A DNA stretch of 64,000 bases from Eukaryota sp. TZLM1-RC. Its lineage: Eukaryota > Protista > Metamonada: BaSk clade. How positions within the stretch are numbered: the first letter of the stretch is position 1; each line of letters opens with the position of its first letter. This document shows, one piece after another, positions 1-64,000 of the stretch. Location of the stretch: assembly GCA_040285825.1 (NCBI GenBank), contig JAUPSS010000007.1, positions 3,140,141 to 3,204,140 of the forward strand, written 5' to 3'. Both the position numbers and the translations under genes were made by a program. The notes under the pieces are model-generated. The model worked only from the letters and a program-made list of their open reading frames with translations. It was not told the origin of the DNA and made no database searches.

Positions 1-3000
1 TTGAATGGTCATTGGTATGATTAGATGAGTTGCATGTAGTCTTTATGTACTAGATGTGATCAACTTGTGATCAAACTTTGTGTGAAATTGTGTGTTAGTA
101 ATGTTGGCTATGTGTTACTTGATCAGTACAAACTCATGATTACATTTTCAAATGATTTTTGTATATATTTGAATTAATTGAGTGTATTAATTTTTTTAAA
201 CATTAAATTGTAAAAAAAGTAAAAAAATCAAAAAAAGTATACAATTGAATGTTGTAAACTAATAAAACAATTGCTGTAAGTGTAAGAGTATCGTTTTTTT
301 GATACGATTTACTGAGAGCTCATATGAAGTTCCTAGTTTCGTATATTGACCAATGGTTGTTTATTACAATCATTGGTCAAATCTTACAAATCCATTTTGG
401 GACAATTAATATAACAATTGTGGTGTTAAAGTCCGTGCTATGGTCATTTGAGTAGTCATTGGTATGATTGGTTGAATGGTCATTGGTATGATTAGATGAG
501 TTGCATGTAGTCTTTATGTACTAGATGTGATCAACTTGTGATCAAACTTTGTGTGAAATTGTGTGTGAGTAATGTTGGCTATGTGTTACTTGATCAGTAC
601 AAACTCATGATTACATTTTTCAAATGATTTTGTATATATTTGAATTAATTGAGTGTATTAATTTTTTTAAACATTAAATTGTAAAAAAAGTAAAAAAATC
701 AAAAAGTATACAATTGAATGTTGTAAACTAATAAAACAATTGCTGTAAGTGTAAGAGTATCGTTTTTGATACGATTTACTGAGAGCTCATATGAAGTTCC
801 TAGTTTCGTATATTGACCAATGGTTGTTTATTACAATCATTGGTCAAATCTTTCAAAAGTCCATTTTGGGACAATTAATATAACAATTGTGGTGTTAAAG
901 TCCGTGCTATGGTCATTTGAGTAGTCATTGGTTTGATTGGTTGAATGGTCATTGGTATGATTAGATGAGTTGCATGTAGTCCTTATGTACTAGATGTGAT
1001 CAACTTGTGATCAAACTTTGTGTGAAATTGTGTGTGAGGTAATGTTGGCTATGTGTTGCTTGATCAGTACAAACTCATGATTACATTTTTCAAATGATTT
1101 TGTATATATTTGAATTAATTGAGTGTATTAATTTTTTTAAACATTAAATTGTAAAAAAAGTAAAAAAATCAAAAGTATACAGATTGAATGTTGTAAACTA
1201 ATAAAACAATTGCTGTAAGTGTAAGAGTATCGTTTTTTTGATACGATTTACTGAGAGCTCATATGAAGTTCCTAGTTTCGTATATTGACCAATGGTTGTT
1301 TATTACAATCATTGGTCAAATCTTAAAATCCATTTTGGGACAATTAATATAACAATTGTGGTGTTAAAGTCCGTGCTATGGTCATTTGAGTAGTCATTGG
1401 TATGATTGGTTGAATGGTCATTGGTATGATTAGATGAGTTGCATGTAGTCTTTATGTACTAGATGTGATCAACTTGTGATCAAACTTTGTGTGAAATTGT
1501 GTGTTAGTAATGTTGGCTATGTGTTACTTGATCAGTACAAACTCATGATTACATTTTCAAATGATTTTTGTATATATTTGAATTAATTGAGTGTATTAAT
1601 TTTTTTAAACATTAAATTGTAAAAAAAGTAAAAAAATCAAAAAAAGTATACAATTGAATGTTGTAAACTAATAAAACAATTGCTGTAAGTGTAAGAGTAT
1701 CGTTTTTTTGATACGATTTACTGAGAGCTCATATGAAGTTCCTAGTTTCGTATATTGACCAATGGTTGTTTATTACAATCATTGGTCAAATCTTTAAAAG
1801 TCCATTTTGGGACAATTAATATAACAATTGTGGTGTTAAAGTCCGTGCTATGGTCATTTGAGTAGTCATTGGTTTGATTGGTTGAATGGTCATTGGTGTG
1901 ATTTAGATTGAGTTGCATGTAGTCTTTATGTACTAGATGTGATCAACTTGTGATCAAACTTTGTGTGAAATTGTGTGTGAGTAATGTTGGCTATGTGTTA
2001 CTTGATCAGTACAAACTCATGATTACATTTTCAAATGATTTTTGTATATATTTGAATTAATTGAGTGTATTAATTTTTTTAAACATTAAATTGTAAAAAA
2101 AGTAAAAAAATCAAAAAAAGTATACAATTGAATGTTGTAAACTAATAAAAACAATTGCTGTAAGTGTAAGAGTATCGTTTTTGATACGATTTACTGAGGC
2201 TCATATGAAGTTCCTAGTTTCGTATATTGACCAATGGTTGTTTATTACAATCATTGGTCAAATCTTTAAAGTCCATTTTGGGACAATTAATATAACAATT
2301 GTGGTGTTAAAGTCCGTGCTATGGTCATTTGAGTAGTCATTGGTATGATTGGTTGAATGGTCATTGGTATGATTAGATGAGTTGCATGTAGTCCTTATGT
2401 ACTAGATGTGATCAACTTGTGATCAAACTTTGTGTGAAATTGTGTGTGAGTAATGTTGGCTATGTGTTACTTGATCAGTACAAACTCATGATTACATTTT
2501 CAAATGATTTTGTATATATTTGAATTAATTGAGTGTATTAATTTTTTTAAACATTAAATTGTAAAAAAAGTAAAAAAATCAAAAAAGTATACAATTGAAT
2601 GTTGTAAACTAATAAAAACAATTGCTGTAAGTGTAAGAGTATCGTTTTTTTGATACGATTTACTGAGGCTCATATGAAGTTCCTAGTTTCGTATATTGAC
2701 CAATGGTTGTTTATTACAATCATTGGTCAAATCTTTAAAGTCCATTTTGGGACAATTAATATAACAATTGTGGTGTTAAAGTCCGTGCTATGGTCATTTG
2801 AGTAGTCATTGGTATGATTGGTTGAATGGTCATTGGTATGATTAGGTGAGTTGCATGTAGTCTTTATGTACTAGATGTGATCAACTTGTGATCAAACTTT
2901 GTGTGAAATTGTGTGTGAGTAATGTTGGCTATGTGTTACTTGATCAGTACAAACTCATGATTACATTTTCAAATGATTTTGTATATATTTGAATTAATTG

Positions 3001-6000
3001 AGTGTATTAATTTTTTTAAACATTAAATTGTAAAAAAATAAAAAATGAAAAAGTATACAATTGAATGTTGTAAACTAATAAAACAATTGCTGTAAGTGTA
3101 AGAGTATCGTTTTTGATACGATTTACTGAGGCTCATATGAAGTTCCTAGTTTCGTATATTGACCAATGGTTGTTTATTACAATCATTGGTCAAATCTTTA
3201 AAGTCCATTTTGGGACAATTAATATAACAATTGTGGTGTTAAAGTCTGTGCTATGGTCATTTGAGTAGTCATTGGTATGATTGGTTGAATGGTCATTGGT
3301 ATGATTAGGTGAGTTGTATGTAGTCCTTATGTACTAGATGTGATCAACTTGTGATCAAACTTTGTGTGAAATTGTGTGTGAGTAATGTTGGCTATGTGTT
3401 ACTTGATCAGTACAAACTCATGATTACATTTTCAATTGATTTTGTATATATTTGAATTAATTGAGTTTATTAATTTTTTTAAACATTAAATTGTAAAAAA
3501 AATAAAAAAATGAAAAAGTATACAATTGAATGTTGTAAACTAATAAAACAATTGCTGTAAGTGTAAGAGTATCGTTTTTTTGATACGATTTACTGAGGCT
3601 CATATGAAGTTCCTAGTTTCGTATATTGACCAATGGTTGTTTATTACAATCATTGGTCAAATCTTTAAAAGTCCATTTTGGGACAATTAATATAACAATT
3701 GTGGTGTTAAAGTCTGTGCTATGGTCATTTGAGTAGTCATTGGTATGATTGGTTGAATGGTCATTGGTATGATTAGGTGAGTTGCATGTAGTCCTTATGT
3801 ACTAGATGTGACCAACTTGTGATCAAACTTTGTGTGAAATTGTGTGTGAGTAATGTTGGCTATGTGTTACTTGATCAGTACAAACTCATGATTACATTTT
3901 CAATTGATTTTGTATATATTTGAATTAATTGAGTTTATTAATTTTTTTAAACATTAAATTGTAAAAAAATAAAAAATGAAAAAGTATACAATTGAATGTT
4001 GTAAACTAATAAAAACAATTGCTGTAAGTGTAAGAGTATCGTTTTTTTGATACGATTTACTGAGGCTCATATGAAGTTCCTAGTTTCGTATATTGACCAA
4101 TGGTTGTTTATTACAATCATTGGTCAAATCTTTAAAAGTCCATTTTGGGACAATTAATATAACAATTGTGGTGTTAAAGTCTGTGCTATGGTCATTTGAG
4201 TAGTCATTGGTATGATTGGTTGAATGGTCATTGGTATGATTAGGTGAGTTGCATGTAGTCCTTATGTACTAGATGTGACCAACTTGTGATCAAACTTTGT
4301 GTGAAATTGTGTGTGAGTAATGTTGGCTATGTGTTACTTGATCAGTACAAACTCATGATTACATTTTCAATTGATTTTGTATATATTTGAATTAATTGAG
4401 TTTATTAATTTTTAAACATTAAATTGTAAAAAAAATAAAAAAATGAAAAAAAGTATACAATTGAATGTTGTAAACTAATAAAAACAATTGCTGTAAGTGT
4501 AAGAGTATCGTTTTTGATACGATTTACTGAGGCTCATATGAAGTTCCTAGTTTCGTATATTGACCAATGGTTGTTTATTACAATCATTGGTCAAATCTTT
4601 AAAGTCCATTTTGGGACAATTAATATAACAATTGTGGTGTTAAAGTCTGTGCTATGGTCATTTGAGTAGTCATTGGTATGATTGGTTGAATGGTCATTGG
4701 TATGATTAGGTGAGTTGTATGTAGTCCTTATGTACTAGATGTGACCAACTTGTGATCAAACTTTGTGTGAAATTGTGTGTGAGTAATGTTGGCTATGTGT
4801 TACTTGATCAGTACAAACTCATGATTACATTTTCAATTGATTTTGTATATATTTGAATTAATTGAGTTTATTAATTTTTAAACATTAAATTGTAAAAAAA
4901 TAAAAAAATGAAAAAAAGTATACAATTGAATGTTGTAAACTAATAAAAACAATTGCTGTAAGTGTAAGAGTATCGTTTTTGATACGATTTACTGAGGCTC
5001 ATATGAAGTTCCTAGTTTTCGTATATTGACCAATGGTTGTTTATTACAATCATTGGTCAAATCTTTAAAGTCCATTTTGGGACAATTAATATAACAATTG
5101 TGGTGTTAAAGTCTGTGCTATGGTCATTTGAGTAGTCATTGGTATGATTGGTTGAATGGTCATTGGTATGATTAGGTGAGTTGCATGTAGTCCTTTATGT
5201 ACTAGATGTGACCAACTTGTGATCAAACTTTGTGTGAAATTGTGTGTGAGTAATGTTGGCTATGTGTTACTTGATCAGTACAAACTCATGATTACATTTT
5301 CAATTGATTTTGTATATATTTGAATTAATTGAGTTTATTAATTTTTAAACATTAAATTGTAAAAAAAATAAAAAAATGAAAAAGTATACAATTGAATGTT
5401 GTAAACTAATAAAACAATTGCTGTAAGTGTAAGAGTATCGTTTTTGATACGATTTACTGAGGCTCATATGAAGTTCCTAGTTTCGTATATTGACCAATGG
5501 TTGTTTATTACAATCATTGGTCAAATCTTTAAAGTCCATTTTGGGACAATTAATATAACAATTGTGGTGTTAAAGTCTGTGCTATGGTCATTTGAGTAGT
5601 CATTGGTATGATTGGTTGAATGGTCATTGGTATGATTAGGTGAGTTGTATGTAGTCCTTATGTACTAGATGTGACCAACTTGTGATCAAACTTTGTGTGA
5701 AATTGTGTGTGAGTAATGTTGGCTATGTGTTACTTGATCAGTACAAACTCATGATTACATTTTCAATTGATTTTGTATATATTTGAATTAATTGAGTTTA
5801 TTAATTTTTAAACATTAAATTGTAAAAAAAATAAAAAAATGAAAAAAAGTATACAATTGAATGTTGTAAACTAATAAAACAATTGCTGTAAGTGTAAGAG
5901 TATCGTTTTTGATACGATTTACTGAGGCTCATATGAAGTTCCTAGTTTCGTATATTGACCAATGGTTGTTTATTACAATCATTGGTCAAATCTTTAAAGT

Positions 6001-9000
6001 CCATTTTGGGACAATTAATATAACAATTGTGGTGTTAAAGTCTGTGCTATGGTCATTTGAGTAGTCATTGGTATGATTGGTTGAATGGTCATTGGTATGA
6101 TTAGGTGAGTTGTATGTAGTCCTTATGTACTAGATGTGACCAACTTGTGATCAAACTTTGTGTGAAATTGTGTGTGAGTAATGTTGGCTATGTGTTACTT
6201 GATCAGTACAAACTCATGATTACATTTTCAATTGATTTTGTATATATTTGAATTAATTGAGTTTATTAATTTTTAAACATTAAATTGTAAAAAAAATAAA
6301 AAAATGAAAAAAAGTATACAATTGAATGTTGTAAACTAATAAAACAATTGCTGTAAGTGTAAGAGTATCGTTTTTGATACGATTTACTGAGGCTCATATG
6401 AAGTTCCTAGTTTCGTATATTGACCAATGGTTGTTTATTACAATCATTGGTCAAATCTTTAAAGTCCATTTTGGGACAATTAATATAACAATTGTGGTGT
6501 TAAAGTCTGTGCTATGGTCATTTGAGTAGTCATTGGTATGATTGGTTGAATGGTCATTGGTATGATTAGGTGAGTTGTATGTAGTCCTTTATGTACTAGA
6601 TGTGACCAACTTGTGATCAAACTTTGTGTGAAATTGTGTGTGAGTAATGTTGGCTATGTGTTACTTGATCAGTACAAACTCATGATTACATTTTCAATTG
6701 ATTTTGTATATATTTGAATTAATTGAGTGTATTAATTTTTAAACATTAAATTGTAAAAAAAATAAAAAATGAAAAAGTATACAATTGAATGTTGTAAACT
6801 AATAAAACAATTGCTGTAAGTGTAAGAGTATCGTTTTGATACGATTTACTGAGGCTCATATGAAGTTCCTAGTTTCGTATATTGACCAATGGTTGTTTAT
6901 TACAATCATTGGTCAAATCTTTAAAGTCCATTTTGGGACAATTAATATAACAATTGTGGTGTTAAAGTCCGTGCTATGGTCATTTGAGTAGTCATTGGTA
7001 TGATTGGTTGAATGGTCATTGGTATGATTAGGTGAGTTGCATGTAGTCCTTTATGTACTAGATGTGACCAACTTGTGATCAAACTTTGTGTGAAATTGTG
7101 TGTGAGTAATGTTGGCTATGTGTTACTTGATCAGTACAAACTCATGATTACATTTTCAATTGATTTTGTATATATTTGAATTAATTGAGTTTATTAATTT
7201 TTAAACATTAAATTGTAAAAAAATAAAAAAATGAAAAAAAGTATACAATTGAATGTTGTAAACTAATAAAACAATTGCTGTAAGTGTAAGAGTATCGTTT
7301 TTGATACGATTTACTGAGGCTCATATGAAGTTCCTAGTTTCGTATATTGACCAATGGTTGTTTATTACAATCATTGGTCAAATCTTTAAAGTCCATTTTG
7401 GGACAATTAATATAACAATTGTGGTGTTAAAGTCTGTGCTATGGTCATTTGAGTAGTCATTGGTATGATTGGTTGAATGGTCATTGGTATGATTAGGTGA
7501 GTTGTATGTAGTCCTTATGTACTAGATGTGACCAACTTGTGATCAAACTTTGTGTGAAATTGTGTGTGAGTAATGTTGGCTATGTGTTACTTGATCAGTA
7601 CAAACTCATGATTACATTTTCAATTGATTTTGTATATATTTGAATTAATTGAGTTTATTAATTTTTAAACATTAAATTGTAAAAAAAATAAAAAAATCGA
7701 AAAAGTATACAATTGAATGTTGTAAACTAATAAAACAATTGCTGTAAGTGTAAGAGTATCGTTTTTGATACGATTTACTGAGGCTCATATGAAGTTCCTA
7801 GTTTCGTATATTGACCAATGGTTGTTTATTACAATCATTGGTCAAATCTTTAAAGTCCATTTTGGGACAATTAATATAACAATTGTGGTGTTAAAGTCTG
7901 TGCTATGGTCATTTGAGTAGTCATTGGTATGATTGGTTGAATGGTCATTGGTATGATTAGGTGAGTTGTATGTAGTCCTTATGTACTAGATGTGATCAAC
8001 TTGTGATCAAACTTTGTGTGAAATTGTGTGTGAGTAATGTTGGCTATGTGTTACTTGATCAGTACAAACTCATGATTACATTTTCAATTGATTTTGTATA
8101 TATTTGAATTAATTGAGTTTATTAATTTTTAAACATTAAATTGTAAAAAAATAAAAAATGAAAAAGTATACAATTGAATGTTGTAAACTAATAAAACAAT
8201 TGCTGTAAGTGTAAGAGTATCGTTTTTGATACGATTTACTGAGGCTCATATGAAGTTCCTAGTTTCGTATATTGACCAATGGTTGTTTATTACAATCATT
8301 GGTCAAATCTTTAAAGTCCATTTTGGGACAATTAATATAACAATTGTGGTGTTAAAGTCCGTGCTATGGTCATTTGAGTAGTCATTGGTATGATTGGTTG
8401 AATGGTCATTGGTATGATTAGGTGAGTTGCATGTAGTCCTTATGTACTAGATGTGACCAACTTGTGATCAAACTTTGTGTGAAATTGTGTGTGAGTAATG
8501 TTGGCTATGTGTTACTTGATCAGTACAAACTCATGATTACATTTTCAATTGATTTTGTATATATTTGAATTAATTGAGTGTATTAATTTTTAAACATTAA
8601 ATTGTAAAAAAAGTAAAAAATCAAAAAGTATACAATTGAATGTTGTAAACTAATAAAACAATTGCTGTAAGTGTAAGAGTATCGTTTTTGATACGATTTA
8701 CTGAGGCTCATATGAAGTTCCTAGTTTCGTATATTGACCAATGGTTGTTTATTACAATCATTGGTCAAATCTTTAAAGTCCATTTTGGGACAATTAATAT
8801 AACAATTGTGGTGTTAAAGTCTGTGCTATGGTCATTTGAGTAGTCATTGGTATGATTGGTTGAATGGTCATTGGTATGATTAGGTGAGTTGTATGTAGTC
8901 CTTATGTACTAGATGTGACCAACTTGTGATCAAACTTTGTGTGAAATTGTGTGTGAGTAATGTTGGCTATGTGTTACTTGATCAGTACAAACTCATGATT

Positions 9001-9862
9001 ACATTTTCAATTGATTTTGTATATATTTGAATTAATTGAGTTTATTAATTTTTAAACATTAAATTGTAAAAAAAATAAAAAATGAAAAAGTATACAATTG
9101 AATGTTGTAAACTAATAAAACAATTGCTGTAAGTGTAAGAGTATCGTTTTTGATACGATTTACTGAGGCTCATATGAAGTTCCTAGTTTCGTATATTGAC
9201 CAATGGTTGTTTATTACAATCATTGGTCAAATCTTTAAAGTCCATTTTGGGACAATTAATATAACAATTGTGGTGTTAAAGTCTGTGCTATGGTCATTTG
9301 AGTAGTCATTGGTATGATTGGTTGAATGGTCATTGGTATGATTAGGTGAGTTGTATGTAGTCCTTATGTACTAGATGTGACCAACTTGTGATCAAACTTT
9401 GTGTGAAATTGTGTGTGAGTAATGTTGGCTATGTGTTACTTGATCAGTACAAACTCATGATTACATTTTCAATTGATTTTGTATATATTTGAATTAATTG
9501 AGTTTATTAATTTTTAAACATTAAATTGTAAAAAAATAAAAAATGAAAAAGTATACAATTGAATGTTGTAAACTAATAAAACAATTGCTGTAAGTGTAAG
9601 AGTATCGTTTTTGATACGATTTACTGAGGCTCATATGAAGTTCCTAGTTTCGTATATTGACCAATGGTTGTTTATTACAATCATTGGTCAAATCTTTAAA
9701 GTCCATTTTGGGACAATTAATATAACAATTGTGGTGTTAAAGTCTGTGCTATGGTCATTTGAGTAGTCATTGGTATGATTGGTTGAATGGTCATTGGTAT
9801 GATTAGGTGAGTTGTATGTAGTCCTTATGTACTAGATGTGACCAACTAGTGATCAAACTTTG
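1..9862 (+). repeat. Tandem satellite block 1, ~21 units of ~460-470 bp; unit = 28S rRNA 3' terminus plus putative 3' ETS/spacer
   Basis: The unit start TTGCTGTAAGTGTAAGAGTATCG recurs at 271, 740, 1210, 1680 and onward. The array stops mid-unit at ...GATCAAACTTTG (9862). Confidence 0.97.
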
Positions 9863-9957
9863 ACCCAAGCCAACGTTATGGTCTTGGGTTTGGGTATCAA
9901 CAGGGCCCTCTTGCAACTAATCCTGATTCAGATAATTTACATTCTGTTCCTTCTTCA

Positions 9958-12576
9958 ATGACTCCTGATAATGATACTATTTCTAATATGACTGACCCTT
10001 CCACACATTCTTTTGATTGTGATGACTCCACTCACCCTCCTACCACAGCTCACAATCTCGCTCTTTCTGAACGCCCCATGGAAACTATAGACAATGCTCC
10101 TGATTCTCCCGTCTGCATTGTACCTGAAGAAACAACTGCTTTGAATACAACTATGAATGCCGATACTAATGCTAGTCCTTTAAAGATTTACACAGATGGT
10201 TCTTTCCTGAAAACAAAGGGTAAATGTGGTTTTGCAGTCTATTATGTATATAATAGCGAAACATACTCATTTTATGGGCCTTTACATCAAAACACTCACA
10301 ATTATGGAGAGTTTGAAGCTGTAAGAGTTGCTCTCTGTTCACTACTTTTACTGGAAAATTGTCCCCAAGAAATTGTGATATATTCTGATTCTAATCTTTT
10401 GGTTCGCGCTTTAAACAAAAAGGCAGTTATAAGGCAAAAGAAGCTAAAGTATTTACTGAGCACCATTAAATCCTTGATGAGTGGGTGGAAGCTGAACAAA
10501 TTTACTTTTAATTTTGAAAAAATTGCTGCTCATGTAGGTCATCACGGGAATCAAATGGCGGACAAGCTGGCCAAACTGGGGGCAGAAGGAAACACAAGTG
10601 AAAACATGAAACTACTTACCCCCTCAAAGTTAAGCCAACAAAGACCACCCGAACCGATAGCCACTATGAAGCCCATGACCTTTCCACCAGTTGAAAACGT
10701 TACTGACAATTGTTGTAAAAATGTATGTCCATTTTGCGATGATAATTTTGAAAGATCACGGGACCTTTGCTCTCACCTCAAAGATAATCACCCCTCTCTC
10801 ACCCAAGATGAACTGTTACTTCATCAATTCTGTAAATGCCCATGCTGCCAACAGATATTTACAACAAGGGGATTTGATATTCATTGGAATTCCCAGCATC
10901 AAGGCCCCCAGGAACAACTGGTTCCAGAAATATCAAGTAACACAATGGTTGAGCTCACCCGACGTTTCGGATCGCTGAATTACACAAGGCTTAAAAGCAA
11001 AGTGTCTTGGAGATATGCCATTGATTATATCTCAAATAATGTTACAATTTCGCAAGAACAAAAGTGCCGTTATCTATTGCTGCTCCCACTAGTTTGCCTG
11101 AAGATCAACAACGGTTCTTGCATCGTAAATTTGATTCAATTCATGTCGAATATCCAATCGATTAACACAGGATCGGACTCATCACAAGTGATTGACTCCA
11201 TGCTTTCACATGTAGCTCCAAAGCATACCTTGAAAAACCCTGGTGGAATAAACAAGAAGAGAGTTCAAGAACTAATAAGGGACAATGAACTGTCGAGAGC
11301 CATGAATATGGTGACACGAACCAATGCACAATTATCTCTTAGCCAATCTGAAGTGAAAAAAGAACTTGATCGATTACATCCCAAAGATGATAACTTACAA
11401 AATTATGAGTCTCCACCTGAAGTTCTTACTAATTCCATGACATTGTCTGTTCAAGAAGTGGAGGACGCAATTTTAGAAATGCCAGCTTCAGAGGGTGGAG
11501 TATTTCACTGGCATGGTAAACTATTGAAAGAATGCCTGAATAACAATATAATAAGATGTATTCATTTTTTGGCCAACTCTTTCTATAATGGTACAGTAAG
11601 TGAATGCCTGAAATTTGCTGTGACCTCAAGCCGTTTAATCGCATTGCCAAAAACCAGTAACAAATTACGTCCCATCGCCATTGGAGAGCTTTTTTATAGA
11701 GTCATCGCCAGAATCATTCTGAACAAATGCAATACAGAGTATTTAAGTTCAAGCAACCAATTTGGAGTCAAAGTATCAGGCGGAGCCGAATGTATTATTC
11801 ACGCCATTAGACAAAACCTAGGATCCAAATTCGAAAGGTGTATCAAATTTGACATAGCAAATGCGTTCAATGAATTGAATCGAGGAAAATTGTTGAGCGC
11901 TTTAGAAAAATATTGCCCTCGTTTAGTGCCATTCTACAAGACTAGCTACTTGTCCCCATCAAGTCTGTTTTATGGAGAAGATGAAGTAATTTCTGAAAAA
12001 GGAGTCAAGCAAGGTGACCCACTTGGTCCTTTGTTATTTGCTACATCATTAGTTGAACCAATCAACATTCTTCAAACACTTTTTCCGGATTCTATATTTC
12101 TTGCTTATCTTGATGATATCTTTGTCCTCACAAATGTACAAAGTTCTCAGCAAATTATAGAAGAAATGACCGATTCGCTTCAATTGCTTGACCTCACTGT
12201 TAATACTAATAAGACATCCACGTTATCAAATGAAGACACTTTTACTGTGTTAGGTAGTTTTGTCGGTCCTGGAGCAGAAGAAATGCTGTACAATTCAAGC
12301 CCAAACGAATTTAGAAACTGCATAAACAACATCTCTGAACTAACTATCCAAAATCAACTACTATTGATAAGAACTTGCTTGAACACTCGACTCTCGTTTA
12401 CGGCTAGGACTCATAAACCGACAACGTCCACTAAAGCTCTCGCAGCATGCCACGATCTTTTAGTTGAATTCATTACGAACACTTTAGGTCAATTACCCAA
12501 ATACAAAGAACTAGTTTCATTTCCAGTAGCTAGTTTTTGGAGGCCTAGGGCTCAAAAATTACTGCGAAATTGCTGA
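9958..12576 (+). CDS. Retrotransposon polyprotein, N-terminal part: RNase HI, two C2H2 zinc fingers, reverse transcriptase
   Basis: RNase H motifs IYTDGS / NYGEFEA / IYSDS / AHVGHHGNQMADKLA (nt ~10180-10585). Zinc fingers CPFC..HLKDNH and CPCC..HWNSQH. RT motifs RPIAIGE, QFGV..GGAE, FDIANAFN, GVKQGDPLGPLLF, YLDD. The frame is open upstream to the satellite junction, so the true start may be missing. The stop at 12576 follows a frameshift in the T5 run at 12534-12538. Confidence 0.92.
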   Translation: MTPDNDTISNMTDPSTHSFDCDDSTHPPTTAHNLALSERPMETIDNAPDSPVCIVPEETTALNTTMNADTNASPLKIYTDGSFLKTKGKCGFAVYYVYNSETYSFYGPLHQNTHNYGEFEAVRVALCSLLLLENCPQEIVIYSDSNLLVRALNKKAVIRQKKLKYLLSTIKSLMSGWKLNKFTFNFEKIAAHVGHHGNQMADKLAKLGAEGNTSENMKLLTPSKLSQQRPPEPIATMKPMTFPPVENVTDNCCKNVCPFCDDNFERSRDLCSHLKDNHPSLTQDELLLHQFCKCPCCQQIFTTRGFDIHWNSQHQGPQEQLVPEISSNTMVELTRRFGSLNYTRLKSKVSWRYAIDYISNNVTISQEQKCRYLLLLPLVCLKINNGSCIVNLIQFMSNIQSINTGSDSSQVIDSMLSHVAPKHTLKNPGGINKKRVQELIRDNELSRAMNMVTRTNAQLSLSQSEVKKELDRLHPKDDNLQNYESPPEVLTNSMTLSVQEVEDAILEMPASEGGVFHWHGKLLKECLNNNIIRCIHFLANSFYNGTVSECLKFAVTSSRLIALPKTSNKLRPIAIGELFYRVIARIILNKCNTEYLSSSNQFGVKVSGGAECIIHAIRQNLGSKFERCIKFDIANAFNELNRGKLLSALEKYCPRLVPFYKTSYLSPSSLFYGEDEVISEKGVKQGDPLGPLLFATSLVEPINILQTLFPDSIFLAYLDDIFVLTNVQSSQQIIEEMTDSLQLLDLTVNTNKTSTLSNEDTFTVLGSFVGPGAEEMLYNSSPNEFRNCINNISELTIQNQLLLIRTCLNTRLSFTARTHKPTTSTKALAACHDLLVEFITNTLGQLPKYKELVSFPVASFWRPRAQKLLRNC

Positions 12577-13426
12577 TTTATGTTATCACGCCTCTGTAGC
12601 ATCAGCAAACATAACCATGAATTCCATGAAATTGGACAAGTTGTTGGACCAATATGACGTACTGTTATCCACAACTTTTGTCAAAACAGAAATTTCTGAG
12701 TTCAATAACGGCAAGAGACTTCAATCCCTTCTCACAAACCAATTTTACAAGAAGGCACAAAAGGAGTTTCTTGTCCAACTAAGGACCCCAGACACGCATA
12801 GTGAGATTTCCTCAACAACAAAAAGTTAACGATTACACCCTCAATTGTAAACCCCTAGCAGGAACTATACTGACTTCATTACCTGTAACAGCAGACTTTA
12901 CTTTGCCAGATCATCTAATGAGATATATACTGAAATGCCGACTTTTGATGCACAGACATCAAACACACCATTGTGCATTATGTGGTCACTGTGCAGACTC
13001 CTTATACCATTCAGCCAACTGTGAGCAATTTTCTAGAATGAGGATTGACAAACATGATTCTATTCTCAAAACAATTGCTGAGAAAACAGGTCTTCAAACA
13101 GAACAAAAGCTTTTTACAGGAAGAATTGATTTGCTAAATACAAACGAAACTCATGGTTACGATTTAACAATGGTAGGTGGGTACCACTCGTGCATTGAAG
13201 AAGCCATCGGAAGAAGCAAGAATGAGAAGATAGAGAAATACAGTGGATGGGTGGACAATGTTACTCCTTTGGTTTTTATCCATCTGGTGGACTAGACGCT
13301 TCATTCATTCAATTTCTAAGAAAATACGAACTTAAAAATCTGGGTAAATGGGTTGCAATGGAAATAATCAGAAAGGGATATATGATGAACTGTGTTTACC
13401 ATCGAATGCTCACCCAGATAGTATAA
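12539..13426 (+). CDS. Frameshifted C-terminal continuation of the same polyprotein: RT thumb, CCHC knuckle, restriction-like endonuclease
   Basis: From 12539 the shifted frame reads GGLGLKNY.. and is in frame with ORF 12617-12829. ORF 12801-13295 has CALCGHCADSLYHSANC, RIDKHD, GRIDLL, YDLTMV and K..KY. One extra T in the run at 13273-13277 gives PLVFYPSGGLD...QIV* ending at 13426. Confidence 0.8.
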
Positions 13427-13460
13427 TTCGTAGCAATAAGCAGCATCTGTGATTTAATAA

Positions 13461-13860
13461 ACTGAATAATTGTCATCCTAATAGTAAAGCAACCCAGTAC
13501 GAGAGGAACCGTTGTTTCGCATAATTGGTATTTACGCTTATCTGAAAAGATATTGGTGTGAAGCTAACATGCGTTGGATTATAGCTGAACGCCTCTAAGC
13601 TAGTATCCAACCTAGAAAGGATGATATATTGACCTGCAAATTTAATCGATAAAGATTAGGATTGTGTTTACACAGTCCCAATATCTCATCAGTGGGATTG
13701 ATGTTTAGTCTAAGTACTATTCATTGATCATTGAAACTATGAAGATTCGCAGGATCATGAAACCTTGGCAGACGACCAAGATACGGAACTCATTGCTGTA
13801 AGTGTAAGAGTATCGTTTTGATACGATTTACTGAGGCTCATATGAAGTTCCTAGTTTCGT
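13461..13860 (+). rRNA. 28S (LSU) rRNA 3' fragment (domain VI) downstream of the retrotransposon
   Basis: Sarcin-ricin loop AGTACGAGAGGAAC at 13496-13509 and CTGAACGCCTCTAAG. Near-identical to 18207-18608. The 3' end is approximate. Confidence 0.93.
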
Positions 13861-15623
13861 ATATTGACCAATGGTTGTTTATTACAATCATTGGTCAAAT
13901 CTTTAAAGTCCATTTTGGGACAATTAATATAACAATTGTGGTGTTAAAGTCCGTGCTATGGTCATTTGAGTAGTCATTGGTATGATTGGTTGAATGGTCA
14001 TTGGTATGATTAGATGAGTTGCATGTAGTCCTTTATGTACTAGATGTGATCAACTTGTGATCAAACTTTGTGTGAAATTGTGTGTGAGTAATGTTGGCTA
14101 TGTGTTACTTGATCAGTACAAACTCATGATTACATTTTCAAATGATTTTGTATATATTTGAATTAATTGAGTGTATTAATTTTTAAACATTAAATTGTAA
14201 AAAAGTAAAAAATCAAAAGTATACAATTGAATGTTGTAAACTAATAAAACAATTGCTGTAAGTGTAAGAGTATCGTTTTGATACGATTTACTGAGGCTCA
14301 TATGAAGTTCCTAGTTTCGTATATTGACCAATGGTTGTTTATTACAATCATTGGTCAAATCTTAAAGTCCATTTTGGGACAATTAATATAACAATTGTGG
14401 TGTTAAAGTCCGTGCTATGGTCATTTGAGTAGTCATTGGTATGATTGGTTGAATGGTCATTGGTATGATTAGATGAGTTGCATGTAGTCCTTTATGTACT
14501 AGATGTGATCAACTTGTGATCAAACTTTGTGTGAAATTGTGTGTGAGTAATGTTGGCTATGTGTTACTTGATCAGTACAAACTCATGATTACATTTTCAA
14601 ATGATTTTGTATATATTTGAATTAATTGAGTGTATTAATTTTTAAACATTAAATTGTAAAAAAGTAAAAATCAAAAGTATACAATTGAATGTTGTAAACT
14701 AATAAAACAATTGCTGTAAGTGTAAGAGTATCGTTTTGATACGATTTACTGAGGCTCATATGAAGTTCCTAGTTTCGTATATTGACCAATGGTTGTTTAT
14801 TACAATCATTGGTCAAATCTTAAAGTCCATTTTGGGACAATTAATATAACAATTGTGGTGTTAAAGTCCGTGCTATGGTCATTTGATTAGTCATTGGTAT
14901 GATTGGTTGAATGGTCATTGGTATGATTAGATGAGTTGCATGTAGTCTTTATGTACTAGATGTGATCAACTTGTGATCAAACTTTGTGTGAAATTGTGTG
15001 TTAGTAATGTTGGCTATGTGTTACTTGATCAGTACAAACTCATGATTACATTTTCAAATGATTTTGTATATATTTGAATTAATTGAGTGTATTAATTTTT
15101 AAACATTCAATTGTAAAAAAAGTAAAAAATCAAAAAGTATACAATTGAATGTTGTAAACTAATAAAACAATTGCTGTAAGTGTAAGAGTATCGTTTTTGA
15201 TACGATTTACTGAGGCTCATATGAAGTTCCTAGTTTCGTATATTGACCAATGGTTGTTTATTACAATCATTGGTCAAATCTTTAAAGTCCATTTTGGGAC
15301 AATTAATATAACAATTGTGGTGTTAAAGTCCGTGCTATGGTCATTTGATTAGTCATTGGTTTGATTGGTTGAATGGTCATTGGTATGATTAGATGAGTTG
15401 CATGTAGTCCTTATGTACTAGATGTGATCAACTTGTGATCAAACTTTGTGTGAAATTGTGTGTTAGTAATGTTGGCTATGTGTTACTTGATCAGTACAAA
15501 CTCATGATTACATTTTCAAATGATTTTGTATATATTTGAATTAATTGAGTGTATTAATTTTTAAACATTAAATTGTAAAAAAAGTAAAAAATCAAAAAGT
15601 ATACAATTGAATGTTGTAAACTA
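13793..15623 (+). repeat. Tandem satellite block 2, ~4 units
   Basis: Units start at 13793, 14253 and onward (460 bp). The first unit is continuous with 28S. The block ends at ...GTTGTAAACTA (15623). Confidence 0.96.
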
Positions 15624-15652
15624 GCTAAATATAAAAAGGAGACCGATAGTTC

Positions 15653-15683
<31 letters not shown>

Positions 15684-16525
15684 TCTGAAGAGAGAGTTAA
15701 AAGTACCTGAAATCACTGAAAGGATAAGCGATTGGAACTTGATATTGATAGCTTCGGCTGTCTTGCGTTGGAGTGATTTTGAAAATTGAGTGATTGTGGG
15801 GAAGGTAGCTATAATGAACTTCGGTTTATTGTAGTGTTATAGCCTCATAAATTGTTCTTTTTTAAGAATCAGGAATACGGTTTTACCGAGACTCCAACAT
15901 AAAAGGTTCAATTGTCCCGTCTTGAAACACGGACCAAGGAGTGTATCTCTTCTGCAAGTCGTAGGGTGTAAAAACCTGAAGGCGAAATGAAAGTAATTTT
16001 ATGAGGGGAAGTTTCGACTGCACCCTCAACCAGTCCTTGCAAAGGGATCTGAGTATGAGCAGAATGGATACGACCCGAAAGCCGCTGAACTATGCCTGAA
16101 TAGGATGAAGCCAGGGGAAACTCTGGTGGAAGTCCGTAGCGATGTTGACGTGCAAATCACTCGTCAAATTTGGGTATAGGGGCGAAAGACTCATCGAAGC
16201 GGCTAGTAGCTGGTTACGTTCGAAGTTTCCCCCAGGATAGCTGGAGCTTGTTTTAGTTTTGTCCGGTAAAGCTAATGATTAGAGGTACTAGGGACGCAAT
16301 GTCCTTAGCCTATTCTCAAACTTTAAATGGGCAAGATTTGTGATGATACTTAAGTGATCGTTGCAATTGAATAATAGCTCTAAGTGGGCCATTTTTGGTA
16401 AGCAGAACTGGCGATGTGGGATGCTCCAAAAGACATGTTAAGGTGCCTAAGTGTGCACTCATTTAGACCCCAGAAAAGGTGTTGGTTGATATTGACAGCA
16501 GGACGGTGGCCATGGAAGTCGGAAT

Positions 16526-16559
<34 letters not shown>

Positions 16560-17469
16560 TCAACTAGCCCTGAAAATTGATGGCGCTAAAGTGTGCCACC
16601 TATACATGTCCATTAATTCATTTTATGAGTTAATGTGTAGAACGTCGTGGGGGTTGCGTAGAAGGTTCATTGTGAAATGGACTGGAGCAGCCTCTAGTGC
16701 AGATCTTGGTGGTAGTAGCAAATAAACAAGTTGGAATCTTGTTGACCGAAGTGGAGTAGGGTTCCATGGTAAAGGTATTCTGCCATGGGTTAGTCGGTCC
16801 TAAGGCACAGGTTAACTCTTTGAGAGGGGGCTTTTATAGCTCCGTCCTGTCGAAAGGGAAGCAGGTTAATATTCCTGCACCAACAGTGGGTGTTCGTGGT
16901 AACACAATCGAATCTAGAGATGTCGGGGAGGATCCTGGGAAGAGTTATCTTTTCTTATTAACTGTCTATTGTCCATGGAATCTGTTTAACAGGAGAAGTG
17001 GATATAAGATAGGAAGAGCATTACGTTTTTGTAATGTCCGGTGTATTCTCAACGGCCCTTGAAAATCTAGAGGAGTAATCACTTCATTGTTGTCCGTACC
17101 GATAACCGCATCAGGTCTCCAAGGTGTGTAGCCTCTGGTCTATAGAAGAACGTAGGTAAGGGAAGTCGGCAAAATAGATCCGTAACTTCGGGATAAGGAT
17201 TGGCTCTAGGGGCCTTGTGTAAGAGCCCTAGTGGTGACGCACTGAGCGTTGATGTGATTGGCAACAATTGCGTTGATGCGAGGTGTTGATCCATTGGGAT
17301 TACTTTTATGCAATTAAAGGTCAACCTAGAACTGTAACGGACAAAGGGAACCCGACTGTTTAATCGAAACAAAGCTTTCTGATGGCCGGAAACGGTGTTG
17401 ACAGAAAGTGATTTCTGCTCAGTGCTCTGAATGTCATTGTGAAGAGATTCAATCAAGCACGGGTAAACA

Positions 17470-17514
<45 letters not shown>

Positions 17515-17515
17515 C

Positions 17516-17548
<33 letters not shown>

Positions 17549-17570
17549 GTTCCCACTGTCCCTACCTACC

Positions 17571-17606
<36 letters not shown>

Positions 17607-18010
17607 TAATTCAGCGGGGAAAGAAAGACCCTGTTGAGCTTGACTCTAGTCTGATATTGTGAACCGATTCAGGAGGTGTAGCGTACAGGGGAGTAGATTT
17701 ATCTACGCCAATGAAACACCCTGACTCTTGACATTGGTTTGCTAACTTAATTAATCCGAAACAGGTTTCCTGTTTCAAGATTTAAGTGTCTTCGGATACG
17801 ATCGGATTTAAGGACATTGTCAGATGGGGAGTTTGGCTGGGGCGGCACATCTCCAAAATAATAACGGAGGTGTCCTAAGGTGAGCTCAATGAGAACAGAA
17901 ATCTCATGTAGAACATAAGGGTAAAAGCTCACTTGATTTTGATTTTCAGTATGAATACAAACCAAGAAATTGTGGCCTAACGATCCTTTAACTATAAGAA
18001 ACTTTTAGCT

Positions 18011-18053
<43 letters not shown>

Positions 18054-18155
18054 AGCCAAGCGTTCATAGCGACGTTGCTTTTTGATTCTTCGATGTCGGC
18101 TCTTCCTATCATTGAGAAGCAGAATTCTCAAAGCGTTGGATTGTTCACCCATTAA

Positions 18156-18201
<46 letters not shown>

Positions 18202-18608
18202 ACCCTACTGAATAATTGTCATCCTAATAGTAAAAGCAACCCAGTACGAGAGGAACCGTTGTTTCGCATAATTGGTATTTACGCTTATCTGAAAAGATAT
18301 TGGTGTGAAGCTAACATGCGTTGGATTATAGCTGAACGCCTCTAAGCTAGTATCCAACCTAGAAAGGATGATATATTGACCTGCAAATTTAATCGATAAA
18401 GATTAGGATTGTGTTTACACAGTCCCAATATCTCATCAGTGGGATTGATGTTTAGTCTAAGTACTATTCATTGATCATTGAAACTATGAAGATTCGCAGG
18501 ATCATGAAACCTTGGCAGACGACCAAGATACGGAACTCATTGCTGTAAGTGTAAGAGTATCGTTTTTGATACGATTTACTGAGGCTCATATGAAGTTCCT
18601 AGTTTCGT
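15624..18608 (+). rRNA. 28S (LSU) rRNA, 5'-truncated copy lacking roughly the first 300+ nt; no retroelement insertion
   Basis: Conserved eukaryotic LSU motifs: GAGACCGATAG..CAAGTACCGTGAGGGAAAG, CCCGTCTTGAAACACGGACCAAGGAG, CAGATCTTGGTGGTAGTAGCAAA, CTCTCTTAAGGTAGCCAAATGCC, GGGATAACTGGCTTGTGGCAGCC, GGTTTAGACCGTCGTGAGACAGG, and the SRL at 18244-18257. Probably non-functional in this position. Confidence 0.96.
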
Positions 18609-21600
18609 ATATTGACCAATGGTTGTTTATTACAATCATTGGTCAAATCTTTAAAGTCCATTTGGGACAATTAATATAACAATTGTGGTGTTAAAGTCCG
18701 TGCTATGGTCATTTGAGTAGTCATTGGTATGATTGGTTGAATGGTCATTGGTATGATTAGATGAGTTGCATGTAGTCTTTATGTACTAGATGTGATCAAC
18801 TTGTGATCAAACTTTGTGTGAAATTGTGTGTTAGTAATGTTGGCTATGTGTTACTTGATCAGTACAAACTCATGATTACATTTTCAAATGATTTTGTATA
18901 TATTTGAATTAATTGAGTGTATTAATTTTTAAACATTAAATTGTAAAAAAAGTAAAAAATCAAAAAGTATACAATTGAATGTTGTAAACTAATAAAACAA
19001 TTGCTGTAAGTGTAAGAGTATCGTTTTTGATACGATTTACTGAGGCTCATATGAAGTTCCTAGTTTCGTATATTGACCAATGGTTGTTTATTACAATCAT
19101 TGGTCAAATCTTAAAGTCCATTTTGGGACAATTAATATAACAATTGTGGTGTTAAAGTCCGTGCTATGGTCATTTGAGTAGTCATTGGTTTGATTGGTTG
19201 AATGGTCATTGGTATGATTAGATGAGTTGCATGTAGTCTTTATGTACTAGATGTGATCAACTTGTGATCAAACTTTGTGTGAAATTGTGTGTGGTAATGT
19301 TGGCTATGTGTTGCTTGATCAGTACAAACTCATGATTACATTTTCAAATGATTTTGTATATATTTGAATTAATTGAGTGTATTAATTTTTAAACATTAAA
19401 TTGTAAAAAAAGTAAAAAATCAAAAAGTATACAATTGAATGTTGTAAACTAATAAAACAATTGCTGTAAGTGTAAGAGTATCGTTTTTGATACGATTTAC
19501 TGAGGCTCATATGAAGTTCCTAGTTTCGTATATTGACCAATGGTTGTTTATTACAATCATTGGTCAAATCTTAAAATCCATTTTGGGACAATTAATATAA
19601 CAATTGTGGTGTTAAAGTCCGTGCTATGGTCATTTGAGTAGTCATTGGTATGATTGGTTGAATGGTCATTGGTATGATTAGATGAGTTGCATGTAGTCTT
19701 TATGTACTAGATGTGATCAACTTGTGATCAAACTTTGTGTGAAATTGTGTGTTAGTAATGTTGGCTATGTGTTGCTTGATCGGTACAAACTCATGATTAC
19801 ATTTTCAAATGATTTTGTATATATTTGAATTAATTGGTGTATTAATTTTTAAACATTAAATTGTAAAAAAAGTAAAAAATCAAAAAGTATACAATTGAAT
19901 GTTGTAAACTAATAAAACAATTGCTGTAAGTGTAAGAGTATCGTTTTTGATACGATTTACTGAGGCTCATATGAAGTTCCTAGTTTCGTATATTGACCAA
20001 TGGTTGTTTATTACAATCATTGGTCAAATCTTAAAATCCATTTTGGGACAATTAATATAACAATTGTGGTGTTAAAGTCCGTGCTATGGTCATTTGAGTA
20101 GTCATTGGTATGATTGGTTGAATGGTCATTGGTATGATTAGATGAGTTGCATGTAGTCTTTATGTACTAGATGTGATCAACTTGTGATCAAACTTTGTGT
20201 GAAATTGTGTGTGGTAATGTTGGCTATGTGTTACTTGATCAGTACAAACTCATGATTACATTTTCAAATGATTTTGTATATATTTGAATTAATTGAGTGT
20301 ATTAATTTTTAAACATTAAATTGTAAAAAAAGTAAAAAAATCAAAAAGTATACAATTGAATGTTGTAAACTAATAAAACAATTGCTGTAAGTGTAAGAGT
20401 ATCGTTTTTGATACGATTTACTGAGAGCTCATATGAAGTTCCTAGTTTCGTATATTGACCAATGGTTGTTTATTACAATCATTGGTCAAATCTTAAAGTC
20501 CATTTTGGGACAATTAATATAACAATTGTGGTGTTAAAGTCCGTGCTATGGTCATTTGAGTAGTCATTGGTTTGATTGGTTGAATGGTCATTGGTATGAT
20601 TAGATGAGTTGCATGTAGTCTTTATGTACTAGATGTGATCAACTTGTGATCAAACTTTGTGTGAAATTGTGTGTGGTAATGTTGGCTATGTGTTGCTTGA
20701 TCGGTACAAACTCATGATTACATTTTCAAATGATTTTGTATATATTTGAATTAATTGGGTGTATTAATTTTTAAACATTAAATTGTAAAAAAGTAAAAAA
20801 TCAAAAAGTATACAATTGAATGTTGTAAACTAATAAAACAATTGCTGTAAGTGTAAGAGTATCGTTTTTGATACGATTTACTGAGAGCTCATATGAAGTT
20901 CCTAGTTTCGTATATTGACCAATGGTTGTTTATTACAATCATTGGTCAAATCTTCAAAATCCATTTTGGGACAATTAATATAACAATTGTGGTGTTAAAG
21001 TCCGTGCTATGGTCATTTGATTAGTCATTGGTATGATTGGTTGAATGGTCATTGGTATGATTAGATGAGTTGCATGTAGTCTTTATGTACTAGATGTGAT
21101 CAACTTGTGATCAAACTTTGTGTGAAATTGTGTGTTAGTAATGTTGGCTATGTGTTGCTTGATCGGTACAAACTCATGATTACATTTTCAAATGATTTTG
21201 TATATATTTGAATTAATTGAGTGTATTAATTTTTAAACATTAAATTGTAAAAAAAGTAAAAAATCAAAAAGTATACAATTGAATGTTGTAAACTAATAAA
21301 ACAATTGCTGTAAGTGTAAGAGTATCGTTTTTGATACGATTTACTGAGGCTCATATGAAGTTCCTAGTTTCGTATATTGACCAATGGTTGTTTATTACAA
21401 TCATTGGTCAAATCTTACTAAAGTCCATTTTGGGACAATTAATATAACAATTGTGGTGTTAAAGTCCGTGCTATGGTCATTTGAGTAGTCATTGGTTTGA
21501 TTGGTTGAATGGTCATTGGTATGATTAGATGAGTTGCATGTAGTCTTTATGTACTAGATGTGATCAACTTGTGATCAAACTTTGTGTGAAATTGTGTGTT

Positions 21601-24600
21601 AGTAATGTTGGCTATGTGTTGCTTGATCAGTACAAACTCATGATTACATTTTCAAATGATTTTGTATATATTTGAATTAATTGAGTGTATTAATTTTTAA
21701 ACATTAAATTGTAAAAAAAGTAAAAAATCAAAAAGTATACAATTGAATGTTGTAAACTAATAAAACAATTGCTGTAAGTGTAAGAGTATCGTTTTTGATA
21801 CGATTTACTGAGAGCTCATATGAAGTTCCTAGTTTCGTATATTGACCAATGGTTGTTTATTACAATCATTGGTCAAATCTTAAAGTCCATTTTGGGACAA
21901 TTAATATAACAATTGTGGTGTTAAAGTCCGTGCTATGGTCATTTGAGTAGTCATTGGTATGATTGGTTGAATGGTCATTGGTATGATTAGATGAGTTGCA
22001 TGTAGTCTTTATGTACTAGATGTGATCAACTTGTGATCAAACTTTGTGTGAAATTGTGTGTGGTAATGTTGGCTATGTGTTGCTTGATCGGTACAAACTC
22101 ATGATTACATTTTCAAATGATTTTGTATATATTTGAATTAATTGAGTGTATTAATTTTTAAACATTAAATTGTAAAAAAAGTAAAAAATCAAAAAGTATA
22201 CAATTGAATGTTGTAAACTAATAAAACAATTGCTGTAAGTGTAAGAGTATCGTTTTTGATACGATTTACTGAGAGCTCATATGAAGTTCCTAGTTTCGTA
22301 TATTGACCAATGGTTGTTTATTACAATCATTGGTCAAATCTAAAGTCCATTTTGGGACAATTAATATAACAATTGTGGTGTTAAAGTCCGTGCTATGGTC
22401 ATTTGAGTAGTCATTGGTATGATTGGTTGAATGGTCATTGGTATGATTAGATGAGTTGCATGTAGTCTTTATGTGCTAGATGTGATCAACTTGTGATCAA
22501 ACTTTGTGTGAAATTGTGTGTGGTAATGTTGGCTATGTGTTGCTTGATCAGTACAAACTCATGATTACATTTTCAAATGATTTTGTATATATTTGAATTA
22601 ATTGAGTGTATTAATTTTTAAACATTAAATTGTAAAAAAAGTAAAAAATCAAAAAGTATACAATTGAATGTTGTAAACTAATAAAACAATTGCTGTAAGT
22701 GTAAGAGTATCGTTTTTGATACGATTTACTGAGAGCTCATATGAAGTTCCTAGTTTCGTATATTGACCAATGGTTGTTTATTACAATCATTGGTCAAATC
22801 TTCTAAAGTCCATTTTGGGACAATTAATATAACAATTGTGGTGTTAAAGTCCGTGCTATGGTCATTTGAGTTAGTCATTGGTATGATTGGTTGAATGGTC
22901 ATTGGTATGATTAGATGAGTTGCATGTAGTCTTTATGTACTAGATGTGATCAACTTGTGATCAAACTTTGTGTGAAATTGTGTGTTAGTAATGTTGGCTA
23001 TGTGTTGCTTGATCGGTACAAACTCATGATTACATTTTCAAATGATTTTGTATATATTTGAATTAATTGAGTGTATTAATTTTTAAACATTAAATTGTAA
23101 AAAAGTAAAAAATCAAAAAGTATACAATTGAATGTTGTAAACTAATAAAACAATTGCTGTAAGTGTAAGAGTATCGTTTTTGATACGATTTACTGAGAGC
23201 TCATATGAAGTTCCTAGTTTCGTATATTGACCAATGGTTGTTTATTACAATCATTGGTCAAATCTTAAAGTCCATTTTGGGACAATTAATATAACAATTG
23301 TGGTGTTAAAGTCCGTGCTATGGTCATTTGAGTAGTCATTGGTTTGATTGGTTGAATGGTCATTGGTATGATTAGATGAGTTGCATGTAGTCCTTTATGT
23401 ACTAGATGTGATCAACTTGTGATCAAACTTTGTGTGAAATTGTGTGTTAGTAATGTTGGCTATGTGTTGCTTGATCAGTACAAACTCATGATTACATTTT
23501 CAAATGATTTTGTATATATTTGAATTAATTGAGTGTATTAATTTTTAAACATTAAATTGTAAAAAAAGTAAAAAATCAAAAAGTATACAATTGAATGTTG
23601 TAAACTAATAAAACAATTGCTGTAAGTGTAAGAGTATCGTTTTTGATACGATTTACTGAGGCTCATATGAAGTTCCTAGTTTCGTATATTGACCAATGGT
23701 TGTTTATTACAATCATTGGTCAAATCTTCTAAAGTCCATTTTGGGACAATTAATATAACAATTGTGGTGTTAAAGTCCGTGCTATGGTCATTTGAGTAGT
23801 CATTGGTATGATTGGTTGAATGGTCATTGGTATGATTAGATGAGTTGCATGTAGTCTTTATGTACTAGATGTGATCAACTTGTGATCAAACTTTGTGTGA
23901 AATTGTGTGTTAGTAATGTTGGCTATGTGTTACTTGATCAGTACAAACTCATGATTACATTTTCAAATGATTTTGTATATATTTGAATTAATTGAGTGTA
24001 TTAATTTTTAAACATTAAATTGTAAAAAAAGTAAAAAAATCAAAAAGTATACAATTGAATGTTGTAAACTAATAAAACAATTGCTGTAAGTGTAAGAGTA
24101 TCGTTTTTGATACGATTTACTGAGAGCTCATATGAAGTTCCTAGTTTCGTATATTGACCAATGGTTGTTTATTACAATCATTGGTCAAATCTTACTAAAA
24201 TCCATTTTGGGACAATTAATATAACAATTGTGGTGTTAAAGTCCGTGCTATGGTCATTTGAGTAGTCATTGGTTTGATTGGTTGAATGGTCATTGGTATG
24301 ATTAGATGAGTTGCATGTAGTCTTTATGTACTAGATGTGATCAACTTGTGATCAAACTTTGTGTGAAATTGTGTGTGGTAATGTTGGCTATGTGTTGCTT
24401 GATCAGTACAAACTCATGATTACATTTTCAAATGATTTTGTATATATTTGAATTAATTGAGTGTATTAATTTTTAAACATTAAATTGTAAAAAAAGTAAA
24501 AAAATCAAAAAGTATACAATTGAATGTTGTAAACTAATAAAACAATTGCTGTAAGTGTAAGAGTATCGTTTTTGATACGATTTACTGAGAGCTCATATGA

Positions 24601-27600
24601 AGTTCCTAGTTTCGTATATTGACCAATGGTTGTTTATTACAATCATTGGTCAAATCTTAAAGTCCATTTTGGGACAATTAATATAACAATTGTGGTGTTA
24701 AAGTCCGTGCTATGGTCATTTGAGTAGTCATTGGTATGATTGGTTGAATGGTCATTGGTATGATTAGATGAGTTGCATGTAGTCTTTATGTACTAGATGT
24801 GATCAACTTGTGATCAAACTTTGTGTGAAATTGTGTGTGGTAATGTTGGCTATGTGTTGCTTGATCAGTACAAACTCATGATTACATTTTCAAATGATTT
24901 TGTATATATTTGAATTAATTGAGTGTATTAATTTTTAAACATTAAATTGTAAAAAAAGTAAAAAATCAAAAAGTATACAATTGAATGTTGTAAACTAATA
25001 AAACAATTGCTGTAAGTGTAAGAGTATCGTTTTTGATACGATTTACTGAGGCTCATATGAAGTTCCTAGTTTCGTATATTGACCAATGGTTGTTTATTAC
25101 AATCATTGGTCAAATCTTCTAAAGTCCATTTTGGGACAATTAATATAACAATTGTGGTGTTAAAGTCCGTGCTATGGTCATTTGAGTAGTCATTGGTATG
25201 ATTGGTTGAATGGTCATTGGTATGATTAGATGAGTTGCATGTAGTCTTTATGTACTAGATGTGATCAACTTGTGATCAAACTTTGTGTGAAATTGTGTGT
25301 GGTAATGTTGGCTATGTGTTACTTGATCAGTACAAACTCATGATTACATTTTCAAATGATTTTGTATATATTTGAATTAATTGAGTGTATTAATTTTTAA
25401 ACATTAAATTGTAAAAAAAGTAAAAAATCAAAAAGTATACAATTGAATGTTGTAAACTAATAAAACAATTGCTGTAAGTGTAAGAGTATCGTTTTGATAC
25501 GATTTACTGAGAGCTCATATGAAGTTCCTAGTTTCGTATATTGACCAATGGTTGTTTATTACAATCATTGGTCAAATCTTACTAAAGTCCATTTTGGGAC
25601 AATTAATATAACAATTGTGGTGTTAAAGTCCGTGCTATGGTCATTTGAGTAGTCATTGGTATGATTGGTTGAATGGTCATTGGTATGATTAGATGAGTTG
25701 CATGTAGTCCTTATGTACTAGATGTGATCAACTTGTGATCAAACTTTGTGTGAAATTGTGTGTGGTAATGTTGGCTATGTGTTGCTTGATCGGTACAAAC
25801 TCATGATTACATTTTCAAATGATTTTGTATATATTTGAATTAATTGAGTGTATTAATTTTTAAACATTAAATTGTAAAAAAAGTAAAAAATCAAAAAGTA
25901 TACAATTGAATGTTGTAAACTAATAAAACAATTGCTGTAAGTGTAAGAGTATCGTTTTTGATACGATTTACTGAGGCTCATATGAAGTTCCTAGTTTCGT
26001 ATATTGACCAATGGTTGTTTATTACAATCATTGGTCAAATCTTCTAAAATCCATTTTGGGACAATTAATATAACAATTGTGGTGTTAAAGTCCGTGCTAT
26101 GGTCATTTGAGTAGTCATTGGTTTGATTGGTTGAATGGTCATTGGTATGATTAGATGAGTTGCATGTAGTCCTTTATGTACTAGATGTGATCAACTTGTG
26201 ATCAAACTTTGTGTGAAATTGTGTGTTAGTAATGTTGGCTATGTGTTGCTTGATCAGTACAAACTCATGATTACATTTTCAAATGATTTTGTATATATTT
26301 GAATTAATTGAGTGTATTAATTTTTAAACATTAAATTGTAAAAAAAGTAAAAAATCAAAAAGTATACAATTGAATGTTGTAAACTAATAAAACAATTGCT
26401 GTAAGTGTAAGAGTATCGTTTTTGATACGATTTACTGAGGCTCATATGAAGTTCCTAGTTTCGTATATTGACCAATGGTTGTTTATTACAATCATTGGTC
26501 AAATCTTACTAAAGTCCATTTTGGGACAATTAATATAACAATTGTGGTGTTAAAGTCCGTGCTATGGTCATTTGAGTAGTCATTGGTTTGATTGGTTGAA
26601 TGGTCATTGGTATGATTAGATGAGTTGCATGTAGTCTTTATGTACTAGATGTGATCAACTTGTGATCAAACTTTGTGTGAAATTGTGTGTGGTAATGTTG
26701 GCTATGTGTTGCTTGATCAGTACAAACTCATGATTACATTTTCAAATGATTTTGTATATATTTGAATTAATTGAGTGTATTAATTTTTAAACATTAAATT
26801 GTAAAAAAGTAAAAAATCAAAAAGTATACAATTGAATGTTGTAAACTAATAAAACAATTGCTGTAAGTGTAAGAGTATCGTTTTTGATACGATTTACTGA
26901 GAGCTCATATGAAGTTCCTAGTTTCGTATATTGACCAATGGTTGTTTATTACAATCATTGGTCAAATCTTCAAAATCCATTTTGGGACAATTAATATAAC
27001 AATTGTGGTGTTAAAGTCCGTGCTATGGTCATTTGAGTAGTCATTGGTATGATTGGTTGAATGGTCATTGGTATGATTAGATGAGTTGCATGTAGTCTTT
27101 ATGTACTAGATGTGATCAACTTGTGATCAAACTTTGTGTGAAATTGTGTGTTAGTAATGTTGGCTATGTGTTGCTTGATCAGTACAAACTCATGATTACA
27201 TTTTCAAATGATTTTGTATATATTTGAATTAATTGAGTGTATTAATTTTTAAACATTAAATTGTAAAAAAAGTAAAAAATCAAAAAGTATACAATTGAAT
27301 GTTGTAAACTAATAAAACAATTGCTGTAAGTGTAAGAGTATCGTTTTTGATACGATTTACTGAGGCTCATATGAAGTTCCTAGTTTCGTATATTGACCAA
27401 TGGTTGTTTATTACAATCATTGGTCAAATCTTCAAAAGTCCATTTTGGGACAATTAATATAACAATTGTGGTGTTAAAGTCCGTGCTATGGTCATTTGAG
27501 TAGTCATTGGTATGATTGGTTGAATGGTCATTGGTATGATTAGATGAGTTGCATGTAGTCTTTATGTACTAGATGTGATCAACTTGTGATCAAACTTTGT

Positions 27601-30600
27601 GTGAAATTGTGTGTTAGTAATGTTGGCTATGTGTTGCTTGATCGGTACAAACTCATGATTACATTTTCAAATGATTTTGTATATATTTGAATTAATTGGG
27701 TGTATTAATTTTTAAACATTAAATTGTAAAAAAGTAAAAAATCAAAAAGTATACAATTGAATGTTGTAAACTAATAAAACAATTGCTGTAAGTGTAAGAG
27801 TATCGTTTTGATACGATTTACTGAGAGCTCATATGAAGTTCCTAGTTTCGTATATTGACCAATGGTTGTTTATTACAATCATTGGTCAAATCTTCAAAAT
27901 CCATTTTGGGACAATTAATATAACAATTGTGGTGTTAAAGTCCGTGCTATGGTCATTTGAGTAGTCATTGGTTTGATTGGTTGAATGGTCATTGGTATGA
28001 TTAGATGAGTTGCATGTAGTCTTTATGTACTAGATGTGATCAACTTGTGATCAAACTTTGTGTGAAATTGTGTGTTAGTAATGTTGGCTATGTGTTGCTT
28101 GATCGGTACAAACTCATGATTACATTTTCAAATGATTTTGTATATATTTGAATTAATTGAGTGTATTAATTTTTAAACATTAAATTGTAAAAAAAGTAAA
28201 AAATCAAAAAGTATACAATTGAATGTTGTAAACTAATAAAACAATTGCTGTAAGTGTAAGAGTATCGTTTTTGATACGATTTACTGAGGCTCATATGAAG
28301 TTCCTAGTTTCGTATATTGACCAATGGTTGTTTATTACAATCATTGGTCAAATCTTACTAAAGTCCATTTTGGGACAATTAATATAACAATTGTGGTGTT
28401 AAAGTCCGTGCTATGGTCATTTGAGTAGTCATTGGTATGATTGGTTGAATGGTCATTGGTATGATTAGATGAGTTGCATGTAGTCTTTATGTACTAGATG
28501 TGATCAACTTGTGATCAAACTTTGTGTGAAATTGTGTGTGGTAATGTTGGCTATGTGTTACTTGATCAGTACAAACTCATGATTACATTTTCAAATGATT
28601 TTGTATATATTTGAATTAATTGAGTGTATTAATTTTTAAACATTAAATTGTAAAAAAAGTAAAAAATCAAAAAGTATACAATTGAATGTTGTAAACTAAT
28701 AAAACAATTGCTGTAAGTGTAAGAGTATCGTTTTTGATACGATTTACTGAGGCTCATATGAAGTTCCTAGTTTCGTATATTGACCAATGGTTGTTTATTA
28801 CAATCATTGGTCAAATCTTAAAATCCATTTTGGGACAATTAATATAACAATTGTGGTGTTAAAGTCCGTGCTATGGTCATTTGAGTAGTCATTGGTATGA
28901 TTGGTTGAATGGTCATTGGTATGATTAGATGAGTTGCATGTAGTCTTTATGTACTAGATGTGATCAACTTGTGATCAAACTTTGTGTGAAATTGTGTGTT
29001 AGTAATGTTGGCTATGTGTTACTTGATCAGTACAAACTCATGATTACATTTTCAAATGATTTTGTATATATTTGAATTAATTGAGTGTATTAATTTTTAA
29101 ACATTAAATTGTAAAAAAGTAAAAAATCAAAAAGTATACAATTGAATGTTGTAAACTAATAAAACAATTGCTGTAAGTGTAAGAGTATCGTTTTTGATAC
29201 GATTTACTGAGAGCTCATATGAAGTTCCTAGTTTCGTATATTGACCAATGGTTGTTTATTACAATCATTGGTCAAATCTTCAAAATCCATTTTGGGACAA
29301 TTAATATAACAATTGTGGTGTTAAAGTCCGTGCTATGGTCATTTGAGTAGTCATTGGTTTGATTGGTTGAATGGTCATTGGTATGATTAGATGAGTTGCA
29401 TGTAGTCTTTATGTACTAGATGTGATCAACTTGTGATCAAACTTTGTGTGAAATTGTGTGTTAGTAATGTTGGCTATGTGTTGCTTGATCGGTACAAACT
29501 CATGATTACATTTTCAAATGATTTTGTATATATTTGAATTAATTGAGTGTATTAATTTTTAAACATTAAATTGTAAAAAAGTAAAAAATCAAAAAGTATA
29601 CAATTGAATGTTGTAAACTAATAAAACAATTGCTGTAAGTGTAAGAGTATCGTTTTTGATACGATTTACTGAGAGCTCATATGAAGTTCCTAGTTTCGTA
29701 TATTGACCAATGGTTGTTTATTACAATCATTGGTCAAATCTTAAAGTCCATTTTGGGACAATTAATATAACAATTGTGGTGTTAAAGTCCGTGCTATGGT
29801 CATTTGAGTAGTCATTGGTATGATTGGTTGAATGGTCATTGGTGTGATTAGATGAGTTGCATGTAGTCTTTATGTACTAGATGTGATCAACTTGTGATCA
29901 AACTTTGTGTGAAATTGTGTGTTAGTAATGTTGGCTATGTGTTGCTTGATCAGTACAAACTCATGATTACATTTTCAAATGATTTTGTATATATTTGAAT
30001 TAATTGGGTGTATTAATTTTTAAACATTAAATTGTAAAAAAGTAAAAAATCAAAAAGTATACAATTGAATGTTGTAAACTAATAAAACAATTGCTGTAAG
30101 TGTAAGAGTATCGTTTTTGATACGATTTACTGAGAGCTCATATGAAGTTCCTAGTTTCGTATATTGACCAATGGTTGTTTATTACAATCATTGGTCAAAT
30201 CTTACTAAAGTCCATTTTGGGACAATTAATATAACAATTGTGGTGTTAAAGTCCGTGCTATGGTCATTTGAGTAGTCATTGGTTTGATTGGTTGAATGGT
30301 CATTGGTGTGATTAGATGAGTTGCATGTAGTCTTTATGTACTAGATGTGATCAACTTGTGATCAAACTTTGTGTGAAATTGTGTGTTAGTAATGTTGGCT
30401 ATGTGTTACTTGATCAGTACAAACTCATGATTACATTTTCAAATGATTTTTGTATATATTTGAATTAATTGGGTGTATTAATTTTTAAACATTAAATTGT
30501 AAAAAAGTAAAAAATCAAAAAGTATACAATTGAATGTTGTAAACTAATAAAACAATTGCTGTAAGTGTAAGAGTATCGTTTTGATACGATTTACTGAGAG

Positions 30601-33600
30601 CTCATATGAAGTTCCTAGTTTCGTATATTGACCAATGGTTGTTTATTACAATCATTGGTCAAATCTTCTAAAGTCCATTTTGGGACAATTAATATAACAA
30701 TTGTGGTGTTAAAGTCCGTGCTATGGTCATTTGAGTAGTCATTGGTATGATTGGTTGAATGGTCATTGGTATGATTAGATGAGTTGCATGTAGTCTTTAT
30801 GTACTAGATGTGATCAACTTGTGATCAAACTTTGTGTGAAATTGTGTGTTAGTAATGTTGGCTATGTGTTGCTTGATCAGTACAAACTCATGATTACATT
30901 TTCAAATGATTTTGTATATATTTGAATTAATTGAGTGTATTAATTTTTAAACATTAAATTGTAAAAAAAGTAAAAAATCAAAAAGTATACAATTGAATGT
31001 TGTAAACTAATAAAACAATTGCTGTAAGTGTAAGAGTATCGTTTTTGATACGATTTACTGAGGCTCATATGAAGTTCCTAGTTTCGTATATTGACCAATG
31101 GTTGTTTATTACAATCATTGGTCAAATCTTCAAAAGTCCATTTTGGGACAATTAATATAACAATTGTGGTGTTAAAGTCCGTGCTATGGTCATTTGAGTA
31201 GTCATTGGTTTGATTGGTTGAATGGTCATTGGTATGATTAGATGAGTTGCATGTAGTCTTTATGTACTAGATGTGATCAACTTGTGATCAAACTTTGTGT
31301 GAAATTGTGTGTTAGTAATGTTGGCTATGTGTTGCTTGATCAGTACAAACTCATGATTACATTTTCAAATGATTTTGTATATATTTGAATTAATTGAGTG
31401 TATTAATTTTTAAACATTAAATTGTAAAAAAGTAAAAAATCAAAAAGTATACAATTGAATGTTGTAAACTAATAAAACAATTGCTGTAAGTGTAAGAGTA
31501 TCGTTTTTGATACGATTTACTGAGAGCTCATATGAAGTTCCTAGTTTCGTATATTGACCAATGGTTGTTTATTACAATCATTGGTCAAATCTTTAAAGTC
31601 CATTTTGGGACAATTAATATAACAATTGTGGTGTTAAAGTCCGTGCTATGGTCATTTGAGTAGTCATTGGTATGATTGGTTGAATGGTCATTGGTGTGAT
31701 TAGATGAGTTGCATGTAGTCTTTATGTACTAGATGTGATCAACTTGTGATCAAACTTTGTGTGAAATTGTGTGTTAGTAATGTTGGCTATGTGTTACTTG
31801 ATCAGTACAAACTCATGATTACATTTTCAAATGATTTTGTATATATTTGAATTAATTGAGTGTATTAATTTTTAAACATTAAATTGTAAAAAAGTAAAAA
31901 ATCAAAAAGTATACAATTGAATGTTGTAAACTAATAAAACAATTGCTGTAAGTGTAAGAGTATCGTTTTGATACGATTTACTGAGAGCTCATATGAAGTT
32001 CCTAGTTTCGTATATTGACCAATGGTTGTTTATTACAATCATTGGTCAAATCTTTAAAGTCCATTTTGGGACAATTAATATAACAATTGTGGTGTTAAAG
32101 TCCGTGCTATGGTCATTTGAGTAGTCATTGGTATGATTGGTTGAATGGTCATTGGTATGATTAGATGAGTTGCATGTAGTCTTTATGTACTAGATGTGAT
32201 CAACTTGTGATCAAACTTTGTGTGAAATTGTGTGTTAGTAATGTTGGCTATGTGTTGCTTGATCAGTACAAACTCATGATTACATTTTCAAATGATTTTT
32301 GTATATATTTGAATTAATTGAGTGTATTAATTTTTAAACATTAAATTGTAAAAAAAGTAAAAAATCAAAAAGTATACAATTGAATGTTGTAAACTAATAA
32401 AACAATTGCTGTAAGTGTAAGAGTATCGTTTTTGATACGATTTACTGAGAGCTCATATGAAGTTCCTAGTTTCGTATATTGACCAATGGTTGTTTATTAC
32501 AATCATTGGTCAAATCTTAAAGTCCATTTTGGGACAATTAATATAACAATTGTGGTGTTAAAGTCCGTGCTATGGTCATTTGAGTAGTCATTGGTATGAT
32601 TGGTTGAATGGTCATTGGTATGATTAGATGAGTTGCATGTAGTCTTTATGTACTAGATGTGATCAACTTGTGATCAAACTTTGTGTGAAATTGTGTGTTA
32701 GTAATGTTGGCTATGTGTTACTTGATCAGTACAAACTCATGATTACATTTTTCAAATGATTTTGTATATATTTGAATTAATTGAGTGTATTAATTTTTAA
32801 ACATTAAATTGTAAAAAAGTAAAAAATCAAAAAGTATACAATTGAATGTTGTAAAACTAATAAAACAATTGCTGTAAGTGTAAGAGTATCGTTTTTGATA
32901 CGATTTACTGAGGCTCATATGAAGTTCCTAGTTTCGTATATTGACCAATGGTTGTTTATTACAATCATTGGTCAAATCTTCAAAAGTCCATTTTGGGACA
33001 ATTAATATAACAATTGTGGTGTTAAAGTCCGTGCTATGGTCATTTGAGTAGTCATTGGTATGATTGGTTGAATGGTCATTGGTATGATTAGATGAGTTGC
33101 ATGTAGTCTTTATGTACTAGATGTGATCAACTTGTGATCAAACTTTGTGTGAAATTGTGTGTTAGTAATGTTGGCTATGTGTTACTTGATCAGTACAAAC
33201 TCATGATTACATTTTCAAATGATTTTGTATATATTTGAATTAATTGGGTGTATTAATTTTTAAACATTAAATTGTAAAAAAAGTAAAAAAATCAAAAAGT
33301 ATACAATTGAATGTTGTAAACTAATAAAACAATTGCTGTAAGTGTAAGAGTATCGTTTTTGATACGATTTACTGAGAGCTCATATGAAGTTCCTAGTTTC
33401 GTATATTGACCAATGGTTGTTTATTACAATCATTGGTCAAATCTTCAAAGTCCATTTTGGGACAATTAATATAACAATTGTGGTGTTAAAGTCCGTGCTA
33501 TGGTCATTTGAGTAGTCATTGGTATGATTGGTTGAATGGTCATTGGTATGATTAGATGAGTTGCATGTAGTCTTTATGTACTAGATGTGATCAACTTGTG

Positions 33601-36600
33601 ATCAAACTTTGTGTGAAATTGTGTGTTAGTAATGTTGGCTATGTGTTGCTTGATCAGTACAAACTCATGATTACATTTTCAAATGATTTTGTATATATTT
33701 GAATTAATTGAGTGTATTAATTTTTAAACATTAAATTGTAAAAAAAGTAAAAAATCAAAAAAGTATACAATTGAATGTTGTAAACTAATAAAACAATTGC
33801 TGTAAGTGTAAGAGTATCGTTTTTGATACGATTTACTGAGAGCTCATATGAAGTTCCTAGTTTCGTATATTGACCAATGGTTGTTTATTACAATCATTGG
33901 TCAAATCTTCTAAAGTCCATTTTGGGACAATTAATATAACAATTGTGGTGTTAAAGTCCGTGCTATGGTCATTTGAGTAGTCATTGGTATGATTGGTTGA
34001 ATGGTCATTGGTATGATTAGATGAGTTGCATGTAGTCTTTATGTACTAGATGTGATCAACTTGTGATCAAACTTTGTGTGAAATTGTGTGTTAGTAATGT
34101 TGGCTATGTGTTACTTGATCAGTACAAACTCATGATTACATTTTCAAATGATTTTGTATATATTTGAATTAATTGAGTGTATTAATTTTTAAACATTAAA
34201 TTGTAAAAAAAGTAAAAAATCAAAAAGTATACAATTGAATGTTGTAAACTAATAAAACAATTGCTGTAAGTGTAAGAGTATCGTTTTTGATACGATTTAC
34301 TGAGAGCTCATATGAAGTTCCTAGTTTCGTATATTGACCAATGGTTGTTTATTACAATCATTGGTCAAATCTTAAAGTCCATTTTGGGACAATTAATATA
34401 ACAATTGTGGTGTTAAAGTCCGTGCTATGGTCATTTGAGTAGTCATTGGTATGATTGGTTGAATGGTCATTGGTATGATTAGATGAGTTGCATGTAGTCT
34501 TTATGTACTAGATGTGATCAACTTGTGATCAAACTTTGTGTGAAATTGTGTGTTAGTAATGTTGGCTGTGTGTTGCTTGATCAGTACAAACTCATGATTA
34601 CATTTTCAAATGATTTTTGTATATATTTGAATTAATTGAGTGTATTAATTTTTAAACATTAAATTGTAAAAAAGTAAAAAATCAAAAAGTATACAATTGA
34701 ATGTTGTAAACTAATAAAACAATTGCTGTAAGTGTAAGAGTATCGTTTTTGATACGATTTACTGAGGCTCATATGAAGTTCCTAGTTTCGTATATTGACC
34801 AATGGTTGTTTATTACAATCATTGGTCAAATCTTAAAGTCCATTTTGGGACAATTAATATAACAATTGTGGTGTTAAAGTCCATTGCTATGGTCATTTGA
34901 GTAGTCATTGGTATGATTGGTTGAATGGTCATTGGTATGATTAGATGAGTTGCATGTAGTCTTTATGTACTAGATGTGATCAACTTGTGATCAAACTTTG
35001 TGTGAAATTGTGTGTTAGTAATGTTGGCTATGTGTTACTTGATCAGTACAAACTCATGATTACATTTTCAAATGATTTTGTATATATTTGAATTAATTGA
35101 GTGTATTAATTTTTAAACATTAAATTGTAAAAAAGTAAAAAATCAAAAAGTATACAATTGAATGTTGTAAACTAATAAAACAATTGCTGTAAGTGTAAGA
35201 GTATCGTTTTTGATACGATTTACTGAGGCTCATATGAAGTTCCTAGTTTCGTATATTGACCAATGGTTGTTTATTACAATCATTGGTCAAATCTTCTAAG
35301 AATCCATTTTGGGACAATTAATATAACAATTGTGGTGTTAAAGTCCATTGCTATGGTCATTTGAGTAGTCATTGGTATGATTGGTTGAATGGTCATTGGT
35401 ATGATTAGATGAGTTGCATGTAGTCTTTATGTACTAGATGTGATCAACTTGTGATCAAACTTTGTGTGAAATTGTGTGTTAGTAATGTTGGCTATGTGTT
35501 GCTTGATCAGTACAAACTCATGATTACATTTTCAAATGATTTTGTATATATTTGAATTAATTGAGTGTATTAATTTTTAAACATTAAATTGTAAAAAAAG
35601 TAAAAAATCAAAAAGTATACAATTGAATGTTGTAAACTAATAAAACAATTGCTGTAAGTGTAAGAGTATCGTTTTGATACGATTTACTGAGGCTCATATG
35701 AAGTTCCTAGTTTCGTATATTGACCAATGGTTGTTTATTACAATCATTGGTCAAATCTTAAAGTCCATTTTGGGACAATTAATATAACAATTGTGGTGTT
35801 AAAGTCCGTGCTATGGTCATTTGGTAGTCATTGGTATGATTGGTTGAATGGTCATTGGTATGATTAGATGAGTTGCATGTAGTCTTTATGTACTAGATGT
35901 GATCAACTTGTGATCAAACTTTGTGTGAAATTGTGTGTTAGTAATGTTGGCTGTGTGTTGCTTGATCAGTACAAACTCATGATTACATTTTCAAATGATT
36001 TTGTATATATTTGAATTAATTGAGTGTATTAATTTTTAAACATTAAATTGTAAAAAAGTAAAAAATCAAAAGTATACAATTGAATGTTGTAAACTAATAA
36101 AACAATTGCTGTAAGTGTAAGAGTATCGTTTTGATACGATTTACTGAGGCTCATATGAAGTTCCTAGTTTCGTATATTGACCAATGGTTGTTTATTACAA
36201 TCATTGGTCAAATCTTAAAGTCCATTTTGGGACAATTAATATAACAATTGTGGTGTTAAAGTCCATTGCTATGGTCATTTGAGTAGTCATTGGTATGATT
36301 GGTTGAATGGTCATTGGTATGATTAGATGAGTTGCATGTAGTCTTTATGTACTAGATGTGATCAACTTGTGATCAAACTTTGTGTGAAATTGTGTGTTAG
36401 TAATGTTGGCTATGTGTTACTTGATCAGTACAAACTCATGATTACATTTTCAAATGATTTTGTATATATTTGAATTAATTGAGTGTATTAATTTTTAAAC
36501 ATTAAATTGTAAAAAAGTAAAAAATCAAAAGTATACAATTGAATGTTGTAAACTAATAAAACAATTGCTGTAAGTGTAAGAGTATCGTTTTTGATACGAT

Positions 36601-39600
36601 TTACTGAGAGCTCATATGAAGTTCCTAGTTTCGTATATTGACCAATGGTTGTTTATTACAATCATTGGTCAAATCTAAAGTCCATTTTGGGACAATTAAT
36701 ATAACAATTGTGGTGTTAAAGTCCATTGCTATGGTCATTTGAGTAGTCATTGGTATGATTGGTTGAATGGTCATTGGTATGATTAGATGAGTTGCATGTA
36801 GTCTTTATGTACTAGATGTGATCAACTTGTGATCAAACTTTGTGTGAAATTGTGTGTTAGTAATGTTGGCTATGTGTTGCTTGATCAGTACAAACTCATG
36901 ATTACATTTTCAAATGATTTTGTATATATTTGAATTAATTGGGTGTATTAATTTTTAAACATTAAATTGTAAAAAAGTAAAAAATCAAAAGTATACAATT
37001 GAATGTTGTAAACTAATAAAACAATTGCTGTAAGTGTAAGAGTATCGTTTTGATACGATTTACTGAGGCTCATATGAAGTTCCTAGTTTCGTATATTGAC
37101 CAATGGTTGTTTATTACAATCATTGGTCAAATCTTCAAGAATCCATTTTGGGACAATTAATATAACAATTGTGGTGTTAAAGTCCGTGCTATGGTCATTT
37201 GAGTAGTCATTGGTATGATTGGTTGAATGGTCATTGGTATGATTAGATGAGTTGCATGTAGTCTTTATGTACTAGATGTGATCAACTTGTGATCAAACTT
37301 TGTGTGAAATTGTGTGTTAGTAATGTTGGCTATGTATTTACTTGATCAGTACAAACTCATGATTACATTTTCAAATGATTTTGTATATATTTGAATTAAT
37401 TGAGTGTATTAATTTTTAAACATTAAATTGTAAAAAAGTAAAAAATCAAAAGTATACAATTGAATGTTGTAAACTAATAAAACAATTGCTGTAAGTGTAA
37501 GAGTATCGTTTTTGATACGATTTACTGAGAGCTCATATGAAGTTCCTAGTTTCGTATATTGACCAATGGTTGTTTATTACAATCATTGGTCAAATCTTCT
37601 AAGAATCCATTTTGGGACAATTAATATAACAATTGTGGTGTTAAAGTCCGTGCTATGGTCATTTGAGTAGTCATTGGTATGATTGGTTGAATGGTCATTG
37701 GTATGATTAGATGAGTTGCATGTAGTCTTTATGTACTAGATGTGATCAACTTGTGATCAAACTTTGTGTGAAATTGTGTGTTAGTAATGTTGGCTATGTG
37801 TTGCTTGATCAGTACAAACTCATGATTACATTTTCAAATGATTTTGTATATATTTGAATTAATTGAGTGTATTAATTTTTAAACATTAAATTGTAAAAAA
37901 GTAAAAAATCAAAAGTATACAATTGAATGTTGTAAACTAATAAAACAATTGCTGTAAGTGTAAGAGTATCGTTTTTGATACGATTTACTGAGAGCTCATA
38001 TGAAGTTCCTAGTTTCGTATATTGACCAATGGTTGTTTATTACAATCATTGGTCAAATCTTAAAGTCCATTTTGGGACAATTAATATAACAATTGTGGTG
38101 TTAAAAGTCCGTGCTATGGTCATTTGAGTAGTCATTGGTATGATTGGTTGAATGGTCATTGGTATGATTAGATGAGTTGCATGTAGTCTTTATGTACTAG
38201 ATGTGATCAACTTGTGATCAAACTTTGTGTGAAATTGTGTGTTAGTAATGTTGGCTATGTGTTGCTTGATCAGTACAAACTCATGATTACATTTTCAAAT
38301 GATTTTGTATATATTTGAATTAATTGGGTGTATTAATTTTTAAACATTAAATTGTAAAAAAGTAAAAAATCAAAAAGTATACAATTGAATGTTGTAAACT
38401 AATAAAACAATTGCTGTAAGTGTAAGAGTATCGTTTTTGATACGATTTACTGAGAGCTCATATGAAGTTCCTAGTTTCGTATATTGACCAATGGTTGTTT
38501 ATTACAATCATTGGTCAAATCTTAAAGTCCATTTTGGGACAATTAATATAACAATTGTGGTGTTAAAGTCCATTGCTATGGTCATTTGATTAGTCATTGG
38601 TATGATTGGTTGAATGGTCATTGGTATGATTAGATGAGTTGCATGTAGTCTTTATGTACTAGATGTGATCAACTTGTGATCAAACTTTGTGTGAAATTGT
38701 GTGTTAGTAATGTTGGCTATGTGTTGCTTGATCAGTACAAACTCATGATTACATTTTCAAATGATTTTGTATATATTTGAATTAATTGAGTGTATTAATT
38801 TTTAAACATTAAATTGTAAAAAAGTAAAAAATCAAAAGTATACAATTGAATGTTGTAAACTAATAAAACAATTGCTGTAAGTGTAAGAGTATCGTTTTTG
38901 ATACGATTTACTGAGAGCTCATATGAAGTTCTAGTTTCGTATATTGACCAATGGTTGTTTATTACAATCATTGGTCAAATCTTTAAAGTCCATTTTGGGA
39001 CAATTAATATAACAATTGTGGTGTTAAAGTCCGTGCTATGGTCATTTGGTAGTCATTGGTATGATTGGTTGAATGGTCATTGGTATGATTAGATGAGTTG
39101 CATGTAGTCTTTATGTACTAGATGTGATCAACTTGTGATCAAACTTTGTGTGAAATTGTGTGTTAGTAATGTTGGCTATGTGTTGCTTGATCGGTACAAA
39201 CTCATGATTACATTTTCAAATGATTTTGTATATATTTGAATTAATTGAGTGTATTAATTTTTAAACATTAAATTGTAAAAAAGTAAAAAATCAAAAAGTA
39301 TACAATTGAATGTTGTAAACTAATAAAACAATTGCTGTAAGTGTAAGAGTATCGTTTTTGATACGATTTACTGAGGCTCATATGAAGTTCCTAGTTTCGT
39401 ATATTGACCAATGGTTGTTTATTACAATCATTGGTCAAATCTTCAAAAGTCCATTTTGGGACAATTAATATAACAATTGTGGTGTTAAAGTCCATTGCTA
39501 TGGTCATTTGATTAGTCATTGGTATGATTGGTTGAATGGTCATTGGTATGATTAGATGAGTTGCATGTAGTCTTTATGTACTAGATGTGATCAACTTGTG

Positions 39601-42600
39601 ATCAAACTTTGTGTGAAATTGTGTGTTAGTAATGTTGGCTATGTGTTGCTTGATCAGTACAAACTCATGATTACATTTTCAAATGATTTTGTATATATTT
39701 GAATTAATTGAGTGTATTAATTTTTAAACATTAAATTGTAAAAAAGTAAAAAATCAAAAGTATACAATTGAATGTTGTAAACTAATAAAACAATTGCTGT
39801 AAGTGTAAGAGTATCGTTTTGATACGATTTACTGAGGCTCATATGAAGTTCCTAGTTTCGTATATTGACCAATGGTTGTTTATTACAATCATTGGTCAAA
39901 TCTTAAAGTCCATTTTGGGACAATTAATATAACAATTGTGGTGTTAAAGTCCGTGCTATGGTCATTTGATTAGTCATTGGTATGATTGGTTGAATGGTCA
40001 TTGGTATGATTAGATGAGTTGCATGTAGTCTTTATGTACTAGATGTGATCAACTTGTGATCAAACTTTGTGTGAAATTGTGTGTTAGTAATGTTGGCTAT
40101 GTGTTGCTTGATCAGTACAAACTCATGATTACATTTTCAAATGATTTTGTATATATTTGAATTAATTGAGTGTATTAATTTTTAAACATTAAATTGTAAA
40201 AAAAGTAAAAAATCAAAAGTATACAATTGAATGTTGTAAACTAATAAAACAATTGCTGTAAGTGTAAGAGTATCGTTTTGATACGATTTACTGAGGCTCA
40301 TATGAAGTTCCTAGTTTCGTATATTGACCAATGGTTGTTTATTACAATCATTGGTCAAATCTAAAATCCATTTTGGGACAATTAATATAACAATTGTGGT
40401 GTTAAAGTCCGTGCTATGGTCATTTGATTAGTCATTGGTATGATTGGTTGAATGGTCATTGGTATGATTAGATGAGTTGCATGTAGTCTTTATGTACTAG
40501 ATGTGATCAACTTGTGATCAAACTTTGTGTGAAATTGTGTGTTAGTAATGTTGGCTATGTGTTACTTGATCAGTACAAACTCATGATTACATTTTCAAAT
40601 GATTTTGTATATATTTGAATTAATTGAGTGTATTAATTTTTAAACATTAAATTGTAAAAAAAGTAAAAAATCAAAAAGTATACAATTGAATGTTGTAAAC
40701 TAATAAAACAATTGCTGTAAGTGTAAGAGTATCGTTTTTGATACGATTTACTGAGAGCTCATATGAAGTTCCTAGTTTCGTATATTGACCAATGGTTGTT
40801 TATTACAATCATTGGTCAAATCTTTAAAGTCCATTTTGGGACAATTAATATAACAATTGTGGTGTTAAAGTCCATTGCTATGGTCATTTGAGTAGTCATT
40901 GGTATGATTGGTTGAATGGTCATTGGTATGATTAGATGAGTTGCATGTAGTCTTTATGTACTAGATGTGATCAACTTGTGATCAAACTTTGTGTGAAATT
41001 GTGTGTTAGTAATGTTGGCTATGTGTTGCTTGATCAGTACAAACTCATGATTACATTTTCAAATGATTTTGTATATATTTGAATTAATTGAGTGTATTAA
41101 TTTTTAAACATTAAATTGTAAAAAAGTAAAAAATCAAAAAGTATACAATTGAATGTTGTAAACTAATAAAACAATTGCTGTAAGTGTAAGAGTATCGTTT
41201 TTGATACGATTTACTGAGAGCTCATATGAAGTTCCTAGTTTCGTATATTGACCAATGGTTGTTTATTACAATCATTGGTCAAATCTTAAAGTCCATTTTG
41301 GGACAATTAATATAACAATTGTGGTGTTAAAGTCCGTGCTATGGTCATTTGATTAGTCATTGGTATGATTGGTTGAATGGTCATTGGTATGATTAGATGA
41401 GTTGCATGTAGTCTTTATGTACTAGATGTGATCAACTTGTGATCAAACTTTGTGTGAAATTGTGTGTTAGTAATGTTGGCTATGTGTTGCTTGATCAGTA
41501 CAAACTCATGATTACATTTTCAAATGATTTTGTATATATTTGAATTAATTGAGTGTATTAATTTTTAAACATTAAATTGTAAAAAAGTAAAAAATCAAAA
41601 AGTATACAATTGAATGTTGTAAACTAATAAAACAATTGCTGTAAGTGTAAGAGTATCGTTTTGATACGATTTACTGAGAGCTCATATGAAGTTCCTAGTT
41701 TCGTATATTGACCAATGGTTGTTTATTACAATCATTGGTCAAATCTTAAAGTCCATTTTGGGACAATTAATATAACAATTGTGGTGTTAAAGTCCGTGCT
41801 ATGGTCATTTGATTAGTCATTGGTATGATTGGTTGAATGGTCATTGGTATGATTAGATGAGTTGCATGTAGTCTTTATGTACTAGATGTGATCAACTTGT
41901 GATCAAACTTTGTGTGAAATTGTGTGTTAGTAATGTTGGCTATGTGTTGCTTGATCAGTACAAACTCATGATTACATTTTCAAATGATTTTGTATATATT
42001 TGGATTAATTGGGTGTATTAATTTTTAAACATTAAATTGTAAAAAAGTAAAAAATCAAAAGTATACAATTGAATGTTGTAAACTAATAAAACAATTGCTG
42101 TAAGTGTAAGAGTATCGTTTTGATACGATTTACTGAGGCTCATATGAAGTTCCTAGTTTCGTATATTGACCAATGGTTGTTTATTACAATCATTGGTCAA
42201 ATCTTTAAAGTCCATTTTGGGACAATTAATATAACAATTGTGGTGTTAAAGTCCGTGCTATGGTCATTTGATTAGTCATTGGTATGATTGGTTGAATGGT
42301 CATTGGTATGATTAGATGAGTTGCATGTAGTCTTTATGTACTAGATGTGATCAACTTGTGATCAAACTTTGTGTGAAATTGTGTGTTAGTAATGTTGGCT
42401 ATGTGTTGCTTGATCAGTACAAACTCATGATTACATTTTCAAATGATTTTGTATATATTTGAATTAATTGAGTGTATTAATTTTTAAACATTAAATTGTA
42501 AAAAAGTAAAAAATCAAAAGTATACAATTGAATGTTGTAAACTAATAAAACAATTGCTGTAAGTGTAAGAGTATCGTTTTTGATACGATTTACTGAGAGC

Positions 42601-45600
42601 TCATATGAAGTTCCTAGTTTCGTATATTGACCAATGGTTGTTTATTACAATCATTGGTCAAATCTTCAAAATCCATTTTGGGACAATTAATATAACAATT
42701 GTGGTGTTAAAGTCCGTGCTATGGTCATTTGATTAGTCATTGGTATGATTGGTTGAATGGTCATTGGTATGATTAGATGAGTTGCATGTAGTCTTTATGT
42801 ACTAGATGTGATCAACTTGTGATCAAACTTTGTGTGAAATTGTGTGTTAGTAATGTTGGCTATGTGTTACTTGATCAGTACAAACTCATGATTACATTTT
42901 CAAATGATTTTGTATATATTTGAATTAATTGGGTGTATTAATTTTTAAACATTAAATTGTAAAAAAGTAAAAAATCAAAAGTATACAATTGAATGTTGTA
43001 AACTAATAAAACAATTGCTGTAAGTGTAAGAGTATCGTTTTGATACGATTTACTGAGAGCTCATATGAAGTTCCTAGTTTCGTATATTGACCAATGGTTG
43101 TTTATTACAATCATTGGTCAAATCTTAAAGTCCATTTTGGGACAATTAATATAACAATTGTGGTGTTAAAGTCCGTGCTATGGTCATTTGATTAGTCATT
43201 GGTATGATTGGTTGAATGGTCATTGGTATGATTAGATGAGTTGCATGTAGTCTTTATGTACTAGATGTGATCAACTTGTGATCAAACTTTGTGTGAAATT
43301 GTGTGTTAGTAATGTTGGCTATGTGTTACTTGATCAGTACAAACTCATGATTACATTTTCAAATGATTTTGTATATATTTGAATTAATTGAGTGTATTAA
43401 TTTTTAAACATTAAATTGTAAAAAAGTAAAAAATCAAAAAGTATACAATTGAATGTTGTAAACTAATAAAACAATTGCTGTAAGTGTAAGAGTATCGTTT
43501 TTGATACGATTTACTGAGAGCTCATATGAAGTTCCTAGTTTCGTATATTGACCAATGGTTGTTTATTACAATCATTGGTCAAATCTTCAAAATCCATTTT
43601 GGGACAATTAATATAACAATTGTGGTGTTAAAGTCCGTGCTATGGTCATTTGATTAGTCATTGGTATGATTGGTTGAATGGTCATTGGTATGATTAGATG
43701 AGTTGCATGTAGTCTTTATGTACTAGATGTGATCAACTTGTGATCAAACTTTGTGTGAAATTGTGTGTTAGTAATGTTGGCTATGTGTTGCTTGATCGGT
43801 ACAAACTCATGATTACATTTTCAAATGATTTTGTATATATTTGAATTAATTGGGTGTATTAATTTTTAAACATTAAATTGTAAAAAAGTAAAAAATCAAA
43901 AAGTATACAATTGAATGTTGTAAACTAATAAAACAATTGCTGTAAGTGTAAGAGTATCGTTTTTGATACGATTTACTGAGAGCTCATATGAAGTTCCTAG
44001 TTTCGTATATTGACCAATGGTTGTTTATTACAATCATTGGTCAAATCTTTAAAGTCCATTTTGGGACAATTAATATAACAATTGTGGTGTTAAAGTCCGT
44101 GCTATGGTCATTTGAGTAGTCATTGGTATGATTGGTTGAATGGTCATTGGTATGATTAGATGAGTTGCATGTAGTCTTTATGTACTAGATGTGATCAACT
44201 TGTGATCAAACTTTGTGTGAAATTGTGTGTTAGTAATGTTGGCTATGTGTTGCTTGATCAGTACAAACTCATGATTACATTTTCAAATGATTTTGTATAT
44301 ATTTGAATTAATTGAGTGTATTAATTTTTAAACATTAAATTGTAAAAAAGTAAAAAATCAAAAAGTATACAATTGAATGTTGTAAACTAATAAAACAATT
44401 GCTGTAAGTGTAAGAGTATCGTTTTGATACGATTTACTGAGAGCTCATATGAAGTTCCTAGTTTCGTATATTGACCAATGGTTGTTTATTACAATCATTG
44501 GTCAAATCTTTAAAGTCCATTTTGGGACAATTAATATAACAATTGTGGTGTTAAAGTCCGTGCTATGGTCATTTGATTAGTCATTGGTATGATTGGTTGA
44601 ATGGTCATTGGTATGATTAGATGAGTTGCATGTAGTCTTTATGTACTAGATGTGATCAACTTGTGATCAAACTTTGTGTGAAATTGTGTGTTAGTAATGT
44701 TGGCTATGTGTTGCTTGATCAGTACAAACTCATGATTACATTTTCAAATGATTTTGTATATATTTGAATTAATTGAGTGTATTAATTTTTAAACATTAAA
44801 TTGTAAAAAAAGTAAAAAAATCAAAAAGTATACAATTGAATGTTGTAAACTAATAAAACAATTGCTGTAAGTGTAAGAGTATCGTTTTTGATACGATTTA
44901 CTGAGAGCTCATATGAAGTTCCTAGTTTCGTATATTGACCAATGGTTGTTTATTACAATCATTGGTCAAATCTTTAAAGTCCATTTTGGGACAATTAATA
45001 TAACAATTGTGGTGTTAAAGTCCGTGCTATGGTCATTTGAGTTAGTCATTGGTATGATTGGTTGAATGGTCATTGGTATGATTAGATGAGTTGCATGTAG
45101 TCTTTATGTACTAGATGTGATCAACTTGTGATCAAACTTTGTGTGAAATTGTGTGTTAGTAATGTTGGCTATGTGTTACTTGATCAGTACAAACTCATGA
45201 TTACATTTTCAAATGATTTTGTATATATTTGAATTAATTGAGTGTATTAATTTTTAAACATTAAATTGTAAAAAAAGTAAAAAAATCAAAAAGTATACAA
45301 TTGAATGTTGTAAACTAATAAAACAATTGCTGTAAGTGTAAGAGTATCGTTTTTGATACGATTTACTGAGAGCTCATATGAAGTTCCTAGTTTCGTATAT
45401 TGACCAATGGTTGTTTATTACAATCATTGGTCAAATCTAAAATCCATTTGGGACAATTAATATAACAATTGTGGTGTTAAAGTCCGTGCTATGGTCATTT
45501 GAGTAGTCATTGGTATGATTGGTTGAATGGTCATTGGTATGATTAGATGAGTTGCATGTAGTCTTTATGTACTAGATGTGATCAACTTGTGATCAAACTT

Positions 45601-48600
45601 TGTGTGAAATTGTGTGTTAGTAATGTTGGCTATGTGTTACTTGATCAGTACAAACTCATGATTACATTTTCAAATGATTTTGTATATATTTGAATTAATT
45701 GAGTGTATTAATTTTTAAACATTAAATTGTAAAAAAAGTAAAAAAATCAAAAAGTATACAATTGAATGTTGTAAACTAATAAAACAATTGCTGTAAGTGT
45801 AAGAGTATCGTTTTGATACGATTTACTGAGGCTCATATGAAGTTCCTAGTTTCGTATATTGACCAATGGTTGTTTATTACAATCATTGGTCAAATCTTTA
45901 AAGTCCATTTTGGGACAATTAATATAACAATTGTGGTGTTAAAGTCCGTGCTATGGTCATTTGAGTAGTCGTTGGTATGATTGGTTGAATGGTCATTGGT
46001 ATGATTAGATGAGTTGCATGTAGTCTTTATGTACTAGATGTGATCAACTTGTGATCAAACTTTGTGTGAAATTGTGTGTGAGTAATGTTGGCTATGTGTT
46101 ACTTGATCAGTACAAACTCATGATTACATTTTCAAATGATTTTGTATATATTTGAATTAATTGAGTGTATTAATTTTTAAACATTAAATTGTAAAAAAAG
46201 TAAAAAAATCAAAAAGTATACAATTGAATGTTGTAAACTAATAAAACAATTGCTGTAAGTGTAAGAGTATCGTTTTGATACGATTCACTGAGGCTCATAT
46301 GAAGTTCCTAGTTTCGTATATTGACCAATGGTTGTTTATTACAATCATTGGTCAAATCTTAAAGTCCATTTTGGGACAATTAATATAACAATTGTGGTGT
46401 TAAAGTCCGTGCTATGGTCATTTGAGTAGTCGTTGGTATGATTGGTTGAATGGTCATTGGTATGATTAGATGAGTTGCATGTAGTCTTTATGTACTAGAT
46501 GTGATCAACTTGTGATCAAACTTTGTGTGAAATTGTGTGTGAGTAATGTTGGCTATGTGTTACTTGATCAGTACAAACTCATGATTACATTTTCAAATGA
46601 TTTTGTATATATTTGAATTAATTGAGTGTATTAATTTTTAAACATTAAATTGTAAAAAAAGTAAAAAAATCAAAAAGTATACAATTGAATGTTGTAAACT
46701 AATAAAACAATTGCTGTAAGTGTAAGAGTATCGTTTTTGATACGATTTACTGAGGCTCATATGAAGTTCCTAGTTTCGTATATTGACCAATGGTTGTTTA
46801 TTACAATCATTGGTCAAATCTTTAAAGTCCATTTTGGGACAATTAATATAACAATTGTGGTGTTAAAGTCCGTGCTATGGTCATTTGAGTAGTCGTTGGT
46901 ATGATTGGTTGAATGGTCATTGGTATGATTAGATGAGTTGCATGTAGTCTTTATGTACTAGATGTGATCAACTTGTGATCAAACTTTGTGTGAAATTGTG
47001 TGTTAGTAATGTTGGCTATGTGTTACTTGATCAGTACAAACTCATGATTACATTTTCAAATGATTTTGTATATATTTGAATTAATTGAGTGTATTAATTT
47101 TTAAACATTAAATTGTAAAAAAAGTAAAAAAATCAAAAAGTATACAATTGAATGTTGTAAACTAATAAAACAATTGCTGTAAGTGTAAGAGTATCGTTTT
47201 TGATACGATTTACTGAGGCTCATATGAAGTTCCTAGTTTCGTATATTGACCAATGGTTGTTTATTACAATCATTGGTCAAATCTTTAAAGTCCATTTTGG
47301 GACAACTAATATAACAATTGTGGTGTTAAAGTCCGTGCTATGGTCATTTGAGTAGTCGTTGGTATGATTGGTTGAATGGTCATTGGTATGATTAGATGAG
47401 TTGCATGTAGTCTTTATGTACTAGATGTGATCAACTTGTGATCAAACTTTGTGTGAAATTGTGTGTGAGTAATGTTGGCTATGTGTTACTTGATCAGTAC
47501 AAACTCATGATTACATTTTCAAATGATTTTTGTATATATTTGAATTAATTGAGTGTATTAATTTTTAAACATTAAATTGTAAAAAAAGTAAAAAAATCAA
47601 AAAAGTATACAATTGAATGTTGTAAACTAATAAAACAATTGCTGTAAGTGTAAGAGTATCGTTTTTGATACGATTTACTGAGGCTCATATGAAGTTCCTA
47701 GTTTCGTATATTGACCAATGGTTGTTTATTACAATCATTGGTCAAATCTTTAAAGTCCATTTTGGGACAATTAATATAACAATTGTGGTGTTAAAGTCCG
47801 TGCTATGGTCATTTGAGTAGTCGTTGGTATGATTGGTTGAATGGTCATTGGTATGATTAGATGAGTTGCATGTAGTCTTTATGTACTAGATGTGATCAAC
47901 TTGTGATCAAACTTTGTGTGAAATTGTGTGTGAGTAATGTTGGCTATGTGTTACTTGATCAGTACAAACTCATGATTACATTTTCAATTGATTTTGTATA
48001 TATTTGAATTAATTGAGTTTATTAATTTTTAAACATTAAATTGTAAAAAAATAAAAAATCAAAAAGTATACAATTGAATGTTGTAAACTAATAAAACAAT
48101 TGCTGTAAGTGTAAGAGTATCGTTTTTGATACGATTTACTGAGGCTCATATGAAGTTCCTAGTTTCGTATATTGACCAATGGTTGTTTATTACAATCATT
48201 GGTCAAATCTTGAAAGTCCATTTTGGGACAATTAATATAACAATTGTGGTGTTAAAGTCCTTGCTATGGTCATGTGAGTAGTCATTGGTATGATTGGTTG
48301 AATGGTCATTGGTATGATTAGATGAGTTGCATGTGATCCTTATGTACTAGATGTGATCAACTTGTGATCAAACTTTGTGTGAAATTGTGTGTTAGTAATG
48401 TTGGCTATGTGTTACTTGATCAGTACAAACTCATGATTACATTTTCAAATGATTTTGTATATATTTGAATTAATTGAGTGTATTAATTTTTAAACATTAA
48501 ATTGTAAAAAAAGTAAAAAATCAAAAAGTATACGATTGAATGTTGTAAACTAATAAAACAATTGCTGTAAGTGTAAGAGTATCGTTTTTGATACGATTTA

Positions 48601-50932
48601 CTGAGGCTCATATGAAGTTCCTAGTTTCGTATATTGACCAATGGTTGTTTATTACAATCATTGGTCAAATCTTTAAAGTCCATTTTGGGACAATTAATAT
48701 AACAATTGTGGTGTTAAAGTCCGTGCTATGGTCATTTGAGTAGTCGTTGGTATGATTGGTTGAATGGTCATTGGTATGATTAGATGAGTTGCATGTAGTC
48801 TTTATGTACTAGATGTGATCAACTTGTGATCAAACTTTGTGTGAAATTGTGTGTGAGTAATGTTGGCTATGTGTTACTTGATCAGTACAAACTCATGATT
48901 TGATTTTCAATTGATTTTGTATATATTTGAATTAATTGAGTTTATTAATTTTTAAACATTAAATTGTAAAAAAAATAAAAAATCAAAAAGTATACAATTG
49001 AATGTTGTAAACTAATAAAACAATTGCTGTAAGTGTAAGAGTATCGTTTTTGATACGATTTACTGAGGCTCATATGAAGTTCCTAGTTTCGTATATTGAC
49101 CAATGGTTGTTTATTACAATCATTGGTCAAATCTTTAAAGTCCATTTTGGGACAATTAATATAACAATTGTGGTGTTAAAGTCCTTGCTATGGTCATTTG
49201 AGTAGTCATTGGTATGATTGGTTGAATGGTCATTGGTATGATTAGATGAGTTGCATGTGATCCTTATGTACTAGATGTGATCAACTTGTGATCAAACTTT
49301 GTGTGAAATTGTGTGTTAGTAATGTTGGCTATGTGTTACTTGATCAGTACAAACTCATGATTACATTTTCAAATGATTTTGTATATATTTGAATTAATTG
49401 AGTGTATTAATTTTTAAACATTAAATTGTAAAAAAAGTAGAAAATCAAAAAGTATACAATTGAATGTTGTAAACTAATAAAACAATTGCTGTAAGTGTAA
49501 GAGTATCGTTTTTGATACGATTTACTGAGGCTCATATGAAGTTCCTAGTTTCGTATATTGACCAATGGTTGTTTATTACAATCATTGGTCAAATCTTTAA
49601 AGTCCATTTTGGGACAATTAATATAACAATTGTGGTGTTAAAGTCCGTGCTATGGTCATTTGAGTAGTCGTTGGTATGATTGGTTGAATGGTCATTGGTA
49701 TGATTAGATGAGTTGCATGTAGTCTTTATGTACTAGATGTGATCAACTTGTGATCAAACTTTGTGTGAAATTGTGTGTGAGTAATGTTGGCTATGTGTTA
49801 CTTGATCAGTACAAACTCATGATTACATTTTCAAATGATTTTGTATATATTTGAATTAATTGAGTGTATTAATTTTTAAACATTAAATTGTAAAAAAAGT
49901 AAAAAATCAAAAAGTATACAATTGAATGTTGTAAACTAATAAAACAATTGCTGTAAGTGTAAGAGTATCGTTTTTGATACGATTTACTGAGGCTCATATG
50001 AAGTTCCTAGTTTCGTATATTGACCAATGGTTGTTTATTACAATCATTGGTCAAATCTTTAAAGTCCATTTTGGGACAATTAATATAACAATTGTGGTGT
50101 TAAAGTCCGTGCTATGGTCATTTGAGTAGTCGTTGGTATGATTGGTTGAATGGTCATTGGTATGATTAGATGAGTTGCATGTGATCCTTATGTACTAGAT
50201 GTGATCAACTTGTGATCAAACTTTGTGTGAAATTGTGTGTTAGTAATGTTGGCTATGTGTTACTTGATCAGTACAAACTCATGATTACATTTTCAAATGA
50301 TTTTGTATATATTTGAATTAATTGAGTGTATTAATTTTTAAACATTAAATTGTAAAAAAGTAAAAAATCAAAAAGTATACAATTGAATGTTGTAAACTAA
50401 TAAAACAATTGCTGTAAGTGTAAGAGTATCGTTTTTGATACGATTTACTGAGGCTCATATGAAGTTCCTAGTTTCGTATATTGACCAATGGTTGTTTATT
50501 ACAATCATTGGTCAAATCTTTAAAGTCCATTTTGGGACAATTAATATAACAATTGTGGTGTTAAAGTCCGTGCTATGGTCATTTGAGTAGTCGTTGGTAT
50601 GATTGGTTGAATGGTCATTGGTATGATTAGATGAGTTGCATGTGATCCTTATGTACTAGATGTGATCAACTTGTGATCAAACTTTGTGTGAAATTGTGTG
50701 TTAGTAATGTTGGCTATGTGTTACTTGATCAGTACAAACTCATGATTACATTTTCAAATGATTTTGTATATATTTGAATTAATTGAGTGTATTAATTTTT
50801 AAACATTAAATTGTAAAAAAAGTAAAAAATCAAAAAGTATACAATTGAATGTTGTAAACTAATAAAACAATTGCTGTAAGTGTAAGAGTATCGTTTTTGA
50901 TACGATTTACTGAGGCTCATATGAAGTTCCTA
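18540..50932 (+). repeat. Tandem satellite block 3, ~70 units of ~462 bp
   Basis: Continuous array starting inside the 28S 3' end (18540, next unit 19001). It ends at ...ATGAAGTTCCTA (50932). Confidence 0.97.
18612..18646 (+). other. 15-bp stem-loop just 3' of the 28S end, present in every satellite unit; candidate 3' ETS processing or termination hairpin
   Basis: TTGACCAATGGTTGT-TTATT-ACAATCATTGGTCAA gives 14 Watson-Crick pairs and one G-U. Function is inferred from position only. Confidence 0.6.
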
Positions 50933-53900
50933 CCAAAGAATTCATTCACTTGAACTACTTGACAAGGCATTATTAGTAACTGATACTAGCGGTGCTGTAC
51001 ATAAGGTTTTGTTACAAAACAATTTACCATTTGATTACGAAACTCTTTTTGTTTATTATTCAGGTCCTATTATTGGTGGAAGCTGGTTAAACTCCTCTCA
51101 TGTCCTTTGTTATGGATTTGATGGGAAACTCATCATTTTTGATTGTCGTGATTACTGTAAGCCTACAACCATCCTTTCTGAACAATTTCATGGTAACGGG
51201 TCTTGTCTTTATTCATTTGCTGAACACTTTTCTATCCCACATCTTGCTTTAATTGGGACCACTAATGGTATTGTTCGGTTGGTTGGCGCTTCTCTAGGTG
51301 GATTCATTTTATTTTCTGCACTCAGGCCTTGTAAAGCAGCTATTACCGACATTTGTGTCAATCACTTTGATGTCTCTTCCACTCTCAGTGATGTCTATGT
51401 CGTCACTGTATCGAAAGATGGTGTTTTGTGGAAGTACTCCCTTGATATTCCTAATAATGTACTCACACCTGTTTGTATGGTGTCATTTAGCACCTTTTCA
51501 ATTAATATCACCGAGCCCCCGAAATTAGCTGCTATTAAGAATGGTTTTCTGGTCACGGTCGGTGCTGATTTTTTAATTAAAGTTTTTTGGGATGGATTTA
51601 TTCCCCCAACAACTGGGTTGGAAGGTAGTCTTAAGTTTGATATTGTTCATTTACCTAATGAGTTAGCTGGATTTTGTTTACCACCGCCCAAGCAACGTGA
51701 TTTGCTCAAGAAACGCCGAGACTTACAAGCTGAACGTTCAAAATTAATAGAAGATATGAGCCACAATTTGTCAAATGAAGGGTATTCTAAGGAAGAAATT
51801 GATGCCAAAATTGATGAGTTGGAACCTTTGGCTCTACCTAATGATGGTATCAAACACTTTGATAAGTTTCAAATTTGTGATGTCTATTTCAGCACAATTA
51901 AAGATCAAATGTTTATTACTGGTTTGGGTAATCTGACTGGAACTATTCATTGTCTAAAACTAAATGGAAATGTTTTTACAATAGTAAAGTCTTTTTTCAC
52001 CCCCAACCAAGTCCCAATTTGCCCTGGTTCCATTCATTGTTCTGACACTGTTCTTACTGCTAGTACAATTGATGGTAATATTCATTATTGGAGCTTTGAA
52101 AAATCGTTTGATGACGAATGTAGTATTGGACTGGCTTATCCACTAAGAGTATCTCGCCAATCTCACATTGAAAGTTCTTTAAGTTCTTCTAAAAATTCGT
52201 TAACCAGGGTTTCCCAATGTTCTAACTTTTTAATTTCTCTGGGTCATGATGGCTCTGTCGTTTTTTACTCTACTGATGAGACCTCTCATCCACCGTTTGA
52301 ACCCTTAAATATGCTAAGTGATACTCTTGGTGTCTACGATTTGGATGAAGCTGCTTTGACCATTGAAGAAACTTTACAACAAAAAAGTTTATCTCAACGT
52401 GAGGAATTGGCAAGTAAACGGCAATCTATAATGAGAGCAAAAATTAACCAATTAAAAATGGAATTCAGTAGATTACTCAAAAAAAATTACCGTAAATCTA
52501 CAGAAAATCAGCTGAGTAGAAATGAATTTTATTTTGACCAGGATTTGTTTGAATTTGTTGAAAACGATTTACTGAACAGAAAACAAAGTCTTGTTAGTGA
52601 AAAACAGGATGAAATTATTTCAACTGAACAACAAGTTTCAAAGTTGAAACATTTTCTTCAGTTTTACATTGATAATTTAAAAGTTTCTGTGTTTTCGTTT
52701 GACCAATCTAGTTCGGTTTCCACAATCTCTTTGTCTCAATCATTTGATTACGGTTTCCTTTGTCATTTTGAAAACTCAATGATGTCTTCTCTAGATTTTG
52801 ATGTGGTTACTGTTCATTTTCAACATTCACAACCTCAGGAAAATGATACTGAGTGTTCAATTGTTATAAATGAGCCAGCCAGTAGCTCTTCTTCTGTAGC
52901 ACATCGACGTTTACCTTCGAAAGTAACTTCATTAGGTTCACCTGTTGCCAATTCTATTTCTACTGAACACACAACACACGAACGCTTAGCTGCAAGGAAG
53001 TTCCGAATGCAACAACGGCAAGAAGAGTGGTCGCAACTTTTGAAATTAAAGCCCGCTAATGATTGCAATGATCCAGCAGACATGGAGCTTATCAGCAAAG
53101 CTAAAAACGATATCGGAGTTTTTTCCTTAAAAGAAAGTAATGGTTTTGTGGTCCCTAATGAACTACGTATCGACACGCAGACAAAACAGCTTGAGTTGGC
53201 GGTGGCTTTGAGAACCTATCTTATTATTGTAAAAAACTTCAACAAGAAGGTAAGTCAACTTCGAGATGAAAAGATTGCTATAGTTAGGGGCATCAAACAC
53301 CGTAGAAACCAAGTCAAAAGTTTACTGTCAATGATTGATGAATCTATTGACGATCTGATTGATGTTCCAGTATTAACCATGGAAGAACAGCCTGAGCTTT
53401 TGTTCAAGATAAATGATCAAATGTTGCATAAATTCAAGAAGTTTAAGGAGTTCAGCAAAGAGAGTCAAGAATCTAGTGGCTTTGGAGGTTTAAAAAAGGT
53501 AGAAGAAGGTCAAGACACTTTAGAGGATGTTTTATTCAATTTACACGACTCTAGTGATGAAGAGATTACCCTAGAAAATGACAAATGTCGTTATTCTGGC
53601 TTGGGCTTAAATAAGTTTAGAAGTCAACTCATTAAGAAAAAGTACCTAGATAAAATTCATCAAATTAATGCAAAAGATGAACAAATCCGTGCTGCTTTCT
53701 TAAACAAATTTAATTCTCTTTGTACCGAAAGAATTGAGAAGTGTTATCTTATTGCTCAGTTAAAATTAAGGCTAACTATTCTTGGCCAGGAATTTTCTCT
53801 TGTAAAGAATTTTGAAGATCAAGAATTTAAAATACGAGAGAAAATTTCTGTCAAGCTCGAGCAGCAATCGAGAATTCAACAAGATGTGGCAAAGTTTGAA

Positions 53901-55064
53901 GATCAATTACAGGACAAAATGGCCGAATTAAATGCCTGCAACAGCAAACTAAGCAACCTTTTCGCTGATTTTGATGCCTTGGTAGTGGAAGCTGAACCTC
54001 ATCGCGATGCCCTTTTGCGAATTTTTAAGAGAAAAATAAAGTCAAATGATGACAATGATGATGATTTTGATGATTTGTCCGATTTTGATGATGATTTTGA
54101 TTTTGATCTTACTGCTGGCGATCCTGATGATTGTCCCCCTAATTGTGATTCTGGTTTACATCAATCAGTATTGGATTTGCGCATTAAAAGAGTGACAATT
54201 CAGGAGGAACTTGATAAATTACAGGCTGTTGTTGATCAAACGAAGGTTTTTCTAAGTCAAATTCAATCAAAGGAGAAGTCTGTTTCTTCAGCTTTGGAAG
54301 TTCTTCAAGGAGAAATTGAAGATTTACAAAAAATTAAACAATCCAAAGTGAATCAAATACGTATTTCCTTAGTTTTAAACTCTTCCAGAATTTCTACGGC
54401 TCTTGATGCTTCTAATATTCCTGTTCAGCCTGAAAATACAGTTTTAGTTCCAGATGGACTCACTCAAATGTTGGAAAAAGAAATCGACAAACAAGTTGAA
54501 GAAAAACAACGACTGAAATACAAATGCAAAGTTTTATCCAAAGAGCGTAAAGAACTTTATAATCAATTAGGCAATTCACTCAATGATTTGGAAAGTTCAC
54601 AACAGAAACTTGAGGATATTCAAGTACTTCAGTTTGGCCAAATAGTAAACTTGGATGACTTGGAAAAGTTTACTTTGCAGGCGGGTGAAATTTCCGAAGT
54701 AGCTCAAAAGGTTTCAATCAGAGACCATCAGTTTAATAAGGAAGTTGTCAATCAGCGGAATGTTCTATCCAACTTGGAAAGCCAATATAAGTCACTTGTT
54801 AAGGAAAATACTGCCAGATTAAAAGAACTCAATGAATTACTGCTGAAGCGGAATTCAATGTTTGAAATAATGAATAGGAGAAATGCTAAGCTAGCTTCCC
54901 AGGCCCCCGTTTCTGCTGCCAAGGGTGGACTTGACGACTTAAATCAACAAAAAAGAATTCTTGAAAATAAGATTCAAGATGTTGACATGCAGATCAGTGC
55001 TTTATCCTCAGAGATTCATCTTTTGAGACGCAAAGATACTTTTGTTTATAATCCTGTTAGTTAA
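50933..55064 (+). CDS. CFAP44: Cilia- and flagella-associated protein 44 (WDR52) homologue, 5'-truncated by the satellite junction; possible pseudogene
   Basis: WD40-like N-terminal half followed by long coiled coils. CFAP44-like motifs KP..D..DP.D...I..AK..IG.F.LK......VP...RI, LRIFKRKIK-acidic tract-CPPNCD..L...VLDLR.KR, Q.L.FGQ.V.L..LE, and C-terminal EIHLLRRK. The track start at 51009 is TTG, and the frame is open back to the junction with no ATG. Confidence 0.85.
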
Positions 55065-55074
55065 TTTAATCATT

Positions 55075-55080
55075 AATAAA
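55075..55080 (+). promoter_or_regulatory. Putative polyadenylation signal AATAAA of the CFAP44 gene
   Basis: AATAAA lies 10 nt after the TAA stop and is followed by a T-rich tract. Confidence 0.45.
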
Positions 55081-55221
55081 TTCTGTACTTTTATTCATTT
55101 CTTTCTTGTTTAATACTTGGTAATTCAAACAGCGTGGTGATTCAAAAGAGTCATAATGTACACTAATGTTGATTACCACCCTTTTGTATTAAAAAAGTTC
55201 ACTTAAAGAAGAGTCAAAGTG

Positions 55222-58200
55222 ATCCTTTTGCAACTGTTGCGACAATTTATACATGGTTATCTTGCCTTTGAAAATATCGAAACGAATGACGCAATTTACA
55301 GGAGAAGTTTTCAAGTTTATAAATACAGCATGTGTTCTTGATCACATTTTTGGTGTAGAAAAACATTGTTGCGTGAACTTTTACATTGAAAGAGAAAATT
55401 ATTCTACTTTTGTTATTTGACAGAAACAATAAAATAAATTCCAAAAAAAAGTACAGTTTCAATTTCATTTTGAATGTATTCTAGAAACAGATAGCATTTG
55501 TTTGACTTGAATCAAAAGGTGATCGTTTGTATATGGCAACGGTAACGCTATTTTCTGCACGATTATCATTCTTTTGATTAGGTCAATTTCTTTTTCAAAA
55601 TTTATGAGCTTTATACATCATTAAAACCAATGCTCATGTCATTTATTTGATTTGAATTTCTTTGCTGATAATCTTTTTACAACATTTGCGACAATTTATA
55701 CATGACTATCTTGCCTTTGAAAAAATGGAAACGAATGGCGCATTTCACATGAGAAGTTTTCAAGTTTATAAAAACAGCATGTGTTCTTGATCACATTTTG
55801 GGTGTAGAAAAACATTGTTGCATGAACTTTTACATTGATTAAGAAGTTTTTCTTCATTTTTTTAAACATAAATAAAAAATAAATTTAGAGTTTCTTAAAT
55901 TCAACAAACACTTTTATTGCAAAATCAGTACACGAAATCAGATGCTCTATTGATCAAAAATACTGCACCAAAAAAGCTAAAACAATTTGGCATAGTTTTC
56001 ATTTGAAATCCCCATTTCTTATATGACAAAAGACTCCACACTTGACAATAAATCTTTGAATTGTAATATCCATATGAGTGTTTCAAACGCTGTTGAATGT
56101 TATTGTGTTCTCACACTTTCTGTGAAAACATGCTTATGCACAAGTGATACAAGGCAGGTTTGATACATGAAGAAATGATTTATGTATTCTGTTTAAATGG
56201 CAATCTTGAAAACAATAGTGTTGGCAGAAAAGATGATGTATGTACTGAAAAGAATACTGTCCAGGGAAACTTTATAAAGAAAAGGTCTTCATCAAGAAGA
56301 AAGTACAACGGTGAAGACATCAAGCCAATCCATGAACAATTGAGATCAAAAGAGTGATTGAGTCAAACGAAACACTTACAATAACCGATAGGTACAAGAT
56401 TTACGGAATAGAAATCCAAAATGCGCTAGGCAAGGCTGCTGCACTGATGGCAATTGTGATGCCTACCCTTCTGCCCCCAAGAATCATGGCACTAAGAGTA
56501 TAATGTGTTTGAAGTTACAGAAGCATCCCAAAGTCGGAGTACGGAAATGAGAAAAACCGCAGAAGGTTGCTCGGGTTGAAAGATCAGATTTTGGGTCTGG
56601 TTTCAAACTTCAGATTTTCCTTTTTTTTTAAAATTTAATTTTATTCTAAACCTATAAATCAACATCTAAAAAATCCATCTCTCCCAAAACAAAAACACTA
56701 GATGCAACTCTCTCATAGTGAGATCCAAGAGAAAGCAAAGCATCAGAAACCATCTTCAACATCCCCTTAAAAATAGAAAACACAATTCTATTTTGCCAAA
56801 ACAACCTGTTGAAATTTCTGCCAGTTCTTCTCTTTACAATCATTTCAAAAATCATCCAAAAACGTAAAGCAGTTGGTGCAAGTGAACCAAAAAGGGAAAA
56901 ATACAAATGGATACAAATTGTATTTTTGCATGCTGTAGACTGGCCAATTTGGACAAAGGTTCATTGTATTTTTTGAATTTAAAATTTTCAGCATTTGAAA
57001 GGGGATTATGAATTTCAGAATTAACAAGCCTTTCATTTGAGGCATTACAAGGATCAACAGACATTACATCCAATAAAATAAAGCTTCCATCTAATCCAGG
57101 TAATATGACATCACCTCTATTATTCTTATGAAAATCATTTTCAGCATCAAACAGATTTGACAACAGAGGTTCCAAGAAGGATTCAATTCTATGAGATTTA
57201 CACATACAATATAACTGGTCTCTTACAGCATCATGAACCTTGCTTCTAAAAGTAATAAAATGTTTACAATTTAACAAATGAGTAGTTGTAATTTCTCGAG
57301 AACATTTACAAATTAAATTATGAGGTAAATTATCAGGCCAGATAAAGGAACGAAATCTCATATTCAGAGTCCAAGCAGAATCGGATAAGAGAGTACCATA
57401 AACTTGTGGAATTGTTGTTACTAAGGCAGAAGAAGTACTGTCACACATATCTTGTAAAAGATTTGCAAAAGCGGGATTCTTTTTCTTGGCCAAGCCAAGT
57501 CTAACATCAAAATCCAACATCAGATTTTCCAATTTTGACATTGGAATTTTACCAACCCATAATGCATTAATTTTAGTTTTGCTTTCCTGTTTTCTGCATG
57601 TGTTCGTATATGGCAACGGTAACACTAATTTCTGTACGATTATCAGTCTTTTGATTAGGTCAGTATCTTTTTCAAAATTTATGAGCTTTATACATCATTA
57701 AAACCAATGTTCATGTCATTCATTTGTTTTGAATTCCTTTGTTGTTAATCTTTTTACAACATTTGCGACAATTTATACATGGTTATCTTGCCTTTGAAAT
57801 GGAAACGAATGGCGCACTTCACATGAGAAGTTTTCAAGTTTATAAATACAACATGTGTTCTTGATCACATTTTTGGTGTAAAAAAACATTGTTGCATGAA
57901 CTTTTACATTGATAAAGAAAAATTATTTTACTTTTGTTATTTGACAGAAAACAAAAAATAAATTCCAATTTTTTTTACAGTTTCAGTTTCATTTTGAATG
58001 TATTCTAGAAACAGATATCGTTTGTTTGATTTGAATCAAAAGGTGATCGTTTGTATATGGCAACGGTAACGCTATTTTCTGCACGATTATCATTCTTTTG
58101 ATTAGGTCAGTATCTTTTTCAAAACTTATGAGCTTTATACATCATTAAAACCAATGTTCATGTCATTCATTTGATTTGAATTCCTTTGTTGATAATCTTT

Positions 58201-59547
58201 TTACAACATTTGCGACAATTTATACATGGTTATCTTGCCTTTGAAAAAAATGGGAAACGAATGGCGCATTTTACAAGAGAAGTTTTCAAGTTTATAAATA
58301 CAACATGTGTTCTTGATCACATTTTTGGTGTAAAAAAACATTGTTGCGTGAGCTTTTACATTGATAAAGAAGTTTTTCTTTTTTTTATTAAACATAAATA
58401 AAAAATAAGTTTAAAATTTCATAAATTCAACAAACACTTTTCTTGCAAAATCAGTACACGAAACTAGATGCTCTATTGATCAAAAGTACTGCACCAAAAA
58501 AGCTAAAACAATTTGTCATAGTTTTCATTTGAAATCCCCATTTCTTATATGACAAAAAAACTCCACACTTGACAATAAATCTTTGAATTGTAATATCCAT
58601 ATGAGTGTTTCAAACGCTGTTGAATGTTATTGTGTTTTCACAATTTCTGTGAAAACATGCTTATGCACAAGTGATACAAGGCAGGTTTGATACATGAAGA
58701 AATGATTTATGTATTCTGTTTCAATGGCAATCTTGAAAACAATAGTGTTGGCAGAAAAGATGATGTATGTACTGAAAAGAATACTGTCCAGGAAAACTTT
58801 ATTACGATAGAGTCTTCATCAAGAAGAAAGTACAACGGTGAAGACATCAAGCCAATCCATGAACAATTGAGATCAAAAGAGTGATTGAGTCAAACGAAAC
58901 ACTTACAATAACCGATAGGTAAAAGATTTACGGAATAGAATTCCAAAATGCGCTAGGCAAGGCTGCTGCACTGATGGCAATTGTGATGTCTACCCTTCTG
59001 CCCCGAAGAATCATGGCACTAAGAGTATAATGTGTTTAAAGTTACAGACGCATCCCAAAGTCGGAGTACGGAAATGAAAAAAACCGCAGAAGGTTGCTCA
59101 GGTTGGAAGATCAGATTTTGGGTCTGGTTTCAAACTTCAGATTTTCCAATTTTGACATTGGAATTTTACCAACCCTTAATGCAATTAATTTTGGTTTTGC
59201 TTTCCTGTTTTCTGCATGTGTTTGTATATGGCAACGGTAACGCTAATTTCTGTACGATTATCATTCTTTTGATTAGATTAGTATTTCTTTCAAAATTTTG
59301 AGCTTTATGCATCATTGAAACCAATGTTCATGTCATTGATCTGATTTAAATTCTTTTGTTGATAATCTTTTTACAACATTTGCGACAATTTATACATGGT
59401 TATCTTGCCTTTGAAAAAATCGAAACGAATGGCGCAATTTACAGGAGAAGTTTTCAATTTATGAATAGCACCACTGGTTTTTGATCACATTTTTGGTGTA
59501 AAAAAACATTGTTGCGTGAACTTTTACATTGATAAAGAAAATTATTT
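55222..59547. repeat. Tandem duplication with a ~1.62-kb unit (~2.1 copies) containing internal ~445-bp subrepeats; origin unknown
   Basis: The motif CAAC..TTGCGACAATTTATACATG occurs at 55231, 55680, 57757, 58204 and 59374. ORF 56160-56357 matches 58687-58884. The offset is ~2526 bp with the 910-bp insertion and ~1617 bp without it. Confidence 0.85.
56621..57519 (-). mobile_element. 5'-truncated RLE non-LTR retrotransposon (second family) with poly(A) tail and 11-bp TSD
   Basis: Minus-strand ORF has CKC-x7-H-x3-C, RSKVHD, RGD and LLDVMSV, then frameshifted YPFVFSLFGSL, with the stop at 56652. AATAAA lies at 56640-56645 (minus strand) and T9 at 56621-56629. TCAGATTTTCC occurs at 56610-56620 and 57520-57530, and as a single copy at the empty site 59137-59147. 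Confidence 0.88.
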
Positions 59548-62500
59548 TAATAAAACAATTGCTGTTAGTGTAAGAGTATCGTATTTGATACGATTTACTG
59601 AGGCTCATATGAAGTTCCTAGTTTCGTATATTGACCAATGGTTGTTTATTACAATCATTGGTCAAATCTTTAAAGTCCATTTTGGGACAATTAATATAAC
59701 AATTGTGGTGTTAAAGTCCGTGCTATGGTCATTTGATTAGTCATTGGTATGATTGGTTGAATGATCATTGGTATGATTAGATGAGTTGCATGTATGTACT
59801 AGATGTGATCAACTTGTGATCAAACTTTGTGTGAAATTGTGTGTTAGTAATGTTGGCTATGTGTTACTTGATCAGTACAAACTCATGATTACATTTTCAA
59901 ATGATTTTGTATATATTTGAATTAATTGAGTGTATTAATTTTTAAACATTAAATTGTAAAAAAAGTAAAAAATCAAAAAGTATACAATTGAATGTTGTAA
60001 ACTAATAAAACAATTGCTGTAAGTGTAAGAGTATCGTATTTGATACGATTTACTGAGGCTCATATGAAGTTCCTAGTTTCGTATATTGACCAATGGTTGT
60101 TTATTACAATCATTGGTCAAATCTTTAAAGTCCATTTTGGGACAATTAATATAACAATTGTGGTGTTAAAGTCCGTGCTATGGTCATTTGATTAGTCATT
60201 GGTATGATTGGTTGAATGATCATTGGTATGATTAGATGAGTTGCATGTATGTACTAGATGTGATCAACTTGTGATCAAACTTTGTGTGAAATTGTGTGTT
60301 AGTAATGTTGGCTATGTGTTACTTGATCAGTACAAACTCATGATTACTTTTTCAAATGATTTTGTATATATATTTTTTTTGTATATATTTGAATTAATTG
60401 AGTGTATTAATTTTTAAACATTAAATTGTAAAAAAGTAAAAATCAAAAGTATACAATTGAATGTTGTAAACTAATAAAACAATTGCTGTAAGTGTAAGAG
60501 TATCGTATTTGATACGATTTACTGAGGCTCATATGAAGTTCCTAGTTTCGTATATTGACCAATGGTTGTTTATTACAATCATTGGTCAAATCTTTAAAGT
60601 CCATTTTGGGACAATTGATATAACAATTGTGGTGTTAAAGTCCGTGCTATGGTCATTTGATTAGTCATTGGTATGATTGGTTGAATGGTCATTGGTGTGA
60701 TTAGATGAGTTGCATGTATGTACTAGATGTGATCAACTTGTGATCAAACTTTGTGTGAAATTGTGTGTGAGTAATGTTGGCTATGTGTTACTTGATCAGT
60801 ACAAACTCATGACTACATTTTCAATTGATTTTGTATATATTTGAATTAATTGAGTGTATTAATTTTTAAACATTAAATTGTAAAAAAAGTAAAAAATCAA
60901 AAAGTATACAATTGAATGTTGTAAACTAATAAAACAATTGCTGTAAGTGTAAGAGTATCGTATTTGATACGATTTACTGAGGCTCATATGAAGTTCCTAG
61001 TTTCGTATATTGACCAATGGTTGTTTATTACAATCATTGGTCAAATCTTTAAAGTCCATTTTGGGACAATTAATATAACAATTGTGGTGTTAAAGTCCGT
61101 GCTATGGTCATTTGATTAGTCATTGGTATGATTGGTTGAATGATCATTGGTATGATTAGATGAGTTGCATGTATGTACTAGATGTGATCAACTTGTGATC
61201 AAACTTTGTGTGAAATTGTGTGTTAGTAATGTTGGCTATGTGTTACTTGATCAGTACAAACTCATGATTACATTTTCAAATGATTTTGTATATATTTGAA
61301 TTAATTGAGTGTATTAATTTTTAAACATTAAATTGTAAAAAAGTAAAAAATCAAAAAGTATACAATTGAATGTTGTAAACTAATAAAACAATTGCTGTAA
61401 GTGTAAGAGTATCGTATTTGATACGATTTACTGAGGCTCATATGAAGTTCCTAGTTTCGTATATTGACCAATGGTTGTTTATTACAATCATTGGTCAAAT
61501 CTTTAAAGTCCATTTTGGGACAATTAATATAACAATTGTGGTGTTAAAGTCCGTGCTATGGTCATTTGATTAGTCATTGGTATGATTGGTTGAATGATCA
61601 TTGGTATGATTAGATGAGTTGCATGTATGTACTAGATGTGATCAACTTGTGATCAAACTTTGTGTGAAATTGTGTGTTAGTAATGTTGGCTATGTGTTAC
61701 TTGATCAGTACAAACTCATGATTACATTTTCAAATGATTTTGTATATATTTGAATTAATTGAGTGTATTAATTTTTAAACATTAAATTGTAAAAAAAGTA
61801 AAAAATCAAAAAGTATACAATTGAATGTTGTAAACTAATAAAACAATTGCTGTAAGTGTAAGAGTATCGTTTTTGATACGATTTACTGAGGCTCATATGA
61901 AGTTCCTAGTTTCGTATATTGACCAATGGTTGTTTATTACAATCATTGGTCAAATCTTTAAAGTCCATTTTGGGACAATTAATATAACAATTGTGGTGTT
62001 AAAGTCCGTGCTATGGTCATTTGATTAGTCATTGGTATGATTAGATGAGTTGCATGTAGTCTTTATGTACTAGATGTGATCAACTTGTGATCAAACTTTG
62101 TGTGAAATTGTGTGTGAGTAATGTTGGCTATGTGTTACTTGATCAGTACAAACTCATGACTACATTTTCAATTGATTTTGTATATATTTGAATTAATTGA
62201 GTGTATTAATTTTTAAACATTAAATTGTAAAAAAAGCAAAAAATCAAAAAGTATACAATTGAATGTTGTAAACTAATAAAACAATTGCTGTAAGTGTAAG
62301 AGTATCGTATTTGATACGATTTACTGAGGCTCATATGAAGTTCCTAGTTTCGTATATTGACCAATGGTTGTTTATTACAATCATTGGTCAAATCTTTAAA
62401 GTCCATTTTGGGACAATTAATATAACAATTGTGGTGTTAAAGTCCGTGCTATGGTCATTTGATTAGTCATTGGTATGATTGGTTGAATGATCATTGGTAT

Positions 62501-64000
62501 GATTAGATGAGTTGCATGTATGTACTAGATGTGATCAACTTGTGATCAAACTTTGTGTGAAATTGTGTGTTAGTAATGTTGGCTATGTGTTACTTGATCA
62601 GTACAAACTCATGATTACATTTTCAAATGATTTTGTATATATTTGAATTAATTGAGTGTATTAATTTTTAAACATTAAATTGTAAAAAAGTAAAAATCAA
62701 AAGTATACAATTGAATGTTGTAAACTAATAAAACAATTGCTGTAAGTGTAAGAGTATCGTATTTGATACGATTTACTGAGGCTCATATGAAGTTCCTAGT
62801 TTCGTATATTGACCAATGGTTGTTTATTACAATCATTGGTCAAATCTTTAAAGTCCATTTTGGGACAATTAATATAACAATTGTGGTGTTAAAGTCCGTG
62901 CTATGGTCATTTGATTAGTCATTGGTATGATTAGATGAGTTGCATGTAGTCTTTATGTACTAGATGTGATCAACTTGTGATCAAACTTTGTGTGAAATTG
63001 TGTGTTAGTAATGTTGGCTATGTGTTACTTGATCAGTACAAACTCATGATTACATTTTCAAATGATTTTGTATATATTTGAATTAATTGAGTGTATTAAT
63101 TTTTAAACATTAAATTGTAAAAAAGTAAAAATCAAAAGTATACAATTGAATGTTGTAAACTAATAAAACAATTGCTGTAAGTGTAAGAGTATCGTTTTGA
63201 TACGATTTACTGAGGCTCATATGAAGTTCCTAGTTTCGTATATTGACCAATGGTTGTTTATTACAATCATTGGTCAAATCTTTAAAGTCCATTTTGGGAC
63301 AATTAATATAACAATTGTGGTGTTAAAGTCCGTGCTATGGTCATTTGATTAGTCATTGGTATGATTAGATGAGTTGCATGTAGTCTTTATGTACTAGATG
63401 TGATCAACTTGTGATCAAACTTTGTGTGAAATTGTGTGTTAGTAATGTTGGCTATGTGTTACTTGATCAGTACAAACTCATGATTACATTTTCAAATGAT
63501 TTTGTATATATTTGAATTAATTGAGTGTATTAATTTTTAAACATTAAATTGTAAAAAAAGTAAAAAATCAAAAAGTATACAATTGAATGTTGTAAACTAA
63601 TAAAACAATTGCTGTAAGTGTAAGAGTATCGTTTTTGATACGATTTACTGAGGCTCATATGAAGTTCCTAGTTTCGTATATTGACCAATGGTTGTTTATT
63701 ACAATCATTGGTCAAATCTTTAAAGTCCATTTTGGGACAATTAATATAACAATTGTGGTGTTAAAGTCCGTGCTATGGTCATTTGATTAGTCATTGGTAT
63801 GATTAGATGAGTTGCATGTAGTCTTTATGTACTAGATGTGATCAACTTGTGATCAAACTTTGTGTGAAATTGTGTTAGTAATGTTGGCTATGTGTTACTT
63901 GATCAGTACAAACTCATGATTACATTTTCAAATGATTTTGTATATATTTGAATTAATTGAGTGTATTAATTTTAAGCATTAATTGTAGTATCAAAAGTAT
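59548..64000 (+). repeat. Tandem satellite block 4, ~10 units with block-specific variants
   Basis: Starts TAATAAAACAATTGCTG. Variants include ATCGTATTTG, GAATGATCATT, a 7-bp deletion (GCATGTATGTAC) and a 21-bp deletion in several late units. Confidence 0.96.

Follow-up and report, generated by a model that had tools for sequence, protein, structure and literature searches.

The 64,000-nt stretch of DNA analysed here (the window) comes from the free-living protist Skoliomonas litria TZLM1-RC, whose genome assembly is of the Nanopore R9.4 type with Illumina polishing (PMC11316075). Short-read contigs of the same source sample were available for comparison; a second sample with another organism label (X3) holds low-depth pieces with an identity of 99% or more. 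The stretch was found in no RNA run. The part of the window of interest is rDNA, interrupted by a retroelement, and contains the following features, all on the forward strand.

1..9862, forward strand: 462-bp rDNA spacer satellite, ~21 units (TRF)
9863..13460, forward strand: lineage-1 non-LTR retrotransposon of the restriction-like endonuclease (RLE) type, 3598 bp, probably specific to 28S 2901/2902 (copy comparison)
9958..12576, forward strand: first segment of the reading frame, 872 aa, ATG at 9958 (ORF list, three-frame translation)
10180..10602, forward strand: RNase H of the bacterial RNase HI type (Pfam PF00075, E = 4.6e-19; PDB RNase HI matches)
10726..10791 and 10831..10899, forward strand: two C2H2-type zinc fingers (motifs, weak Pfam zinc-finger matches)
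11245..12450, forward strand: reverse transcriptase (RT) with N-terminal extension and thumb (Pfam PF00078, E = 1.3e-20)
12534, forward strand: apparent frameshift 1, one additional T in a T run relative to L001 and L002 (three-copy alignment)
12820, forward strand: apparent frameshift 2, one additional A in an A run (three-copy alignment)
12966..13241, forward strand: CCHC motif and restriction-like endonuclease core (motif conservation)
13272, forward strand: apparent frameshift 3, one T fewer in a T run (three-copy alignment)
13427..13460, forward strand: 3′ UTR, 34 nt, ending TTTAATAA (stop codon at 13424–13426)
13461..13860, forward strand: 3′ fragment of the 28S rRNA gene (28S 2902–3302), the downstream half of the target
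13792..15622, forward strand: four spacer satellite units (TRF, sequence comparison)
15623..18608, forward strand: 5′-truncated 28S copy (28S 320–3302) with the uninterrupted target and the R2 motif

The satellite borders the element upstream and stops at 9862, at a unit phase of ~279 (phases were derived by BLAST against the unit starting at 18539); similarity to other copies begins at 9860–9863, which defines the 5′ limit. Downstream, each of the four satellite units opens with 67 nt that equal the final 67 nt of the 28S. The 28S copy beyond them, which carries the empty site, is itself incomplete: it begins at 28S position 320, directly 3′ of the satellite, and neither 5.8S nor 18S is found upstream of window 15623.

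The element is 99.8% identical to L001 9903–13502 and 99.5% identical to L002 11560–15158. Relative to the full-length L002 copy it lacks ~1.07 kb at the 5′ end, and its reading frame is already open at the satellite junction, upstream of the ATG at 9958. The segment 9958–12576 corresponds to residues 1–860 of P0001, an intact protein of 1155 aa. The three 1-nt homopolymer frameshifts that break the frame are absent from the short-read contigs, which at 12534 have only the shorter, in-frame version; they are therefore probably Nanopore assembly errors. For the same reason we rejected, as unproven, the reading of the copy as a dead pseudogene. The 3′ UTR has no poly(A).

The element ends in ...TTTAATAA at 13460 (the sequence before this position reads ...GATTTAATAA) and the final 401 nt of the 28S follow from 13461. 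This flank matches 28S 2902–3302 of the full gene in L001 in 400 of 402 alignment columns, and Rfam assigns 13471–13858 to LSU model positions 3006–3399. On L002, which contains the same piece of 28S, Rfam gave no match, an outcome we attribute to filtering. The window has a single match to the empty site, TACCCT/ACTGAATAATTG (18201–18218; 0 expected by chance), which places the insertion point at 18206/18207 of the uninterrupted 28S, ...TTTACCCT/ACTGAAT. Immediately 5′ of the junction the element has A where the 28S has T, which fixes the boundary on that side without ambiguity. The target motif of R2, TTAAGG/TAGCCAAATGCC, is also intact and also occurs once (17491–17508), with the R2 site at 17496/17497 (E. 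coli 1928/1929; the R1 site is at +74). A first-pass annotation of this DNA had proposed the 3′ junction with 28S, the empty site at 18206/18207 and a distance of ~710 nt downstream from the intact R2 site. The first two are borne out by the sequence match, the single occurrence of the motif and the short-read contigs, and the motif positions give exactly 710 nt, with the element's site the more 3′ of the two (28S 2901/2902). Two short-read contigs of the source sample span the 3′ junction (X1 record 6, 11299–13490; X2 record 14, 9884–13482), and the short-read contigs end or branch precisely at 9863 and 13461.

The element encodes a single protein with, in order, an RNase H domain, two C2H2 fingers, RT, a CCHC motif and a restriction-like endonuclease, and its domain set and catalytic motifs are intact. 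The N-terminal domain resembles RNase HI both by sequence (PDB) and by fold (E. coli RNase HI), and all its motifs are kept (YTDGS, EFEAV, YSDS, HGNQMAD). The C2H2 fingers, modelled at a pLDDT of 89–96, are presumed to form a DNA-binding module. The Pfam core of the RT covers 11647–12255, with YLDD inside 12103–12123; across 53 relatives, YLDD is conserved along with other RT residues, and alignments A2 and A3 show invariant RT residues. The CCHC motif lies inside 12966–13022 and is followed by the endonuclease residues KHD, E, RID (13119–13136), D (in 13158–13175) and K (in 13227–13241). In P0001 numbering, C1005, C1008, H1017, C1021, H1032, E1048, D1057 and D1068 are at least 90% conserved in the 53 relatives, and K1090 is invariant in alignment A2. 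This pattern agrees with the published REL consensus (PMC12857005), and the endonuclease is predicted to be of the PD-(D/E)xK restriction-like type. A Pfam search of the protein gave no Exo_endo_phos (APE) match and detected no Myb domain. An AlphaFold2 model (pLDDT 85.4, pTM 0.75) has an R2-like predicted fold: the top seven Foldseek matches are all R2 proteins (E = 3e-21 to 7e-16), the best of them, 9nl3, 8gh6, 9nl2 and 9dou, at E ∼ 1e-21 over 990–1150 aligned columns, whereas LINE-1 ORF2p matches more weakly (E = 1e-12).

Copies with the same X/ACTGA junction were found in S. litria (the window, L001, L002, L004 and L006, with ACTG alone in L007) and in Skoliomonas sp. GEM-RC1 (L003). Lineage 1 has three (window 13460/1, L001 13502/3, L002 15158/9), lineage 2 has L004 24011/2, L006 13921/2 and 21275/6 and a fourth copy in L007, and the GEM-RC1 lineage has L003 13959/60. 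Because L002 and L004 are overlapping parts of one contig, the lineage-1 copy with its junction at L002 15158/9 appears again as L004 3151/2. Segmental duplication clearly accounts for some copies; the two in L006 share an identical flank within a 7.35-kb tandem module. The L007 copy keeps only ACTG of the 28S before another element begins, and the last element bases and first target bases thus cannot be separated with certainty. The proteins of lineages 1 and 2 (P0001 and P0205) are 38% identical over 1155 aa, and the GEM-RC1 protein is 42–46% identical. The 28S flank in GEM-RC1 matches the 28S of that species at 394 of 394 positions, compared with 314 of 403 for S. litria 28S. At the 3′ end, the final 8 nt of lineage 1 are common to lineage 2, whereas the GEM-RC1 lineage ends in CTATAAAA; when the terminal 80 nt of each of the three lineages were folded and compared with shuffled sequences, z lay between −0.6 and +0.7, with no stable or shared RNA structure.

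The first-pass annotation had suggested a new rDNA-specific RLE family at a non-R2 28S site, with the caveat that a single copy is no proof of specificity. The suggestion is upheld by the recurrence of this junction across three lineages and two species, and the caveat can be lifted, as lineages only 38–46% identical in protein keep the same junction nucleotide. The 3′ flanks of the other copies, once tabulated, are not diverse; even L007, which has no long 28S flank, keeps ACTG. Full-length copies with a 5′ flank of ...TTTACCCT had also been expected, but no copy has one.

Seven copies with identical 3′ junctions have at least five different 5′ ends and no terminal repeats, features typical of target-primed reverse transcription. 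Five truncation points or flanks were distinguished: satellite phases 279, ∼ 393, 446 and 90, and a P0157-type fragment. The L002 copy is flanked upstream by another element, and the GEM-RC1 copy by spacer sequence that in a normal unit lies 907 nt upstream of the 18S start. The 28S sequence ...ACCCT is absent upstream of every copy, the flanks being satellite, another element or spacer. The 5′ half of the target is missing in all copies, which therefore show no clean filled site and no readable target site duplication or deletion. Two independent full-length 5′ ends (L002 ∼ 10494, L006 9301) start with T runs of ∼ 21 and ∼ 5–7, followed by the same CCCTGCAACTCACG; runs of unequal length are as expected from untemplated tailing of completed cDNA. 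The differing 5′ ends point to separate events. An Rfam scan of L006 9100–10500 for a self-cleaving 5′ ribozyme, as in R2, returned only chance-level matches, the best being CPEB3 (14.4 bits, E = 1.8), located 155 nt into the element.

In an RT tree built without R2 or named CRE reference sequences, the six rows joined at 28S 2901/2902 form one clade (SH-aLRT 99–100), whose sister is the P0157 lineage, joined to 18S. Three lineages at one site together with an 18S sister provide a small natural series on changes in target specificity. As far as seen, the family is confined to Skoliomonas (Metamonada), and no description of it was found in the literature searched. The nearest relatives outside it are ∼ 25–30% identical, and their short contigs (L008, L009) have no rRNA genes or informative flanks that would reveal their targets. 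Sequence searches found unnamed relatives at E = 1e-46 and the R2 proteins of the PDB at only E = 1e-6, over the RT core alone; in sequence, R2 proteins of known structure are no more than distant relatives, in line with the earlier proposal.

R2 is the closest match in architecture. Both have one ORF with N-terminal zinc fingers, RT, CCHC and a C-terminal restriction-like endonuclease, R2 proteins are the best structural match, and both show an exact 3′ junction in conserved 28S, variable 5′ truncation and several diverged lineages per site. In contrast to R2, which inserts at TTAAGG/TAGCC in animals, the element sits 710 nt further 3′, in a metamonad; beyond the marginal sequence similarity, it carries an additional N-terminal RNase H, has no Myb domain detected by Pfam and a 3′ UTR of just 34–52 nt, and the 28S junction on the upstream side is intact in none of its copies. 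With the CRE group (CRE1/2, SLACS, CZAR; MoTeR, Cnl1, FoTeR) it shares the RLE type, the single large ORF and site specificity, and its pattern C-X2-C-X8-H-X3-C-X9-KHD...E...RID...D fits the REL consensus published for CRE/SLACS/MoTeR. The named relatives closest to the Skoliomonas clade are fungal (Kwoniella, Aureobasidium, Fusarium), and RLE elements from fungi have been reported to cluster with CRE/SLACS (PMC12857005); an Atlas neighbour cluster is mostly Euglenozoa. The Skoliomonas element differs in its target, 28S rather than spliced-leader genes or telomeres, in its RNase H domain and in the low identity to its nearest outside relatives. On this indirect evidence we consider the term ‘CRE-like’ plausible.

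Oomycete Utopia sets a precedent among RLE elements for an RNase H located before the RT, a layout that was called ‘unique’ to it (PMC4640811). The domain is bacterial-RNase-HI-like here, whereas that of Utopia is described as archaeal/plant-like, and the 28S target differs from the U2 snRNA gene of Utopia and the spliced-leader genes of NeSL-type elements. P0199, another relative with RNase H, falls outside the Skoliomonas clade in the RT tree, and the domain was thus probably gained independently. Anopheles RT1/RT2 belong to the R1 clade and have an APE-type endonuclease, unlike the Skoliomonas element with its C-terminal RLE and no APE domain. Their insertion site is presumably in 28S ∼ 630 nt 3′ of the R1 site, in roughly the same part of domain V. 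Site-specific RLE retrotransposons are the model for target-primed reverse transcription (TPRT) and the basis of R2-derived gene-insertion tools. To these the family adds a precisely defined new target adjoining the peptidyl-transferase centre, among the most conserved 28S stretches, a deep-branching protist host far outside animals and an RLE element with built-in RNase H.

We conclude that 9863–13460 is likely a 5′-truncated copy of a site-specific non-LTR retrotransposon that uses R2-like TPRT at 28S with imprecise 5′ joining. Within this, targeting of a new 28S site is well supported, because the same junction recurs in three lineages, two species and one clade. By analogy with R2, we infer that the protein recognizes conserved 28S around ...GTTAGTTTTACCCT/ACTGA and that its endonuclease introduces a nick into the bottom strand, opposite 28S 2901/2902. 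The freed 3′ end would prime reverse transcription from the short, non-polyadenylated 3′ end of the element RNA, and the built-in RNase H could then strip the RNA template. The cDNA end, full-length or truncated, would be joined imprecisely to DNA kilobases upstream, mostly spacer satellite, with the consequence that the 18S-5.8S-28S(1–2901) portion of the unit would be lost. The steady loss of upstream rDNA raises the question of how second-strand steps proceed in such elements, and of how dispersed, low-copy rDNA is shaped.

A stricter version, possible but doubtful, makes this loss obligatory: only the bottom strand would be nicked, A-tailed cDNA would be joined kilobases upstream and each insertion would delete the promoter-proximal 18S-5.8S-28S. 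Such ‘unit-killing’ integration may lie behind the element-free truncated units (window 15623, L001 15296). If true, it would be a mode of rDNA parasitism unlike R2, and a route to orphan 5′-truncated rDNA modules.

The junction could instead be cargo, in which case the mobile unit would comprise the element together with the 401-nt 28S tail and the spacer, taken along by 3′ read-through, and would enter the satellite by homology. Satellite is indeed upstream of most S. litria copies and 28S of none, and the tail always continues in phase into satellite. However, the L003 stretch has no satellite array, yet shows the same junction in a normal spacer-5S-18S context; in both species the tail shows 100% identity with the 28S of the host, where cargo should have diverged with the element; and the upstream satellite phases are scattered, with another element (L002) or spacer (GEM-RC1) in place of satellite. 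We regard this as distinctly unlikely.

Nor do we favour a single ancient 28S insertion that spread and diverged solely by unequal crossing-over and segmental duplication, with no targeting today. The shared flanks of both L006 copies in their tandem module, the 99.5–99.8% identity of the lineage-1 copies and the satellite-rich rDNA surroundings of every copy would fit it. Intact catalytic motifs and long ORFs in lineages 38–46% identical in protein require selection through retrotransposition, however, and in each species the flanking 28S is still identical to that of the resident gene despite the divergence of the elements. Since 5′ truncation points and flanks vary and the T tails of the full-length copies differ, this reading is very improbable.

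A chimera of the repeat-rich Nanopore assembly, at the junction or over the entire module, deserves almost no credence: the R9.4 data and the three homopolymer indels unsupported by short-read contigs suggest that the assembly errs, but short-read contigs bridge the 3′ junction, which is also present on four contigs of S. litria and in the assembly of a second species.

The retrotransposon at window 9863-13460 encodes an 872-aa ORF that is 100% identical to KAL0204770.1 ('Eukaryota sp. TZLM1-RC', GCA_040285825.1); the contig that carries the window, JAUPSS010000007.1, is 3.2 Mb long. From its strain code, we read TZLM1-RC as Skoliomonas litria, a metamonad that is free-living and anaerobic. 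The S. litria assembly was built from Nanopore R9.4 reads with Illumina polishing, and the strain code is absent from the paper describing it (PMC11316075). The window is laid out as follows (RLE, restriction-like endonuclease).

1-9862: 462-bp satellite
9863-13460, + strand: RLE element
13461-13860: final 401 nt of 28S
between this 28S 3' fragment and the 28S copy at 15623: satellite, four units
15623-18608: 28S copy starting at 28S position 320, without 5.8S or 18S upstream
after the 28S copy: satellite, about 70 further units
51009-55064, + strand: intron-less host ORF (1351 aa) between two rDNA spacer satellite blocks
56652-57694, - strand: degenerate element of a different RLE family, the surviving ORF comprising the RLE part only
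from there to the window end: satellite

The first 67 nt of every satellite unit are the last 67 nt of 28S. Judged by its sequence, the host ORF product is probably cilia-associated-like, with WD repeats and a coiled coil. The minus-strand ORF has 55% identity to the N-terminal part of P0196, a related gene model.

The element/28S junction and the empty site described in the first-pass annotation are both real. The element terminates in ...GATTTAATAA at 13460, and from 13461 onwards 400 of 402 alignment columns match the full 28S of L001, another S. litria locus. Uninterrupted TACCCT/ACTGAATAATTG occurs once in the window, which places the empty site at 18206/18207, 710 nt past the R2 motif TTAAGG/TAGCCAAATGCC (also a single occurrence, 17496/17497). 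The R2 site equals E. coli 1928/1929, while that of the element is presumably close to E. coli 23S 2613/2614. Short-read contigs from the source sample run across the junction, and their branch points fall precisely on 9863 and 13461; the junction is therefore not an artefact of long-read assembly. The 401-nt 28S fragment scores 223 bits with Rfam in the window and in L001; a scan at the Rfam gathering threshold gave no hit on locus L002, although L002 15159-15559 is the same fragment. The empty site itself (18195-18206) reads GTTAGTTTACCCT, with three T where all other copies have four, a homopolymer difference that is possibly an assembly error.

Further loci were fetched via related proteins; wherever 28S 2902-3021 had a match, the adjoining upstream DNA was inspected. 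Three diverged lineages are joined to 28S at the same nucleotide, 2901/2902 (X/ACTGA).

Lineage 1: the window, L001 and L002 (the L002 copy is the same DNA as L004 3151/2)
Lineage 2: L004 24011/2; L006 13921/2 and 21275/6
Skoliomonas sp. GEM-RC1 lineage: L003 13959/60, the element ending in CTATAAAA

Lineages 1 and 2 share 38% protein identity, and their 3' UTRs differ save for the last 8 nt. The GEM-RC1 flank matches 28S of its own species at 394 of 394 positions and S. litria 28S at 78%; the flank thus follows the host rather than the element. The six rows with this 28S junction fall into a single clade in RT trees (SH-aLRT 99-100). Diverged lineages that keep intact motifs and share one target nucleotide are the pattern known for R2. 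Because the same holds here, in two species, the sequences are strong evidence for enzyme-directed specificity for 28S 2901/2902, and the proposal of a new 28S-site-specific RLE family, made from a single copy, was right. In L007 (14034-19413), a further lineage-2 copy ends in TTTAATAA followed by ACTG only, where another element begins; from there, ORFs of about 217 aa with a zinc finger and RLE, without RT, are arrayed in tandem.

The sister of the 28S-site clade in the RT trees is an RLE lineage of S. litria represented by proteins P0157 and P0007. In two loci its 3' terminus abuts 18S at 1209/1210 (GEM-RC1 numbering), and the lineage is probably an 18S-specific family. Its loci, and a neighbouring insertion, are listed here.

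L004 10001-14366: P0157/P0007 lineage
L005 10001-14369: P0157/P0007 lineage, with 28S:661 of the preceding unit as upstream flank
L005 18253-19181, - strand: 5'-truncated RLE element of a different family that interrupts 28S; 14-bp target-site duplication (28S 2877-2890); end 11 nt before the 2901/2902 site

Measured against the full-length copies (L002 about 10494-15158; L006 9301-13921), about 1.07 kb is missing from the 5' end of the window copy. The missing segment contains the 5' UTR together with an N-terminal region, which in lineage 2 has an extra finger pair (residues 26-87 of P0205). The satellite/element joint at 9862/9863 is blunt. Relative to L001, three 1-nt homopolymer changes break the frame, at 12534, 12820 and 13272. 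Since the assembly is derived from Nanopore R9.4 reads and the in-frame version carries all the depth in the source-sample short-read contigs (which drop rare variants), we consider these breaks likely to be assembly errors. Even if they are, the copy is truncated at its 5' side within the long reading frame.

The anatomy of the protein was read from the intact lineage-1 product of L001, P0001 (1155 aa).

1-69: disordered
75-215: RNase H, all acidic motifs present
257-278 and 292-314: two C2H2 fingers
about 430-850: RT (Pfam core 564-766; YLDD 717-720)
between RT and CCHC motif: alpha-helical linker
C1005, C1008, H1017, C1021: CCHC motif
K-H1032-D, E1048, R-I-D1057, D1068, K1090: nuclease core

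The CCHC and nuclease pattern agrees with the REL (restriction-like endonuclease) consensus published for CRE, SLACS and MoTeR (PMC12857005). An AlphaFold2 model built from 53 relatives is confident (pLDDT 85.4, pTM 0.75). Its top PDB fold matches are R2 proteins initiating TPRT (9nl3, 8gh6, 9nl2 and 9dou; E about 1e-21, 990-1150 aligned columns), ranked above LINE-1 ORF2p, group II intron RTs and Prp8; by sequence, the solved R2 proteins reach E 1e-6 only. The N-terminal domain of the model matches E. coli RNase HI by fold. Together, these matches indicate that P0001 is, as modelled, an R2 architecture with RNase H added.

In a full HMMER scan, close relatives came from Skoliomonas only; next in rank were unnamed environmental proteins (identity about 25-30%, with E 1e-46 to 1e-49). 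The few named relatives are all fungal (Kwoniella, Aureobasidium, Fusarium), and because the fungal RLE elements MoTeR, Cnl1 and FoTeR reportedly cluster with SLACS, CRE and CZAR (PMC12857005), a 'CRE-like' affinity is plausible. The single published precedent for RNase H upstream of RT is oomycete Utopia (PMC4640811). Pfam detects no RNase H in the 18S-joined sister lineage, and P0199, which also bears RNase H, falls outside the Skoliomonas clade in the RT tree; the RNase H of the 28S-site clade thus looks like a separate gain. The S. litria genome paper mentions neither retrotransposons nor rDNA (PMC11316075), and we found no description of Skoliomonas 28S-site elements in the searchable literature. 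The element is of a known kind, the R2-like rDNA-specific retrotransposons; new are its 28S site, its host lineage, its RNase H and the fact that upstream rDNA is consistently lost.

Regarding this loss, the first-pass annotation had suggested a search for copies with 28S (...TTTTACCCT) as 5' flank. None of the copies in the fetched loci has such a flank, and no copy examined, in the window or the fetched loci, has any 28S upstream of the element. The 5' flanks are as follows (phase, position within the 462-bp unit).

Window copy: satellite, phase 279
L001 copy: satellite, phase about 393
L004 copy: satellite, phase 446
L006 copies (two, a tandem duplicate): satellite, phase 90
L002 copy: fragment of a P0157-type element
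GEM-RC1 copy: spacer, 907 nt upstream of the expected 18S start

The stretch missing from the element-bearing unit of GEM-RC1 starts 907 nt upstream of 18S and runs to 28S:2901. The rDNA spacer of this species includes a 5S gene (L003 6306-6425 and 17250-17369).

Two independent full-length copies start at the same element nucleotide (CCCTGCAACTCACG), with a T run directly before it of about 21 nt in one (L002 10483-10503) and about 5-7 nt in the other (L006 about 9296-9302). The T runs suggest untemplated A-tailing of finished cDNA, and the 5' joints of full-length copies therefore probably arose at insertion rather than by later random deletion. We favour a mechanism in which top-strand cleavage would fail or be absent and a distant upstream end would then be captured, with loss of the upstream unit. 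The first 420 bp show 94-98% nucleotide identity between lineages with 38% protein identity; 5' regions alike to this degree pair L001 9537-9960 with L006 9995-10409, and L002 10498-11304 with L006 9291-10100. Lineages therefore exchange their 5' regions, and the 5' ends of the 28S-site elements are mosaic or recombinant.

Element-free rDNA units are likewise 5'-truncated and abut satellite at odd phases, with a shared 3' end and varying 5' extent, a pattern as in the element-bearing modules.

Window 15623: element-free unit starting at 28S position 320
L001 15296: element-free unit starting at about 18S position 1541
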